Assembly: GCA_963713615.1 (NCBI GenBank)
Contig: CAVQMM010000001.1
Location: 1,763,964 to 1,827,963 of the forward strand
Length of the DNA stretch: 64,000 nucleotides
Source: an uncultured Chlamydiae bacterium
GTDB taxonomy: Bacteria; Chlamydiota; Chlamydiia; Chlamydiales; JAJFMA01
Direction of reading: 5' to 3'
How positions within the stretch are numbered: position 1 is the first letter of the stretch; each line of letters opens with the position of its first letter. Positions 1 through 64,000 of the stretch are shown one piece after another. The notes below the pieces were generated by a model, which was not told the DNA's origin, ran no database searches, and saw only the letters and a program-made list of their open reading frames with translations. The position numbers and the translations under genes were made by a program.

Positions 1-331
1 GGGCACCACCAAACAGATAGCCGCTGTGACTTCCGTTTTTGCCATGTCAACATCGCTAGCAGGCTTATCGGGGTGTCTCTCCACCCGTATGGATTTTGCT
101 GATCTGGAATCCTACTGGCTTCTATTTCTAGCAGTATTTCTGGGCAGCCAGCTAGGAAGCCTTCTGGGAGCCGGAAGCCTGCCAGCGCGGTGGGTCAAGG
201 CAGTAACGGTCATCCTAGTCACTTCTGTAGGCCTACAGCTACTGTACCAAGCCTTTACTTCACCAGAGACTGTAAAGCCTGTGATCGAAGAATCGACCAA
301 CGAAATCCATGATGGCTCTACAACGCCCTAG
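1..331 (+). CDS. Membrane protein, C-terminal fragment (possibly TauE/SafE-type anion exporter); 5' end lies outside the window
   Basis: The reading frame is open from nt 2 with no stop before 331. It contains hydrophobic G/L/S-rich helices (FLAVFLGSQLGSLLGAG, VILVTSVGLQLL). The family assignment is by pattern only. Confidence 0.4.
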   Translation, partial: GTTKQIAAVTSVFAMSTSLAGLSGCLSTRMDFADLESYWLLFLAVFLGSQLGSLLGAGSLPARWVKAVTVILVTSVGLQLLYQAFTSPETVKPVIEESTNEIHDGSTTP

Positions 332-1103
332 AGATCTCTCTTTTTGCCCCAAGGAGCTTTAAAATAATCCCAGAAGGCAAGTAGGGGGCAACCGCCAATA
401 ATACGGAATAGAACCACGAAAAGGGTGCACCATACAGTTTTTGCTTTAGAGCACGTTGGACCATATATTCTGCAGTCCTTTCGGGAGTCCATGTAAATGG
501 CCACTTACCCTTTAGACCCGCGGTAGCCACAGGCCCGGGATACATCACAGAAAAGCGCAAAGGCGTCCCATGGTAGTTTAAGGCTAGCCCCTGAAAGGCA
601 CGACCAATGGCCGCCTTGGTACCAGCATAAGCCGTGCAGGCTGGTGGAGCATAGAAGGCTAACATCGAGCTAGTGACAACGAAATTTGCGCCGCCATTAG
701 CCAAACAAGCCTTCTCCCAGGCTCCAATCCAAGCCAATACACCAAAATAATTGACGGCCATCGTCTGCTTGTACTTATTGAGATCGCAGTATTGGCGCGT
801 CTCCATAGCGTCTCGACCAGCCAAACCAGCATTGAGAAAAAATAACGAAGGACATAGCCCCCTCTCCAAAAGATCCGCGGAAACAGTGGCGACGGCTCGC
901 TCATCCCCCACATCACAAACCTGGGGCAAAAAACAGGCTTCCCCCAACTCACGCTGGAGCGCATTCAACCTATCTTCGGAACGCGCAATCCCGATAACAG
1001 TCCAACCCCGTGAAATCAGGTTACGACAAAGTGCCTCTCCAATGCCGGAAGAGGCACCTGTGACAAGAGCAATCATATTTGGATAGGGTTGTATCTTAGC
1101 CAT
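318..1103 (-). CDS. Short-chain dehydrogenase/reductase (SDR)
   Basis: N-terminal TGxxxGIG Rossmann motif (VTGASSGIGEAL). Catalytic YxxxK (YAGTKAA). Typical length of 261 aa. Confidence 0.85.
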   Translation of the reverse strand: MAKIQPYPNMIALVTGASSGIGEALCRNLISRGWTVIGIARSEDRLNALQRELGEACFLPQVCDVGDERAVATVSADLLERGLCPSLFFLNAGLAGRDAMETRQYCDLNKYKQTMAVNYFGVLAWIGAWEKACLANGGANFVVTSSMLAFYAPPACTAYAGTKAAIGRAFQGLALNYHGTPLRFSVMYPGPVATAGLKGKWPFTWTPERTAEYMVQRALKQKLYGAPFSWFYSVLLAVAPYLPSGIILKLLGAKREISRAL

Positions 1104-1161
1104 AGAACAGAGATGCTACATCAAGCAGCTCAAAAACTACAAGGACAGAGGAATTTAACCA

Positions 1162-1366
1162 CAGAGATCCATGAGGGATTTTTTTTACCACAGAGGCCGC
1201 CGAGACGCCGAGATAGGAGGGAGAGGAAGAAAGAAGAGGAGAGAATTTTTTTGTTTTTAATTGTAAAAACGAAAAAGCTTCGCTTTCTTCTTTTCTTTCT
1301 TCCTCTCCCTCCTATCTCGGCGTCTCGGCGGCCTCTGTGGTAAAAAAAATCCCTCATGGATCTCTG
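1162..1366. repeat. Long palindromic element (family D): 74-bp perfect inverted repeat (1162-1235 / 1293-1366) around a 57-bp spacer
   Basis: The reverse complement of 1293-1366 is identical to 1162-1235. The arms contain ccgccgagacgccgagataggag, which recurs in the 51.4-51.9 kb palindrome complex. Confidence 0.9.
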
Positions 1367-1432
1367 CCCTCTTTAAACTCCTTGACCTCTTTGCCTCACG
1401 AACCGCATCATATCGCCCAAAACAGGGTTGCC

Positions 1433-2122
1433 ATGCGTCTTATCGATCTTACACACGACATATGCCCCGAAATGCCTTTCTGGAGCGGATCCTGTGGCTT
1501 TCACCTTAAGAATGTCGTCGACTATTCGGACTGTTCAGAGCAAGTAAAGTTTAGGGTGCAAGAAGCCACTCTTCTAGCAGGTATTGGAACGCATATTGAT
1601 GCCCCAAGTCACTGTTTTCCAAACGGCATGAGTATTGAGCAGTTTCCTCTTGAAAACCTCATGGTACCCACAGCTGTCATTGACGTCTCAGCCCGTGCAC
1701 ACGCAAACTACAAAATTTCGGTGGAAGACATTCACGCCTACGAAGCAGCCTTCGATGGCATTCCCAAAGGCTCCCTAGTCATAGCGTATACAGGATGGAG
1801 CCAGTTCTGGAATAATCCCATCCAGTATCGCAACGAAGTCAGCCCGGGTGTGATGCAGTTTCCTTCGTTTTCAATAGAAGCCGCTGAGTACCTTTTACAA
1901 AAAGATATCGTAGGTATCGCTATAGATACCCTGTCACCTGATATACCTGACAGTAGTTATCCTGTTCACAGCTTGATTTTAGGTGCCGGCAAATACATCG
2001 TGGAAAACGTCGCTCATGCGGATAGATTACCTCCTGTAGGGGCTTCTGTACTTATTGCCCCTATGAAGATCCAAGGTGGCACAGAAGCGCCTATACGTAT
2101 GCTAGGTATCCTTTCAACCTAA
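1433..2122 (+). CDS. Putative cyclase / kynurenine-formamidase-like family protein
   Basis: HxGTHxDxPxH-type metal motif (GIGTHIDAPSH), as in the putative cyclase family. The ATG at 1433 (MRLIDLTHD) is preferred because the track start at 1337 (GTG) lies inside the right arm of the 74-bp inverted repeat. Confidence 0.75.
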   Translation: MRLIDLTHDICPEMPFWSGSCGFHLKNVVDYSDCSEQVKFRVQEATLLAGIGTHIDAPSHCFPNGMSIEQFPLENLMVPTAVIDVSARAHANYKISVEDIHAYEAAFDGIPKGSLVIAYTGWSQFWNNPIQYRNEVSPGVMQFPSFSIEAAEYLLQKDIVGIAIDTLSPDIPDSSYPVHSLILGAGKYIVENVAHADRLPPVGASVLIAPMKIQGGTEAPIRMLGILST

Positions 2123-2270
2123 CAGCATGACAAATCGAAGACCGATAATAAATTAATTCTCCACAAATTCCTATAGGTCAGGCTTTAAAATCAGTTGCCT
2201 ATGAATCCTCCCTGAGCCCCCTCTTTCATCCGTCTGTTTATAATATATCTCTTATGTTATCGGTGGAAGC

Positions 2271-3194
2271 ATGGAACGAATATTAGTCGTAGATGATGAG
2301 CCAGCAAATACTGAAATGCTTTCTGATCAGTTGAAAAGTGCAGGATATCGTGTTGATGCAGTAAATTCCGGCCATGCGGGATGGACCAAATTGCAGGAAG
2401 GCGAAACCTTTGACGTCATTCTCGTTGATTATATGATGCCTGAAATGAATGGTATCCAGCTTTTAAAACGCATTAAAGCCGATCCGAAATTGTGTGGGAC
2501 TCCAGTTATCATTCAAACCGCTGTAACCGAAACGACTGCTATCCTGGAAGGCATTGCAAGCGGCGCATATAACTATCTTTTTAAACCCTATCAACATGAG
2601 CTTCTATTAAGCCTCGTGAGAGCCGCGATAGCGGATGCAACGTTCAGACAGTCTGTCAATGAACAGATTTGCAATTACGGCTTGTGTCAGAGCTTGCTCT
2701 CAGAGGCAACGTACGAATTCAAAACGCTGAAAGAGGCTCGATGTGTAGCCCACTGTATCGCACGATCTCTGGAAAGTCCCTATAGAATGTCGGGTGCTGT
2801 CTTCGAATTATTCATAAACGCTATCGAGCATGGTAATCTAGGCATCACCTTCGAAGAGAAAAAGGAACTTCTTATCGCTGGCGAATGGGAAAATGAAATT
2901 GAACGTCGCCTCAACCAAGTCCCGTACAAAAATCGTGTTGTGAGAGTACAGATCAAAAAGGCCGGCGATGAACTCATCATACACATCTGTGATGAAGGAC
3001 CAGGCTTTGACCCCGCTCCATTTTTACATCTGGGTCCCGGACGTTTAGCTGGTCCCAATGGACGTGGGTTAGTCATGGCACACGTAGTTTTACCTCAGCT
3101 CACATTTTTAGGAAAAGGCAACGAAGTGATCTTCTCGTGTCGTATACAAAACTCCTTAGATGCCGTGCATTATAACCCTTTGGGAACAGCATGA
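2271..3194 (+). CDS. Response-regulator receiver domain fused to a GHKL/HATPase_c (RsbW/SpoIIAB-like) ATP-binding domain
   Basis: The N-terminus is a REC domain (ILVVDDE, DVILVDYMMPEMNG, T...K pattern). The C-terminus has an N-box (ELFINAIEHGN), a G1 box (DEGPGFDP) and a G2-like box (GRGLVMA). Confidence 0.75.
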   Translation: MERILVVDDEPANTEMLSDQLKSAGYRVDAVNSGHAGWTKLQEGETFDVILVDYMMPEMNGIQLLKRIKADPKLCGTPVIIQTAVTETTAILEGIASGAYNYLFKPYQHELLLSLVRAAIADATFRQSVNEQICNYGLCQSLLSEATYEFKTLKEARCVAHCIARSLESPYRMSGAVFELFINAIEHGNLGITFEEKKELLIAGEWENEIERRLNQVPYKNRVVRVQIKKAGDELIIHICDEGPGFDPAPFLHLGPGRLAGPNGRGLVMAHVVLPQLTFLGKGNEVIFSCRIQNSLDAVHYNPLGTA

Positions 3195-4648
3195 GCATCT
3201 GGTCTCGCAAAAGCGTCGCCCACCTGCAAAAGAGTGAACTAGAGACTCCGAGTCAACTTCAACGTACCTTGGGTCCTTTTCAGCTAGTGATGCTGGGAAT
3301 TGGCGCCATCATTGGAGCAGGCCTCTTCTCCATTACTGGTGTTGCAGCTGCGGAAAATGCTGGTCCTGCAATAGTAATCTCTTTTGCCATCGCAGCTATC
3401 GGTTCAGCCTTTGCGGGTCTATGTTATAGCGAAATGGCTACGATGATTCCCATTTCGGGCAGTGCCTATACCTACGCCTATGCCACCATGGGGCAACTGC
3501 TAGCCTGGATCGTTGGCTGGGATCTCATTCTAGAGTATGCTATTGGTGCCGCCACGGTGTCTATAAGCTGGTCGGCCTACCTAGTGTCAGTGCTACACGA
3601 TTTCGATATCCACCCTTCCACGCGATGGCTAGCCTCCCCCTGGCAGGCCGTACGGCTACCTAATGGAGTCATGGCCTATGGTCATGTGAATGTTCCTGCT
3701 GTCGTGATCGTTGTGTTACTGTCCTGCGTACTCATCATCGGCATTAAACACTCAGCGATCTTTAACTCCCTCATTGTCATCATCAAGGTCTGCGTGGTCA
3801 TCGTTTTCATTGGTGTTGGCGTCAACTATATTAACATGGATAACTACCATCCTTTTATTCCACCCAACACCGGCACCTTTGGCGAGTTCGGGTGGAGCGG
3901 CATCATGCACGCTGCTGGCGTCGTCTTCTTCGCATATATTGGCTTCGATGCTATTTCCACAGCGGCTCAGGAAACAAAGAATCCACAAAAAAACATGCCC
4001 ATAGGGATCTTAGGATCACTCGCAATATGCACAATGCTCTACATCCTGTTCTCGGGGGTGATGACCGGAATGGTGAACTACAAAGACCTCGATGTTGCAG
4101 CTCCAGTAGCTGTCGCCATCGACAAAACCCCTTATCGTTGGCTGGATTCACTCGTAAAACTAGCCGTGCTGGCAGGCTTTACATCGGTCATCTTAGTGAT
4201 GCTATTGGGTCAGTCGCGCATTCTCTACGCCATGGCTAAAGATGGCCTTTTGCCAAGGATCTTCGCCGACCTACACCCCAAATATCACACGCCTTGGCGA
4301 GCTAATCTCATCCTGATGATCTTCGTGGCCCTATTTGGCGCTTTTGCACCTCTGTCATGGGTGGGGGAGATGACTAGCATTGGCACACTATTCGCCTTTG
4401 TCATCGTGTGTGCTTCAGTCATGATGCTACGTTACCGCCACCCAGAATATCCACGGTCTTTTAGAACGCCTTGGGTGCCTTTTGTGCCCATCATGGGCAT
4501 CTTGGTCTGTTTTGCCATGATGGTATCTCTGGGACTCTCGAACTGGTTGCGTCTAGTCATTTGGTTGGTCATTGGCTTGCTAGTGTACGTCTTTTATGGC
4601 CACCGCAACGCCCTTGCGACGCCGCAACAGCCATTAAAGCCCTTATAA
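3191..4648 (+). CDS. APC-superfamily amino-acid permease (cationic amino acid transporter-like)
   Basis: The protein is 485 aa with about 12-13 hydrophobic segments. The N-terminal GIGAIIGAGLF motif is typical of APC permeases. The ATGA start/stop overlap with the upstream gene indicates an operon. Confidence 0.85.
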   Translation: MSIWSRKSVAHLQKSELETPSQLQRTLGPFQLVMLGIGAIIGAGLFSITGVAAAENAGPAIVISFAIAAIGSAFAGLCYSEMATMIPISGSAYTYAYATMGQLLAWIVGWDLILEYAIGAATVSISWSAYLVSVLHDFDIHPSTRWLASPWQAVRLPNGVMAYGHVNVPAVVIVVLLSCVLIIGIKHSAIFNSLIVIIKVCVVIVFIGVGVNYINMDNYHPFIPPNTGTFGEFGWSGIMHAAGVVFFAYIGFDAISTAAQETKNPQKNMPIGILGSLAICTMLYILFSGVMTGMVNYKDLDVAAPVAVAIDKTPYRWLDSLVKLAVLAGFTSVILVMLLGQSRILYAMAKDGLLPRIFADLHPKYHTPWRANLILMIFVALFGAFAPLSWVGEMTSIGTLFAFVIVCASVMMLRYRHPEYPRSFRTPWVPFVPIMGILVCFAMMVSLGLSNWLRLVIWLVIGLLVYVFYGHRNALATPQQPLKPL

Positions 4649-4927
4649 TCATGTCTCGGCGCGAAACGCTTTGGAGTCATAGGCATCAACTTAAGCAACT
4701 AACTTCGTAAATAGGCACGCAGCGCTTTGGAGTGCGGTCGCTCGCGACCGCTTTGGATTTGGGCGAAGTTGGCATTGCAAGAAACGTAACCCTTCTCTCT
4801 AGGGGTAACTGTGGGGGGGGGCAGCCTCCGTAGAACGGTGCGCGATTCAATAGGCTCGCCCAAATCCAAAGCGGTCGCGAGCGACCGCACTCCACAGCGC
4901 TTCGCGCCGAGATACGATTGTGAGGGC
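4641..4927. repeat. MITE-like palindromic element family A, copy 1 (inverted relative to copies 2 and 3; degenerate left end with a ~50-bp internal duplication/insertion)
   Basis: Shares gctttggagtgcggtcgctcgcgaccgctttggatttgggcg and its reverse complement, plus the internal core, with 26262-26500 and 56249-56506. It contains a G9 tract at 4813-4821. Confidence 0.85.
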
Positions 4928-4995
4928 TTTATTAATCATCTGACATCTCGAACGAATTCTACAATTACCTCCCTCAGTCCTTTAGTCCTTAGACA

Positions 4996-6285
4996 TCACA
5001 ACGTCAAAAGCAGATCCCTAAAGTCAGAGTAATTGCTAGAAAGCGCCATGGCCTGCTTAGGCTTATTTAGTACTGCACGAAGCCTCTCAGGCACTTCCAC
5101 AAATTGTCCAACGAGGGGTTCTACCACCTCCAAAAATTTCGCCGGATGAGCCGTTTCCAAAAATATCCCCGGACCGTCGAACTTGCTACGATATGCCTTA
5201 AGGCCCAAATAAGCCACAGCTCCATGCGGATCGGCAGTGTAGCCATAGTGATGATAAAGTTCGCGAATAGCCTCCTGCGTCTGAGCATCCGAGAAGCTAT
5301 CACCATAAATATCAGCACGCATACTCTGCACATCGTGACGATACAGATCCAGCATGCGGGCGAAATTGCTCGGATTACCGACATCCATAGCATTGGACAA
5401 AGTATGCTTCGACGGATGCGGCCTGAAGTTTCCCGTTCGGAGATAGATAGGAACGCTATCATTAATGTTTGTAGCCGCCACAAAGCGACTCACCGGTAAT
5501 CCCATGCGCTTGGCCATCAAACCAGCAGTGAGATTACCAAAATTACCGCTAGGTACCGAAAAAACAACAGGCTTGCCAATCTTCGAATAGGCATAGAAAT
5601 AGTAGAAGGTCTGGGGAATCAAGCGCGCAATATTGATAGAGTTCGCCGACGTCAATGCCATCTGCCGGCAGAGGCTAGCATCGCCAAAAGCCTGTTTTAC
5701 AAGAACCTGACAGTCATCAAACGTCCCCTCAACTTCCAAAGCTGTAATGTTCTGCCCCATAGTCGTTAGCTGCTGCTCCTGAAGGTGGCTCACGCGCCCT
5801 CTAGGATATAGGATCACTACCTTTATCCCCGGAACGCCCAAGAAGCCGTGGGCAATCGCACTGCCAGTATCGCCTGACGTTGCAGCCAAAATATGCAGTT
5901 CTCGGTCGGAACCTCGAATAAAATACGACATCAGATGCGCCATAAAACGCGCTCCAAAGTCTTTAAAAGACAAAGTAGGCCCATGAAATAACTCTAAGGC
6001 ATGGAGATCTTCCGAAACTTGCACCAAAGGAGCATCAAATGTGACAGCATGATCGATAATGGTCCGCAAAACGTCACGAGGAATCGCATCTTGTAAGAAG
6101 CTTGACGCCACCTCAAAGGACATTTCAGGAAACGTTAATGCGGAAAGACTCTGAAAAAAAGACTCATCCAGAGCCGTAATACGCTCGGGTAGATATAGAC
6201 CACCGTCTGGAGCCAATCCGCGAAGCACAGCATCTCTCAGATCTGTTGGACTGGCCTGTCTATGGGTGCTATAGAAATGCATCAT
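4996..6285 (-). CDS. thrC: Threonine synthase
   Basis: PLP-lysine region (PTLSFKDFGARF). 429 aa. Last gene of a thrA-thrB-thrC arrangement, with a 4-nt overlap with thrB. Confidence 0.9.
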   Translation of the reverse strand: MMHFYSTHRQASPTDLRDAVLRGLAPDGGLYLPERITALDESFFQSLSALTFPEMSFEVASSFLQDAIPRDVLRTIIDHAVTFDAPLVQVSEDLHALELFHGPTLSFKDFGARFMAHLMSYFIRGSDRELHILAATSGDTGSAIAHGFLGVPGIKVVILYPRGRVSHLQEQQLTTMGQNITALEVEGTFDDCQVLVKQAFGDASLCRQMALTSANSINIARLIPQTFYYFYAYSKIGKPVVFSVPSGNFGNLTAGLMAKRMGLPVSRFVAATNINDSVPIYLRTGNFRPHPSKHTLSNAMDVGNPSNFARMLDLYRHDVQSMRADIYGDSFSDAQTQEAIRELYHHYGYTADPHGAVAYLGLKAYRSKFDGPGIFLETAHPAKFLEVVEPLVGQFVEVPERLRAVLNKPKQAMALSSNYSDFRDLLLTL

Positions 6286-7208
6286 GGAATTATCCTGGGA
6301 CCTTCTTGGTTAATTCGAGATATGTATAAATCACTGGGCAACTCGGTAGCACTCTGCATCGCAGCCCCGATTTGCATGGCAAGATGATGCGATGTACTAA
6401 GCGCAAAAATCGACGGGCCCGACCCTGAAATACTACAGCCTAGAGCCCCAGCCTCCTTAGCAGCCTGTTTAATTGCCTTAAAACCAGGTATTAGCTTGGA
6501 ACGTACCGGTTCCGCAATAACATCTTCTAAGCACCTGCCAATAAGCTTCGCATCGCCCTGCAGCAGCCCAACCATCAAACCTGCCACATTGCCGGACTGT
6601 GCCACATGCTGCTGCATGGTAATCGTCTGACCGAGCAGACGACGAGCTTCCTCAGTGCGAATCTCTATCCTAGGGTGCAGGATGGTACAAAACAAGTCCA
6701 AAGAACATGGAATTGGAATGATGTCCAATGGCGCATAGCTACGAATCAGCGTTATTCCTCCCATCAGAGCTGGAGCCACATTGTCAGCATGCGCAGAGCC
6801 ACATGCTACACGTTCTCCCTCCATAGCCAAGGGTACGAGATCCCTTCTTGTCAGCGGCTCCCCCAAGAGCCGATTTAGCGCGAAAGCACTCCCAGCGGCG
6901 CTAGCGGCGCTGGAGCCTAAACCACTGCCCAAAGGCATTTTTTTGTGAACCTCTATCACAACACCGCAGTTCGCTTTCACATGCCTTAGCAAAGCTAGGG
7001 CGGCCACACCGGCGGTATTTTTGTAGGACTCTAAAGGCAAAACTCCCCCATCGCCCGTAATAGAAGTCAGTTCCACACCAGGCTCAGAAGTCAAACGCAT
7101 ATGCAATTCGTCCCCAGGTTCATCAAGGGCAAATCCTAAGATATCAAAGCCACAGGCAACATTAGCCACAGTGGCCGGCGCAAAAACTTTAATGCTTGTC
7201 AGTTTCAT
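6282..7208 (-). CDS. thrB: Homoserine kinase
   Basis: GHMP kinase motif (PLGSGLGSSAASAA). 308 aa. Located between thrA and thrC. Confidence 0.9.
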   Translation of the reverse strand: MKLTSIKVFAPATVANVACGFDILGFALDEPGDELHMRLTSEPGVELTSITGDGGVLPLESYKNTAGVAALALLRHVKANCGVVIEVHKKMPLGSGLGSSAASAAGSAFALNRLLGEPLTRRDLVPLAMEGERVACGSAHADNVAPALMGGITLIRSYAPLDIIPIPCSLDLFCTILHPRIEIRTEEARRLLGQTITMQQHVAQSGNVAGLMVGLLQGDAKLIGRCLEDVIAEPVRSKLIPGFKAIKQAAKEAGALGCSISGSGPSIFALSTSHHLAMQIGAAMQSATELPSDLYISRINQEGPRIIP

Positions 7209-7214
7209 AGAATC

Positions 7215-9665
7215 CTAGTGTGTGCCTATACGTATGATATCTGCCAACACTTCACCGGCCGTTACCTCAGCACCAGCCCCCTGCCCTTTAATAACTAGAG
7301 GGTTTTCCTTATATCGCTCAGTGGTAAGAGCGATCACATTGTCGCTACCAGATAGATGGTAGAAAGGGTGGTCCGCTGCTACTGCCTGTAATGCCACTGA
7401 AGCGATGCCGTTCTCAAACGATGCAATATAGCGCAATGCTCTGCCTTCTTGCGTCAGCTGACTTCTCTTCTGTTCATAGACTTCGTCATAGGCTGTCAGT
7501 TTGCGATAGAATTCAGCCACTGCAGACGCTTCAAAGCACTCAGAAGGCAGTAAAGGTTCCAAGGCAATATCTGTGATCTCCAATGGAAAGCCACTTTCAC
7601 GAGCAAGAATCAGTAGCTTTCTCAAGACATCCTTTCCATTCAGATCGTCACGTGGGTCAGGCTCAGTAAACCCTCTTTGCTGCGCTTCATGAACGCTCTC
7701 CGACAAAGTCTTTCCACTCATAAACGTGTTGAAAAGATAACTTAAAGTTCCCGACAGCACTGCTTCCACCTTGAGTATTTTGTCACCACTACGAAGAAGG
7801 TCAATGACGGTGCTAATGATCGGCAGACCCGCACCAACATTGGTTTCATATAAAAACTTGACCCCCTTACGCTTGGTGAGATCCTTCAGGATGCGGTAGG
7901 TATCGTAAGGCCCCGACATGGCCTTCTTATTTGGTGTAACGATAGAGACAGAGGCACTTAAAATTTCCTCGTAGGCAGCCGCCACCTCTTCGCTAGACGT
8001 GCAGTCAACAAAGATACTGTTGGCCAGATTAAGCCCTTTCATATGACGCACGAATGATGTGATATGCATGCTCTCTGTGGCCTTCTTCAGTTGGTCTTGC
8101 CAATGCTCTAACTCACACCCCGCATCATTAAAACACATCTTGGTGCTGTTGGCCAATCCAACCACTCTCAGATCCAAAGCATACTCGTGACGTAAACTCT
8201 CCGCCTGACACCGAATCTGCTGCAATAGGGTTTTTCCTATCAGCCCTGTGCCTACCAAAAACAGATTTAAGGTCGTTGCTGGAGAGAGGAAAAACTCTTC
8301 ATGAATCACATTAAGGGCCTTCACCTCATCCGAGCGTTTGACAGCGACAGAAATATTATATTCAGAAGAACCCTGCACGATAGCGGCGATATTAATCCCA
8401 TTGTTGCCCAAGGCGCCAAAGAGCTTCCCAGCAATACCAGGAGTGTGCCGCATCTTGCCACCAACGATAGCAATCACCGACACGCCATCTTCAACCACAA
8501 CTTTGTCAATAAGACCGGCATGCATCTCGAGGGAAAATTCTTCCTCAATGGCTTCTATTGCCCGCTCAGCACTATGGGGGGCGATGGCGAAACAGATCGA
8601 GTGTTCGGAAGAACCTTGTGAGATTAAAATGACATTAATGTCGCTCTTAGCTAATGCTCCAAAAATTCGAGAGGCACTCCCACAAACCCCTACCATTCCG
8701 CTACCTTCCACACGCACAAGTGCCACTTCATTAATCGAAGAAATACCACAGATCATATTGCTCTTGGCTTGATCTTCAGCAGTAATCAACGTTCCAGGGG
8801 CTTCAGGACGAAAAGTATTTCTGATCCGTAATGGAATATTATGCTGCAGTGCAGGGACGATGGTCGGAGGATGAATCACCTTGGCGCCAAAATGAGACAT
8901 CTCCAGAGCTTCTTTGTAGGTCAGATGAGGTATTGGGAAAGCCGCCTGAACCTGCCGCGGATCCGCCGTCATCACACCATCAACATCTGTCCAAATCTCG
9001 ATCTCTTCGGCATTGATCGCAGCCCCTATAATGGCTGCGGTATAGTCTGAACCACCACGGCCTAAAGTTGTGGTCTCCTGCGCTTCTGTAGCGCCAATAA
9101 AGCCTGTTATGATCGGTAGAGAAGGCCCTTTTGGTAAGCGATCCTTAATCGTACGATATGTCCGCTCATATAAAACATGTGCCGAACCAAAATGCCTATC
9201 GGTGGTGATAAGATCGCGAGCATCGACATAGATGGCCGAGGGAATAGTCTCTTTGAGAGACTCCGCAATAATATAGGCTGACAGACGCTCGCCAAAACTG
9301 AGCACATAGTCCATGGTACGTTTGGAAACCTCCCAGACCAGTGCTATGCCTCTTAGGGCATCCTCAAGCTCTTTAATGGTTGTTTTGATGTGCTCATGGG
9401 CTGAAGCCAAACGCGATGGGGAGATCAGGGCAGTGGCCAGATCAAGATGTCGCTTTTGCAGCTGGGTGAAAATATCTTGATAGGCGCCATCGCCACGCGC
9501 CGCTTGCCGAGCAATACCCATAAGGGTATCGGTGACCCCACCAAGGGCTGACACCACAACGGCAACGCTAGGTGATATGTTATATTTATTTTGGACTATC
9601 TGCATGACGCCCTTGATGCGATCAGCAGAACTTACGGAAGACCCACCAAACTTTAGTACTCTCAT
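7215..9665 (-). CDS. thrA: Bifunctional aspartokinase / homoserine dehydrogenase
   Basis: N-terminal aspartokinase signature (MRVLKFGGSSV). Central ACT regions. C-terminal homoserine dehydrogenase domain with a Rossmann motif (LVGTGLIGKTLL). 816 aa. Confidence 0.9.
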   Translation of the reverse strand: MRVLKFGGSSVSSADRIKGVMQIVQNKYNISPSVAVVVSALGGVTDTLMGIARQAARGDGAYQDIFTQLQKRHLDLATALISPSRLASAHEHIKTTIKELEDALRGIALVWEVSKRTMDYVLSFGERLSAYIIAESLKETIPSAIYVDARDLITTDRHFGSAHVLYERTYRTIKDRLPKGPSLPIITGFIGATEAQETTTLGRGGSDYTAAIIGAAINAEEIEIWTDVDGVMTADPRQVQAAFPIPHLTYKEALEMSHFGAKVIHPPTIVPALQHNIPLRIRNTFRPEAPGTLITAEDQAKSNMICGISSINEVALVRVEGSGMVGVCGSASRIFGALAKSDINVILISQGSSEHSICFAIAPHSAERAIEAIEEEFSLEMHAGLIDKVVVEDGVSVIAIVGGKMRHTPGIAGKLFGALGNNGINIAAIVQGSSEYNISVAVKRSDEVKALNVIHEEFFLSPATTLNLFLVGTGLIGKTLLQQIRCQAESLRHEYALDLRVVGLANSTKMCFNDAGCELEHWQDQLKKATESMHITSFVRHMKGLNLANSIFVDCTSSEEVAAAYEEILSASVSIVTPNKKAMSGPYDTYRILKDLTKRKGVKFLYETNVGAGLPIISTVIDLLRSGDKILKVEAVLSGTLSYLFNTFMSGKTLSESVHEAQQRGFTEPDPRDDLNGKDVLRKLLILARESGFPLEITDIALEPLLPSECFEASAVAEFYRKLTAYDEVYEQKRSQLTQEGRALRYIASFENGIASVALQAVAADHPFYHLSGSDNVIALTTERYKENPLVIKGQGAGAEVTAGEVLADIIRIGTH

Positions 9666-9736
9666 ATTAGGACCTCTTAGCCTTCGATATGGCGTGTTAC
9701 AGTTGTTGAACCAAGCGTGCTCACACGCTTGGCCTG

Positions 9737-9924
9737 CATCCGCCCAACCGACATTAGGTTGAGTCCATATAAATATAAAATAACGCTATGTACTGGGCGG
9801 ATGTATTACGATTTTTAACGGTAGGATCGCTGCACGCAACGGCCTACCACGGTAGTCTCCGTGGTAGTCGTAAGAAATAGCGTGGATCTCTTAGCTACAG
9901 CACTCATCGTTAAATATCCGCCCC
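9737..9924 (-). promoter_or_regulatory. Candidate structured 5' leader of thrABC with mutually exclusive helices
   Basis: gggcggat(g) at 9795-9803 can pair either with atccgccc at 9916-9923 or with catccgccc at 9737-9745. Internal stems are present (ccacgg/ccgtgg, ggtagg/cctacc). A 9-bp hairpin lies at 9708-9729, just upstream of the start codon. Confidence 0.3.
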
Positions 9925-10000
9925 TTTAGACGAATTTTGAGCATAACCACGAGCTCTAATTTATGCAACCTCTTTTGGTTCATCCCACCGAGACGCAGAC

Positions 10001-10275
10001 GGTTTGTGTAGTTTTTAGGAAGCAACACGGATGCACACGGATCTAGGAGGATTTAGGAGGATAGGAGTGAAAGATTCTTTCCCACCCACTCTAAACCCAT
10101 TTTATTGTTTTTTTAAAGAGAGGGTATGCTCATCCTATCCTCCTAAATCCTCCTAGATCCGTGTGCATCCGTGTTACTCCTAAAATCCCCACCAACCGTA
10201 TCTACCATCCTATCCTCCTAAATCCTCCTAGATCCGTGTGCATCCGTGTTACTTCCTAAAAACGACACAAACCAT
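10001..10275. repeat. Palindromic element family C: ~66-bp terminal inverted repeats (10001-10066 / 10206-10271) plus an internal extra direct copy (10131-10186)
   Basis: The reverse complement of 10001-10066 matches 10206-10271 with 2 mismatches. The unit is tcctatcctcctaaatcctcctagatccgtgtgcatccgtgtta. A solo copy lies at 61981-62053. Confidence 0.85.
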
Positions 10276-10288
10276 TTTTTTTCATCAC

Positions 10289-10318
10289 TTGACATAAATT
10301 GCAAGTTTTCGATATAAT
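10289..10318 (+). promoter_or_regulatory. Consensus sigma-70-type promoter (TTGACA - 18 nt - TATAAT)
   Basis: Exact TTGACA at 10289-10294 and exact TATAAT at 10313-10318. It faces the ABC importer/arg cluster about 290 nt downstream. Confidence 0.5.
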
Positions 10319-10364
10319 TCGTTTTGGTAGTGCCAAAAGGGCCTATCGCATTAGGTGAGAAAAA

Positions 10365-10377
10365 TGAATAGCATTCA
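10365..10377. promoter_or_regulatory. ARG-box-like palindrome TGAATAGCATTCA (candidate ArgR operator)
   Basis: TGAAT/ATTCA half-sites match the ARG-box arms, but the spacer is 3 nt instead of 4 and only one box is seen. The site lies ~45 nt downstream of the -10 element and upstream of the artJ-like/argG/argH cluster. Confidence 0.2.
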
Positions 10378-10610
10378 ACAACCAAGTTCAAGTGTACAAG
10401 CAGGCATCGCCTCTTGCTACCTCCATTTTTTTGATCATTCCTCCCCTCTGGCCATCCGCGTCCGGCGGTAAAGGTCCCCTTTCCCTTTTTTCTTTTATTT
10501 AGTTTTTTTGACCCTACTTCAGCTGCTAAAGCCCTTTTCATTTGAATGGTTGTGCTTCGTAGCTGGCAATGAATAATTTTTAGGCCCTTTTGGCCATTTA
10601 GGAGTTTTTT

Positions 10611-11402
10611 ATGTACCAGTCTATAAAGACATATTTTTGTTTTGCGATCATTTTTATCGCTGCGCTGGCTGTCGGGGCCTGCAAAGGGCCTTCGGACGCA
10701 GCCTCTCCCAACTCTCTCATTGTAGGCATGCAGAGCGGGTACCCCCCATTCGACTTTAGAGACAACGATGGAAATATCGTCGGTTTCGATGTCGATGTCG
10801 CCAATCTCCTAGGCAAAAAGCTCGGAAAAGAGGTTGTTCTTCAGGACATGGAATTCGATGCCCTCATCCTGGCTCTCAAGCAAGGAAAGATCGACCTCCT
10901 AATGAGTGGAATGAATATTACCCCAAGCAGAAAGAAAGAGATCTTCTTGGTGCCCTATCATGGAGAAACAATGACTTCCTTAAGTTTACTCTTCTGGAAG
11001 GAAATTCCGTCCGCGATAAAGTCCCTAGAAGACCTCGCTAAGTTCCCCAATACGACTGTGAGTGTCCAGTTGGCTACGATATCTGAGGACTTCCTTCATG
11101 GTAAAAACGTGAAGATAAAATCCTTTCAAGATTCGTTGGCTCCCTTGATGGATGTCAAGTATGGCAAGTCCATCGCTAACCTCGTAGAAAACGATGTCGC
11201 CGACTTCCTCAAAAGCAAACATGCCGAGGTTAAGGTTTTAAGCGTTCCTCTTCCGGAAGAAAACCATGTCCTCGGTTTCGGCATAGGAATTAGTAAAAAG
11301 AACCAAGTATTACATGCGCAAATCAGCCAAGCCATCCAGGAGTTAAAGAACTCTGGAGAGCTCGCCTTGATCGAATCCAAGTGGTTTAAGGAGGGTCAAT
11401 AA
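10611..11402 (+). CDS. Amino-acid ABC transporter substrate-binding protein (ArtJ/polar amino acid family)
   Basis: Signal/lipobox-like N-terminus (AALAVGAC). Family-3 SBP pattern (GYPPFDF, GFDVDVA, DLLMSGMNITPSR). First gene of the binding protein-permease-ATPase set. Confidence 0.85.
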   Translation: MYQSIKTYFCFAIIFIAALAVGACKGPSDAASPNSLIVGMQSGYPPFDFRDNDGNIVGFDVDVANLLGKKLGKEVVLQDMEFDALILALKQGKIDLLMSGMNITPSRKKEIFLVPYHGETMTSLSLLFWKEIPSAIKSLEDLAKFPNTTVSVQLATISEDFLHGKNVKIKSFQDSLAPLMDVKYGKSIANLVENDVADFLKSKHAEVKVLSVPLPEENHVLGFGIGISKKNQVLHAQISQAIQELKNSGELALIESKWFKEGQ

Positions 11403-12058
11403 TGTTGGACTCTTCTCTATTGATGAAATCCCTACCTCTACTCTTGGCTGGAGCGATAACGACCCTGCAAATAGCCTTTGTGGCCGTTGCAATCGGTCTA
11501 TGCTGCGGTGTGCTCGTGGGGGTGATGAATTGCCGTCAGTTACGTTCGCCATTAGTAGGATCTATACTCAATGGGTATGTATGGGCAACTAGAGGCACTC
11601 CGCTCTTTGTCCAGGTGCTGATCGTCTATTATGCCATTCCTGAATTGATGGGTATTTCGTTCTCACCTTTTACGGCAGGAGTGATTGCTCTGGGAGTGAA
11701 TTCCACAGCATACATCTCCGAGATCGTACGTGGTGGTATCAATGCCATTCCCGATGGCCAATGGGAAGCAGCTTATGTCGTCGGCCTGAGGCCTTTGCAA
11801 ACGCTACAAGGGGTGATTCTGCCACAGATGTTTCGTATCACATTGCCGAGTATCACAAACGAGCTGATGGCTTTGGTAAAGGAGACAAGCATCCTCATGG
11901 TCATCGGCGTCGCAGAGCTTACCAAAGTCAGTAAAGACATTGTGGCTCGTGAGCTTGATCCCATGACAATTTACTTAGGGGCTGCAGCGATCTACCTGGT
12001 GATGACAGGTGCTATTAGCCTAGCTACGCAATCATTACAAAAAAGGTGGCATCCATGA
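11402..12058 (+). CDS. Amino-acid ABC transporter permease (HisM/GlnP type)
   Basis: 218 aa. EAA-loop region (ISEIVRGGINAIPDGQWEAAYVVGL). The start overlaps the SBP stop codon. Confidence 0.85.
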   Translation: MLDSSLLMKSLPLLLAGAITTLQIAFVAVAIGLCCGVLVGVMNCRQLRSPLVGSILNGYVWATRGTPLFVQVLIVYYAIPELMGISFSPFTAGVIALGVNSTAYISEIVRGGINAIPDGQWEAAYVVGLRPLQTLQGVILPQMFRITLPSITNELMALVKETSILMVIGVAELTKVSKDIVARELDPMTIYLGAAAIYLVMTGAISLATQSLQKRWHP

Positions 12059-12777
12059 TTACAGGCCAGAATATTAGCTTAGGCTACACGAGTAAGAAAG
12101 GTGCAAAGCAAGTGTTAAAGAATGTCTCCTTCAAGCTATGCGAAGGGCGCATGACGACCTTTATGGGTCAAAGTGGTGCGGGCAAAACTTCCTTGCTAAA
12201 ATGTATTGCGAACCTGAATTCGCACTATGAAGGAAACATCACTTGCGGTGAAAGAAACCTTAAGGACTTATGCCCTGCGGAAAGGGCCTCTACGATAGGT
12301 TTTGTCCTGCAACAGTTTCATCTGTTTCCGCATATGACGGTACTAGAAAACTGCATCTATGCCCTGAAAGCTGCCTTGGGAATCACACAAGCGCAGTCAG
12401 AGGAAAGAGCTGTGGGAATCCTGCAAGCCCTCCACATGATGCCGTTTGCAAAGGTCCTTCCTTCACAACTCTCAGGAGGACAACAGCAACGTGCTGCTAT
12501 AGCCAGAGCCTTGGTGTTGGACCCCAAGGTGCTGTTGTTGGATGAACCAACATCGGCCTTGGATCCTGATAGCAAAAAAAGCTTAGAAGACCTGTTAAAA
12601 GAACTCAATGCTGGTGGAATGACCATAGCCCTATCTAGCCATGATATGCCGTTTATACGCAGAATGATGGACTACGTGTATTTCATGGAGCAGGGAGAGC
12701 TGATTGAGGCCCTGGACAGTGCGGTCGAAGATCTCGCTTCCAAACCCAAAACGAACCTATTTTTATCGCATATTTAA
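12055..12777 (+). CDS. Amino-acid ABC transporter ATP-binding protein (GlnQ type)
   Basis: Walker A (GQSGAGKTS), signature (LSGGQQQR) and Walker B ([11 protein letters not shown]). The ATG at 12055 forms an ATGA overlap with the permease stop and is preferred over the track GTG at 12046. Confidence 0.85.
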
Positions 12778-12788
12778 AGGAATCAAAA

Positions 12789-13985
12789 ATGCAGAAAATT
12801 ATTTTAGCTTACAGTGGTGGTTTAGACACCTCCGTGATACTGAAGTGGCTTTTGGATAAGCAGTACGACGTTATTTGCTTCATAGCCAATGTAGGCCAGC
12901 AAGAGGACTTCGAATTGGCCAAACAGAAAGCCCTCAACATCGGCGCTAGCAAGGTCTATATCGAGGATCTTAGGGAAGAATTTATAGAACACTATGTCTT
13001 TCAAGCCCTCAAAGCCAATGCGATGTATGAGGGAAGATACCTCTTGGGCACCTCCTTGGCTAGGCCTCTGATTGCAAAAAAGCAAATAGAGATCGCTCAA
13101 CTGGAGGGAACGACATGTGTCGCTCATGGTGCTACTGGAAAGGGTAACGATCAGGTACGATTTGAACTCACCTACCTGACCCTGATGCCTGAGGTTACCA
13201 TCATCAGCCCCTGGAAAAATATTGAATTCTTGAATAGCTTTCAAGGGCGTTCGGACATGATCGCCTATGCCGAAGCCCATGGAATCCCCATCACGTCTAC
13301 GCTAAAAAAGCCTTATAGCATAGATGAAAACATCATGCACACGAGTTATGAGGCTGGAATACTCGAAGACCCTGCGGCTGAACCGCCAGCAGATATCTTC
13401 CAAAAAACGGTCTCGCCTCAGGATGCCCCAAACGAATCATGCAACCTAATGATAGAGTTCGCAAAAGGTATACCCATTGCGGTTCAGAACCTATCGACGG
13501 GTAAGGAAGTGCGTCATTCAACAGTGCAAATCTTCGAATATCTCAATAAGGTGGCAGGTCTTCACGGGGTCGGACGTATCGATATCGTAGAAAACCGTTT
13601 TGTAGGAATGAAGTCTAGAGGAGTCTACGAAACACCAGGGGCCACAGTGCTGTGGAAGGCACACCTGGACCTTGAAACGTTGGTGATGGATCGAGAAGTC
13701 CTTCTCCTCAGAGAGATGTGGATGCCTAAGATCGCACAACTGATCTATAGCGGCTTTTGGTTTAGTCCAGAAATGGCCTTTCTGATGGCTGCGATAGAGA
13801 AAAGTCAGGAAAACATCGAAGGCAAAGTCTTCTTAAAGCTCTACAAGGGCAATGTGATCATCGTGGGACGTGAGTCACCAAAATCTCGCTATAATCACGA
13901 TATCGCAAGCATGGATCGTCAAGGCAACTACGATCAGCAAGATGCCACAGGATTTATTAAACTTAATGCATTACGTCTTAAATAA
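12789..13985 (+). CDS. argG: Argininosuccinate synthase (canonical)
   Basis: [11 protein letters not shown]-loop. [13 protein letters not shown] signature. [17 protein letters not shown] substrate region. 398 aa. Confidence 0.9.
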
Positions 13986-13992
13986 AACAAAG

Positions 13993-14036
13993 GACCTTAT
14001 TCATCTTTTCGTCCGATCGAAAAGGTGAATAAAGCC
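13993..14036 (+). terminator. Hairpin derived from the outer arms of palindromic family B (possible argG-proximal terminator/attenuator)
   Basis: A 15-bp stem with 1 mismatch (13997-14011 / 14018-14032). The sequence ttattcatcttttcg...cgaaaaggtgaataa resembles the termini of the family B elements. No downstream T-run. Confidence 0.35.
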
Positions 14037-14056
14037 CAAAACAAAGGAATGAAAAA

Positions 14057-15307
14057 ATGTCATTAGAACAGACACTATCAAAAATTCAAAAAACACCGGT
14101 TAAGAAAGGGCAAAAGGTTGCTGTGGCTTTTTCCGGTGGACTAGATTCTTGCCTAGCAATAGTCATGCTAGAGCATGTCTATGAAGCCCAAGAGATCATC
14201 CCGATTACGATTGATGTCGGCCAGGGAGATGCGGAGCTTCAACAGGTGCATGACAAGGCGGCCGCTTTGGGAATTACACCCATTGTGATCGATGCCAAGG
14301 AAGAATTCACACAACTATGGCTTTCCAAAGCCATTATGGCGAATTCCGATTACAACGGATACCCTGTAGCGACATCCATGACGCGTCAGCTCGTAGCACG
14401 CATCGTCGCTGTCGAAGCAGAAAAGCTTGGCTGCAATGCCATCTTGGAGGGGTCGACCGGAAAGGGTAATGACCAATACCGCATGCACAACGTTTTCAAG
14501 CTCTTTGCGCCAGATCTCGATGTGCTGGTACCCGTACGTGACTTCGACCTCACAAGGTTAGAGGAACAGCTTCTCTGCGAGCACTGGGGTGTACCTGTCA
14601 ATGAACAGATCGTCGGCGGAGACGACAAGACCCTATGGTGCCGCTCCATAGCCTCTGGAGCTATCGACCTCAATCAGCCGATTCCAGATGATGTTTGGAT
14701 GTGGAGAGTTCCACCTCAACAGGCCTCAAATGAAGCCTGCGAAATTGAGCTGCAATTCGATAAGGGTTTGCCTATCGCTCTGAACGGCCAGGCAATGCCC
14801 CTCGACTGCTTGATTGCGCAACTCAATACTATTGCTGGTTCGCAAGGAATCGGGCTGATCGATATGTTTGAAGATGGCATCATGGATCTCAAAAGCCGTG
14901 AGGTCTATGAGGCTCCTGCAGCTCATGTCATTCTGAAACTGCACCGAGACCTGGAGCAGCAATGTCTAACTAAGGACGAAATACAGTTTAAGAAGGGTGT
15001 CGATGCCCAATGGGCCTTCTTAGTATACCATGGAATGTGGTATTCACCGCTCAAGAATGCATTGGATGCGTTCATCGCCCAAACCCAACAGATGGTATCT
15101 GGAACTGTGAAAGCAAAATTGTACAAAGGAAACATTGAAATCACCTATCGTCAGTCGACTCACTCACTGTTTGCACCTGAAGTACGTTCCATCAAGAGTG
15201 CTTCATTCAATCAACAGTGGTGTGCCGATGCTGCAAAGATTCGTGGTCTACCTTTTGAAGTCTTAGCCAAACGTCAACAAAACCTCTTAAATGGAGTCGC
15301 ATCATGA
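14057..15307 (+). CDS. Divergent argininosuccinate-synthase-like adenylating enzyme (second argG paralog)
   Basis: Retains the SGGLDS P-loop (AFSGGLDSCLA) and TGKGNDQ. The substrate region is altered (EDGIMDLKSREVYEAPA versus [17 protein letters not shown]). 416 aa. A 4-nt overlap couples it to argH. Confidence 0.7.
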   Translation: MSLEQTLSKIQKTPVKKGQKVAVAFSGGLDSCLAIVMLEHVYEAQEIIPITIDVGQGDAELQQVHDKAAALGITPIVIDAKEEFTQLWLSKAIMANSDYNGYPVATSMTRQLVARIVAVEAEKLGCNAILEGSTGKGNDQYRMHNVFKLFAPDLDVLVPVRDFDLTRLEEQLLCEHWGVPVNEQIVGGDDKTLWCRSIASGAIDLNQPIPDDVWMWRVPPQQASNEACEIELQFDKGLPIALNGQAMPLDCLIAQLNTIAGSQGIGLIDMFEDGIMDLKSREVYEAPAAHVILKLHRDLEQQCLTKDEIQFKKGVDAQWAFLVYHGMWYSPLKNALDAFIAQTQQMVSGTVKAKLYKGNIEITYRQSTHSLFAPEVRSIKSASFNQQWCADAAKIRGLPFEVLAKRQQNLLNGVAS

Positions 15308-16599
15308 AACTATGGGATAAGGGTTATCAACTCGATGAGCTCGTAGAGGCCTTTATGACGGGTGATGACCCCACATTGGATCAGGCGCTCATTCCTTATG
15401 ATTGCGTGGGCAGTATTGCCCACGCCAAAATGCTCCACAAAATTGGAGTGTTGTCAGCCGATGAATGCCAACGTCTCGAAAATGCACTGAATGCAATCAT
15501 CGCTTTGGCCGATCAGGGTCAATTCATCATCAAAGCCGAGGATGAAGACGTTCACACCGCAGTGGAAAATGCCCTAGTGCAGGCCTTGGGGGACTTAGGA
15601 AAAAAACTGCATGCAGCGCGTTCCCGAAATGATCAAGTCCTACTTGATCTACGTCTATTCTCTAGAGACTGGATTACGAAAGTCATTGAAGAAACGCTGA
15701 ACGTCGCCGAGGTGTTATGCAACTTCTCTAGCACCTACCACGACGTGCCCATCCCAGGTAGAACGCATTTTCAGCGCGCTATGCCCTCCTCCATGGGTCT
15801 GTGGGCCGGGGCCTTTGCCGAATCGCTCCTGGATGATGTCGAGCTACTCAGATCCGCCTATTGGCTTGTAAACCAATGTCCATTGGGATCGGCTGCTAGC
15901 TATGGAGTATCTCTGCCTATAGATCGACAATATACCGCCGACTTAATGGGCTTCAGAGCCGTGCAGAATAATGTGCTGTATGCCAATAACAGCCGCGGAA
16001 AGTTTGAGTCTGTGGTGTTACATGCCCTTGCACAGGTTATGAATGATCTCAGTAAGATCGCTACAGATATCATCATCTTCGCAGCTCCTGAGTTTGGCTA
16101 TCTCGTCCTTCCAGAGAAGTTTTGCCCTGGCAGTAGCCTCATGCCTCAAAAGCGTAATCCCTGTCCATTGGAGCTTATTAGGGCCAAGTCAGCCACTGTG
16201 CAAGGAATGCTGATCCAAGTGCTGGAAATAGTGCGTGGACTGCCCTCTGGGTACAATCGCGATTTTCAGGAAACTAAGCGACCCCTCATGCAGGGTTTTG
16301 AGACAACCTGGCAATCTTTAAAGGTCTTTGCACAAGTGTTTTCAGGGCTACAAGTGCAAAGAGAAAGATGCATCCAGGCATTCTCCTCTGAACTTTTTGC
16401 CACGGATAAGGTGCTGGATCTTGTCAAGCAAGGCATTCCCTTCAGAGATGCTTATAAACAGGTAGGTTTAAACCTTGAGGATGTTGAAATGGAAGATCCG
16501 GTTGCTAATATCCTAGCCAAAAAGCACCTCGGGGCCACAGGAAATCTTGGGATCGATCTGAGCCAAAAACGCATCGCTAACTATCGCTCCCATTCGTAA
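15304..16599 (+). CDS. argH: Argininosuccinate lyase
   Basis: Fumarate-lyase superfamily signature region (GSSLMPQKRNP). The N-terminus (WDKGY...DIVGSIAH-like) is typical of ArgH. 431 aa. Confidence 0.88.
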   Translation: MKLWDKGYQLDELVEAFMTGDDPTLDQALIPYDCVGSIAHAKMLHKIGVLSADECQRLENALNAIIALADQGQFIIKAEDEDVHTAVENALVQALGDLGKKLHAARSRNDQVLLDLRLFSRDWITKVIEETLNVAEVLCNFSSTYHDVPIPGRTHFQRAMPSSMGLWAGAFAESLLDDVELLRSAYWLVNQCPLGSAASYGVSLPIDRQYTADLMGFRAVQNNVLYANNSRGKFESVVLHALAQVMNDLSKIATDIIIFAAPEFGYLVLPEKFCPGSSLMPQKRNPCPLELIRAKSATVQGMLIQVLEIVRGLPSGYNRDFQETKRPLMQGFETTWQSLKVFAQVFSGLQVQRERCIQAFSSELFATDKVLDLVKQGIPFRDAYKQVGLNLEDVEMEDPVANILAKKHLGATGNLGIDLSQKRIANYRSHS

Positions 16600-16655
16600 T
16601 TGTAAGGCTATTTTCGCCATAAAAATAGAACCGCCGGCGTCTCTAGGTGATGGAA

Positions 16656-16834
16656 GGGCAAAAGAAGGCCTTGTTCACCTTTACGGTCAGAATTTCGGTC
16701 GGACGAAAAAGGTCGGATGTCGTGGTTTGTGACGAGGGCATAGCGCCAGCTATGTCCGAGGAGCAAAACGCGACAGACGATCCTTTTTCGTCCGACCGAA
16801 AACTGACCGCAAAGGTGAATAAGGCCCAAAAGAA
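16656..16834. repeat. MITE-like palindromic element family B, copy 1
   Basis: A long imperfect hairpin (ggccttgttcacctttacggtcag...ctgaccgcaaaggtgaataaggcc). It is nearly identical to 42344-42524. Confidence 0.85.
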
Positions 16835-16920
16835 GAACTCACCTTTGCATCTCTCAACATGCTTCCACATCGAGAGACACGGAGGTAAGTTCTTCTCTTC
16901 GCCTAGCAGAAAGATGTTGC

Positions 16921-17382
16921 CTAACCGCCCGCTACACGTCTCATGCGTGCTAACCCTCGTTTAACATCAGACGCAGTAGCACTATCTGCAGTTATAATCG
17001 CAGTCGGATCATAGGGCTGCACTGCTGTAGCAGGTGGTGATGGAACTGCAGTAGCCGGAACATCCAGAAGTACTGGATTGGACTGATAAATCACCTCCGT
17101 GCTACTAGAGGATGTACTACTACTACTGCTGCTGGTACTCGATGTGCTGTTTGTAATATCTGAACTTTCTAGTGGATTAGTACTAGTGTACGCCAGCGGA
17201 TTAATCATATTGGAATTGCCATTCGCATTCGTCTGAGCAGTACTTGTACTACTCGTCGCATCACCTGATATACAACCAATATTAAAGCCATCGTTCATCA
17301 GGGCATCTGTAACTCCAGGTATGCGAGTGACATCCGCACCAAAGTAGTTGTTAACATTATTAACATCATTGATAGGTGTCAT
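16921..17382 (-). CDS. Hypothetical Ser/Thr-rich protein (153 aa), no signal peptide
   Basis: Strong SD (gaggagg) 7 nt upstream of the ATG at 17382. Low-complexity STSSSSSSTSSSS tract encoded by act/gct triplet runs. No recognisable domain. Confidence 0.5.
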   Translation of the reverse strand: MTPINDVNNVNNYFGADVTRIPGVTDALMNDGFNIGCISGDATSSTSTAQTNANGNSNMINPLAYTSTNPLESSDITNSTSSTSSSSSSTSSSSTEVIYQSNPVLLDVPATAVPSPPATAVQPYDPTAIITADSATASDVKRGLARMRRVAGG

Positions 17383-17494
17383 AGACTAACCTCCTCTCTG
17401 TTCTCCATATAAGTATTGTATCATATTTTTTAATATTTTCTCAATTCTATTGATTATTAGTTGATAATTACCAACTGGATAGGTATGATTTTGT

Positions 17495-17672
17495 AAAAAA
17501 AAGGGCCTTGTTCGGCTTTCCGGGCAGAATTTCGGTCAGGCGAGAGGTCCCAGATGCAGCAGTCGACGACGAGGGAATAGCGCTAGCTATTGCCGAGGAG
17601 GCGAATGCTGCAGATGGGCGCCTCGCAGCCGACCGAAAACTGCGCGAAAAGTCGAACAAGGCCAAAAAAAGA
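17495..17672. repeat. MITE-like palindromic element family B, diverged copy
   Basis: Same termini (ggccttgttc...gaacaaggcc) and the same central core (gacgagggaatagcgctagctattgccgaggag) as copies 1 and 3, but with different arm sequences. Confidence 0.75.
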
Positions 17673-17692
17673 GCCAATCTAGGAGGCTGATA

Positions 17693-18799
17693 ATGGATGC
17701 ATTAACAACTCGGAAATATGTCGACTTTAGCGAAGAGACACGACCAAATACCACACATACTGCAAATCTAGAACGGTTGCTGGAGCAATTAAAGAATAAT
17801 CACGTGGCCTCCCCGGAGGTGAAGGAAGAGTTACTTCGCACATGTAACGAACAACTAACTCACATCGAAACAACGACCCTATCGGACCTTGATGTCGATC
17901 TTTTGGATCTCATCCGGAGCGAGATGCTCACCTACTTTTCGCAGATCGAGGGACAACAACAAACACCCTGGCACGAAACGGTCAATCTCGTCATGGCGAT
18001 CATCGAGGCATGGACTTTTTTGCAGCAATATTCACTCGCACGCCCTGATATAGCGAATAGGCAATTAGATAGCCTTGTCAGTGAACTTACGAGTCTGGGA
18101 AGCACGCTTTTTAGTCTTGCCTACGATCAATTGAAGTTCCCCACTATCGCGCGAATTCAGGATAGGCTACGAGATATATGGACGCAAATGGGCTGGGATA
18201 GACAAATACCTGCAGAGCAGGATCGCCTGTTCCGCATTGCCAACATCATGGCCACATGTATCGCTCGTACCCCACATTATATCGAGACCCAGACGCAGCT
18301 GAACGATACCTTCCCCTATTTTCATGGAATGATTATCACAGATGCCATTGCCGCCGCCGCTCAGGGTTGCTGCTTATCCAGTATTCGCCAGTTGGCAGGA
18401 AACTATAGCAGCACGGCATTGAGAGACTATGCTACGCATGTGGATTCAGTATGCGACGATAAGTCCGAAAAAATTTATGTTCTCCTTCGCAATTCCAGCT
18501 CTTTGGTATCCCCAGATAATGAAACAATTGTGTTTTCTGCAGTAATGTCTTTTAAAAATACACCAGTAACGATACCGATGATGTTTCCTAGAATGCCCAG
18601 AATGGAGGAAATGCAGGATTGCTTACGTCAAAAATTAATGCTTGCGAAACAACAAAATCCCCGTCAGTTCACAAAATGGGGCAAGGCCGTTGAAGAACAA
18701 GCACCATTTGTCATGGTTCCACGCCCTGAACAGGCAGCAGCCTTGGAGTATATTAAATCCGTCGGTTCAGGCAGGACTTACACAGACAGCCTCTTTTAA
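17693..18799 (+). CDS. Hypothetical protein (368 aa), predicted soluble and helical, no recognisable domain
   Basis: Long ORF with a strong SD (aggagg) 6-8 nt upstream of the ATG. No TM segment or signal peptide seen, and no motif I can name. Confidence 0.6.
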   Translation: MDALTTRKYVDFSEETRPNTTHTANLERLLEQLKNNHVASPEVKEELLRTCNEQLTHIETTTLSDLDVDLLDLIRSEMLTYFSQIEGQQQTPWHETVNLVMAIIEAWTFLQQYSLARPDIANRQLDSLVSELTSLGSTLFSLAYDQLKFPTIARIQDRLRDIWTQMGWDRQIPAEQDRLFRIANIMATCIARTPHYIETQTQLNDTFPYFHGMIITDAIAAAAQGCCLSSIRQLAGNYSSTALRDYATHVDSVCDDKSEKIYVLLRNSSSLVSPDNETIVFSAVMSFKNTPVTIPMMFPRMPRMEEMQDCLRQKLMLAKQQNPRQFTKWGKAVEEQAPFVMVPRPEQAAALEYIKSVGSGRTYTDSLF

Positions 18800-18803
18800 A
18801 GCT

Positions 18804-21665
18804 TTAAAGCAGCTGCCGAAGGACATAGGGCAAAATTCCACCATGCCGATAATATTCGATCTCCGTATGTGTATCTAATCTAGCGAGCAGCTTAACGGAA
18901 CGCTTGCTGCCCCCATTTTGAACCTCAAGGGTAACCTCCTGCTGCGGAGATAGCCCCTTTTCCAATCCTATCAGATTAAAGGTCTCATCCCCCTTAACCC
19001 CTAGACTTTCGTGGGTATCGTCGCCTAAAAATTGCAAAGGAAGAACTCCCATTCCGATGAGGTTACTGCGGTGAATGCGTTCAAAACTCCGCGCAACAAC
19101 AACCTTTACCCCAAGCAACATGGCCCCTTTAGCCGCCCAATCGCGTGAACTCCCCATGCCATAATCGCGGCCTGCGAAAACGATCAGTGGTACCTTCCGT
19201 TCCGCATAGATTTGGCACGCATCATAGATCGGCATGATCACGCCGTCGGGGATTAACTTAGTGAATCCCCCCTCCTTTCCCTCAGCCATCTGATTACGCA
19301 CCCGTACATTAGCAAAGGTACCCCGCATCATCACGTGGTGATTCCCGCGACGGCTGCCATAGCTATTAAAATCTTGCGGCTTCACACCCAGGGACTGTAA
19401 ATACTTTCCTGCTGATGAATCGCTCTTAAATGCCCCGGCAGGAGAGATATGATCGGTCGTCACAGAATCCCCTAACAAAGCGAGACAGTGCATTCTCTGA
19501 AAGGTGGGCAATAATGGCAGTTCAAGAGTGAAATTTTCAAAATATGGGGGCTTTTGGATATAGGTACTGGCAGGATCCCAAGCATATTCTGCTCCAGCAA
19601 CAACGGGAATTTCTTGCCATACAGGATTATCTTTACTGATCTGGCTGTATCGTTTTAGATACATTTCCGGTTGAATAGCCATAGCAATGGCATCGGAGAT
19701 CTCCTGCTGAGAAGGCCATAGATCGCTGAGAAAGACAGGTTTCCCACTGCTATCATGAGCAAGCGGCTCTTTATCCAAATCAATATCAATTCGACCGGCC
19801 AAGGCAAATGCTACGACGAGGGGTGGAGACATCAGAAAATTAGCTCTGACAGCACCATGCACACGAGCTTCAAAGTTGCGGTTGCCACTCAAAACACTAG
19901 CCACAACAAGATCATGCTCTTTGATAGCCTTTTCAATATTTTCCTCTAGAGGACCGCTATTACCAATACATGTCGTGCAGCCATAGGCCACCAACTCAAA
20001 ACCCAAAGCATTCAAAGGGGCCTGCAAGCCAGCCTTATTTAAGTAGTCAGTAACGACTCGGGATCCCGGAGCCAGACTCGTTTTGATCGTAGGATTAACT
20101 TTTAAACCGCGCGCCACGGCCTTCTTGGCCAAAAGCCCCGCTGCTATCATAACGCTCGGATTGCTTGTGTTCGTGCAGCTGGTAATCGCAGCGATGACGA
20201 CAGACCCATGACCCAAAACAACATCACAAATGATGCCATCACCTTCCGCCCCTTCGGTATATCCAGGATCAACAATGGCTGGCGTCAATGGGCGGTTGGC
20301 GACCATCTCCGATTCACTCCATCCAGCATTAGGGCTATCATTTAGGGTGTTTTCACCACCCGTTCTATGCACGTCTGTTAAGGAGAAAGCCCCTGCAGCG
20401 TGAACGCAAATCTTGGGATTGCGATGGGCCTCTGACAAGCCATAGCCACCTTCGGCAACCGGCTTACCCAATAGATCATGAAATTTGTCCTTGAGATTTG
20501 GTAGATCGATACGATCTTGAGGACGTTTAGGACCAGCCACACAAGGCTTTATGGAGGCTAGATCTAGCTCCAACGTCTTGGTAAACAGGAGTTGATTATT
20601 TTGAGGGATACCGAAGAGGCCTTGTGCCTGAAGGTACATCTTGACCTTAGCTACATGCTCCTCGGAACGTCCTGTCGTGCGAAGATAGTCTAAAGTCTTG
20701 TCATCAGCGGGAAAGAATCCCATTGTAGCACCATACTCCGGAGCCATATTACCAATTGTCGCACGGTCTGCTACGGACAAACTGGCGGCACCTTCTCCAA
20801 AAAACTCCACAAATTTACCAACAACCTTTTCTGCACGTAGAAGCTCGGTGATACGCAGTGTGAGGTCTGTGGCTGTCACCCCTGGTCCTAGCTTACCCTT
20901 GAGGTGTACACCAATGACTTCAGGTACCTGCAATGCTACAGGCTGTCCGAGCATAGCGGCCTCTGCTTCAATACCACCAACACCCCAACCGACTACCCCT
21001 AGACCATTAATCATCGTAGTGTGCGAATCCGTACCCACAAGCGTGTCAGGGTATAGAAGAGTGATTTTATCGACCTCATGGCCTGTTACAACGGTAGCAA
21101 TAAGCTCCAGGTTTACCTGATGAACGATACCAATCCCTGGAGGAACAACACTAAAGGATTTGAACGCCCCTTGACCCCATTTAAGAAATGCATAACGCTC
21201 GGCGTTGCGCTGAAACTCTACCTTAAGGTTGAATGCAAAGGCATCTTCCGTACGCGCACGGTCAACTTGAACAGAGTGGTCAACCACAAGATCTACTGGC
21301 ACCTGAGGCTCTATCGATTCCGGGGGCAACCCCTGCTGAGCCACAGCATCACGCATGGCCGCTAGGTCCACAAGTAGAGGTACACCGGTGAAATCCTGCA
21401 GAATGACTCTAGAGACGACAAAAGGCACGTCGCCTTCCCCGGGCTTTTTTGGATCCCACTGGGCGAGGGCGATCACATCCTCTTTTTTGACTCGCTGACC
21501 ATCGCAATGACGCAAAAGGGCCTCCAAGACAATGCGGATCGATACCGGCAGCTGCGATATTTTGGCAATGCCCTGCTCTTCCAATGCTTGCAAGGAGTAG
21601 TAACGAGTGGCTTCCTGCCCATTGAGTGATCTGAGGGCATTGAAAGGATCTGCGAGCTTTCCCAT
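18804..21665 (-). CDS. acnA: Aconitate hydratase A (IRP/AcnA type)
   Basis: 953 aa. Fe-S cluster ligand regions ([34 protein letters not shown]) and the C-terminal swivel domain ([17 protein letters not shown]). Confidence 0.9.
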
Positions 21666-21677
21666 AGAAGTTTTCCG

Positions 21678-22412
21678 TTATGAAAATTTAAAAATGTCGT
21701 CGAAAAAATTAGCCATCGCCTTCCATGAACGTCGGTCAGCCCTCTCATTGTATTGCAAGCCACCACCACCAGCCTCAGGGTTTGTGAAAGCATGAGATGT
21801 ATGACCATAAACGTGAAACTGCCAGTCTATTTTTGCCTGGGTCATTTCGAGTTCAAAGGTAGCAATATCTTCTGTAGAAACTAGAGGATCTTCATGCCCG
21901 TGCAGAACAAGAATAGAACCCTTGGCCTTGGGAGAGATAGGCACTGTCTTGGCTACTTTGTCACCCATTTTACTACCCAGAACGCCGTGGAAACTGACCA
22001 CCCCTCTCGCTCCTATGCCGCTGCGCAACAACTCTATCACAGTAAGACCGCCAAAGCAAAAACCAATAGCTCCAATACGTTTCACGTCCACTAAGGGATG
22101 GCGCGAAAGCGTCTCATACGCTGCAACAATGCGCTGTTGCAGCAGCTGACGATCTAAAAATAGGGGCAGCATGAGTTTAGCAGCCTGTTCATCAGTTGTA
22201 GCAGGCTCTTTGATGCCATAAACATCGGCAGCCAGCACCACATAGCCCAGGCTCGCCAGACATTCCGCCTTGTGACGTGCAAAATCATCTAAACCCATCC
22301 AGGCATGTGCTACGATGACACCTGGACGCTTATCTTCTATACCCTTGCTGTGACACAGGTAACCATTAAGTTCTATGCCTTGCGCTTGATAAGTGATAGG
22401 CTCTCGATGCAT
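21678..22412 (-). CDS. Dienelactone hydrolase family protein
   Basis: Alpha/beta hydrolase with a nucleophile elbow (GFCFGG) and a C-terminal HG..D/H pattern. 244 aa. Confidence 0.8.
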   Translation of the reverse strand: MHREPITYQAQGIELNGYLCHSKGIEDKRPGVIVAHAWMGLDDFARHKAECLASLGYVVLAADVYGIKEPATTDEQAAKLMLPLFLDRQLLQQRIVAAYETLSRHPLVDVKRIGAIGFCFGGLTVIELLRSGIGARGVVSFHGVLGSKMGDKVAKTVPISPKAKGSILVLHGHEDPLVSTEDIATFELEMTQAKIDWQFHVYGHTSHAFTNPEAGGGGLQYNERADRRSWKAMANFFDDIFKFS

Positions 22413-22755
22413 GATTTCTCCATGTGTTATGACACATCACTCGTACTGCATTACCAAAATTACAGCAAGTCTCTTCTTAAAAGGAGAAAAGAAAACGAGG
22501 AAGAAGAGAGGGTGTAAGGCATCGACGCTTACCTATAAAAGTTCAGAGGTCTTCTGCAATTACCAGTGTTCTAAAATCCTAAGTCCTATTTGCCTTCTTT
22601 AGCTTGCATAAAAAAACCACAAGGCATACTTAAGATTAAAGCATGACCTGGTGCCTTATGCAGGCGCTGGTTCGCCGTACCTCAAGTTAGTCTCGTTACA
22701 CAGTTTAGCCGTTTGCCGTCACCCCTTTTGCTAATTACAATGGGGAGAAGCGAAG

Positions 22756-23238
22756 ATGAACAAATCGAGCGCCCTGCAGGTATGCGCAACCTGCGGTCTT
22801 GCTTTTTTTTGCGAGCTACAAGCCAGCGAAACGGCTTCAGCCGCGGTGACATTTAGTATTCACCCAATCAACGTCATTGCAGTGAATGCTAATCCTCCTC
22901 CGCTGATAATCCCCGCTATTCCCCCTGGCGATCAAGGGGCTGTCTGCGAGGCATCTACCTCAGCCTTTGCCATAACGACAAACATGTCTTCACAGAGCAT
23001 TACTGCCTGCCTAGACAGCGACATGCCACTAGGACTCACATTACACCTCAAAATGCAGGCTCCACCGGGAGCTACGTCGGAAGGATCCGTGCTGATGGAT
23101 ACGGATGATCGCGTTCTTGTGAGGGGATTATCCAACCTAAATGCGAGTAACTTAACTGTACGCTACTCTCTTCATGCTACTATGGAAGCTTATGGTGTCG
23201 CTGCTACGAGAACTATCATCTATACAATTATACCCTAA
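22756..23238 (+). CDS. Small secreted beta-rich protein, paralog 1 of 6 (most divergent)
   Basis: Signal peptide. N-terminal AAVTFSIHP strand and C-terminal IIYTIIP. Alignable along its length with the five downstream paralogs. Confidence 0.7.
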   Translation: MNKSSALQVCATCGLAFFCELQASETASAAVTFSIHPINVIAVNANPPPLIIPAIPPGDQGAVCEASTSAFAITTNMSSQSITACLDSDMPLGLTLHLKMQAPPGATSEGSVLMDTDDRVLVRGLSNLNASNLTVRYSLHATMEAYGVAATRTIIYTIIP

Positions 23239-23330
23239 AAATCTAGAAAGGATCTTTTTTCTTGTCATCATACGATGCCTCGTAGATAACGAAATTTCTA
23301 GGTAAGTGAACTCTCTTCACCCTGGAGTAT

Positions 23331-23834
23331 ATGATGAATCGTCTATTGCGCCTCCTCTTGGTCCTCTGCGCAAGTTTAGCTGGGGCTACAGCACTATCCG
23401 CCCGTACATCAACGGCACTTGTGACTTTTGCTGTAGGTACCATCAACGCCGTCAACGCCTCCAATGCCATCAGCGTGTCCGGTAATCCAGCAACGCTAAT
23501 AGTCAATTCCGCTGTCGCTGGAGCTCCTCCAGCACCTGCTACAGACAGCACAACCACTTACAATCTCACCTCCAAAGCTGCCAATCAAAGAATCACAGCC
23601 TCCATCAGCACTGCTATGCCTACTGGGGTAAAACTAATAGTCGCCCTAGATGCCCCTAAAGGTGGGACATCCTCCGGGGAAGTCTCTCTTACCACCACCG
23701 CGCAAAATCTGGTAACAGGGATCTCGAACATTGCGCAGTCAAACTTGGGCATCATCTATACCCTTAGAGCCTCCGTAAATGCTGCTGTACAAGGTCCCAC
23801 GACAACCATAGTCACATATACTCTAGGACCTTGA
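23331..23834 (+). CDS. Small secreted Thr/Ala-rich beta-rich protein, paralog 2 of 6
   Basis: Signal peptide (LLLVLCASLAGATA). Conserved blocks ISVSGNPA, TTTYNLTS, QRITASIS.AMP.GV and a C-terminal IVTYTLGP. Confidence 0.8.
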   Translation: MMNRLLRLLLVLCASLAGATALSARTSTALVTFAVGTINAVNASNAISVSGNPATLIVNSAVAGAPPAPATDSTTTYNLTSKAANQRITASISTAMPTGVKLIVALDAPKGGTSSGEVSLTTTAQNLVTGISNIAQSNLGIIYTLRASVNAAVQGPTTTIVTYTLGP

Positions 23835-23949
23835 CCTTCTAGGTCGTGCGACTCTCAATTTTTTGCAAAGCTCCTTTTTGAAAAATAACAATTTGACATG
23901 AAATCGAACGGTGGAACATAAGGACGTTTTTAAAGCGAGGTACTTCATT

Positions 23950-24453
23950 ATGTTTAAATTCATCAGTCAATCACGAACCCCTCTGTTGCTTGCTGTAATA
24001 GGAGCCTGCTTTGCCGTAAATGGGTCTTTGAGTGCTGCCACAACCGCAACGGCTACCGTTACATATACCATAGGAACCATCAACGCGATCAGCATATCGG
24101 GTAACCCTGCTGCAATGACGGTCAATTCCGCAACAGCGGGTAGTGCTCCAACGCCAGCCACAGACACAACAACCACTTACAACATCACTTCCAACGCTAG
24201 CGCTCAAAGAATCACGGCGTCAATTGCTGCGGCTATGCCTGCAGGGGTGACGTTATCAGTTGCCTTAGTTGCGCCTACAGGTGGAACATCGGCTGGGGCT
24301 GTGTCCCTTAGTACCACCGCACAAGCTCTTGTGACAGCGATTTCTAACGTAGCTCAGACTAACTTAGCGATAACCTACAGCATAGCAGCCACGGTGAATG
24401 CCGCCATTGGTGGGCCACTGACCTCAACGGTAACGTATACCCTTGGACCTTGA
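23950..24453 (+). CDS. Small secreted Thr/Ala-rich beta-rich protein, paralog 3 of 6
   Basis: The ATG at 23950 (MFKFISQ...) gives a signal peptide, whereas the track start at 23911 is a GTG extension. Same conserved blocks, ending in TVTYTLGP. Confidence 0.8.
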   Translation: MFKFISQSRTPLLLAVIGACFAVNGSLSAATTATATVTYTIGTINAISISGNPAAMTVNSATAGSAPTPATDTTTTYNITSNASAQRITASIAAAMPAGVTLSVALVAPTGGTSAGAVSLSTTAQALVTAISNVAQTNLAITYSIAATVNAAIGGPLTSTVTYTLGP

Positions 24454-24598
24454 TTCATTCACATAGCATCGATTTGCAGCTGATCTATTCCGAAAACAGC
24501 AGGTATGAACTCTTAGCAGCCAAGAAGTCGTTTAATATTTTCCTTGTCATTAAAATGAAGAGGCCCAATAACGAATTTTTTCAAAGGATGGGTTAGAT

Positions 24599-25099
24599 AT
24601 GTTGAATTTTGTCATTCGGATAAGACTAAAGCTCTTGCCATGCATCATTGGAACGGGCCTCTTGACATCCGCTACCTTGAGTGCGGCAACGACGGCCACA
24701 GCTACCGTGACCTACACGATAGGCACGATCAACGCTATCAGTGTATCAGGTAGCCCAGCGGCCTTGGTTGTCAACACTGCCACAGCAGGTAGTCCTCCAA
24801 CTTCAGCTACCGATACGTCTACCACTTATGCCCTCACGACGAATGCTACAGGCAAAGTCATCACAGCAGGCCTCAGTGCTGCTATGCCTACTGGAGTATC
24901 GTTAACAGTAACGATGGCAGCTCCTACGGGTGGCACATCGGCTGGAGGCGTCGCGCTCACCGCTGTGGCGCAAAACCTCGTCACAGCAATCTCCAATGTG
25001 GCTCAATCAGGCTTGCAAATTACCTATGTGCTCGCTGCTACCGTAGCCGCCGCTGCGGTAGGTCCTTCGACCACTACAGTAACCTATACAATCCTTTGA
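24599..25099 (+). CDS. Small secreted Thr/Ala-rich beta-rich protein, paralog 4 of 6
   Basis: Signal peptide. The N-terminal ATVTYTIGTINAISVSG is identical in type to paralog 3. Ends in TVTYTIL. Confidence 0.8.
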   Translation: MLNFVIRIRLKLLPCIIGTGLLTSATLSAATTATATVTYTIGTINAISVSGSPAALVVNTATAGSPPTSATDTSTTYALTTNATGKVITAGLSAAMPTGVSLTVTMAAPTGGTSAGGVALTAVAQNLVTAISNVAQSGLQITYVLAATVAAAAVGPSTTTVTYTIL

Positions 25100-25128
25100 T
25101 GGTCACTCACCAGACCTAAACCGAGACA

Positions 25129-25590
25129 TCAATGAACAAGGGAGAATGTCGTAGCGAAGGCTTCATGGTCACTCTGGTGGGAAGTCCCATCTACGCTATA
25201 GGTTGTCAATAAATAGCAAGTCGAAGCAGTCGTTAGAATAGTCTGCCAGAAGGTACAGCCGGAAGAATCTTGGACCTCCATTGTAATGACTGCACCAGAG
25301 ATCGACATATCGGAGCTTAAAATCACAAAGGGATTGGGGCTGGAATAGGTAGCCTGCCAATAGGACGCGCTATCAGCCCCTGAAAAAAAGGGTTCAGCAA
25401 GAAGGCTATACACAAATCCCTGTTGCGCTGAGACAAAAGAAATGTACTTTCTAGCCACAACGACAACGGTCAACTGGGGCATTTGTACCTGAAATACATC
25501 TGCAGCAATCGTTCCGGTATATGTCAGCGTATCTGCAACAAGGGTTTGTGTAAGGCTCATGGCCAAAAGCAGTAAACGCAATAGAATCAT
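25129..25590 (-). CDS. Secreted hypothetical protein (paralog of the adjacent 25603-26160 gene)
   Basis: Signal peptide (MILLRLLLLAMSLTQTLVA). Shares FxILSSDxSxxGxVITxxV, FWxT, CxLTTxYS and DHxAFxxxFS blocks with its neighbour. Confidence 0.65.
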   Translation of the reverse strand: MILLRLLLLAMSLTQTLVADTLTYTGTIAADVFQVQMPQLTVVVVARKYISFVSAQQGFVYSLLAEPFFSGADSASYWQATYSSPNPFVILSSDMSISGAVITMEVQDSSGCTFWQTILTTASTCYLLTTYSVDGTSHQSDHEAFATTFSLVH

Positions 25591-25602
25591 TGACGACCCC
25601 AC

Positions 25603-26160
25603 TTATTGGATGCGGCTGAAAGAAGCTACAAAGGCTTGATGATCTGCTTGGGCGGGGTTGGTCGGATCCGAATACCAAGTCGTCAGAATACACACCACCT
25701 GCGATGAGCAAAACACTGTCTTCCAAAAGTACTGAGACGCAGCTGGACAATGCACTTGCAGGGTAATAACCTGGCCTGTCTGAGAAGTGTCGCTGCTCAA
25801 AATCGTAAAGTTATCCGGATCCGAGTAGGAATTAAGCCAAAACGAACTCGTCGCCGCATCCTCCCACCAAGGCCTTACGTCGAACCCCTCATTGAAGGTC
25901 GGCGTTTGCGATAATACATAAACGTAGCTATCCGACAAGGCAAAGAGGTTGGGCGTCGGCATCGTCACTTGGTACTGTTCCCCATTAAACGTTGCTTGAA
26001 GCTCTTCTGACGTCACACCCACCGGGAAAGACAACATGCTGAAGGAAGTCACGGTCATGGTATAGGTTTGCGAATTCATGGTTAAGGTTGGTGAATCGGC
26101 GGCCACACACCGGAACGTGAAGACACCCACCCATACAATCGCAAGTAGGCTTAATCGCAT
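25603..26160 (-). CDS. Secreted hypothetical protein (paralog of 25129-25590)
   Basis: The ATG at 26160 is preceded by a ggagga SD and yields the signal peptide MRLSLLAIVWVGVFTFRCVAA. The track start at 26193 is a GTG extension. Confidence 0.65.
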   Translation of the reverse strand: MRLSLLAIVWVGVFTFRCVAADSPTLTMNSQTYTMTVTSFSMLSFPVGVTSEELQATFNGEQYQVTMPTPNLFALSDSYVYVLSQTPTFNEGFDVRPWWEDAATSSFWLNSYSDPDNFTILSSDTSQTGQVITLQVHCPAASQYFWKTVFCSSQVVCILTTWYSDPTNPAQADHQAFVASFSRIQ

Positions 26161-26261
26161 CCAATCCTCCATAAAGAAATCGAAGGATAACACATTTTTT
26201 TAATTAAAAAAGGACATAAAGAGGTAATTGCGGAAGTCTTGGTGATGTCGAAACAAGTATT

Positions 26262-26500
26262 AAAGCCCTCACGATCGTATCTCGGCGCGAAGCGCTTTGG
26301 AGTGCGTGTCGCTCGCGACCGCTTTGGATTTGGGCGAGCCTATTGAATCGCGCACCGTTCTTTGGAGGCTTAAACCCCCACAGTTACCCCTAGAGCGAAA
26401 GGTTACGTTTCTTGCAATGCCCAGTTCACCCAAATCCAAAGCGGTCGCGAGCGACACGCACTCCAAAGGGCTTCGCGCCGAGACACGATTGTGAGGACTT
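26262..26500. repeat. MITE-like palindromic element family A, copy 2 (most complete; ~70-bp terminal inverted repeats)
   Basis: The left end (ccctcacgatcgtatctcggcgcgaagcgctttggagtgcgtgtcgctcgcgaccgctttggatttgggcg) is mirrored at the right end. The internal core carries a C5 tract. Confidence 0.9.
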
Positions 26501-26606
26501 CATTAGGCATCGGACATTAAAAAAATTCTGCAAATACCTCACTTGGTCTTTCACATTAATAACACTCTTGCCATATGATGCTTTCTCGATCAAAAGGGAC
26601 ACGGGC

Positions 26607-27089
26607 ATGGTCAAGCAATGGATTACAGCAGGGATGATTGGCTTATGCCTGATCTCGGCAGACCTAGAAGCGAGCCTTACGGCTACTCAAACGATTTCCT
26701 ACGTCACTCAGACTATTATTACCCTCTCTGTATCGGGCAGCCCTGCCGCAATGACGGTAGGTTCTGCAACAGCAGGAAGCCAACCTAACAGCGCCACAAA
26801 TTCCTCCACAACCTACAGCGTTACTACTAATGCTAACAGTCAGAGGATCACTGGGTCAATTAGCCCGGCGATGCCCGCCAATGTCACATTAACAGTGAAT
26901 TTAGCGGCTCCTACAGGAGCAACGTCAATGGGCGCTACGACAATGACGACCACTGCCACAAACCTGGTTACTGGCATTACAAAAGTTGCCCAGTCGGCAC
27001 TGACAATTACTTATACAGTATCGGCAACGGTAGCAGCAGTACCTCAAGGCCCCTCAACAACCACGATTATTTATACGATAGGCCCATGA
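26607..27089 (+). CDS. Small secreted Thr/Ala-rich beta-rich protein, paralog 5 of 6
   Basis: The ATG at 26607 (MVKQWITAGMIGLCLISA) gives a signal peptide. The track ORF start at 26412 reads out of the family A repeat. Ends in TIIYTIGP. Confidence 0.8.
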   Translation: MVKQWITAGMIGLCLISADLEASLTATQTISYVTQTIITLSVSGSPAAMTVGSATAGSQPNSATNSSTTYSVTTNANSQRITGSISPAMPANVTLTVNLAAPTGATSMGATTMTTTATNLVTGITKVAQSALTITYTVSATVAAVPQGPSTTTIIYTIGP

Positions 27090-27090
27090 A

Positions 27091-27531
27091 ATGAAAAATC
27101 GTATCGCCTCTATAGCTTTTCTATCGTGCAGTTTGATTTTTGCGAAAGCCTCTGCGGGGACTAATCAGATTTCGGTATCCGGAAGTCCAGGCACAATGAC
27201 CATTACCACTGCAGTACCTGGCTCACAGCCTACAAGTGTCACGAATACCGCAACTACCTGGTCAGTTCAAACCAATGCTGCTACTCACACGGTTACAGCG
27301 GTCCTTAGTAGCGCTCTAGCCACTGGGATCACGCTCAGCTTGAATATGTCTCCTCCACCAGGAGGAGTCTCTCAGGGAACTATCGCCCTCAGCACCACAT
27401 CACAGACCATGGTAACAAACGTTCAAGCTAATAGCACCCAAACTCAAGGACTGACTTATACTCTAGCAGCCAATGTCAGCGCTGGTGTCATCACCCTGGC
27501 ATCAACTGTAGTCACTCTTACCCTCAACTAG
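27091..27531 (+). CDS. Small secreted beta-rich protein, paralog 6 of 6 (lacks the N-terminal strand of the others)
   Basis: After the signal peptide the mature protein starts directly at the ISVSGSPG block. The TVTYTIGTINA-type strand is absent. Ends in VVTLTLN. It starts 1 nt after the paralog 5 stop. Confidence 0.8.
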   Translation: MKNRIASIAFLSCSLIFAKASAGTNQISVSGSPGTMTITTAVPGSQPTSVTNTATTWSVQTNAATHTVTAVLSSALATGITLSLNMSPPPGGVSQGTIALSTTSQTMVTNVQANSTQTQGLTYTLAANVSAGVITLASTVVTLTLN

Positions 27532-27539
27532 TTCTGAAT

Positions 27540-29699
27540 TTACCGCTCGTCTTCCTCCTGTTTTTGGGTAATCTCACCGTGTTCTTCCAAAATGGACAGC
27601 ATGTGTCCCCTCTTCGGAACGACCTTAATCTCTATGAGCTGTTCGTCGCCCGGTTCAAGAGTGAATTCCCATGAATTCTCAGGAAGCTCATGCATCGCAT
27701 CGATATCTTTAGGCTCTACATATAGAGTCCATGTTCCAGGACGCAGTTTGTCAAAGCGAAAGTGGCCACGAGGTGATGTCCGATAGGTGAACGACACACG
27801 ACTTTCTGGATTATAAAGGGTAATGCGAATATCGGAAACACCACCCGCCTCTACATAACAGTCGCTGAGATCTTCTTCAGGCGCACCTGTAAAGAGGTAG
27901 AACTTCTCTGCCGCTTGTAAGGTGTCTGCCAGATCGTACTGGAGGATACGCCCTTGCAAACGACATATCTGTGCCGTTTCAATCATCACACGGTTTTCTT
28001 TACCCTTCCTCACTGTAACGAGGTTCCGTTGTGCCCCTAGAACGGTGTAGTTTTGAGGAAGTAGGTCCGCATACACTTCGTAGCAGCCGGGGTCTACAGC
28101 AGGAAATCGAAAGTTTCCAAGGTGGTCTGTCATCGTACGCTCCCCGGATAAGCTCACCACCGCATGTTCAACAGGCTGCTGAGTGTCCCGATCGATCACC
28201 ACACCACACACATATCCCGTTTGGACTTCCTGAGGGATGATGACATCAAACGGAATATCATAGGAGAGGAACCAACGGAAGTCATCTGGCTCAGCTGCAA
28301 GCTTACAGGCGAAGTATTGTGTGTTGATACGGGCCCTATGACCGTTTTTGCGCGTATGAGAAAGCGTAGCTGATAGATGCGTAAAGAGGCATAATTCGGG
28401 CATATTTGCGGCAATATTACCGTAGCAATTTAGGCAAGTACAAGGGCCCAATTGCCAATTGAAACCGCCACCAACAGCTGTGCGCCATTTACGGACATCA
28501 TAGTACTGGATATTCCCTGTCTCGGCTAATAAGTTCCATTCAAAGGTGGATGACCGTTGCCAACATCCATATAACGAATAGACTTGAAGCGGCCAAGTCG
28601 TTTTGTTCAACACACGATCATCCTGTATTCCCAACGAAGCACTGCTTGTAGCCACAAAACCAGGATAAGAATAGCCTACACGTAGATCTGCCCACTTCTG
28701 TGCTAAGTTATAGCTTTGGAAAGAAGCTCTATTCCTTAGGTACTGTACCCTTCCCGCTAAGGTGCACTGTATCTGCTCTAATGGAATGTAGGTGAGCTGA
28801 GCCGTGTAGAAGCGATTATCGGGTAACACAGAAAAGAAGTCGTCGGGCTCTCCGAGATCTTGCTTATACCAGGTAACACACCCTCCAGCGCGTAGAGAAT
28901 CTGTCAAAGCAGCGTCAACATTGCCGCTGGTCAGATCTACATTGTGATAGTACCCCAAAAAGCCCGGCCCAGCCCTCACTCTTTCGAATGACATGGATCC
29001 CTTGTCACAAGGAAATAGTCCAAACAACCCCACACGATACGCACTTTTGCCTCTTCCATCATTATACGGACCAAAGTCCCTAGCTATCTCCACCTCAGCG
29101 TTAAAGCAGTCTACCGGACCACACAGCATGCGCAAGCTCTGAATGTCAGCCTCTGGATACCCTGCTAGAGGACTCTTATGTAGGTAGTTCCATGAAAAGA
29201 ATGTGCGGCAGTTCGGACGCCACATCAAGTAACCCCCAATTTCCCTTGGCCCATCCCAGTCTTCATCGCGATGGGCCACATACATGCCTCCGGCCTCAAA
29301 CTGGTCGTAGGCTCCAAATCCTTGCAAACCGCGGCCAAAGCGCCAACGCTCGGTCAGAGGACTCAGACCAAAAACCGTATCGCCCCCTTCAACAGCCCAC
29401 ACATCTCCCTCGCCCACAGCGCCACGCACAATCTGTATTTGATTGTAGACGCCGCTGCGATCTTTAGAGGGAAGACGAACCTCATAATCTACCCATCGGC
29501 AAGAGTCCTCATCGATGACACCTCCACCGCACAGTTCTAAACCCACAATAGATTGTCCATGTTCCTGCCCCCCAAAAAGACCGATCCAGCCCGGAACTTT
29601 AAGAGTCGGCGGCTGGGCATAGGGAGACTGTGGCAATACCTCAGTGACTGCCGTATGTTCCCAATAAACCTCACAAGTTTCTTTGTTGATTAGCTTCAC
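27540..29699 (-). CDS. Large Cys-rich envelope protein, distal 719-aa portion: W/Y/G-rich putative beta-barrel region followed by two CarboxypepD_reg-like domains (probably continuous with 29747-30331 through a frameshift)
   Basis: There is no signal peptide at the called GTG start. The frame stays open ~245 nt further upstream without any start codon. C-terminal GVVIDRDTQQPVEHAVVSL...TDHLGNFRF and TSPRGHFRFDKLRPGTW patterns resemble prealbumin-fold domains. Confidence 0.6.
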   Translation of the reverse strand: MKLINKETCEVYWEHTAVTEVLPQSPYAQPPTLKVPGWIGLFGGQEHGQSIVGLELCGGGVIDEDSCRWVDYEVRLPSKDRSGVYNQIQIVRGAVGEGDVWAVEGGDTVFGLSPLTERWRFGRGLQGFGAYDQFEAGGMYVAHRDEDWDGPREIGGYLMWRPNCRTFFSWNYLHKSPLAGYPEADIQSLRMLCGPVDCFNAEVEIARDFGPYNDGRGKSAYRVGLFGLFPCDKGSMSFERVRAGPGFLGYYHNVDLTSGNVDAALTDSLRAGGCVTWYKQDLGEPDDFFSVLPDNRFYTAQLTYIPLEQIQCTLAGRVQYLRNRASFQSYNLAQKWADLRVGYSYPGFVATSSASLGIQDDRVLNKTTWPLQVYSLYGCWQRSSTFEWNLLAETGNIQYYDVRKWRTAVGGGFNWQLGPCTCLNCYGNIAANMPELCLFTHLSATLSHTRKNGHRARINTQYFACKLAAEPDDFRWFLSYDIPFDVIIPQEVQTGYVCGVVIDRDTQQPVEHAVVSLSGERTMTDHLGNFRFPAVDPGCYEVYADLLPQNYTVLGAQRNLVTVRKGKENRVMIETAQICRLQGRILQYDLADTLQAAEKFYLFTGAPEEDLSDCYVEAGGVSDIRITLYNPESRVSFTYRTSPRGHFRFDKLRPGTWTLYVEPKDIDAMHELPENSWEFTLEPGDEQLIEIKVVPKRGHMLSILEEHGEITQKQEEDER

Positions 29700-29746
29700 A
29701 TTGACTAGCTGTTGATAAGCCTCACATCTGTGAGCGTCAGGAGTAA

Positions 29747-30331
29747 CTAGGACGAAAAATCCACCTTCATCGAAACCTTGAGATTCATTCTGTATCTCGA
29801 GAAGGCATTCTGGAGATGTATAGACGATGATGTCGAGAGGTAAGCTAACGTTACCCCTATTGGTAAATGAATGCCTATCTGATAGGGAGCCCCCGCAGGC
29901 ACCAGAGCAGGATAAGGCTGAACCTCCGCCAATACCTCTGAGTACTCAGCCACATGCACCCATAGGGTATCTTCAGAAATAATCTTATCTTCAACGGAAA
30001 GAAAAACTTCTATGGAATAGTTGCCAGGTCTACAGTTCTTTGCAGCCCGAATCGTCACGGCATAAAACTCCTGACAGCCAGGATTGAGAAGGATCTCCTC
30101 CTGACCTAAGGAGACAACCTCCCAACCTGCCGGGGCCTTGAAGCCAACCTGAACGGGCTGACAGCAATCACCTGAATTGCGGATGATGGCACAAGCACAA
30201 AAAGCCTCATTAGGATTGGCCTGTAACCCCTCTTCAGCGCACCATGAAACGCCAAATTCTGTAATATCCGCGCCTAGACTAGCCTGACAGGAAAGAAAAA
30301 GCAAAACCAGCAAAGCAATAAAGCTGCGCAT
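29747..30331 (-). CDS. Secreted Cys-rich protein with a CARDB/NEW3-like domain; probably the N-terminal portion of the large downstream protein
   Basis: Signal peptide (MRSFIALLVLLFLSCQA). Contains the pattern IIRNSGD...V.F.APAGWEV...L.PG...Y.V.I...PGNYSIEV. The last ~40 residues look non-protein-like, which is consistent with reading out of frame. Confidence 0.6.
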   Translation of the reverse strand: MRSFIALLVLLFLSCQASLGADITEFGVSWCAEEGLQANPNEAFCACAIIRNSGDCCQPVQVGFKAPAGWEVVSLGQEEILLNPGCQEFYAVTIRAAKNCRPGNYSIEVFLSVEDKIISEDTLWVHVAEYSEVLAEVQPYPALVPAGAPYQIGIHLPIGVTLAYLSTSSSIHLQNAFSRYRMNLKVSMKVDFSS

Positions 30332-30337
30332 GCAATC

Positions 30338-31120
30338 CTATTTCTGTGGCACCTCAAAGGCAAAGCGCTTGCCAAAATACCGATCACCATCGCGTAGAAG
30401 CAATAACCCTGCATAAGACGCTGGAGCCAACCCTTCGATTTCCACTGGAAAGCGTGTGGAGGTTTCTGGTAGGAGCTTCTGCTCATTGCCATTGATATTC
30501 CTGACTAGTTTACCTTCGACGTCATAGATTTTGAGGCCAAGGTGAGGCTTCAAAAAGACCTCGCCGTTGTTAACAACATCGATATTCAGCGTAGGTTTTT
30601 CTTGATTGGTAGCCCAATCAACTTTCACAAGGTCCAACTTGGCGGTCCCTTGACCAATATTGGTAACGATCTGATAGGCATAGCGCACCTTCACAATGAT
30701 CTGAGTGGCCTCACTCTGCACCTCATGGAAGGTTTCTGGCTCAATGAAAATCAGGCTCCAATAAGATCCCTGATGATCCAATTTCTTCGGTACGCGAACG
30801 ACATAATGAACCTCGGCGCGACTATTCGGAGCAAGCTCTATACGCGTATTTTGTACTTCGATCCAGCTTGCATTAGAGCGTGGAAGCGTGCCGGGTTGGG
30901 GGAAATGGTTCTCACCTGTGGCAGAGTAGGTATAGTCAGCCTGCTTCAGTGTAACTACTAAAGGCTTATCTTCAGCATTGCTGAGGCGAATCTTCATCGG
31001 ATATTCGCCGCCAGGAACAACGTCGATGCATCGAGAAAGATCATCTTCAACTAATCCGCTGCAAGAAAACGGTAGGGCCAGCATAGCGCAAAACAAAAGG
31101 GCAATCCTGAAGCGTGTCAT
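30338..31120 (-). CDS. Secreted two-domain protein, candidate periplasmic chaperone-like / DUF916-DUF3324-like component
   Basis: Signal peptide. There are two ~110-aa beta-type repeats, each ending in a G.Y/SYAG pattern (APNSRAEVHYVVRVP...GSYWSLIF; LPETSTRFPVEIEGLAPASYAGLLLL). A 6-nt gap to the next gene indicates an operon. Confidence 0.6.
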   Translation of the reverse strand: MTRFRIALLFCAMLALPFSCSGLVEDDLSRCIDVVPGGEYPMKIRLSNAEDKPLVVTLKQADYTYSATGENHFPQPGTLPRSNASWIEVQNTRIELAPNSRAEVHYVVRVPKKLDHQGSYWSLIFIEPETFHEVQSEATQIIVKVRYAYQIVTNIGQGTAKLDLVKVDWATNQEKPTLNIDVVNNGEVFLKPHLGLKIYDVEGKLVRNINGNEQKLLPETSTRFPVEIEGLAPASYAGLLLLRDGDRYFGKRFAFEVPQK

Positions 31121-31384
31121 TGCCTTGAACCTCCAATTTTAAATTTACAATACGACGCTCAAAAAAATAGTGAATACGCGATCCTACCACATGCATAGCT
31201 ATCATGAAAAAAGAATTCTTGCCTTCACGATGTTACAGGTCGCTGGGGGTAGGAAGTTGTGCCCCTAAGAACCCCTTTAGATTCAATTTTGTAAGGCTTA
31301 TATTGAAAGATATTTTACAACAAAACGCACATTGACCTTGCAGTGTTGTACAAAACTAAACAAACTAGGCTGGATGGCCGTTCA

Positions 31385-31560
31385 GCGCATAAAGTACGTC
31401 CTTAAAAAGTTATGGCAGATTATGCCTTAGCGAGGCGAGCCAGATTGTTGGGATCGCGACGAGAGCATAGCTTCAGCTATGTTCGAGGAGCGAAACCAAC
31501 AAAATGACCGCAGCAGCAAGGCAGAATCGCCATAACTTTTTAAGGACGTACCGCATAAAT
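31385..31560. repeat. Palindromic element related to family B (same central core, unrelated arms)
   Basis: The arms share a perfect 23-bp inverted segment (gtacgtccttaaaaagttatggc). The core gacgagagcatagcttcagctatgttcgaggagc matches the family B apex. Confidence 0.75.
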
Positions 31561-31707
31561 AACTACCACGTAGGCCTAACGATGCAAAAGATGACGGGGC
31601 AAAAGCTAGTCGGGTGTGCCTCTTCTTTTGCGTTTCTGCGTTAAAAACTTGACAGGGCCAATGCATCGCATTACAACATATGCTCCAAGGCTTGTTAGGC
31701 GGGATTG

Positions 31708-32574
31708 ATGCGTCGCATATTTTTCATTGTTTTTCTTCTAATAGCTATCCTGCTAGTGACCGGATACTACCTGTTTCTAGAACGTAGGGAACCCACTGAT
31801 GTTCTCACGCTTTATGGCAACATTGATGTGCGTCAAGTCGATCTTGGCTTCCGAGTCAGCGGACGCGTCATAGACATGCCTTATCAAGAGGGTGATCTAG
31901 TCCCAAAGGGTGCTTTGGTAGCTGTCCTGGATAACCAACCCTACGCCGATCAGGTGAAACAAGCGCAGGCCAATGTCACCTCCACGGAAATTTCGCTAAA
32001 AAATGCCGATCTCGTTTTACAGCGACGTAAGGAATTGATCGGCGACGGTGGTGTCAGCCAGGAAGACCATGAAAATGCTCAGAGCAGTAGAGATGTGTTG
32101 GCGGCAAACCTGATCGAAAGCCGAGCAGCTCTGGGTGTTGCGCTTACTAATTTAAACGATACGCAATGCTTCGCTCCCTCAGAAGGGGTCATTCTCACAC
32201 GCATTCGTGAACCCGGAACAGTTGTCAAAGCCGCCGATCCTGTATATACGCTGTCACTAACCTCACCAGTATGGGTAAGAGCTTTCGTGACCGAACCGCA
32301 CCTGGGTCAAGTGTACCCAGGAATGCCTGCAGAGGTATACACTGACACCCCCGAAGGTAAGGTCTACACCGGTCAGGTAGGCTTTATCTCGCCCGTCTCC
32401 GAATTCACCCCAAAAAGCGTAGAAACCACTCAGTTGCGCACGGACCTCGTCTATCGGTTGAGGATCATCGCCGACAACCCAGACCATGGTTTACGTCAAG
32501 GCATGCCTGTAACGGTTAAGCTCAAGTTACGCCCTACCTCGGAGCAGGAAAGCTCTGTTAGACATGATGGATGA
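31708..32574 (+). CDS. HlyD-family membrane fusion protein (YbhG-like)
   Basis: N-terminal TM anchor. Lipoyl/barrel-sandwich and coiled-coil pattern. C-terminal GMPVTVKL. Followed by a double-NBD ABC protein and two ABC-2 permeases. Confidence 0.8.
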   Translation: MRRIFFIVFLLIAILLVTGYYLFLERREPTDVLTLYGNIDVRQVDLGFRVSGRVIDMPYQEGDLVPKGALVAVLDNQPYADQVKQAQANVTSTEISLKNADLVLQRRKELIGDGGVSQEDHENAQSSRDVLAANLIESRAALGVALTNLNDTQCFAPSEGVILTRIREPGTVVKAADPVYTLSLTSPVWVRAFVTEPHLGQVYPGMPAEVYTDTPEGKVYTGQVGFISPVSEFTPKSVETTQLRTDLVYRLRIIADNPDHGLRQGMPVTVKLKLRPTSEQESSVRHDG

Positions 32575-34300
32575 ACCGCTTGTTACAATTCGAAATATCT
32601 CCAAAGTCTTCAATGTACAAGGCCCTCCTGCTCTAGAACATATCGATGCAACTATATCCAAAGGAAAAATCGTTGGGCTTGCCGGACCGGACGGCTCGGG
32701 GAAAACAACGCTGATTAGACTAATGGCCGGCTTGCTCCTCCCCACAACCGGTACTATTGAAATAGCCGGATTAGATACCATTAAGGATGCTACCGCCATC
32801 CATCACATTATTGGCTACATGCCGCAAAAGTTTGGTTTGTATGAAGACCTTACCGTGGAACAGAACCTCAATCTCTATGCAGATCTCAAAGGAGTTCTAG
32901 GACACACCAGAGAAGCTACATTCAAGGAACTGCTTTCATTCACCGCGCTAGGCCCCTTCACTCATCGCCTTGCAGGAGCTCTTTCAGGCGGAATGAAGCA
33001 AAAACTAGGATTGGCCTGCGCTCTGCTAAAAAAGCCCACCCTGCTACTTCTTGATGAACCCAGCGTCGGCGTAGACCCATTGTCTCGACGTGAACTGTGG
33101 AAGATGGTCCATGATCTGCTTGGAGAAGGTATTTCTGTCGTCTGGAGTACAGCCTACCTCGACGAAGCCGAGCGTTGTGATAGCGTACTCCTCCTATCTG
33201 AAGGCAAACTCCTCTATCATGGAACGCCCCAAGACCTTACCAAACGCGTGCAAGGCCGAGTCTTCAGTATTACCAATGTGAGTGAAAATCGTCGTCGTGT
33301 TCTTGTCGACGTACTACGATTGAAAAACGTCATCGACGGTGTCATTCAAGGTAGAGATATACATATTGTTACAAAAAAAGATGACTCCTCATCCATAGAC
33401 CTAGAGGCTATCCATGCAGGTCCTGGCGCTAAGCTAGCCCCCGCAACCCCACGCTTTGAAGACGCCTTCATTGATATCCTTGGGGGTGGTCCAGGGGGCG
33501 ATTCCGAACTTGCCAACCGAACACCGCAAATATCCCATTCACAGGGAGTGATGATTGACGCAGAACACCTAACCAAAAAGTTTGGCACTTTTACAGCTGC
33601 GGATAACATCACGATACAGATACGCAGCGGAGAGATTTTTGGTCTTCTAGGTCCAAACGGAGCCGGTAAAACAACAACCTTTAAGATGCTATGTGGGCTT
33701 CTCAAACCTACTTCAGGCCGCGCTTCGGTCCATGACATCGACCTACAGGCAGCCCCTGGTAAAGCTCGCGCCCAAATTGGCTATATGGCACAAAAATTCT
33801 CGTTATATGGAAACCTCAGTGTCCTTCAAAATCTGAATTTTTTCTCCGGCGCCTACAATCTGATTGGAAAAAAACGTGCTGATAGCATCGCTGAGATGAT
33901 AGAGATCTTTGACTTCAAACCTTATTTGGCAGAAAACGCGGAAATTTTACCCCTAGGATTTAAGCAAAGATTGGCTCTAGCGTGTGCTGTGATGCATCGA
34001 CCACAGATCCTGTTCCTGGATGAACCTACATCGGGTGTCGACCCCATCACTAGGCGAGAGTTCTGGAATCATATTAATGGTCTGGTGGAAAAAGGTGTGA
34101 CGGTCATGGTTACCACACATTTTATGGATGAGGCAGAATATTGTGACCGCATTGGTTTGGTCTATCGCGCCAAATTGATTTCCGTTGGAACTCCCGATGC
34201 GCTAAAAGAACAGGCGAGTACGCCAGCAAACCCCTCGCCAACTTTGGAAGATGCCTTTATCCAGGCTATCGAAAAATATGATGCAGCGCACCATGAGTAA
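32564..34300 (+). CDS. ABC transporter ATP-binding protein with two fused NBDs (YbhF-like)
   Basis: Two Walker A motifs (GPDGSGKTT, GPNGAGKTT). Two signature motifs (LSGGMKQK, LPLGFKQR). Two Walker B motifs (LLLLDEPS, ILFLDEPT). Confidence 0.88.
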   Translation: MMDEPLVTIRNISKVFNVQGPPALEHIDATISKGKIVGLAGPDGSGKTTLIRLMAGLLLPTTGTIEIAGLDTIKDATAIHHIIGYMPQKFGLYEDLTVEQNLNLYADLKGVLGHTREATFKELLSFTALGPFTHRLAGALSGGMKQKLGLACALLKKPTLLLLDEPSVGVDPLSRRELWKMVHDLLGEGISVVWSTAYLDEAERCDSVLLLSEGKLLYHGTPQDLTKRVQGRVFSITNVSENRRRVLVDVLRLKNVIDGVIQGRDIHIVTKKDDSSSIDLEAIHAGPGAKLAPATPRFEDAFIDILGGGPGGDSELANRTPQISHSQGVMIDAEHLTKKFGTFTAADNITIQIRSGEIFGLLGPNGAGKTTTFKMLCGLLKPTSGRASVHDIDLQAAPGKARAQIGYMAQKFSLYGNLSVLQNLNFFSGAYNLIGKKRADSIAEMIEIFDFKPYLAENAEILPLGFKQRLALACAVMHRPQILFLDEPTSGVDPITRREFWNHINGLVEKGVTVMVTTHFMDEAEYCDRIGLVYRAKLISVGTPDALKEQASTPANPSPTLEDAFIQAIEKYDAAHHE

Positions 34301-35444
34301 TACACCTCCCCAAGATTACACAGAAGGCCGAGCACGTAGACTAAAGGCCCTTATCGTCAAAGAGTCACTGCAAATTATACGAGATCCTAGCAGCCTTCTA
34401 ATCAGCGTCTTCCTTCCCCTCTTACTCTTGTTTCTATACGGTGTTGGCGTATCCTTAGACATGAACCACTTACGCATTGGTCTAGTGCTCCAAGATACGG
34501 CGCCAGACGCTCAGAGCTTCGCCAAAGCCTTGACCGATTCCACCTATCTAGATGTCACCATGGCCATGGATAGACGTGAGCTCGATAGAAAGCTGGCTGA
34601 AGGAAGCATCCGCGGCTTTGTGGTTGTGCCTTCCTATTTTTCGTCATTCAGAAAAAGACCTGATAACATCGCCCCGATACAGGTCATAGGTGATGGTAGC
34701 GAACCTAATACTGCACAATTTGTTCAAAACTATGTTCAGGCCGCTTGGCAAATATGGTTACAGCAAGAGTCCATTAGTTCCGGATTGCAGGGACTGCCTC
34801 TCGTGGTCGCCCAACCGCGCTTTTGGTATAATGAGGAACTAGAGAGTCGTTTCTTCCTCATTCCAGGGTCTCTAGCGATCATCATGACGCTGATTGGCAC
34901 ACTACTCACCGCCTTGGTAGTCTCTAGAGAATGGGAACGCGGCACCATGGAAGCCTTGCTATCAACTCCTGTGGGTGTTACTGAAATCCTCATCGGCAAG
35001 CTCGTCCCTTACTACGTTCTTGCCATGGGCTCTATGGCCATGTGCGTCATCTTATCCGTGACCATTTATGGTCTACCCCTGCGAGGTTCGTGGTACGCAT
35101 TAACCATCGTAACCGGAACCTTTTTAGTGCCCGCCTTGGGCCTGGGATTGCTCGTGTCAACATTGGCCCGCTCACAGGTAGTCGCGGCACAGGCTGCTAT
35201 GGTCTTAGGGTTCCTGCCCGCATTTATCCTATCAGGATTTATTTTTGAAATCGCCAGCATGCCCCTGCCCATTCGCATGATTACCTATATCATTCCAGCA
35301 CGCTATTTTGTCTCCAGCCTGCAGACAATTTTTCTCGTCGGCGACGACTGGTATCTCATCGGTCGTAATCTGGTGCCGATGCTCATTGTAGGCCTAATTC
35401 TCTTCGGGCTCATTGCTCGCAACACTGTAAAAAGGCTCGACTAG
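34293..35444 (+). CDS. ABC-2 type transporter permease (YbhS-like)
   Basis: Six predicted TM segments, with a large loop after TM1. The ATG at 34293 overlaps the upstream stop (ATGAGTAA) and is preferred over the track start at 34251. Confidence 0.8.
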   Translation: MSNTPPQDYTEGRARRLKALIVKESLQIIRDPSSLLISVFLPLLLLFLYGVGVSLDMNHLRIGLVLQDTAPDAQSFAKALTDSTYLDVTMAMDRRELDRKLAEGSIRGFVVVPSYFSSFRKRPDNIAPIQVIGDGSEPNTAQFVQNYVQAAWQIWLQQESISSGLQGLPLVVAQPRFWYNEELESRFFLIPGSLAIIMTLIGTLLTALVVSREWERGTMEALLSTPVGVTEILIGKLVPYYVLAMGSMAMCVILSVTIYGLPLRGSWYALTIVTGTFLVPALGLGLLVSTLARSQVVAAQAAMVLGFLPAFILSGFIFEIASMPLPIRMITYIIPARYFVSSLQTIFLVGDDWYLIGRNLVPMLIVGLILFGLIARNTVKRLD

Positions 35445-35445
35445 C

Positions 35446-36555
35446 ATGTTAAATCGAGTCATCGCGCTAATCATCAAGGAGATTTTGGCTGCCTTAAAGG
35501 ACCCCAAGGCACGCACGGTGCTCATCATCCCACCGATCATTCAGCTTTTCATTTTTGCCTGGGCAGCGACACTGGATGTCAAAAATGTGCCTATTGGTAT
35601 CGTCAATAGGGATCACGGGGAACAATCCATCGAATTGCTGGAGAGGTTTCATGGGTCACCTACCTTTAACCACATCGTTTACCTGCAATCGGTAGAACAG
35701 ATTACGCCTTTTGTCGACAACCAAGATGGGGCTATGGTGATCTCCATCGATGATCAATTCTCTCGCAATATTGACGCAGGCAAGCCCGCCAGTGTTCAGC
35801 TCATCTTGGATGGCCGTAAATCCAACACCGCCCAAATCATTGCTGGGTATAGTTTAGCAATCATTGATCAATTTAGCAGAGACATCTCCCCTCGTGTAGG
35901 CCATCAAGAGCAACAAACAGTATTGATACAGCGTAACTGGTACAATCCCAATTTGCTCTATTATTGGTACAATGTGCCTTGCCTTGTGGGTGTGATCACC
36001 ATGCTCGTAGGCTTAACAGTCACAGCCATGTCTGTAGCACGTGAGAGGGAAATGGGGACGTTCGACCAGCTGCTCGTCTCCCCGCTAAGCCCCCTAGAGA
36101 TTCTCATCGGTAAGGCTATTCCTGCCATGATTATTGGCCTCGCCGAAGGCACGCTTATCTTACTTGCAGGGATCTTTGTCTTTCAGGTGCCATTTACGGG
36201 GCATCTAGGGCTTCTTTATATAGGCCTCTTCACGTTCGTCTGTTCTGTCGTGGGTGTAGGCCTCTTTATCTCCTCACTGTGTGCGACACAACAACAAGCT
36301 ACTCTGGGGACGTTTGTGTTTATGTCCCCTGCTATCTTGCTGTCAGGTTTCGCTACACCCATAGAGAATATGCCCATCTGGCTCCAGTACTTCACCTATG
36401 CTAATCCACTGCGGTATATGCTGGTGATCTCCAAAGGATGCTTTCTTAAAGCAATGCCTGCAAGCATCGTTCTAGCCAATGTTTGGCCAATGGTAATTAT
36501 TGCAGCTTTTACACTCACTGGAGCAGCCTGGTTCTTCCGACGCAGACTTGAGTAA
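35446..36555 (+). CDS. ABC-2 type transporter permease (YbhR-like)
   Basis: Paralogous in architecture to the preceding permease. Starts 1 nt after its stop. Confidence 0.8.
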   Translation: MLNRVIALIIKEILAALKDPKARTVLIIPPIIQLFIFAWAATLDVKNVPIGIVNRDHGEQSIELLERFHGSPTFNHIVYLQSVEQITPFVDNQDGAMVISIDDQFSRNIDAGKPASVQLILDGRKSNTAQIIAGYSLAIIDQFSRDISPRVGHQEQQTVLIQRNWYNPNLLYYWYNVPCLVGVITMLVGLTVTAMSVAREREMGTFDQLLVSPLSPLEILIGKAIPAMIIGLAEGTLILLAGIFVFQVPFTGHLGLLYIGLFTFVCSVVGVGLFISSLCATQQQATLGTFVFMSPAILLSGFATPIENMPIWLQYFTYANPLRYMLVISKGCFLKAMPASIVLANVWPMVIIAAFTLTGAAWFFRRRLE

Positions 36556-36595
36556 CAAGAAGTTATACCAGGGCTTGACTTTACTCAATGCATCG

Positions 36596-37573
36596 TTAGA
36601 AGCGCACAGAGAGGTTAGCTGTGAGGCCATGGAGCATCAGATCGCCAAAGCCTGTGTTGGTAACGTAAAAGTTCTGTATTGAAGAGTTCGATATACGCCA
36701 TGTATGAAAGAAATATTGAACCTCATAGCCTACTCCAATAGATGCCTCATAACAATCACACAAGCAGGTATCCCAGTTTAATCCTAGGAGTAACTGAAAT
36801 TGAGGCATGATTCGTCTCTTGATATTGGTCAGAGTGGTATCTACACTAGGAACGCCTGGCTCCACGATTTGAGTATTTGTTGAGGAAAAGAGACGTCCAT
36901 AGAGAAATGACGTCGAAAAATTACCAAGAAAACTAAGCCCGTTACCCAGTTCATAAGCACTATTAAATCCTATTTTTGGCCCTACACACCACAGGTTGTT
37001 TTTTTCATTTACGGTAGCATTAAAAAAGACTCCCGTATTTGTATCAACAAAGTTGTCGTAAGTGATAAATTGATTTTGATAAATCCTCCCACCCTTTACA
37101 CCAACTAGAGGGCAAATGCTATAGGCAAAATCCTCAAAACCAGGACAGGTAAAATTCAGATCTAACATGTCAAAGTTGCAATTCCACTGACTTGACGCAG
37201 GGCCCCCTACTCCATTTCCACCTATCCCAATGCCTCCCGGGCCTGGCGAAAATATCTCAGTCGCAATAATAAAGGGGTTGGAAACACTCCCTTTAACACT
37301 ATTGTGAACACGAGTCCACGAAAAACTCGTATTCAAATCGCATTTTATTTCTTTAGCCGCTGTTAATCTAAAACCAGAAGTCCAATCTTGGGGTTGAGTG
37401 ACAATTGTCGGATTGTTAAGTGCTGGTACGCTATCTACAGTGGTCGCATACGACATGCTTGATTGTAGGACGTTCCAATAGAGATACTCCACACCAATAG
37501 AAAAATCGCTCGCATTGACTAACGAAGTGATGGCCGACAGAGAGACAACTAGAAAAAATGCAATTTTTTTCAT
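36596..37573 (-). CDS. Cys-rich MOMP-like outer-membrane porin, tandem paralog 1
   Basis: Signal peptide (SLVNA|SD). Alternating beta pattern with a C-terminal ...LSVRF. Multiple Cys residues. 324-aa size class of Legionella/Chlamydiales MOMP-like proteins. Confidence 0.65.
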   Translation of the reverse strand: MKKIAFFLVVSLSAITSLVNASDFSIGVEYLYWNVLQSSMSYATTVDSVPALNNPTIVTQPQDWTSGFRLTAAKEIKCDLNTSFSWTRVHNSVKGSVSNPFIIATEIFSPGPGGIGIGGNGVGGPASSQWNCNFDMLDLNFTCPGFEDFAYSICPLVGVKGGRIYQNQFITYDNFVDTNTGVFFNATVNEKNNLWCVGPKIGFNSAYELGNGLSFLGNFSTSFLYGRLFSSTNTQIVEPGVPSVDTTLTNIKRRIMPQFQLLLGLNWDTCLCDCYEASIGVGYEVQYFFHTWRISNSSIQNFYVTNTGFGDLMLHGLTANLSVRF

Positions 37574-37614
37574 TTAAAGACTTTCCTTCCAAATTTTCCA
37601 TCGAGTAGGTGATT

Positions 37615-38589
37615 CTAGAAACGTACAGAGAAGTTAGCTGTTAGGCCATGAAGCATCAGATCGCCAAAGCCTGTGTTGGTAACGTAAAAGTTCTGTATTG
37701 AAGAGTTCGAGATACGCCATGTATGAAAGAAATATTGAACCTCATAGCCTACTCCAATAGATGCCTCATAACAATCACACAAGCAGGTATCCCAGTTTAA
37801 TCCTAGGAGTAACTGAAATTGAGGCATGATTCGTCTCTTGATATTGGTAAGAGTAGAGTCCACAGTAGGAGAGCCTGGTTCGACCATTAGAGTATGTGCT
37901 GATGTAAAGAGACGTCCATAGAGAAATGACGTCGAAAAATTACCAAGAAAACTAAGCCCGTTACCCAGTTCATAAGCACTATTAAATCCTATTTTTGGCC
38001 CTACACACCACAGGTTGTTTTTTTCATTTACGGTAGCATTAAAAAAGACTCCCGTACCTGTATCCAAAAAGTTACTGTAAGTAATGTATTGATTTTGATA
38101 AATCCTTCCACCCTTTACGCCAACCAAGGGGTAAACACTGTATACGCCATTTTCAAAGCTAGGACAGGTAAAATTCAGATCTAGCATGTCAAAGTTGACA
38201 TTCCATTGACTGGATGCAGGCCCGCCTAATCCATTTCCACCCACTCCAAACCCATTATTTGGTCCTAAAAGCTCAGTCGCAATAATAAAGGGACTGGAAA
38301 CACTCCCTTTAGAACTATTGTGAACACGAGTCCATGAAAAGCTCGTATTAACATCCCCTTCCATCCCCTTAGCTGCTGTTAATCTAAAACCAGAAGTCCA
38401 ATCTTGGGCCTGAGTCACAATTGTCGGATTGGTGAGTGCTGCTATATCATCTACAGTGGTCGCATACGACATGCTTGATTGCAGGACGTTCCAATAGAGA
38501 TACTCAACGCCAAGAGAGACATCGCTCGCGTTGACTAAAGAAGTGATCATGGACAAAGATACAACCAGTAAAAATGAAATTTTTTTCAT
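37615..38589 (-). CDS. Cys-rich MOMP-like outer-membrane porin, tandem paralog 2
   Basis: The ATG at 38589 (MKKISFLLVVSLSMITSLVNA) matches the paralog 1 N-terminus. The 43-codon upstream extension in the track is not supported. The C-terminal half is nearly identical to paralog 1. Confidence 0.65.
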   Translation of the reverse strand: MKKISFLLVVSLSMITSLVNASDVSLGVEYLYWNVLQSSMSYATTVDDIAALTNPTIVTQAQDWTSGFRLTAAKGMEGDVNTSFSWTRVHNSSKGSVSSPFIIATELLGPNNGFGVGGNGLGGPASSQWNVNFDMLDLNFTCPSFENGVYSVYPLVGVKGGRIYQNQYITYSNFLDTGTGVFFNATVNEKNNLWCVGPKIGFNSAYELGNGLSFLGNFSTSFLYGRLFTSAHTLMVEPGSPTVDSTLTNIKRRIMPQFQLLLGLNWDTCLCDCYEASIGVGYEVQYFFHTWRISNSSIQNFYVTNTGFGDLMLHGLTANFSVRF

Positions 38590-38885
38590 TTTGAGACTTT
38601 CCTTAATTTTTCTTTTCGTTGACGATGTAAACGCCCCGGTTGTGGTGGTATAGATCGTCCGAAATACTAATCCACATCTCGACATCGTTGCAAATATTGT
38701 TTTGATAGAGGGTGTCATTCAAACTTGTACTCTCTATTGGCCGGCTAAGCAATCAGGTTCACAGATGGCCTGACCTCGCCAAAGTCTCTTCCATCCAACC
38801 TAACACGGGAAATCAATCCGCATGATGTTGAGGATTAACTTATTGAAGAGATAGTTGACAAATGGAACAAACGAACCCAAATAGC

Positions 38886-40478
38886 TTAGAGGAATCCATC
38901 AACCCTCTTTTGAGAACATTCAACAGGTTGATTCCAGGAGCCACCAAGAGCCTTGATCAGTTGAACGGTAGAGAGGTAGCGCACCCCTAATAGCTGAGCT
39001 TGGCTCAAGCGGATATCCAAAGCTGATGTGGTACTGTCCACAACACCGACCAAAGTCCCCAAGCCCTTTTCATATTGACTTCGACTAATATACGCAGCAC
39101 GAGCTGCTGCATCAGCTCCCATATCCAAGCTCTTTGCCTGTTGTAACTGAAGCGCAACGTTGTTGAGAGCATCCTCAACTTCTTGCATGGCGACTAGAAC
39201 TTGCTGTTGATACGCACCGCAAGCCTCTCGAAAACGCGCTTTCGTTACCTCTAAGTTAGCGCAACGACGTCCCGCATCAAAGAGTGGCTCTACAGCATTA
39301 GCACCCATACCCCATAAGCGACTATCCCAACTCAAAAAGTCCTGCAGATCCGGGCTAGAGTAGCCTAGAGTTCCGGTCAATTGCAAAGAAGGAAAGAATG
39401 ATGCATAGGCCACTCCAATCAAGCGATGCTGTGCAGCCATGTTCCGTTCAGCTTGAGCAATGTCGGGCCGCTGAAGCAAAACCTCGGAAGGAATACCCAC
39501 CGGAATGCTTGGGGGAGGTCCATCAAGTGGTAACGGCTCCAGACAAAATTCCGAGGCTGAAAACCCCAGCAATAACGCAATACTGTTTTCCTGTATTTGT
39601 CGCTGTCGCATGGTGTCATAGAGGGTAGCCTCCATACTGGCTAAAGCACTGGTTGCAGTGGTGACATCCGTGTAGGTCTTTAGTCCCTTCTCAAACTGCG
39701 CCTGCGAGATCTCAAGGCCTTCGCGCCGCAGACTCGTACTTTCCTCCAGTAGTTGCAACTGAATATCCAAAGCTCGCAATTGAAAATAGTTGCTAGCAAG
39801 CTCTGTTGTCAGCGTTAGCAAGGTTGTATGGTAAGCTTGTTGTTCAGCCTCCGCACTCATACATGCTGACTCATAACGACCTCTAAGTTTCCCCCAGAGA
39901 TCCACCTCATAGCTAAGGTTAAGGGGAAGAAGGTATTGGAACTGAACAATTCTAAAAACTTCATTGGAAGGCGTCAGACCAGGAAAAAAACCTGTCGGAA
40001 CATAGATCTTAAAAAGCATACCTGTGTCAGAATAACTTGGCTTAGTATCCAGCTCCGGATAGAGATCCGCTCGACTAATTCCTGCATTAGCGCGGGCCTC
40101 CACAACACGCTCCAAGGCCACATAGAGATTTGGGTTGTTCTCAATCGCTTGCCATACTAACGCGTTGAGGGGTTCATCTTCAAAAACTTCCCACCAGTAG
40201 TCTAGGCAAGGGGCCTCTTCACAACAACTATTTGGCCCTTTCCAATCGTCCGTCACGCAATCACAAGGAGGGTTATAACGCGGACCAAGAGTACATCCTG
40301 CGAAGACAAATAGGAGAGAGCAGAGAAGTGGAAAGGAGCGGAACAGGATTTTTACCACAAAGGACACAGATACGCTTAGAGAACAAGGAAATCTGGAACT
40401 CAAACGATTCAAGATAAGAAAAGGGCATGGAGGTCGATGAGAACAATGAAGTCGCTTTCTTGTCCTTAACGTCTTCAT
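38886..40478 (-). CDS. Outer-membrane efflux lipoprotein (NodT/TolC family)
   Basis: Lipobox (LLFVFAGC). Two OEP repeats with coiled-coil heptads. The true start may be internal to the 530-aa ORF. Confidence 0.75.
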   Translation of the reverse strand: MKTLRTRKRLHCSHRPPCPFLILNRLSSRFPCSLSVSVSFVVKILFRSFPLLCSLLFVFAGCTLGPRYNPPCDCVTDDWKGPNSCCEEAPCLDYWWEVFEDEPLNALVWQAIENNPNLYVALERVVEARANAGISRADLYPELDTKPSYSDTGMLFKIYVPTGFFPGLTPSNEVFRIVQFQYLLPLNLSYEVDLWGKLRGRYESACMSAEAEQQAYHTTLLTLTTELASNYFQLRALDIQLQLLEESTSLRREGLEISQAQFEKGLKTYTDVTTATSALASMEATLYDTMRQRQIQENSIALLLGFSASEFCLEPLPLDGPPPSIPVGIPSEVLLQRPDIAQAERNMAAQHRLIGVAYASFFPSLQLTGTLGYSSPDLQDFLSWDSRLWGMGANAVEPLFDAGRRCANLEVTKARFREACGAYQQQVLVAMQEVEDALNNVALQLQQAKSLDMGADAAARAAYISRSQYEKGLGTLVGVVDSTTSALDIRLSQAQLLGVRYLSTVQLIKALGGSWNQPVECSQKRVDGFL

Positions 40479-41098
40479 TGCCCTCTCTCCTTCGCTCGCT
40501 TTCGGATAATGTAGACAACTCCCACAACCGCCAACAATACTGCGGCAATGATTAGAATGACATCAAACTCCACCTCAATGGTCTCAAACGCACTTAACCA
40601 GTAGCTACCGAAGAAGAAGCCTAATGAAAGAAATGTAGATACCCACACGATGGCCCCAGAATAGGCGAAAAGGGCAAAATGTTTAAATTCCAGTTCCGTG
40701 GTTCCTGCAGTGAAACCTGTGAAGTGACGGATACCGGGCACAAAGTAGCCAATGAATAATGACCATTTGCCAAAGCGCTCAAACCAGGCATGAGCTCTCT
40801 GATAGCGCTGTTCAGTGATGCCTACCCAAGAGCCATAGCGATGGATGAAATAGCTTCCTAGAGTTCTACCAATGATATAGCTGACCGTGATGCCCGTGAT
40901 GCTACCTGCCAAGGCTGCTATGGCGGTGGAAGTAGGGTGAAGTTCACCCCGACAAATTAATACCCCCGCAATGACCATAAGGGTCTCTTCCGGTACTGGT
41001 AGTGCAATGATTCCAAGCGCTAACAAAACGAACAACGCGATGCTACCATACTGCAAGAGCCAGATCGAAAAAGCATTATGTTCTACCACGCATTCCAT
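40475..41098 (-). CDS. DedA-family inner-membrane protein
   Basis: 207 aa with a SNARE-associated/DedA pattern (LPVPEETLMVIAGVL, FGKWSLFIGYFVPGIRHFTGF). A 4-nt overlap with the downstream OMF gene. Confidence 0.8.
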   Translation of the reverse strand: MECVVEHNAFSIWLLQYGSIALFVLLALGIIALPVPEETLMVIAGVLICRGELHPTSTAIAALAGSITGITVSYIIGRTLGSYFIHRYGSWVGITEQRYQRAHAWFERFGKWSLFIGYFVPGIRHFTGFTAGTTELEFKHFALFAYSGAIVWVSTFLSLGFFFGSYWLSAFETIEVEFDVILIIAAVLLAVVGVVYIIRKRAKERGQ

Positions 41099-41307
41099 AA
41101 GAAAATACTATTGCTGTCGACGTAATACTGTAAAGCAAATAAACGGATATTTGGCGACGCCGTCAGTTGGGGCTCCAAAGCGCTGCGCACCGAGTGATGA
41201 AATTCTTAAAATATCATTCGTATATAATTTATCCTTTATGATATCAACACCCTCATGCATCTCATGTCTACTACAAAAGCAGCAAACGCATAAACTTATG
41301 TATTGTC

Positions 41308-42327
41308 ATGGCTAGAATTCCAATTCTATTGCAATTTTTATTGCTCGGCTGCTTGTTTACCACTTCATCTTTGCAGGGTCAGTCACCAGGTAAGGTAGAA
41401 GAACAAACCCCTAAAGACGATGTGACCGCTGCAAGCGATGACAGCACAAAGGAGAAACCTGAAGACACAAGTGATGAAGATGATGATGCATGCAAGAAAG
41501 ACAAGGATTCTAAACCTGAAGAAGAAGAAGAAAAACCTCCTGAAATCGGCAATTTTGCTTTGCCAACCTCTCAGCAGCCCGCTGCCCTCTTTGGTTTTGG
41601 TGGAAATATCATCGATAAAGGCGAGGTACAATTATTTTTCTTCGCGGACTACTTTAGCGGAAGGAAAAAAACAACCATAGATCTTATTCCAAGTATTTTG
41701 TTTGGGATCACCGAGGACTGGTCAGTACTTTTTAGCATTCCCGTTACACCTTTATTTAGAGATGGCCCTAACAGATCTAGTGGCCTAGAAGATTTTTTTA
41801 TCCAGATTGAGTATGCCTTCTATAATAAGTCAACCGCAACCTATGTCGATCAAGCTACCCTCGTATCAAATATTACAGTTCCAACGGGTTCAATACACAA
41901 AAATCCACCAACAGGCTTCGGCACTCCCAGCCTTTTCTTAGGTAGTACGTACTACCATACTTGCGTGGATTGGTTTGCATTCACCTCGAACGGTGTGATA
42001 TTGACAGACTCGGAGTGTTGTACTCAGTTTGGGGATCAATTTCTTTATCAAATAGGCCTTGGAAGAAACTGCCCAAGTCCAGAAGGTTGGATCTATGCTT
42101 GGATGTGTGAGGTTGATGGGCAATATAACAAAAAAAACAAATTTGATAGCGTCATAGATAACAACAGCGGCGGAAATACGATCTACATTACCCCTTCAAT
42201 TTGGATCTCCTCAAAAGAAATGTTATTACAGTTTGGAGCTAGCGTACCAGTAAATCAAAATTTATTCGGACATCAAAATAAATTTGATTATGCACTTAAC
42301 CTCAATTTTGCTTGGTCCTTCTATTAG
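41308..42327 (+). CDS. Putative outer-membrane beta-barrel protein with an acidic low-complexity N-terminal region
   Basis: Signal peptide. D/E/K-rich tract (EDTSDEDDDACKKDKDSKPEEEEEKPPE). Beta-strand-like remainder ending in NLNFAWSFY (aromatic C-terminus). Confidence 0.55.
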   Translation: MARIPILLQFLLLGCLFTTSSLQGQSPGKVEEQTPKDDVTAASDDSTKEKPEDTSDEDDDACKKDKDSKPEEEEEKPPEIGNFALPTSQQPAALFGFGGNIIDKGEVQLFFFADYFSGRKKTTIDLIPSILFGITEDWSVLFSIPVTPLFRDGPNRSSGLEDFFIQIEYAFYNKSTATYVDQATLVSNITVPTGSIHKNPPTGFGTPSLFLGSTYYHTCVDWFAFTSNGVILTDSECCTQFGDQFLYQIGLGRNCPSPEGWIYAWMCEVDGQYNKKNKFDSVIDNNSGGNTIYITPSIWISSKEMLLQFGASVPVNQNLFGHQNKFDYALNLNFAWSFY

Positions 42328-42343
42328 ATGCAAAAGAATCCGA

Positions 42344-42524
42344 GCCCGAAAAACCGGCCTTGTTCACCTTTACGGTCAGAATTTCGGTCGGACGAAAAAA
42401 GTCGGATGTCGTGGTTTGTGACGAGGGCATAGCGCCAGCTATGTCCGAGGAGCAAAACGCGACAGACGATCCTTTTGCAGTCGACCGAAAACTGACCGCA
42501 AAGGTGAATAAGGCCGAAAAACCG
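42344..42524. repeat. MITE-like palindromic element family B, copy 3
   Basis: Nearly identical to 16656-16834 across arms and core. Confidence 0.85.
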
Positions 42525-42540
42525 TGGCTTAAATTCGCAA

Positions 42541-42572
42541 TTAGGAATTCTCTTAGCTTAACGCGTATGGGC
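42541..42572. repeat. Fragment related to the outer arm of the 51.4-51.9 kb palindrome complex
   Basis: ttaggaattctcttagcttaacgcgtatgggc resembles ttcctaattctcttaacttaacgcgcatgggc at about 51822-51853. Confidence 0.6.
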
Positions 42573-42619
42573 TCGGATTTATATACAAATAAATTTTCAT
42601 TGCCTATTGTGTTTCCTTA

Positions 42620-44176
42620 ATGAACAACGGATTGGTGATTTCCATGCAACAAGAAAACTATTTAAGCAGCACTACACTGACCTGGAGGGGCATATTTAAA
42701 CAAATTTGCAACCTATCGGTCGTTCTCCCTATCTTCATGACATTTAATGTTTCTTGGGCTAATGAACTTGAAGATTGCTACTTTGAGGGCTACAACATTC
42801 CATGGACATACCAGGACGAAGGTTCTGACAGCGCAGACTGTGATAACAAGGATTCTGACAAAGATGATTCTGACGATGATGATTCCGACGAAGATAAAGA
42901 ACCGGAAAGACGAGCACTACCCGCTCCTTTTGCTTCTCCACCATTTCCATCTGCAGAATACCAAGGATCACCGCTAATTGGAGTTCCTCCTAGCGATGAA
43001 GTCTATCCCTTGATGAAAGCGATCTATTGTACGCCATGCGGAGAGGCAATCAAAGAAAGTAGAATCAAAGCATACGGTTGGTTTAATGGTTCTGCAAACC
43101 TGAGTAATTGCAACAACTCTAATACACCGGACTCCTATTGGATTGTCCCCAATAGAGTCGAGCTAGACCAGTTCGTCTTTCGTTTAGAAAGAGAAGTTGA
43201 TTCCGTGCAGATGGATCACATTGATATCGGTTTCCGCTCTACCTTTTTATACGGAATAGATTACCGCTACATGACAGCTGGAGGGTGGACAAGCTACCAG
43301 TTGTTGAGAGATAACCGTCTGTATGGATACGATTTTACAGAACAATATGTAGAGATTTATACCCCTTTTGTTGCCGAAGGAATGACAGTCCGTATTGGAC
43401 GTTGGATCGCATGCCCAGACATTGAAACGCAATTTGCTCCAGATAACTATATGGGCACCCATTCCTTGCTTTTCACCTTCGATACATACACCCAGACAGG
43501 GATTATGGCGACCATAATGCTTAACAAGTATTGGACGGTACAAGCTTGCCTTCATTCAGGAACTGATATGGCTCCTTGGTACAAGGGAGCCGTTGCAACA
43601 GGAATGTTTGGCGTTCGGTGGGTTTCTTGTGACAACAATGACTCCGTCTACTTAGTGCTAAATTCTATCAACAGTGCAAAGTTCCGTCGATTTCAAATGT
43701 ATGGTCAACCCCTCGGTCATGACAATTTCAATTATTTAGTTGGCACCTGGCAACATAAATTTAACGACAACTTTCATACAAAAACTGAAGGCTATTTCAT
43801 GTGGCAGCGTGATGCTGTTGTTGGTGGAACTCCTAGTGCAGGCCCAGCTCTGCCATTTGGTGGGGGTGGGGGTATAGGCCCTAATATTCCTGGAACGACA
43901 TGGACCTATGGAGTCGTTAACTACACCATGTGCAAGTTTACTGATAATGACTTTATCACCATTCGTAATGAAGTTTGGCGGGATGATGATGGAGAGCGTT
44001 CTGGCTTTCCAGGAACATACACCAGTAATGCCATTGGCCTATCTCATAATTTTAGTTCAACCGTGCAGATTCGTCCTGAAATCGGTTACTACCGGAATTG
44101 GAACAACCCTGCTTTTGACCTTGGAAAAAGGAAGGGAATGGTCTTGGCTGGTGTGGACTTGACAGTGCGATTCTAA
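42620..44176 (+). CDS. Putative outer-membrane beta-barrel porin with an acidic N-terminal tract (possibly OmpL-like beta-barrel porin-2 type)
   Basis: Signal peptide-like segment (VVLPIFMTFNVSWA). DSDKDDSDDDDSDEDKE tract followed by LPAPFASPPFPSAEYQGSPLIG. Long beta-type region ending in VDLTVRF. Confidence 0.55.
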   Translation: MNNGLVISMQQENYLSSTTLTWRGIFKQICNLSVVLPIFMTFNVSWANELEDCYFEGYNIPWTYQDEGSDSADCDNKDSDKDDSDDDDSDEDKEPERRALPAPFASPPFPSAEYQGSPLIGVPPSDEVYPLMKAIYCTPCGEAIKESRIKAYGWFNGSANLSNCNNSNTPDSYWIVPNRVELDQFVFRLEREVDSVQMDHIDIGFRSTFLYGIDYRYMTAGGWTSYQLLRDNRLYGYDFTEQYVEIYTPFVAEGMTVRIGRWIACPDIETQFAPDNYMGTHSLLFTFDTYTQTGIMATIMLNKYWTVQACLHSGTDMAPWYKGAVATGMFGVRWVSCDNNDSVYLVLNSINSAKFRRFQMYGQPLGHDNFNYLVGTWQHKFNDNFHTKTEGYFMWQRDAVVGGTPSAGPALPFGGGGGIGPNIPGTTWTYGVVNYTMCKFTDNDFITIRNEVWRDDDGERSGFPGTYTSNAIGLSHNFSSTVQIRPEIGYYRNWNNPAFDLGKRKGMVLAGVDLTVRF

Positions 44177-44179
44177 ACC

Positions 44180-46828
44180 TCAAGGTTCAATCGGCAAGAT
44201 GAAGGAACACAATGTTCCACCCATTGTCTGATCTTCAATTTTTAACTGTCCATGATGCAGCTCCGCTATTCTTTTGGCCACAGCAATACCTAAAGAGATG
44301 CTTGTCCCCATGCCGGGAACGTTAGATAGGTGATCAGAAGTATTGTTCTCATGCTGATTCAACAGAACCGCAGCTCTTTGGTAAGCTACTGAAAGCACTA
44401 AGTCATCTTCAACCCTCACCGCTGTCACCTCAATGGTTGAATCCGATGCTGTATTTTCAATGGCATACAAGAGAACATTGAGAAGTAACATCTTTACTAA
44501 CCCAAAATCGAAGGGTACGAGTTCCAGCTCCTCAGCCAGCCTGACGATGATCAGCTGGTCAGAGGTATACTTTCCACAAGCTTGCACACAAGCATCGATC
44601 ACCGGCCCAATAGGCTGTGTCCTCTTCTGCACAGATACTAAACCACCCAATAACCTAGCCATGGCTGAGACATTATCAAGCGCATGAAAAAGACCATCAG
44701 AGGCATCTTCGATTTTAAAAATATGCGTTAAAAGGCGTCTGCCCTCATCACCAGTCGGTATCACACTGAGATCATTAAGAGCCTTTTCAATAACCGTTAA
44801 AGGCTTTTTCATTTGCTGACTCACCAACTTTAACACTGTCTGGTATACGTTCTCAACCTGACTACGGCGCTCCGATTGCCGAGACTTCTCCTCTGCAAAA
44901 GTTCGATCCAAATAGTTAGCAAGCTGCTGACCCACCGCATAGAGAAAGCTCTTGTCCTCGGAAGTAAGTATTCTGTCTGTCTTGGGATGAAATACTAGCA
45001 CACCCACTACAGAGTTATAACCTCGCAACGGAATCAGAAAATGATTGATTGATGGTAAGGTAGAAGTGGACCGGCCAGCCTCACAGCCTTTTTCAAAAAC
45101 CCACAGAGCGGCATTTCTATCCTTCTCATCGCTCAAAAGAGAATAGCCGCGATCGAGGATTAATTCATTGTCCGCACCTTTGGAGAGAATGGCAAATTTC
45201 CCATCAAAAAGTAACCCAAGACGTTCTTCAACAGCTTGAAGGATTTCCTGTTTAGATGGGGCGCTGGCAATGTGGCGTACAATCTCATAAAGAGCCCTTG
45301 AAGACTCTTCACGTTTCGCCAACAACTCTTTATGCTGCCTACCTCTATCTGTCAAAATTCCAGTCACGACCGCTGTAATAACATATAAGGTCAATAAGGC
45401 CATATCCTCTGAAGAACCAATGGTAAATGTTCCCACGGGTGGAATAAAGAAATAATCCCACATAAGAGCGTACATGAGCGAAGCCAAAATAATGGGCCCC
45501 ATTCGAAAAAAAAGACTTAGGAAAAGGATACCAATCAAAAATACAACACCAACAACCTTATAGCCTATCCAAGGAAGCAATAGCCAATTGACCCCTCCAA
45601 GCATCAATACAAAAGCCATTATAGCGAAATAGGGAAGAATCTGAACCTTCTCCCAGCTAGAAAAGCGTAGCTGCCTACCACGTGCATAAACTCGGTTTTG
45701 TCTGATGACATGGATATCGACATCAGTACATTCGCGCGCAAGCCGATCGAGTAACTGAAATCTCATGAAAAAATCCCAAAATCCACGATGGGGCGGCCTT
45801 CCTATGATGATTTGGGTGACACTCCTCTGTCGTGCCATGCGCTGGATGCCATCCACAATATCTGGATCGCTGATAGTCATTACCTCAGCCCCGAGATCGC
45901 GAGCCAGAGCTAGATTTCTGGCCAGTACGACACTTTCAACCTCGTTTAGCACTCTTCCATTATCAATGTGAAGTGCTATCCACGGAGCCCCCAGGTTAAA
46001 CGCGAGTCTGCGCGTGGTCCGGATCAATCGTTGAGAATGGGGACTGTGACTGACCGCCACTAACAAACGTTCGCGTGGCTTCCATCCACTAGTACGTTCA
46101 ATAGACGAAATCATGGCATGGAGGTCATAATCGACTTTTTCGGCCGTAAAACGAAGGACAATTTCCCTAAGCGCCGTTAGCCGATCCGCTTGAAAAAAAT
46201 GCTCAGCAGCTATCTTAGACTGATTTCCAAGATAAACCTTTCCCTCTTTCAGCCTATCTAAAAGCTCCTTGGGTGTCAGATCAATCAGTTGTATCGATTC
46301 GGCACGCTCAATGACAAGATCAGGAACTGATTCACGAATAGTCGTGTCTGTAATCCGTTCGATAACTTCTTTGAGGCTCTCTATATGTTGAACATTAAGA
46401 GTTGTGTATACATCAATCCCTGCCTCAAGTATTTCAAGAACATCTTGCCATCTTTTAAGATGACGACTTTCCGGAATATTTGTATGGGCGAGCTCATCAA
46501 TGAGAACCAACTGAGGCTTACGGCGTAGAATTTCATCGATGTCAAGTTCAGATAAATTCTTTCCCTTATAGGAAACAATTCTTTCTGGAATGCTTTTAAG
46601 GCCTTTTAGAAGGTGTTCGGTTTCCAATCGTCCATGAGTGCAAATTAGTCCTACTACGACGTCCAAACCCTCTTGATGCCGCTGTTGAGCCTCCTCCAGC
46701 ATGCCGAATGTCTTTCCGACACCTGCAGCCATACCTAGAAATATCTTAAGGCGGCCCTTATGACTTCTTTCCTCCTCGCGTGTGACGGCTTCCAGTAAAG
46801 CTTCGGGATTAGGACGATCTGGATTCAT
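44180..46828 (-). CDS. kdpD: KdpD-like sensor protein with a degenerate histidine-kinase core
   Basis: N-terminal KdpD domain with a P-loop (GMAAGVGKT). Usp-like domain, 4 TM helices and a GAF-like region. The H-box reads SQQMKKPLTVI (Gln in place of the phospho-His). The N and G1 boxes are not recognisable. Confidence 0.8.
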   Translation of the reverse strand: MNPDRPNPEALLEAVTREEERSHKGRLKIFLGMAAGVGKTFGMLEEAQQRHQEGLDVVVGLICTHGRLETEHLLKGLKSIPERIVSYKGKNLSELDIDEILRRKPQLVLIDELAHTNIPESRHLKRWQDVLEILEAGIDVYTTLNVQHIESLKEVIERITDTTIRESVPDLVIERAESIQLIDLTPKELLDRLKEGKVYLGNQSKIAAEHFFQADRLTALREIVLRFTAEKVDYDLHAMISSIERTSGWKPRERLLVAVSHSPHSQRLIRTTRRLAFNLGAPWIALHIDNGRVLNEVESVVLARNLALARDLGAEVMTISDPDIVDGIQRMARQRSVTQIIIGRPPHRGFWDFFMRFQLLDRLARECTDVDIHVIRQNRVYARGRQLRFSSWEKVQILPYFAIMAFVLMLGGVNWLLLPWIGYKVVGVVFLIGILFLSLFFRMGPIILASLMYALMWDYFFIPPVGTFTIGSSEDMALLTLYVITAVVTGILTDRGRQHKELLAKREESSRALYEIVRHIASAPSKQEILQAVEERLGLLFDGKFAILSKGADNELILDRGYSLLSDEKDRNAALWVFEKGCEAGRSTSTLPSINHFLIPLRGYNSVVGVLVFHPKTDRILTSEDKSFLYAVGQQLANYLDRTFAEEKSRQSERRSQVENVYQTVLKLVSQQMKKPLTVIEKALNDLSVIPTGDEGRRLLTHIFKIEDASDGLFHALDNVSAMARLLGGLVSVQKRTQPIGPVIDACVQACGKYTSDQLIIVRLAEELELVPFDFGLVKMLLLNVLLYAIENTASDSTIEVTAVRVEDDLVLSVAYQRAAVLLNQHENNTSDHLSNVPGMGTSISLGIAVAKRIAELHHGQLKIEDQTMGGTLCSFILPIEP

Positions 46829-47400
46829 TGTGCAGCCTCAGGTTTAAGCTTATCCAAGGCAATGTTAAGGGAGAGAACATTAACACAAGAAGGCGCCAGG
46901 ATCCCCATGAATGACGTTTCAGTCATACTGTCAACTAGCTCCTTAATGACCTTAACTTTGAGATTCCTAACACTAGCGATTCGATGCATCTGAAAATAGG
47001 CGGTTTCAGGACTGATATGAGGATCTATACCACTTCCAGAGGCGAACAAAAGCTCAGCGGGAACCTCATAAGGATCTACTCGATGAGCTTCCATTAACAT
47101 AGACTGACGCTCTCTAACAACATGCTGTAATGCGGCACTTGTTGGCCCCAAATTACTACCACCTGAAGGCAGTGGGTTATAGTCCACCGCGGACGGTCGA
47201 GGCCAAAAATAGCCTTCGCTAGTGAACTTCTGCCCGATAAGTAAAGACCCAACAGCAACCCCATCAATTCTAGCAATACTACCAGTAGCCTGTGAATGCA
47301 TGATGACCAGAGCGATGGCTGTGATCAATAGTGGATAAAGCAATCCTGTTAAGAGAGACATACAGGCTAACATTCTAACAGATTGCCAGACGTTATTCAT
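46825..47400 (-). CDS. kdpC: Potassium-transporting ATPase subunit C
   Basis: 191 aa with a single N-terminal TM helix. Contains conserved SGGSNLGP and [12 protein letters not shown] motifs. Located between kdpB and kdpD. Confidence 0.9.
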
Positions 47401-49493
47401 GCCACAGCCCCTATAAAGGTAATCATAAGATCGATGAATTTGATGCCGATAAAAGGGGCCAGGAGACCACCCAGACCATAAATAATGAGGTTCTTTTTGA
47501 GAAGATCATGCGCTGAACCCGCGTGGTAAGGAACTCCACGTAGGGCCAAGGGGATGAGGGCGACAATGATTAGGGCATTAAAGATAACAGCGCTTAATAT
47601 AGCGCTTTGGGGTGAATGTAGGTACATAATGTTCAAAGCTTTTAGTGGACCTGCATGCAAGGCCTTATCAAAATACAAAACACCAAAGATAGCGGGAATG
47701 ATTGCGAAATACTTTGCCACATCGTTGGCGATACTAAAGGTCGTTAAGGCTCCACGAGTCATCAAAAGCTGCTTTCCAATACGCACAATATCTAAAAGCT
47801 TAGTGGGATTGCTGTCCAAATCGACCATATTGCCGGCTTCCCGCGAGGCCTGAGTCCCCGTATTCATGGCCACCCCAACATCGGCTTGTGCCAAGGCTGG
47901 CGCATCATTAGTCCCATCGCCAGTCATTGCGATAAGTCTGCCGCCTTTTTGTTCTAGCCTGATACGTGCCAGTTTTATTTCGGGGGTCGCCTCTGCAATA
48001 TAGTCGTCAACCCCTGCCTCAGCAGCAATGGCCGCCGCGGTAAGTGGGTTGTCGCCCGTAATCATAAGCGTACGTATCCCCATACGACGCATTTCGGCAA
48101 ATCTTTCTTTTATGCCACCTTTTACCACATCTTTTAGGTAGATCACACCCAGAACGACACGGTCATCGCTTACCAATAGCGGCGTGCCACCTTTTTTCGC
48201 GATGTTATTGATGACAACATCCATCTGATCCGGGTAGGTTCCTCCTAGAGCCTCCACATGCCTTCGAATCGCATCACCGGAGCCTTTGCGGATTTGTCGG
48301 ATCACCTTTCCTTGGCTATCGCGAAAGTCAATGCCACTCATGCGTGTCTTAGCAGTGAAAGGGATGAAGAGTGAACTGGCGGTATCCAAGGCCTCTGCGC
48401 GTAGGCCAAATCGATTTTTCGCCAAGACGACGATGGAGCGACCTTCTGGAGTTTCATCGGACAATGAAGCCCATTGTGCCACTGTAGCCAAGTCCTTTTC
48501 ATGCACTCCAACCGCAGGAAGGAAATCGCTAGCCACTCGGTTGCCGATAGTAATGGTACCGGTCTTGTCCAGAATAAGTAGGTCAATATCACCGGCTGCC
48601 TCGATAGCTCGACCACTCTTGGCGATGACATTGCGACGCACCAACCTATCCATCCCTGCAATGCCTACAGCACTGAGTAATGCGCTGATGGTCGTAGGGA
48701 TCAGGCAAACCAATAGGGCTACTAAAACCGGCATCGTAACGATGCCTGAAAGATCCTGTTTAGCCGCTAGAGAACTGTAATCAGAGAAACACTTCAAGGA
48801 GGCTGTAGTAAGCAAGAAAATGATCGTAAGACCTGACAACACAATATGCAATGCAATCTCATTTGGAGTACGCTGCCTTTTGGCTCCTTCGATAAGGGAA
48901 ATAATACGATCCAAAAAACTCTTCCCAGGTTCAGAAGTGATTCTAATCGTTATGCGATCACTAATTACCTTGGTACCCGCTGTCACTGCACTCCGGTCTC
49001 CACCACTTTCCCTGATGACCGGTGCCGATTCTCCGGTGATGGCTGACTCGTCAACAGTTGCAATACCATCGACCACTTCACCATCAGCAGGAATGATATC
49101 TCCAGCTTCGCAAATAATGAGATCGTCCTGACGCAGATCTTGCGAAGGGGTTTTTACTTCTACACCATGACGAATCTGCCTAGCAAAAGCTTCTATCTTG
49201 GTTCTACGCAAGCTGGAGGCCTGAGCTTTACCCCTACTCTCCGCGATAGCCTGAGCAAAATTAGCGAATAATACCGTAAACCAAAGCCACAGGGTTATTT
49301 GCAGATTGAAGCCAGACAGTCTAGATTCGGATAGATCACTAAGCACGCAAATAGTCGTTACTAGTGCCCCGACGTATGTCACAAACATCACAGGGTTTTT
49401 ATACTGAACCTGAGGCGTCAACATCCGAATAGCATCTAACATAGCCCCAAGAACCATTTGTCTGTCGAGAAAACGTGTATGATGGTATTTCAT
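47397..49493 (-). CDS. kdpB: Potassium-transporting P-type ATPase subunit B
   Basis: DKTGTIT phosphorylation motif, TGDN and [10 protein letters not shown] hinge motifs. 698 aa. Confidence 0.92.
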
Positions 49494-49508
49494 AAAGGCT
49501 TCTTTTTC

Positions 49509-51200
49509 CTAAAAAACACGTCCTTGCTGCATTAAAAAATGTTCCACAATAGGCCCTAAAGCCAGTGCTGGAAAAAATGTAAGAGCAACAACAATCAGCA
49601 TAACACTAAGCAAGAGCACAATAAAAAGAATGGTATCGCTCGAGAAAGTCCCTACAGAAGGGGGCATGGTCTTTTTTTTGGCTAGCAAACCCGCTATGGC
49701 AATGCTTGGAACAATAATCGCGAGCCTACCCAGCAACATAATAGCCCCTAAAAAGAGGTTATAGTACGTTGTGTTGGCATTGAGTCCAGCAAAAGCACTC
49801 CCGTTATTACCCGCCGCTGAAGTAAAAGCATAAAGAAGTTCCGATAGGCCATGAGGACCCTGATTTGCTAAGCTCGATAAGGCCCCCGGCGAAATACTAG
49901 AAATGCCACTTCCAATAAGGATCAGAGCGCTGGGGATTAGTACTGCTGCAATAACCCATTGCATTTCTGCCTTCTCAATCTTCTTACCCATAAACTCCGG
50001 CGTTCTACCTACCATCAGGCCAGATAAAAATACTGTGAGTAGGATATACATAATCATGCCGCATAAGCCTACTCCGACACCCCCAAAGACTACCTCGCCA
50101 AGCATGATGTTAAACATAGCCAGTCCACCCGCCAGCGGTGATAAGCTCGATATCATCGCATTGACCGAGCCGTTGGCCGTAGCGGTGGTAGAGACGGTCC
50201 ATAGTAAACTGGATGCCCCTTGAAAGCGCGTCTCCTGACCTTCAAGCGCTGGATATACTGCTAGAGTGGGTTCAACACGACTTTGAAAGTATGATGAAAC
50301 AGCCAAACCACCACTCCATACTACAAACATAACTAGAAAAATAAGCCAACCATGTTTTTGAGAATTTAGCATAGCCCCATAGGTATAGGTAAGCGAGGCT
50401 GGGATGAGAATAATTGCTAATGATTCCAAAAAATTGGACAAACCCGAGGGGTTTTCAACTGGATGAGCACTATTTGCATTAAAGAAGCCGCCACCATTAG
50501 TTCCAAGCTGCTTAATGGCCACCTGCGAGGCCACCGGTCCCATGGGTATGGATTGCGCGCCGTTCTCTAAAGTGGTGACATGGATATATGACGAAAAATT
50601 CTGTATGACTCCGGTACCCACCAATGCGATGGCCATTAGGATGGCAAGCGGCAAAAGCAAATAAACGATGGAGCGTACTAGATCGACCCAAAAGCTCCCT
50701 AGAAGATCTTTGGAACTGTTAGTAATGCCTCGAATAAGAACCAACAGTGCACCCATGCCCGTCGCCGCACTGAGAAAATTCTGTACAGTAAGGCCTAGCA
50801 TCTGCGTGATATAGCTTAGCGTTGTTTCACCAGCATAAGCCTGCCAATTGGTATTGGTGGTAAAGCTTGCAGCGGTATTAAAAGCTAAGTCCCAAGGGAC
50901 GGATGGGAAACTCTGTGGATTTAGGGGCAACCACTGCTGGATAAGTTGGAGCAAAAACAGCGCTCCAAACCCCAAGAGGTTAAACAACAGAAGAGCTTTG
51001 AGATAATTCCTCCAATACATTTCGCGACGAGAATCTATTCCTCCGAGACGATAGCAAAGCAGCTCGAGTCTTATGAATAGAAAGCTGATAGCCGTCTTCT
51101 TTCCTTGGAAGACATCAGCCATATACTGTCCAAGCAGTGGCGTAAGACCTACAAGGAGCAGTACAAAGAGAAGCGTTTGTAGCCATGACGATCCACCCAT
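49509..51200 (-). CDS. kdpA: Potassium-transporting ATPase subunit A
   Basis: 563 aa and polytopic. Selectivity-filter-like GTNGGGF motif. First large gene of the kdp operon. Confidence 0.9.
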   Translation of the reverse strand: MGGSSWLQTLLFVLLLVGLTPLLGQYMADVFQGKKTAISFLFIRLELLCYRLGGIDSRREMYWRNYLKALLLFNLLGFGALFLLQLIQQWLPLNPQSFPSVPWDLAFNTAASFTTNTNWQAYAGETTLSYITQMLGLTVQNFLSAATGMGALLVLIRGITNSSKDLLGSFWVDLVRSIVYLLLPLAILMAIALVGTGVIQNFSSYIHVTTLENGAQSIPMGPVASQVAIKQLGTNGGGFFNANSAHPVENPSGLSNFLESLAIILIPASLTYTYGAMLNSQKHGWLIFLVMFVVWSGGLAVSSYFQSRVEPTLAVYPALEGQETRFQGASSLLWTVSTTATANGSVNAMISSLSPLAGGLAMFNIMLGEVVFGGVGVGLCGMIMYILLTVFLSGLMVGRTPEFMGKKIEKAEMQWVIAAVLIPSALILIGSGISSISPGALSSLANQGPHGLSELLYAFTSAAGNNGSAFAGLNANTTYYNLFLGAIMLLGRLAIIVPSIAIAGLLAKKKTMPPSVGTFSSDTILFIVLLLSVMLIVVALTFFPALALGPIVEHFLMQQGRVF

Positions 51201-51212
51201 TGGATCCCTCTT

Positions 51213-51296
51213 CTAAAATTTCTCGGGGTAAACGATGGTATAGATCAAATAGATCAGCAACGCCGTGGTTAAAAGGCCACCCAGGACAAACTGCAT
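51213..51296 (-). CDS. kdpF: Potassium-transporting ATPase subunit F (27-aa hydrophobic peptide), not in the ORF track
   Basis: Manual translation gives MQFVLGGLLTTALLIYLIYTIVYPEKF*. It is a single TM helix with the characteristic P-E-x-F C-terminus, ending 12 nt upstream of the kdpA start. Confidence 0.7.
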   Translation of the reverse strand: MQFVLGGLLTTALLIYLIYTIVYPEKF

Positions 51297-51364
51297 ATGC
51301 TCCCCATATCATTAAGGAATAGATAGCAATAGTCCTACCCCCTTATTCAGTAAAGTATTTTTTT

Positions 51365-51880
51365 CACACCCCTCCCCCTTCGTGCCCGTGCCCATATGCG
51401 TTAAGCTAAGAGAATTAGGAATTTTCACCGCCGAGGCACCGAGATAGGAGAGAGAGGAAAAGGAAAGAATGTTCAGTTACTAACGACTCTGGACAAAATC
51501 CAGTCTAAGGGTTCCCGCAGGAATACCATTTAGTAGTGCCCTTAGACAGGACTTTGTCCAGAGCCAGCAGTAACCGAACAGATCCTCAATTTAACAAAAA
51601 AAGTTAGATTGAGCACCTGTCCCGTTTGTGTGTCCTTGGGCAAATCCTATCTAAGGGCTTTACCAAAATGACACCCCCTCAGAAGGCCCTTAGGCAGAAT
51701 TTTGCCCAAGGACACACAAACGGCACATTCTCTCCTAATCCTCTCTCTCCTATCTCGGCGCCTCGGCGGTGAAAATCCTAAAAAAGCCCCACGAACCTCT
51801 ACGCGCCTCGGCGGTGAAAATTCCTAATTCTCTTAACTTAACGCGCATGGGCACGCACACGAGCACGAAGGGGGAGGGAG
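51365..51880. repeat. Nested palindrome complex: outer inverted repeat, family D-type inner arms, and two independent internal hairpin elements
   Basis: The outer arms pair (~51365-51438 with ~51803-51880). The inner arms are ccgagataggagagagagg / cctctctctcctatctcgg. Internal hairpins lie at ~51487-51563 and ~51619-51727. The right-arm segment gcgcctcggcggtgaaaat is duplicated. Confidence 0.8.
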
Positions 51881-51948
51881 GAACCGTGCGTGGTATAATA
51901 TTGACCACTTATATTATGGTCATCGTCTAAGCAAAAAAGACGAGGGTC

Positions 51949-53391
51949 ATGAAGAAATCCCTTATTTTAACGGCTCTATTTCTGCTTTTCGCGTCAGGAT
52001 GCGCCCTTCCCGACCCCAGCGCCGAGGGTGAAGCTCCCCGTTGCCCTGGCACAAAATGGACTTCTCCGCGTCGCGTCCCTTCGGCCCCCTGCTGCAAATA
52101 TGCCGATCCTGTCGAATATCCCGACCCGTTAACCCTTTGGGAACTCGTTGATATCTCGTTAAGAAATAATCCTCAAACCGAACAGTCGTGGCGAAATGCC
52201 CGCACCGCCTATTATAACCTTGGATCCGCCGAATCCACATTGTATCCTCTGGTCGATGGGACGATATCCGCTCAAGCAACGGCAGGTAATGGTGCGGGGG
52301 GGGCAACTACAAGTAGCTTTGGTTCCAGTCAGGCGGGCTTTGTTTCAGGTAGCCGTGCTGTAGGAAATGGTAATACCCAATCGTTCACAACAGATCTGGC
52401 TGTTTCCTACCTCATCTTGGACTTTGGAGGGCGCTGTGCTCAAATTAGACAGGCCTGCAAAGCTCTACAAGCTGCCAATTGGACACATAGCAGAACCGTC
52501 CAGACCGTTATGGTCGGAACACTAGATGCCTATTACAACTACATCTATGCGATTGGGCTAGTGCATACTAGAGAACTAGATCTACATGATGCAGAGGTCA
52601 ACTTAGATGCGGCAAAGCAGCGATTCGAAGCTGGCGTAGCCACACACGTCGATGTCCTCCAATCACAAGCCAGTGAAGTCAATGCTAAGCTACAGCTTGT
52701 CACAGCTCAAGGACAGGTTAAAATAAACAGGGGACAACTGGCTGCAGCTATGGGATGGCCCGCAGATACATGCCTGGTCGTTGAAAACCTTCCCGAACAC
52801 TTGCCCGTGGCGGAAATTTCAGACGATATTTGCTGCATGGTGGAAGTCGCCAAGGGCTCCAGACCAGACCTTACAGCCGCCTATTATGCATACTTAAAAG
52901 CGAAGGAAAATATTATTATCGCCCGGTCAGGAGGGCGCCCAACAATATCATTTGGTGGCGATGTTCAGCGCAACACCTTCATTGCTATGCCAAAGCTCAA
53001 CAATGGATCACAAAGCGCTCTTCTTAGCCTTTCTATACCTATTTTCGAAGGATATTTTTATGAAAACCAAGCGGCAAGCGCTGTAGAGAGCTCTGCGGCT
53101 GCCTTTGCAGCGTGGAGAGCTGCTGAGTTAGGAGTTCTTCTCGATGTCGTTACCGCCTATGCCAACTATACCACGGCTGCTGAATCCATCGACTTCAGCG
53201 AACAATATCTTAAGTATTCCCAAGAAGCTTATGACGCAACTTTGGAAAACTACAAAAATGGTACAGGATCTTTCCTTGATGTCCTTACGGCGGAAACAAC
53301 CCTCTCTGCAGCACGTGTACAGTGGGTTCAAGCACGTACACAGTATCTCATATCTATAGCTAATATCGCCTACGCCGTTGGTACTCTTTAG
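51949..53391 (+). CDS. TolC-family outer-membrane efflux protein (lipoprotein)
   Basis: Lipobox (LLFASGC). Two OEP repeats. 480 aa. Confidence 0.75.
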   Translation: MKKSLILTALFLLFASGCALPDPSAEGEAPRCPGTKWTSPRRVPSAPCCKYADPVEYPDPLTLWELVDISLRNNPQTEQSWRNARTAYYNLGSAESTLYPLVDGTISAQATAGNGAGGATTSSFGSSQAGFVSGSRAVGNGNTQSFTTDLAVSYLILDFGGRCAQIRQACKALQAANWTHSRTVQTVMVGTLDAYYNYIYAIGLVHTRELDLHDAEVNLDAAKQRFEAGVATHVDVLQSQASEVNAKLQLVTAQGQVKINRGQLAAAMGWPADTCLVVENLPEHLPVAEISDDICCMVEVAKGSRPDLTAAYYAYLKAKENIIIARSGGRPTISFGGDVQRNTFIAMPKLNNGSQSALLSLSIPIFEGYFYENQAASAVESSAAAFAAWRAAELGVLLDVVTAYANYTTAAESIDFSEQYLKYSQEAYDATLENYKNGTGSFLDVLTAETTLSAARVQWVQARTQYLISIANIAYAVGTL

Positions 53392-54014
53392 ACTATTTCT
53401 CGAGGACAGGTCCCTGGTTCGGCATATACTGTACCCGATACGAGACTGGCAGCATCCTTCGAGGGCTGAATAAACCCCTGAGAAGAAATATCCAATCCTG
53501 AATTGAATTTGCTCGCTAATCCCTGAAAGCAGATGAGGGCCGTTAACTCAACGATTTCATCGTCGGTAAAGTGCTCCTTGACGTCATTGAACAGTGCATC
53601 ACTCACCTTGCCAGCCGATGTGAGAACCTCGGCGTAGCGTAAAGCTTGACGCTCTTTTGGAGAAAACAATGGACTATCCTGTGATGATGCCAGCGATAGC
53701 AATTTCCTTTCATCCATCCCACCCTTCACCGCTAGCCAAGAATTGATGTCGATACAAAAGGGACTCTGATAGATCTGAGATATCCGCGCAGTCACTAGAG
53801 CGCGTAAATCTTGAGGAAGAGGAGAATTTCGACGCTCTAATGCATTCCTGAAGTGAGAAAACGCCAGATATAGAGACGGACTGCGCCCCCAAATTAGGCT
53901 AGGCTCCAAGGGAGCTCCATACTTGCGTTTCTGAAAAAAGAACAGAATACGTAAATACCAGGGGTAAGCTTGGACTGGCTTGGGCTGTATCCGCGACATT
54001 GAATTACCTCTCAA
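53388..54014 (-). CDS. Carboxymuconolactone decarboxylase (AhpD-like) family protein
   Basis: Helical ~200-aa protein with a pattern resembling CMD-family peroxidase-related proteins (RISQIYQSPFCIDINSW, LTALICFQGL). Assignment is by pattern only. Confidence 0.45.
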   Translation of the reverse strand: MRGNSMSRIQPKPVQAYPWYLRILFFFQKRKYGAPLEPSLIWGRSPSLYLAFSHFRNALERRNSPLPQDLRALVTARISQIYQSPFCIDINSWLAVKGGMDERKLLSLASSQDSPLFSPKERQALRYAEVLTSAGKVSDALFNDVKEHFTDDEIVELTALICFQGLASKFNSGLDISSQGFIQPSKDAASLVSGTVYAEPGTCPREIV

Positions 54015-54514
54015 CCCTTAAACGTATAAGTTGTGAAGGCGATTCGGTCAAGCGCTTACAGTCTATTATGAGTCTATTATGCCAAATCCCCCACATAACC
54101 TCTGAAAAACAATCCCATTTTAATATGCCGCTATACCTAGTCCTATCAATGCATCCAATAGAACACGTAAAACCGCACCCATTAGTGCACGTCTCACTAT
54201 AGGCATTGAACCAATAGCTTGAAAATTGGATAGCATTAATTGTATCATATAAAAACCCAACCACCACATGTTATATTATAACACTAAGTATAAATTTAAT
54301 CTTAAACAATTAAATATTTACATATTCGCATTGGCTATAAAAAAGGATTTATTCAAACCTAGGGGTTATGCAGCCGAATTCTCCTACTTCGCACAGGAAC
54401 ATCGTGAAGTTATCCACAGCGCTAAGGGTCCATTCCGTGTAGTTCCTTATTTATACCACAATCGTTCACAAAGTTGGATTTGGGCCCACATATCCTTATG
54501 GTGAACCCCTTCAA

Positions 54515-54982
54515 CTATCTTCGCCTAGTTTTCTTGCCGCCGGATTCGATATTCGGGTGTGGCGGTGTTGTATTCTCGGCATCGGTATTCATCTTCACAA
54601 CTTTCTTTTCCTTTAGAGAAGACTCAAACGCCTGCTTGAACTCTGCTTCCGAAAATGTTCGTTTAAGAGGAACAATGACTTGTGCAATCACAAAACCTCT
54701 AACTTGATAAGCAATCCTTGCCGCATTCTTCCCCTCGGGCCCTTGAATGTCAACTCGTTCAATGCGTCCAGTTCCGCGAAGACCTTTCAAATCCCCAGCT
54801 TGAGCATTTAACACCATGTGACCCGAGCCGTCCCTTAACAAAAGCCCAAAACCCTGACTTTCAATAAATTCGTCTAACTTTTCGTGCATTTCAGAGCTGA
54901 CTTTCTTGTTCCCGCCAGTCACATCTTTGTCCGTTAAGTGATAACCTCCTGTTGCAGGCTGAAAATGTTCCAAATTTTCCAT
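54515..54982 (-). CDS. Hypothetical protein (155 aa) with a basic C-terminal tail, in an AT-rich islet
   Basis: ORF with a conventional ATG. No recognisable motif. Flanked by very AT-rich DNA. Confidence 0.45.
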   Translation of the reverse strand: MENLEHFQPATGGYHLTDKDVTGGNKKVSSEMHEKLDEFIESQGFGLLLRDGSGHMVLNAQAGDLKGLRGTGRIERVDIQGPEGKNAARIAYQVRGFVIAQVIVPLKRTFSEAEFKQAFESSLKEKKVVKMNTDAENTTPPHPNIESGGKKTRRR

Positions 54983-55278
54983 TTTAGCACCTCAAATAAA
55001 TAATAAAAGGCACACTTATTATTATATATTTAAATTATATTATATTTAAACGAACAAAAAGCAACTTAAAAACAATAAATAATGGACACGCATGGCTTTT
55101 TTTACTTAACAAATTATTTGAATAACAGTCTTAGAAGATAGCATGAAACTAGGGAGATTAAGACGGCGGAAAGTTTTTTATAAAAAAACTTCAACAATCC
55201 GAGAACAAAAGCCATGGGGAGCTATACCGGGCGCATGGTATCTCTAAATTCATTGTTCGGGATTTCGCGACAAAAGTC

Positions 55279-55527
55279 CTAGATCTTGACTTTGTTATAG
55301 ATCCAAGCCAGTAAGAAAAATCCTATGAAGCCATCGACAAAACCATAGACTAGGCCAAGAACACTACCTAACAGTGTGACATGGAATCCTGGGTAAATGC
55401 CCTCCATGATCCCCATCCACTGTACAGCATATCCGGTATACAATGAAAACAAGGTCACTATGAACATAAATAACCCCCACAGGATTCCTCCCGCAAGGCC
55501 CAAGCGTTTTGCATCTAACATACACAC
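55279..55527 (-). CDS. Small integral membrane protein (82 aa, 3 predicted TM helices)
   Basis: Gly/aromatic-rich hydrophobic segments (GGILWGLFMFIVTLF, GSVLGLVYGFVDGFIGFFLLAWIY). Confidence 0.5.
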   Translation of the reverse strand: MCMLDAKRLGLAGGILWGLFMFIVTLFSLYTGYAVQWMGIMEGIYPGFHVTLLGSVLGLVYGFVDGFIGFFLLAWIYNKVKI

Positions 55528-55745
55528 CTCCTCAGGAATGCGGGCAAGGCGACTATATCTATTCCTTACCCTATTCTTATTTTGCGCCTAAATAATTATT
55601 TTTACAATATGGCTAAAAACAAGACATTTGACAAGAATCCGGCTATTTCTTGTGAAAATCCTAACATTGTACAGTTTTCTTTATTTATTCTTAACAATTG
55701 TCTAGTAGCGTAACCGCGCAATCATTAACCATAAGGAGGGTTGTA

Positions 55746-56186
55746 ATGACTGTACAAACGATAGGGAAGGAATTATATTTAATGGGAATCCTTCCATGTG
55801 GGACTACGCTCCGAGAATGCTCACATGAGCTATTCGTTTCCACATTAGAATGGACTGGACTGGCTGGAGTGGCGATCATTAGCGCGACGATAGGCGCACA
55901 AATTTTGGTCACACGAGCCGAAAACCGCAGCTGGGCAAGGGATATTCGTGAACAACAGCAGGCTATCTCAAACCGCTTTCAGACGACTAGTGCAATGCTT
56001 CTTCTAGGTGGAGTTCTTGCTACTGCCCTTGCCATCTTCAAGCTAACGGCTGCTGCTTTGCTTAGTATCACGGCAAGTACAATCATTGGCGGAATCTGGT
56101 TGGGAGTAGGCACTGCGGTAGTGCTTAACTACATCGTACACAAACGCGCCTTTGCGGATGATGGTAGAAAGGCACAGCTCGTCTAA
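55746..56186 (+). CDS. Hypothetical membrane protein with paired adjacent TM helices (Inc-like bilobed hydrophobic segment)
   Basis: The ATG at 55746 is preceded by an aaggaggg SD, and the track start at 55698 is a TTG extension. The segment LLLGGVLATALAIFKLTAAALLSITASTIIGGIWLGVGTAVVL forms two helices joined by a short turn. Confidence 0.55.
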   Translation: MTVQTIGKELYLMGILPCGTTLRECSHELFVSTLEWTGLAGVAIISATIGAQILVTRAENRSWARDIREQQQAISNRFQTTSAMLLLGGVLATALAIFKLTAAALLSITASTIIGGIWLGVGTAVVLNYIVHKRAFADDGRKAQLV

Positions 56187-56248
56187 AAAGAGTAGAAAAT
56201 GATTCGCCTGGCCCAGGAATGGGCCAGGCGATGACACGCATCGACCTA

Positions 56249-56506
56249 AACCCTCACAAGCGTTACTCGGCGCGAAGCGCTTTGGAGTGCGTGTCGCTCG
56301 CGACCGCTTTGGATTTGGGCGAGCCTCTTGAATCGCGCACCGTTCTACGGAGGCTTACCCCCCCCCCCCCCCCCCCCCCCCCCACACACAGTTACCCCTA
56401 GAGCGAAAGGTTACGTTTCTTGCAATGCCAACTTCGCCCAAATCCAAAGCGGTCGCGAGCGACGCGCACTCCAAAGTGCTGCGCGCCAAGCAACTATTGT
56501 GAAGAC
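56249..56506. repeat. MITE-like palindromic element family A, copy 3 (carries a C26 tract)
   Basis: Same terminal inverted repeats and core as copy 2. It lies ~90 nt upstream of the 56597 gene. Confidence 0.88.
56358..56383. repeat. Homopolymeric C26 tract followed by (AC)3
   Basis: Counted directly from the sequence. The homologous position has C5 in copy 2 and G9 (opposite orientation) in copy 1. Confidence 0.9.
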
Positions 56507-56596
56507 CTAGGTCGACTGCGCCACAAAGGAACTATTCCCCTTCAAACACCTTTGCGATATAATACACGGCAACCTTAATCATTGCCTTGTGAAACG

Positions 56597-58081
56597 ATGC
56601 GAATACCTCAAACAACCTTGAATATACCCACAACACTGCTGTCCAGTCTCAACCCTTTGTCATGGCCCGGCACAGTACGCCAAATGCACCATCGCATAAC
56701 CGACCATTGGAATGGCCATCCTGTGCCTGTGACCACTGCCATCTCGACGGCACAAGCGCTTGCAAACGTAAAGCTCTTTCTGAAAAATCCATTTTGCTCC
56801 GATGTGATGAACTTGAACGTCAATGCCAAAGGGACCATCCTTAGAAACTCTCCTACTCTTCTTGAGAAATGGCACCCCGAAACTATACGAGGACGCAAAT
56901 GTAGACTTCAAGGAGCTTTGCTGGCTTCACTAGAACGACTTGAAAAGAGTGTAACTCCCACTACAGAGCAACACATCCTGATCGAAAAAGTGCAGAGATT
57001 TCTGAAGTTTTCAAAACATAAGTGCTGGTTCAAACACGATATTTCAAAAAATGTCAAAAGCTATGGATCATTCAATCGTCAATGTACGGTAGAGCGCCAT
57101 CGATCGCCCAAGGATTCGCTACAACCGGTCCAAAGCAAGGGACGTTATTTCAACTATAAGGGCGAAAGCCACCTTAAACACACGCTAGAAACTATTGCAC
57201 TGCTTTTCACCGGGATGTTTAGAGCCCCTTATAACAAATCTCCAAGTGAACTTGTAGACATGGCACCTCCAGCCTATCGCCAAGATGGGGTAACAGTTCA
57301 ATGGATTGGCCATTCTACCTTCTTGGTGCAAGCAGAGGGCATGAACATCTTGGTCGATCCCAACTTCGAAAAGTCCTTTATTCCGCCCGTTTTTAAGCGT
57401 TATACGCCGCCAGGAATCTCTCTGAATAATCTTCCCCCTATTGACGTCATCTTAATTTCTCATAATCACGGTGACCATTGTGATGTAAAAGCTATTAAAC
57501 ACCTTGCAAGATACAATCCACTCATTCTCGCACCGCAAGGGACACACAAATGGCTGCGAAACATGGGCATCAGCAATATCAAAGGCAACAAATGGTGGGA
57601 TGAGACAGTCATAAAAAACCCTAAAGACCCCTCTAAAGAAATACGTCTGACATTTGGTCCAGCCCAACATTGGACGCAAACAACACTCGGCAACAGTCAT
57701 AAGCACTATTGGGGTTCCTGGTTCATCCAGGCAGTGGGAAAAACACTGTACTATTCCGGAGATACTGGCCTCAAACCACAACCGGGTCAAGAGAACTACT
57801 GGCAAAGTATTCGTCAGAAATTCCCAAAAATTCACTACGCCCTACTCCCCATAGCACCTGAAGGAGAACCTTACGAACACCTAACGCATGATGATGCCCT
57901 TGATCTTATGCAAGAGCTCAAGATCGAAGAGGCCACTCCCATCCATTGGGGAGCCATCCGAACGGGTGCTGAACAGCTCCATGAACCGATTGAGAAATTT
58001 GAATATGCCGTCGCACGACGTCGACAACTTCCTGGAAGAATAAGCATCTTAAAGGTCGGTCAGCGTCACCGCGTGGCCTGA
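56597..58081 (+). CDS. MBL-fold metallo-hydrolase (NAPE-PLD-like) with a ~230-aa N-terminal extension of unknown function
   Basis: HxHxDH motif (ISHNHGDHCD) and a beta-lactamase-fold pattern in the C-terminal ~260 aa. The ATG at 56597 is preferred over the TTG at 56582. Confidence 0.7.
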   Translation: MRIPQTTLNIPTTLLSSLNPLSWPGTVRQMHHRITDHWNGHPVPVTTAISTAQALANVKLFLKNPFCSDVMNLNVNAKGTILRNSPTLLEKWHPETIRGRKCRLQGALLASLERLEKSVTPTTEQHILIEKVQRFLKFSKHKCWFKHDISKNVKSYGSFNRQCTVERHRSPKDSLQPVQSKGRYFNYKGESHLKHTLETIALLFTGMFRAPYNKSPSELVDMAPPAYRQDGVTVQWIGHSTFLVQAEGMNILVDPNFEKSFIPPVFKRYTPPGISLNNLPPIDVILISHNHGDHCDVKAIKHLARYNPLILAPQGTHKWLRNMGISNIKGNKWWDETVIKNPKDPSKEIRLTFGPAQHWTQTTLGNSHKHYWGSWFIQAVGKTLYYSGDTGLKPQPGQENYWQSIRQKFPKIHYALLPIAPEGEPYEHLTHDDALDLMQELKIEEATPIHWGAIRTGAEQLHEPIEKFEYAVARRRQLPGRISILKVGQRHRVA

Positions 58082-59607
58082 CTTATACCACACTCGGTGT
58101 GGTCTTGAGGCAATGGAGCGAACTGAAAAGGTGCCAGATCAGCGTCGCTAAAGGTGGGTTTGTCAAACTCCACCATTTTTTGATAGAAGTGTGCACTATT
58201 TTCCAGAAAAAAATCTGTGGTTATCCCCTCGGCCAACCGCGCGGCTGAAGTACTCATCCCTTTAATATCCCCTGTCATCATCCCGTGACTCAGCGCAGCG
58301 CCAAAGTTAAAACAGTAGATGTGCTTCAAAAAGGGAGCTGTGCCTGCATGCTTCTCCAAAAACTGAAAGTGTGGACCGAGGTAAGGTGCGCTAGCTAATT
58401 TAGGACATGTCTCGCAAGTGTCTGGAGTAATACGGTCTTCCCACAGCAAAATCTTATCCAAAAAACTGCGCAGCTCAGGTCTTTGGGAACCATCAAAATC
58501 AAATCCACAGGCCAAAATCATGTAGTCGGCAGCCAGGACACCCTGACTGGTGCTCATTTCGATACCGCGATCAGTCTGTTGGACCGAGAGAATGCTGCAG
58601 TCGGAGTGAATATAGAAATTGGACTGTTTTTGTACTCGTAAAAGAGAATCTCGCGGAGGGGGGATACCGTTGGCAAGGGCACAGGACATAAACTCCCAAC
58701 GCTGCTGATCACTCATGGAATAATATCCCAAAACAAAACCAGGACCAGATAACACGGCAAATTTGTTGGTAGGGTTAAATGTCGGACGCCGCACGACCAT
58801 GTGTACAGAGGCAGCACCATTTTCCAAGGCCACTGCTGCGGAATCAAAGCCAGAGGCTCCAGCGCCGACGACCACAACGCGCTTGCCCGATAGTGAGGCG
58901 AAGTCTATCTGCTCTGCAGAGTGTGCATAACAGCGTTTGGGAAGGCCCTGAACCCATTCAGGAATCTGCAAACCACCAAAACCTGTGCGTCCTGTGGCCA
59001 ATACAACCTTCCGTGCCCAAACAATTTCCTGCTGATCACCTTTGCGGAAAGTTAAGCGTAGAATATCGTTAGTGGGCTCTATGGATTCGAGTTTAACACC
59101 ATTTACCACTGGTAACTTGAGCACATGGCGATACCAGCACAAATACTCCATCCATGTGGGTGTTGCCGCCGAAGACAAATTCTCCCAAGACTCAGCGCTA
59201 TAATGAGCTTCATACCATGCCCGAAAGGTAAGACTGGGCACCCAAAAAGCAGGCCCGATGTGATACTTTCCCGAACGCAGAACTTTCATACGAGCAAAAG
59301 TTGCCCAAGGTCCTTCGCAGCCTTCCGGATTAGAATCAAACATCTTAACATGTTGAATTCCCTGCTTCTGCAAAGCAAAGGTGGCTGTCATCCCAGCCAT
59401 CCCACCACCAACAATAGCGACATCAAGAGTCTCCGCGGGATAATCACTGGGAATAGCAGGTAACCATGGTTGACCTGGAAAACTAATGGTTTGGAGTTCC
59501 CAACTAACACGCTCCTGCAGGGTATCCAAATCGGCCCTTAATAAGGCATGAAAACCCCACAACGCACAGAAAATAGACATGCTGAGCAAGCGGACAAATG
59601 ACGTCAT
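58066..59607 (-). CDS. FAD/NAD(P)-binding oxidoreductase (flavin monooxygenase-like) with a signal/anchor-like N-terminus
   Basis: Two dinucleotide-binding motifs (VAIVGGGMAGM and VVVVGAGASGFD). The ATG at 59607 (MTSFVRLLSMSIFCALWG) is preferred over the GTG at 59619. Confidence 0.75.
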   Translation of the reverse strand: MTSFVRLLSMSIFCALWGFHALLRADLDTLQERVSWELQTISFPGQPWLPAIPSDYPAETLDVAIVGGGMAGMTATFALQKQGIQHVKMFDSNPEGCEGPWATFARMKVLRSGKYHIGPAFWVPSLTFRAWYEAHYSAESWENLSSAATPTWMEYLCWYRHVLKLPVVNGVKLESIEPTNDILRLTFRKGDQQEIVWARKVVLATGRTGFGGLQIPEWVQGLPKRCYAHSAEQIDFASLSGKRVVVVGAGASGFDSAAVALENGAASVHMVVRRPTFNPTNKFAVLSGPGFVLGYYSMSDQQRWEFMSCALANGIPPPRDSLLRVQKQSNFYIHSDCSILSVQQTDRGIEMSTSQGVLAADYMILACGFDFDGSQRPELRSFLDKILLWEDRITPDTCETCPKLASAPYLGPHFQFLEKHAGTAPFLKHIYCFNFGAALSHGMMTGDIKGMSTSAARLAEGITTDFFLENSAHFYQKMVEFDKPTFSDADLAPFQFAPLPQDHTECGISQATR

Positions 59608-59773
59608 GACCCCTCTCACACAATAATATTTTTTTTGCCCGTATAATGAAGCAGCATCTCGCTGAAGTCAAGATGTCGATGCGCCGATGTCAGACAGAAA
59701 AAATTCAGGTCCTTCACAAAAATGAACGCCTATGCTATAAAATCGCGTTACAAACTTTGGGTTAGTAGGAAAG

Positions 59774-60475
59774 ATGATGAATGTTTCAATCTGTCAAATT
59801 CTCGAGCAAATAGATTCCCAGATTGCTGCCAAGCACCTTTTGACACACCCCTTCTACCATGCATGGTCTAAGGGAGAGTTGTCTAAGGAATGTCTGGCAG
59901 ATTACGCCGCGCAATATTATCACCACGTAAAAGCATTCCCTACTTACCTATCCGCCCTGCACTCCCACACCGACGATAGCCAAACACGTCGCCACATACT
60001 TCAAAACCTAGTGGATGAAGAAGCGGGACACCCTAATCATCCTGAGATGTGGAGACATTTCGCTCTTAGCTTAGGTCAAGCTGACGAAGAACTTGACCGA
60101 CAAGAGCCCCGAGCTGCCATTCAGGAAATGATTGCATCATTCAGTAACCTCTGTCGTGATGGTTCTGTTGCTGAAGGTATTGCTGCCCTGTATGCCTATG
60201 AAAGCCAAATTCCTAGCATCAGCGAATCTAAAATAGAAGGTCTGCTCCAGCATTACGGTATGAATAATCCCAAAGACTGGTACTATTTTAGTGTGCACAT
60301 CGAAGCGGACAAAGAGCATGCCGCAGTAGAGCGAGAACTTCTTGCTAAGCATGTTACCAGGGACAATGCTCAGGCTGTTAAAAATGCTGTAGAGCAAATA
60401 TTAGATGGCCTGTGGGCATTCTTAGACAGCCTTTGTGAGAAGTACCAGATCTCCTGCACAATGCCAACTGCTTAG
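59774..60475 (+). CDS. CADD-family protein (CT610-like haem-oxygenase-like di-iron oxidase; p-aminobenzoate synthase in Chlamydia)
   Basis: Strong colinear resemblance to my recollection of C. trachomatis CT610, including HPFYHAWSKGELSKE, YYHHVKAFPTYLSALHS, NLVDEEAG.PNH and AALYAYESQIP. Confidence 0.85.
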   Translation: MMNVSICQILEQIDSQIAAKHLLTHPFYHAWSKGELSKECLADYAAQYYHHVKAFPTYLSALHSHTDDSQTRRHILQNLVDEEAGHPNHPEMWRHFALSLGQADEELDRQEPRAAIQEMIASFSNLCRDGSVAEGIAALYAYESQIPSISESKIEGLLQHYGMNNPKDWYYFSVHIEADKEHAAVERELLAKHVTRDNAQAVKNAVEQILDGLWAFLDSLCEKYQISCTMPTA

Positions 60476-60484
60476 TTAAAGCGT

Positions 60485-61957
60485 ATGTTACGCGAAGAGA
60501 TCCTACAAACCGAAACCATCATCTGCATCATCTGTTCTGCCATTCTGGTGCTAGCAGGCTTGCGTTGGCTCATCAAACGCGCAGAAAAACATGCTGCATA
60601 CAAACGCGAACTCGAAGAACGTATTCTAGAAGAATGTGAACGAAGGGCTATCGCCGAGGAAAAATGTCGACGTTTGGCTGAGCTTGATGGGGAGCTTAAG
60701 GAGCGTGACCAAAAAGTTGCTACCCTGCAACACGACAATGCTCAGCTGGCTCAACGAGTGGTGCAGTGCGAGACACAGCTCTTTGAAGAACGCAAAAATG
60801 CACAAGAGCGCCTTGAACTTGTTAAGTCGGAACAAATTAAGTTGGCTGATGCCTTCAAAGTCCTATCTGCGGACGCCCTATCTCGTAATAACCAGAGTTT
60901 TCTTGAGTTGGCCAAAGCCACTCTTGAGAAATACCAAGAAGGTGCCAAAGGGGATTTGTCCCACCGTCAAGTGGCCATTGATAATCTTGTAAAGCCCATT
61001 AAAGAGTCTCTTGATAAGGTAGACCAAAAAATCGGCGAATTGGAAAAAGCTCGTGCTGCCGCCTATGGTGGACTCTCCGAGCAGGTCCAAGGGCTAGCAA
61101 AAACCCAAATACAACTGCAAACAGAAACAGCCAATTTAGTTAAAGCCCTTCGCCAACCTACCGTCCGGGGTCGTTGGGGAGAGACGCAACTACGTCGCGT
61201 AGTAGAACTCGCTGGTATGGTCGAGCAGTGTGATTTTACATGTCAAACGTCGATGTCAACCGACGATGGAATGCGCCGTCCCGACCTCATCGTAAAATTG
61301 CCAAATGAACATCATATCGTTGTAGATGCCAAAACCCCGCTACAAGCATACCTAGACGCCTTAGAAGCTCCCGATGAGGTAACAAGAACTGCTCGCCTGA
61401 TAGACCATGCCAGACAAGTCCGTACACATATCACTCAGCTTGCTGCCAAAAGCTATTGGGACCAATTTAGTCCCACGCCGGAGTTTGTCGTATTGTTTAT
61501 CCCTGGAGAAACCTTCTTCGCAGCCGCTCTAGAACAGGACCCCACTCTGATTGAATATGGTGCAGAGCAGCGCGTGATGGTGGCCACACCAACGACATTA
61601 ATAGCATTATTGCGTGCTGTGGCTTCGGGATGGCGTCAGGAAGCCATTACCAAGAACATGCTTAAAATTAGTGAACTCGGAAAACAGCTCTACGACCGTC
61701 TGCGAACGCTTGCGGACCATTTCGAGGATATGCGTAGAGGGCTTGAACGCGCCGTAGAAGGATATAACAAAGCCGTTGGTTCGATGGAAACACGCGTGCT
61801 GGTGTCTGCGCGGAAGTTTCGCGAATTAGGTACCATCGCTCAGGGGGAAATTGTCGAGTTATCCCCGATCGATTCAAGCCCAAGAGCCCTTGCCATGCCT
61901 ATAGAAGAAACAGAGGCAAGCCCAGAGCTAGTCTCCACAGCACAAGCCATCGAGTAA
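60485..61957 (+). CDS. rmuC: DNA recombination protein RmuC
   Basis: N-terminal TM helix, a long coiled coil, and the conserved C-terminal RmuC domain ([10 protein letters not shown]...[17 protein letters not shown]). Confidence 0.85.
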
Positions 61958-61980
61958 CAAAGCTCGATGGATAGGCCATA

Positions 61981-62053
61981 ACTACCATCCTATCCTCCTA
62001 AATCCTCCTAGATCCGTGTGCATCCGTGTTACTCCTAAAAATGACACAAACCA
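61981..62053. repeat. Palindromic element family C, solo arm
   Basis: ctaccatcctatcctcctaaatcctcctagatccgtgtgcatccgtgttactcctaaaaatgacacaaacc matches 10202-10275. Confidence 0.85.
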
Positions 62054-62099
62054 TTCTATCTTAGTCTCTTTGTGGAAAAATCCCTAAATCCGCTCTTCA

Positions 62100-63653
62100 T
62101 CAAAACGGCAAATCGCGTGTGGCTGTAGAAGTCTCAAGAGAACGAAAACTCATGGCTTCCATCAAGTGTGTCTGCTCCATCTTGGGAGCCCCTTCTAAAT
62201 CCGCAATCGTTAATGCCACTCTCAGAAGCCTGTCACATGCACGTGCTGATATCCCAAGAACATCCACAGCATGCTGAAGAGCCATATGGCATCCTGTATC
62301 TAGTGGACAATATTGCTTGATCTCGCGAGAGGTCATCTGGCTATTCGTCTTCGTCTTACCGAAACGCTGATGCTGCCGACGTCGAGCCAGTCGAACTCTC
62401 TCTCGCACCACCGAAGAGGTTTCAGCCGCTGCGGCCTGCCCATGGAGGTCGCGGTAGCGTTGTGCTGGAACCTCTATGTGCATATCCAGGCGATCACGCA
62501 AGGGGCCTGAGATTCTACTGCGATAGCGATCTGTCTGAATCTGAGTATCGCGGCAAGGCTTATCAGGATGTCCAAGGTAGCCACATGGGCAGGGGTTCAT
62601 AGCTGCCAAACAGATGAAGCTAGTAGGAAACGTAATATTCCCATTGGCACGGCTAATGGTCACATGCCTGTCTTCAAGGGGCTGTCGCAAAACCTCTAGC
62701 ACCGTGCGGGGAAATTCCGGCAGCTCGTCGAGGAAAAGTACGCCATTATGTGCCAAGGCGACTTCGCCAGGGCGAGGAACATGCCCCCCACCGATAAGAC
62801 CTGCATAGCTGACAGTATGATGTGGAGAACGAAATGGACGCTGAGTGACAATATTATGTCCATCTAACAATACCCCAGCAATGGAATGTATCTTAGTGGT
62901 TTCTAAAGCTTCTTCTAGGGTCAGATCTGGCAGAATACCGCTGAAGGCTTTGGCTATCATCGTCTTTCCAGAACCTGGTGGACCACTCATCAGGACATTA
63001 TGTGCACCAGCAGCAGCTACTTCCATCGCTCTTTTAACATGTGCTTGACCACGCACATCACCAAAGTCCACCAATGGTGTGGTATTTTGGAAGATGCTTG
63101 AGGTAAGAGTCATTTCCAATGGTCGGATTGTTTCAGGGTTATTGATCAGCCCAACAGCTTTCTTAAGGTTATCTACAGCGATGACTGCGATACCGGGCAC
63201 AGCTGCGGCTTCGCGAGCGTTGGCTGCAGGGAGAATGATTCCCTTCTTGCCCATCTGACGCGCCAAAACCGCCATGGATAATGCTCCATTGATGCGTCTA
63301 ATCTCCCCACCCAATCCCAACTCACCAACGATCAGATAGTCATTTTCAATCAAGGGACCTTTGAGCATTTCCAAGGCACGCAGTAACCCAAGAGCTATGG
63401 GTAGGTCGTAGAGAGCTCCTTCCTTTCTCAAGTTTCCAGGTGCAAGATTGACGGTAAATCTAATGGTGCCTAAAAAAAATCCTGAATTTCGAATAGCCGT
63501 AACTGTGCGATCTCTTGCTTCTCGAACAGCCGCGTCGGGAAGACCAACGATCACATAACAAGACTCCTCGGCAGCGGACGCATCAACCTCGACCTCAACG
63601 GCAACAGCGTCCAATCCAAGTAGTGCAGCAGAGTGTAACCGTGCCAAGCCCAT
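62100..63653 (-). CDS. comM: Mg-chelatase-like AAA+ protein YifB/ComM
   Basis: N-terminal Lon-protease-like domain. Walker A (GPPGSGKT) and Walker B (VLFLDELPEF). C-terminal ChlI-associated domain. 517 aa. Confidence 0.88.
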   Translation of the reverse strand: MGLARLHSAALLGLDAVAVEVEVDASAAEESCYVIVGLPDAAVREARDRTVTAIRNSGFFLGTIRFTVNLAPGNLRKEGALYDLPIALGLLRALEMLKGPLIENDYLIVGELGLGGEIRRINGALSMAVLARQMGKKGIILPAANAREAAAVPGIAVIAVDNLKKAVGLINNPETIRPLEMTLTSSIFQNTTPLVDFGDVRGQAHVKRAMEVAAAGAHNVLMSGPPGSGKTMIAKAFSGILPDLTLEEALETTKIHSIAGVLLDGHNIVTQRPFRSPHHTVSYAGLIGGGHVPRPGEVALAHNGVLFLDELPEFPRTVLEVLRQPLEDRHVTISRANGNITFPTSFICLAAMNPCPCGYLGHPDKPCRDTQIQTDRYRSRISGPLRDRLDMHIEVPAQRYRDLHGQAAAAETSSVVRERVRLARRRQHQRFGKTKTNSQMTSREIKQYCPLDTGCHMALQHAVDVLGISARACDRLLRVALTIADLEGAPKMEQTHLMEAMSFRSLETSTATRDLPF

Positions 63654-63745
63654 AACGTCCTACATGTAAAAAATTTGAATGACATCTTAGGAGAGGTGGG
63701 GATTTGCTACAATAGGACATTTGGAAAAATGCGTGCGAAAGATCG

Positions 63746-64000
63746 CTAGGTTAGCAAAGCTCTAGTAAAATGTGTTTCTTCGACATCTAGCTCTCGCTCT
63801 AGCATACCTAGCAACCGATCATCAAGTTCTCCACGTTCCCATATCTGCAATAAACAGGTTCGTTGGGCCTGAAGCACTTTTTGTCGCGCAAGCTCTAACT
63901 GATGCGGATTGGATTCAAGAGGGGGTTGCGCCATTTCCCAAATGCGATGACGTGCATTGATATACATCGACAAGAAGATGCGGTCCTCTTCACTAAGCTT
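63746..64000 (-). CDS. C-terminal cytoplasmic tail of a probable Na+/H+ antiporter (CPA1-type); 5' end lies outside the window
   Basis: The frame is open to the window edge. The tail pattern (...ARQKVLQAQR..LLQIWERGELDDRLLGMLERELDVEE) resembles NhaP-type C-termini. Weak, pattern-only call. Confidence 0.35.
   Translation of the reverse strand, partial: KLSEEDRIFLSMYINARHRIWEMAQPPLESNPHQLELARQKVLQAQRTCLLQIWERGELDDRLLGMLERELDVEETHFTRALLT

Follow-up and report, generated by a model that had tools for sequence, protein, structure and literature searches.

A single missing base splits an usher-like outer-membrane protein gene in an uncultured chlamydial bacterium

In the 64,000-nucleotide stretch of an uncultured Chlamydiae genome analysed here (the window), two open reading frames on the minus strand, ORF-A and ORF-B, are pieces of one ancestral gene that was split by the loss of a single base at 29862-29866. 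The loss is probably real, a deletion that inactivated the gene very recently in the chlamydial population sequenced, which would make the gene a nascent pseudogene. The joined protein is modelled as an outer-membrane protein with the usher fold, and the genes around it look, by predicted structure, like a fibre assembly system of the chaperone-usher type. The features are listed in Table 1.

Table 1. Features of the disrupted gene and its neighbours in the window (a slash marks the join or, after the N-terminus, the residue that follows it)
Feature	Position	Strand	Description
Whole disrupted gene	27540..30331	-	930-aa usher-like outer-membrane protein if one base is restored
ORF-A	29747..30331	-	194 aa; ATG start; hydrophobic N-terminus MRSFIALLVLLFLSCQASLG/A; signal peptide, Ig-like domain 1 and first strands of Ig-like domain 2 (residues 1-156)
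Out-of-frame tail of ORF-A	29863..29750	-	38 aa, then stop codon
Frame-change site	29862..29866	-	One base missing in CAT TT^A CC; 29864 read twice gives ...GIHL/TNRGN...
Orphaned coding remnant	29700..29864	-	Joined residues 157-211; ORF-B frame, upstream of the GTG
ORF-B	27540..29699	-	719 aa; GTG start; end of Ig-like domain 2, ~26-strand beta-barrel (joined 244-699), two C-terminal CarboxypepD_reg-type beta-sandwiches
Upstream gene	30338..31120	-	Intact; 260-aa secreted protein, two Ig-like domains, chaperone-like/WxLIP-like
Subunit-like protein	27091..27531	+	146 aa, T/S/A-rich, '...TLTLN' type; convergent with the 3' end of the large gene
Subunit-like paralog	26607..27089	+	Secreted, '...TYTIGP' type; likely ATG inside a 225-aa TTG ORF
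Four further subunit-like paralogs	22756..25099	+	160, 167, 180 and 166 aa

The frame of ORF-B (frame B) is that of ORF-A (frame A) shifted by -1. An earlier reading of the same stretch, made from the sequence alone, had proposed one gene of about 930 codons split by such a change, and its sequence statements and coordinates all hold. Frame B is open for 246 nt further upstream of the GTG, to 29945, with a stop codon at 29946-29948, and this open stretch reads ...TNRGNVSLPLDIIVYTSPECLLEIQNES...QQLVNVKL; ORF-B has a GTG start and no signal peptide in its sequence, and the signal peptide attributed to ORF-A is seen in its hydrophobic N-terminus. Base 29864 is common to both readings, belonging to TTA (29866-29864, Leu156) in frame A and to ACC (29864-29862, Thr) in frame B. 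The joined product is 930 aa with L156/T157 at the join (...APYQIGIHL/TNRGNVSL...), and both the shared base and the switch of the profile described below agree with the earlier placement of the join near 29861-29869.

A family HMM was made from 76 homologs with the query left out, and was run on the three forward translations of the region. It aligned with frame A over profile positions 1-157 (window 30331..29870, 73.5 bits) and with frame B over positions 150-906 (window 29894..27579, 610.8 bits). An exhaustive phmmer search with the joined protein against 1.84 billion cluster representatives gave at least 1423 matches at E<=1e-3, with 183 at E<=1e-30. Among the matches listed, nearly all of those with 845-1380 aa (most 880-1060) align mainly in one stretch, query ~4-910; in nearly all full-length matches among the best 150 listed, one main stretch spans the join, and the shorter matches among those listed look like partial proteins. 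Across two alignments, with 12 and 77 members, the N-x-G-N motif shows little or no variation (N158, G160 and N161 are invariant in alignment A1, and N158 and N161 near-invariant in A3). It is encoded just past the join, in the stretch of frame B outside any ORF, and its spacing from a conserved aromatic residue (Y/F) is the same in the joined protein as in the homologs, with no gap.

The closest ortholog, located via its neighbour gene on Logan contig L008, is an uninterrupted ORF of 922 aa with 58% identity to the joined protein over residues 1-916 and 3 gaps. It runs unbroken over the break (...VVLTNRGNVQLPLD..., with VVLTNRGNV at the join), and reads AGAPYRVDVVLTNRGNVQLPLDIAVFTSPEC where the window has AGAPYQIGIHL/TNRGNVSLPLDIIVYTSPEC. 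The orphan segment (residues 157-211) is 52% identical to this ortholog, and the flanking segments are 48% and 61% identical. The last ~40 residues of ORF-A had been suspected of being out of frame, which is borne out here: the 38-aa tail matches the ortholog at 4 of 37 positions, and frame B, translated from that DNA, at 22 of 37. A comparison with orthologs, as proposed in the sequence-only reading, gave eight related loci with one uninterrupted gene of 870-1060 aa (L002, L003, L004, L005, L007, L008, L009, which is partial, and L010), and none of the related loci compared was split at the break position of the query. Together with the query-free HMM, these eight loci, including the 58%-identical one, uphold the proposal of a single gene.

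No SD-like motif precedes the GTG of ORF-B. Such a motif is present in 26 of the 42 genes of the window, with TAGGA preceding the ATG of ORF-A and GGAGG in the upstream 260-aa gene. The GTG of ORF-B is simply the first start-like codon of the open frame, and ORF-B is unlikely to be a stand-alone working product. Public records call both pieces as separate proteins, as would suit a functional split gene, with a 194-aa secreted piece and a 719-aa piece being made separately and cooperating. This arrangement is extremely improbable, however. The break cuts through the middle of a beta-strand in Ig-like domain 2 (strand E150-158, confidently modelled in the AF2 structure of the joined protein with a pLDDT of 93 for the block), the split pieces would lack 55 conserved residues, among them the NxGN motif, and the 38 C-terminal residues of ORF-A are unrelated to the family. 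Since ORF-B has neither a signal peptide nor an SD-like motif, its beta-barrel could not get to the outer membrane.

In the DNA alignment at the join, the window has CAT TTA -CC AAT AGG GGT AAC and the closest ortholog has GTT CTC ACA AAT CGC GGT AAC. The site as written in the window is CATTTACCAAT, and the form of the deletion allele is CATTTACC; CATTTAACC and CATTTTACC are examples of forms with one extra base at the site. A change of TTA-ACC to TTACC would be the simplest path of base loss. The runs at the site are T3, A1 and C2, with no homopolymer of four or more bases, and the G5, G4 and T5 runs in the 199-nt overlap of the two frames (29945-29747) are all distant from the join. No further stop codon or frame change was found elsewhere in the 2.8 kb of the gene. 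A 2-nt insertion instead of a 1-nt deletion was rejected because the joined protein already has the Y/F-to-NxGN spacing of the homologs, and phase variation by slipped-strand mispairing was rejected because the site has no repeat tract.

A regulated shift was among the explanations offered earlier for the break, beside a sequencing error and recent pseudogenisation. A programmed -1 ribosomal frameshift, or low-level slippage at U_UUA_C, would give some full-length usher besides the 194-aa product, in a regulated ratio. The geometry of the overlap permits this, with frame B open from 29945 and frame A stopping at 29747; the tRNA-Leu in the P site could slip from UUA to pair with UUU in the -1 frame, and a small hairpin (-10.6 kcal/mol) lies 4 nt downstream. 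However, the overlap contains no X_XXY_YYZ heptamer and no A/T run long enough for transcriptional slippage. The suggested search for a downstream stimulatory structure gave no significant RNA structure, as the 63 and 123 nt downstream fold no better than shuffles (z = -1.09 and -1.32, with 30 and 20 of 200 dinucleotide shuffles, respectively, folding at least as well). Since all eight orthologous loci use one frame, the shift is not conserved. The overlapping 0/-1 frames and the biologically sensible fusion resemble programmed -1 frameshifting in dnaX and IS3-family transposases, but the slippery heptamer, the stimulatory structure, an internal SD and the conservation of the shift are all absent here. 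Recoding is thus a highly improbable explanation; the frameshift is an ordinary one, and the site offers no hint of a new recoding mechanism.

A sequencing or consensus error is somewhat unlikely, though far from negligible. The gene would then be intact in the organism, the missing base would be a base-calling or polishing artefact, and the two ORFs would be an artefact of annotating an usher-like gene that otherwise works. Outside the site the gene has no flaws and is highly conserved, which is what a still functional gene would show, and the chaperone-like gene and the six subunit-like genes nearby are all intact. The genome is apparently a long single-contig MAG of 3.9 Mb, and related records have Flye-style contig names, which would suit long reads with residual indels; if it is a nanopore MAG, finding one residual indel in ~64 kb would be no surprise. 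Against an error, a k-mer-based assembly built independently from raw reads gives exactly the same sequence: over the 6261 nt of window 26439..32699, the site included, a Logan contig of run ERR11563597 shows 100% identity. One end of this contig falls at an exact repeat at least 31 nt long, as expected for k-mer assembly of accurate reads. The contig may stem from the same reads as the deposited genome, however, and a systematic base-calling error could then be common to both. No other split gene is visible in the 64 kb, where kdpDCBA, aconitase and thrA are full length. The identity of the second assembly and the lack of a long homopolymer at the site favour a real deletion, and the base is most likely missing from the DNA instead of from the base-calls.

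The gene has a single lesion and an orphan segment as conserved as its flanks, from which the lesion appears to be recent; a single lesion without further decay means that the event is either very young or an artefact. The nearest relative, at just 58% identity, is too distant for the event to be dated. No relative above 58% identity was found in the protein clusters, genome collections and metagenomes searched, and with it no intact allele of the same species. A word-indexed protein search with the joined protein returned the fragment itself and one distant relative. A second, alignment-seeded scan of GTDB representative genomes found nothing, and metagenome scans with a protein pattern, and with an exact DNA pattern in which the site could hold 0-2 extra bases, revealed no intact or broken allele.

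Pseudogenes formed by single-base indels are frequent among host-associated bacteria and in assemblies of draft or MAG quality. The window gene is like them in that homology resumes in another frame, orthologs are unbroken, the downstream piece has no translation or export signals of its own, and a nonsense tail leads to a premature stop; it differs in having a single lesion with no further decay. As a separate observation, an usher-like homolog at 7780-10505 of a locus in another related genome (L011; ENA ERZ25039476 contig_54958) is spread over at least three frames in pieces of 75, 275, 202 and 292 aa, with one frame change at an A5 run and flanking genes that look intact. Either this gene has decayed there independently, or the breaks are indel errors of long reads.

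The sequence-only reading had called the product an envelope protein, which can now be sharpened. An AF2 model of the joined protein, based on a 77-sequence alignment (mean pLDDT 89.4, pTM 0.69), consists of a signal peptide, two Ig-like domains (26-127 and 133-233), a barrel (244-699), and two beta-sandwiches (706-801 and 826-906); DSSP assigns about 26 strands between residues 244 and 699. In a Foldseek search of the PDB, FimD and PapC came out on top (E 9e-15 to 1e-11) over ~800 columns, with TM-scores of just 0.26-0.39, low values as expected for multi-domain proteins in different conformations. By these models, the joined protein is an usher-fold outer-membrane protein. Its sequence profile gave weak hints of outer-membrane barrels when compared with the PDB. 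The C-terminal domains match CarboxypepD_reg, SdrD_B, SpaA and fn3_3 in Pfam, and no match to Usher, PapC_N or PapC_C was found at E<=1. The earlier label 'CARDB/NEW3-like' is weakly backed by Pfam, where NEW3 falls below threshold on the first domain (E=0.2), although AlphaFold does show two N-terminal beta-sandwiches of the Ig type.

PF00577 ushers have a 24-stranded barrel with an internal plug domain. The window protein shares with FimD and PapC the presence of periplasmic N-terminal domain(s), a large outer-membrane beta-barrel and two C-terminal beta-sandwiches, and the setting is also alike, the gene adjoining that of a two-Ig-domain periplasmic protein and several genes of small secreted subunit-like proteins. 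It differs from them in that its N-terminus is formed by two NEW3/CARDB-like Ig domains instead of the usher NTD, its C-terminal domains are of the CarboxypepD_reg type, its barrel region has ~26 strands in the model, and the usher Pfam models do not match it.

The 260-aa protein belongs to a family whose gene lies directly upstream of the large gene in all related loci. Its AF2 model (pLDDT 94.6) is closest in Foldseek to the WxLIP of Enterococcus faecium (9i1y/9i25; E 1e-13, TM 0.52-0.57), followed by the chaperones CfaA, CsuC, Caf1M, EcpB and FimC, which serve chaperone-usher pili, the matches to CfaA, CsuC, Caf1M and FimC having E-values of 1e-10 to 1e-6. In sequence, the protein does not match Pfam PapD_N or PapD_C, and it falls below threshold with the WxLIP models PF06030/PF11797 (E 0.034). 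Several members of the family carry precomputed PF06030 or PF11797 matches, and one is named a DUF916 protein by NCBI. A profile of the family run against the PDB by sequence found no WxLIP chain and spurious matches at most. WxLIP (DUF916/DUF3324) is part of Gram-positive WxL/Csc cell-surface clusters (PMC10599100; PDB 9i1y, 9i25). The 260-aa model is like WxLIP, but the window cluster differs from WxL/Csc clusters: its small partner proteins have no double Trp-x-Leu motif and no Pfam match, and its host is a diderm with an outer-membrane barrel protein in the cluster, which is absent from the Gram-positive ones.

Six small secreted T/S/A-rich paralogs are encoded near the large gene, and the same family is found beside the large gene in other loci. 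Two conserved types can be recognized by their ends, ...TYTLGP or ...TLTLN, and a protein of the latter type occupies the same position in L002 and L003 (alignment A7). The mature N-termini (ATTATATVTYTI...) have an alternating beta-strand pattern. The small paralogs have no Pfam match and no PDB match by sequence in a profile search, and the double Trp-x-Leu motif is absent from the subunit-like proteins aligned. Between the subunit-like genes, at 25129-26193 on the minus strand, lie the genes of two adjacent paralogous secreted proteins of 157 and 196 aa, also with no Pfam match.

Several repeats were seen in the window. A MITE-like intergenic element of ~250 nt, with ~80-nt inverted arms that are 87-96% alike, is present in three copies (4705-4946, 26258-26517 and 56241-56525). 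The second copy is located just upstream of a subunit-like gene and gives the 225-aa TTG ORF a spurious N-terminal extension; it is also where the Logan contig ends. Other short intergenic repeats, dispersed or palindromic, occur at 10001-10273 and 61986-62052, 1162-1366, and 51369-51873; these include a 67-nt unit in three copies, also inverted, an 81-nt perfect-ish hairpin with 98% complementarity, and a 76-nt arm pair 353 nt apart. A 172-nt direct repeat in three copies (16660-16831, 17497-17668 and 42349-42520; 95% and 71% identity to the reference copy) overlaps in part short ORFs of ~100 aa. The tandem paralogous genes at 36596-37573 and 37615-38718 (325 and 367 aa) have stretches in common with 86-93% nucleotide identity, indicating that they were duplicated in tandem not long ago.

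A pair of genes for 953-aa and 244-aa proteins at 18804-22412 was considered as an intact paralog of the cluster and rejected, since they encode aconitase and a dienelactone-hydrolase-like protein. The nearest named proteins to the aconitase are from Rhabdochlamydiaceae (71%) and Protochlamydia (69%). With the chlamydial relatives of the large gene, this places the source among the environmental Chlamydiota. The chlamydial genome, apparently on a single 3.9-Mb contig, contains kdpDCBA, thrA and multiple efflux systems. A genome of this size with such genes would be large and metabolically rich for Chlamydiota.

The gene cluster at 22756-31120 consists of three parts, namely a chaperone/WxLIP-fold protein of 250-270 aa, an usher-fold outer-membrane protein of 870-1340 aa, and one to six small T/S/A-rich secreted proteins, and it is also found in L002, L003, L004, L005, L007, L008, L012 and L013. 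On L012, a JGI contig, and in L013, an NCBI genome, the order is likewise chaperone-like gene then usher-like gene; in the latter, the pair adjoins a gene with a T9SS sorting tail and three small genes. A third scan of the genome collection gave four chlamydial loci with the large gene, members of whose family are present in Waddliaceae and other chlamydial MAGs. The three-part cluster is conserved in Chlamydiota and other phyla, and no account of this diderm cluster came up in searches of the literature.

In its predicted structures the cluster is like a chaperone-usher pilus machine, yet it escapes all usher, PapD chaperone and pilin sequence models, none of these signatures being found in its three parts. 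Since it has no Usher, PapC or PapD Pfam match and thus fails the sequence definitions, it is filed as working like a chaperone-usher system, not as a member. Tentatively, and with somewhat less than even confidence, the broken gene may be read as the export pore of an undescribed chaperone-usher-like fibre-assembly system that has diverged beyond sequence recognition. The parts of this putative system would be a chaperone of WxLIP-like fold, an usher-fold outer-membrane protein with NEW3-like N-terminal and CarboxypepD_reg-like C-terminal domains, and T/S/A-rich subunits. Under the same reading, its conservation would extend from Chlamydiota to the FCB group and further diderm phyla, and it may have an evolutionary link with the WxL/WxLIP surface clusters of Gram-positive bacteria.

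In the sequenced population, translation initiated at the ATG would give a 194-aa secreted stump, in which Ig-like domain 1 is followed by a broken domain 2 and then by 38 nonsense residues. The barrel and the C-terminal domains would be untranslated, or made from the weak GTG with no signal peptide and so kept from the outer membrane; either outcome predicts that the pilus-like cluster is switched off at the export step. If the export-pore reading is true, the frameshift is a natural knock-out of the system in one chlamydial lineage, and if the deletion is real, it provides a ready-made loss-of-function comparison. In the databases, the deposited 194- and 719-aa proteins should be merged and flagged as one frameshifted gene. 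The context of the cluster is worth more than the frameshift itself, given that the large protein has relatives in at least 1423 cluster representatives, and surface fibres in Chlamydiota would bear on host attachment.

Follow-up and report, generated by a model that had tools for sequence, protein, structure and literature searches.

The stretch of DNA presented above carries a run of 26 C residues between two genes of the same strand, and it raises the question of whether so long a tract is real, how it could have arisen, and whether its length matters to the genes on either side. In the window, which here means the whole 64-kb stretch that was analysed, no homopolymer other than this run (C26) exceeds 9 nt, and the number of runs of at least 26 nt expected in the window is 2e-10. 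Runs of G or C reaching at least 7 nt number three in the 64 kb (C26 itself, a G9 at 4813 and a G8 at 52296), and C runs other than C26 have a maximum of 6 nt. The upstream gene ends with its stop codon at 56186, 171 nt before the tract begins; the start and end of the tract lie 239 and 213 nt, respectively, from the ATG of the downstream gene at 56597. The original prediction had placed the tract at about this distance from the start of a gene for an MBL-fold hydrolase, had described runs of 26, 5 and 9 nt at the same core position in the three copies of a repeat, and had noted a longer AC dinucleotide stretch in the C26 copy than the ACAG of the other two; all of this is borne out by the coordinates and by alignment of the copies. 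On balance, C26 is likely to be a real mononucleotide microsatellite that was expanded by slippage from about 8-10 C residues in the loop of a palindromic, MITE-like repeat.

The organism is placed in the Chlamydiota by its aconitase homologues, which show 69-71% identity to those of Rhabdochlamydiaceae and Protochlamydia and a best match overall of 77%. Among the functions encoded in the window are threonine biosynthesis, aconitase, a Kdp potassium-uptake system with KdpD, and a CADD/TENA-like protein. To our knowledge, the 3.9-Mb contig to which it belongs is unusually large for this phylum, and its gene content is unusually rich in metabolic functions.

The tract lies within one copy of family A, a palindromic, non-coding, dispersed repeat of ~300-330 bp with three copies in the window (Table 1). 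In each of the three, a central spacer or core separates two inverted arms, which measure 80-85 nt and show 87-91% complementarity. Five of the six arms share the same inner 30 nt, GTCGCTCGCGACCGCTTTGGATTTGGGCGA, from which the right arm of copy 2 departs by one base. Alignment of all six arms reveals weaker homology (GAGGTAATTG...) out to about 150 nt per arm, best seen in copy 2. The cores measure 88 nt in copy 2, 89 nt in copy 1 and 111 nt in copy 3. When folded as RNA, copy 3 forms one long hairpin (-157 kcal/mol, z = -11.9), and the cores alone do not exceed shuffled sequence in structure (z = 0.1 to 1.7). In a consensus fold, the tract was enclosed by a small inner hairpin, which was dropped for want of support from single-sequence energies; the core is accordingly treated as an open loop. 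Compensatory pairs account for 1 of 84 pairs in the three-copy alignment, a count that has no power either way with n = 3 copies.

Table 1. Positions of the C26 tract, of the repeat copies and of neighbouring features, counted from the first nucleotide of the window
Feature	Position	Strand	Remarks
C26 homopolymer (G26 on minus strand)	56358-56383	+	In core of family A copy 3; probable expanded version of an ancestral ~C8-10 run
ACACACAG, AC dinucleotide stretch adjoining C26	56384-56391	+	Longer than the ACAG of the other two copies
Family A copy 3	~56229-56553	+	From repeat finder and alignments
Copy 3, left inverted arm	56241-56322	+	
Copy 3, central spacer (core)	56323-56433	+	Non-palindromic, 111 nt; DNA fold z = 0.09
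Copy 3, right inverted arm	56434-56553	+	Well paired to 56515, weaker outer-arm homology to about 56553
Family A copy 2	26221-26540	+	~320 bp, most complete copy
Copy 2, arms	26258-26337, 26426-26505		
Copy 2, core	26338-26425		
Copy 2, C5	26375-26379		
Family A copy 1	4618-4971	-	Inverted orientation; C9 on minus strand, seen as G9 at 4813-4821 on plus strand
Further intergenic repeat families (at least three)	1162-1366; 51369-51873; 10001-10273; 61986-62052; 16660-16831, 17497-17668, 42349-42520		
CGCCGAGA sites	1198-1213, 1315-1330, 4654-4661, 4905-4912, 26280-26287, 26476-26483, 51753-51760		
Upstream gene	55746-56186	+	146-aa hydrophobic protein, called "Inc-like" in the original prediction; no Pfam match
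GC-rich perfect 12-bp hairpin	56204-56231		Just after the upstream gene; terminator score on minus strand only
Best promoter candidate for the MBL-fold gene	56535-56563	+	TTCCCC (3/6)-17 nt-TATAAT (6/6), by direct reading
Downstream gene	56597-58081	+	494 aa, C-terminal MBL-fold domain (PF12706/PF13483)

The three copies occupy different kinds of intergenic space: copy 1 lies between convergent genes, copy 2 between divergent genes and copy 3 between tandem genes of the plus strand. Because these gene contexts are quite different, the tract is a feature of the repeat and not of the gene pair at 55746-56186 and 56597-58081. Copy 1 has two peculiarities of its own: its outer arm is tandemly duplicated with a period of 56 nt (window 4618-4736), and it supplies approximately the last 10 codons and the TAA stop (4646-4648) of a BcaP-like amino-acid transporter gene (3191-4648).

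Alignment of the three copies shows that C26, C5 and C9 share one position in the core. The zone around the tract reads GGAGGCTTA-C26-ACACACAG in copy 3, GGAGGCTTAAA-C5-ACAG in copy 2 and, on the minus strand, GGAGGCTG-C9-ACAG in copy 1. Since the plus-strand G9 is thus the homologous site in another copy of family A, two of the three G/C runs of at least 7 nt in the window fall at a single position of one repeat. The 77 core columns outside the tract zone contain no gaps, and the copies are 91-95% identical there; the arms contain one gap in the three-copy comparison. The tract zone (the run plus the adjacent (AC)n) contains 22-23 gap columns, which make up all of the difference in core length between copies. 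With no gaps in the rest of the core and 22-23 at the tract, the element has one indel hot spot, the site of the tract. The claim that the site is prone to slippage is therefore upheld, in that the core copies differ in length here only and the neighbouring AC stretch has been expanded as well. The term "hypervariable", which had also been applied to it, refers to n = 3 paralogous copies of an organism seen in a single genome and a single run, and the differences between these copies are, as read from the alignments, instability over evolutionary time and not phase variation at the C26 locus.

A sequence of events that could have produced this pattern begins with an ancestral run of about 8-10 C in the core of family A, which would have been expanded by replication slippage. 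The arms would form a long hairpin or cruciform with the spacer as its loop, and since a change in spacer length costs neither arm pairing nor reading frame, it would be tolerated. Homopolymer runs past about 10 nt slip often and can run away. In copy 1 the run would simply have remained C9, and in copy 2 it was seemingly broken by substitutions and stayed short, for TTAAACCCCC in that copy looks like a run of about C8-9 interrupted by substitutions. In copy 3 the run would have crossed the length at which slippage is frequent and run away to about 26, presumably taking the AC repeat along with it.

Given what is established about slippage, the tract must be hypermutable in length in the living population, and it is presumably heterogeneous at the present day. 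No sign was seen that this variation is used as a switch; the tract is presumably neutral, by an argument from absence. Both the element and the tract belong to known kinds, a MITE-like repeat and a slippage-expanded homopolymer, and the tract is unusual mainly for its length. If real, C26 belongs with the longest homopolymers that have been reported for bacterial chromosomes, and it would serve as a natural marker of clonal diversity. The tract by itself reveals no new mechanism. It does suggest that the unpaired centre of a palindromic repeat can be a permissive spot for the origin of a microsatellite, and such sequence would be raw material for the evolution of contingency loci.

Family A behaves like a lineage-specific MITE-like element or palindromic intergenic repeat. 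MITEs are short (under ~600 bp) and non-coding, and no recorded gene ORF runs across this ~300-330-bp element; the copy lengths differ by 22-23 nt, so that no reading frame is kept. The arms supply the terminal inverted repeats, extending weakly to the ~150 nt noted above, and the repeat is dispersed in unrelated contexts as the three copies, an arm fragment at 41173-41194 and the protein-coding case described below. A clear direct target-site duplication was not seen in the six-arm alignment, where the ends of the element fade gradually. BLAST of the element against the 64-kb window for a partner insertion sequence returned the three copies and the one fragment only.

Evidence that the arms occur beyond the window comes from a protein search with a six-frame concatenated translation of the element. 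The sole protein returned, P0241, is encoded outside the window on the same 3.9-Mb contig and is called as a PNP_UDP_1 phosphorylase with an arm-derived N-terminal extension. This extension consists of translated family A arms around a different, shorter core, so that family A arms do occur with other cores elsewhere in the genome. Searches for relatives in other DNA yielded none. The exact arm 30-mer had no matches in the genome contigs searched, and an 18-mer gave single chance matches of ~20 nt only in genome and metagenome contigs, one of them in a Chlamydiae MAG, inside a coding region and with no palindrome around it. The core pattern had no matches in viral contigs, nor did BLAST with the element find any among plasmids and phages. 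Rfam likewise gave no match at gathering score in the whole window, and the sole match at E<=1 was a 13.9-bit chance match at 56169-56198; a structured RNA gene was rejected for lack of an Rfam match. A literature search found no paper describing MITEs in Chlamydiae.

Several known families of bacterial repeats provide a comparison, namely the Neisseria Correia elements, the enterobacterial ERIC/IRU, the Rickettsia RPE, the Stenotrophomonas SMAG and the pneumococcal RUP/BOX elements. Like these, family A is small, non-coding and dispersed, has long inverted arms that pair to give a long hairpin, and is intergenic, sometimes overlapping the ends of genes or lying beside promoter elements. Unlike them, it has arms (up to ~150 nt) of unusual length for an element of its size. 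We know of no described feature of the Correia, ERIC, RPE, SMAG or RUP/BOX families that corresponds to a runaway homopolymer in the central spacer.

All of this presupposes that the tract is present at roughly the length recorded. One might instead suppose that assembly or base-calling inflated a true tract of ~9-12 C, or that 26 is an arbitrary value drawn from a noisy pile-up. Every sequencing platform is prone to errors at long G/C homopolymers, and the only other assembly that contains the organism, the Logan k-mer assembly of run ERR11563597, ends at 56295 and restarts at 56447. Its two contigs here (L001 and L002) correspond to 51806-56295 and 56447-61991 with 100% identity and no indels; they stop within the arms, so that the tract itself is not spanned. 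However, all four contig ends fall in repeat families, the outer two breaking exactly at other repeats (51806, 61991), and the interruption is therefore explained by 31-mers repeated in the arms and not by the tract. The 10 kb around the locus are identical in this second assembly, with no indels. The tract also sits exactly on a pre-existing C run, and its two flanks are collinear with both paralogues, with no sequence lost.

Other observations also speak against an inflated tract. Seven 8-nt homopolymers in the window occur within ORFs that remain uninterrupted; of these ORFs, three (KdpD, YifB and the OEP protein) have full-length matches to family profiles. The expansion of the adjoining AC stretch is untypical of a homopolymer miscall, and long-read callers usually shorten, rather than lengthen, long homopolymers. 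Circumstantial evidence, in the form of identical flanks and open ORFs, thus argues against a gross artefact; a miscalled or misassembled tract is an unlikely explanation, and the long tract is probably real. The value of 26 may be off by a few nucleotides, and C26 marks a place at which assemblies of the genome can be expected to be unreliable and the population is probably heterogeneous.

If the tract is real, its length could in principle switch or tune the expression of the flanking genes, making it a functional contingency tract. Three modes of action may be envisaged: the tract could act at a distance on the promoter of the MBL-fold gene, its poly(C) could serve as a Rho-loading site in the loop of a transcript reading through from the gene at 55746-56186, with a longer tract insulating the MBL-fold gene better, or it could form a G-quadruplex or i-motif roadblock. 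The location between two genes of the same strand speaks for such an effect, and repeat tracts at a distance can tune promoters, as at Neisseria nadA. The promoter geometry is less accommodating. A consensus scan found no sigma-70-like sites at threshold in 56186-56597, and the best candidate by direct reading contains the TATAAT at 56558-56563, the only perfect -10 there, which lies 39 nt before the ATG and 174 nt downstream of the tract. This candidate -10 is just beyond the right end of the element, with its -35 region inside the outer arm.

A perfect TATAAT was found at most 120 nt upstream in 5 of the 50 ORFs checked, and these account for 7 of the 28 occurrences in the window, compared with about 1.3 expected. 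This enrichment, together with a consensus promoter at 10289-10317, makes a promoter of this type plausible in the organism. The MBL-fold gene most likely has, to judge from these motifs, a separate promoter at the outer edge of the element and 174 nt beyond the tract, with transcription predicted to start near 56570. Since the only perfect -10 is that far downstream, the length of the tract cannot alter -35/-10 spacing. The original prediction had proposed the tract as a promoter spacer, and this part of it is not supported: no sigma-70-like site was found at threshold inside the element, and the sole perfect -10 is outside it.

Some features would suit a role for Rho. On the plus strand, the hairpin that follows the upstream gene is without a T run, which makes read-through from that gene plausible; a T run is found only on the minus strand, where the hairpin resembles a terminator for a transcript leaving the element region. 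A 78-nt stretch containing the tract has 41 C and 9 G on the plus strand and is among the most C-rich, G-poor stretches of the window, with a C/G ratio of 4.56; the other copies have ratios of 2.0 and 1.9, and the 99th percentile of the window is 2.8. Rho utilisation (rut) sites are C-rich, G-poor and unstructured over ~70-80 nt, and both the plus-strand composition here and the unstructured core are as expected of RNA bound by Rho. No activator of Rho stronger than poly(C) is known. On the other hand, natural rut sites are not homopolymers. An incidental effect of the tract on read-through, as a Rho-loading site or as a roadblock, is possible to judge from its composition and position.

Contingency loci based on homopolymeric tracts have runs of at least ~7-8 nt, and C26 is well past this length. 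It resembles in this respect the poly-C of Neisseria opc and the poly-G of porA, the poly-C of Bordetella pertussis fim2 and fim3, the poly-G of Treponema pallidum tpr genes and the poly-G of Chlamydia pmp genes, all of them slippable runs near the 5' side of a gene. These tracts, typically 8-17 nt long, are found inside an ORF or in or beside the core promoter. In contrast, C26 is 26 nt long, intergenic, outside ORFs and the -35/-10 spacer, 174 nt upstream of the best -10, and located in a dispersed repeat in which no promoter is predicted. Variable poly-G tracts are known in Chlamydia species (for example PMC4514472, PMC6740158).

The wider context also weighs against a tract maintained for its effect on these two genes. 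The homologous site in the other copies of family A sits in quite different gene contexts, and the gene pair is not conserved in homologues. Relatives of the MBL-fold protein are named UlaG or NAPE-PLD-like, and its N-terminal part of ~230 aa has no family match. Its nearest homologues are 38% identical and have unrelated genes upstream; the order of MBL-fold gene and upstream small membrane-protein gene is absent from them. A contingency tract in the functional sense is thus distinctly improbable.

A more elaborate version would make the C26 loop a heritable and reversible insulator switch that gates transcription of the MBL-fold (NAPE-PLD-like) gene. The upstream membrane-protein gene would be read through, the arms would fold, and C26 would be presented as a platform for Rho loading or, in a variant, G26 on the template would act as a quadruplex block; changes in length by slippage would then gate transcription into the hydrolase gene. 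Were this true, it would constitute MITE-borne, Rho-dependent phase variation in an environmental chlamydia, a prospect to which we attach very little probability. The idea that the element split an operon was rejected, given the unrelated genes upstream of the nearest MBL homologues.

Slippage expansion of a pre-existing run in the loop of a palindromic repeat is accordingly the reading that we retain, and the repeats themselves deserve attention. At least three further intergenic repeat families are present in the window (Table 1). Family B has arms of 81 nt with 98% complementarity, and in its second copy these arms enclose a much longer core. Family C is likewise palindromic, and a separate family consists of direct repeats of 172 nt. 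That several palindromic repeat families are abundant in a chlamydial genome of 3.9 Mb is probably of wider interest than the tract.

The octamer CGCCGAGA occurs nine times compared with 1.5 expected, and every occurrence falls within an arm of family A or B. It may be a protein-binding motif common to otherwise unrelated repeats. Promoter elements are found right downstream of palindromic repeats of families B and C and of family A copy 3 (56558-56563). The consensus TTGACA-17-TATAAT at 10289-10317 comes immediately after a family C element and upstream of a gene, and TGgTATAAT at 51891-51899 follows a family B element, with the TATAAT starting 55 nt before the OEP gene.

Two other features of the window were noted. 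The G8 at 52296-52303, the sole G/C run of at least 7 nt outside family A, lies within the open OEP/TolC-like outer-membrane efflux gene at 51949-53391 and is a candidate frameshift-prone site. At 36596-38718, tandem paralogous genes (325 and 367 aa) are 86-93% identical in DNA over 300-nt blocks.
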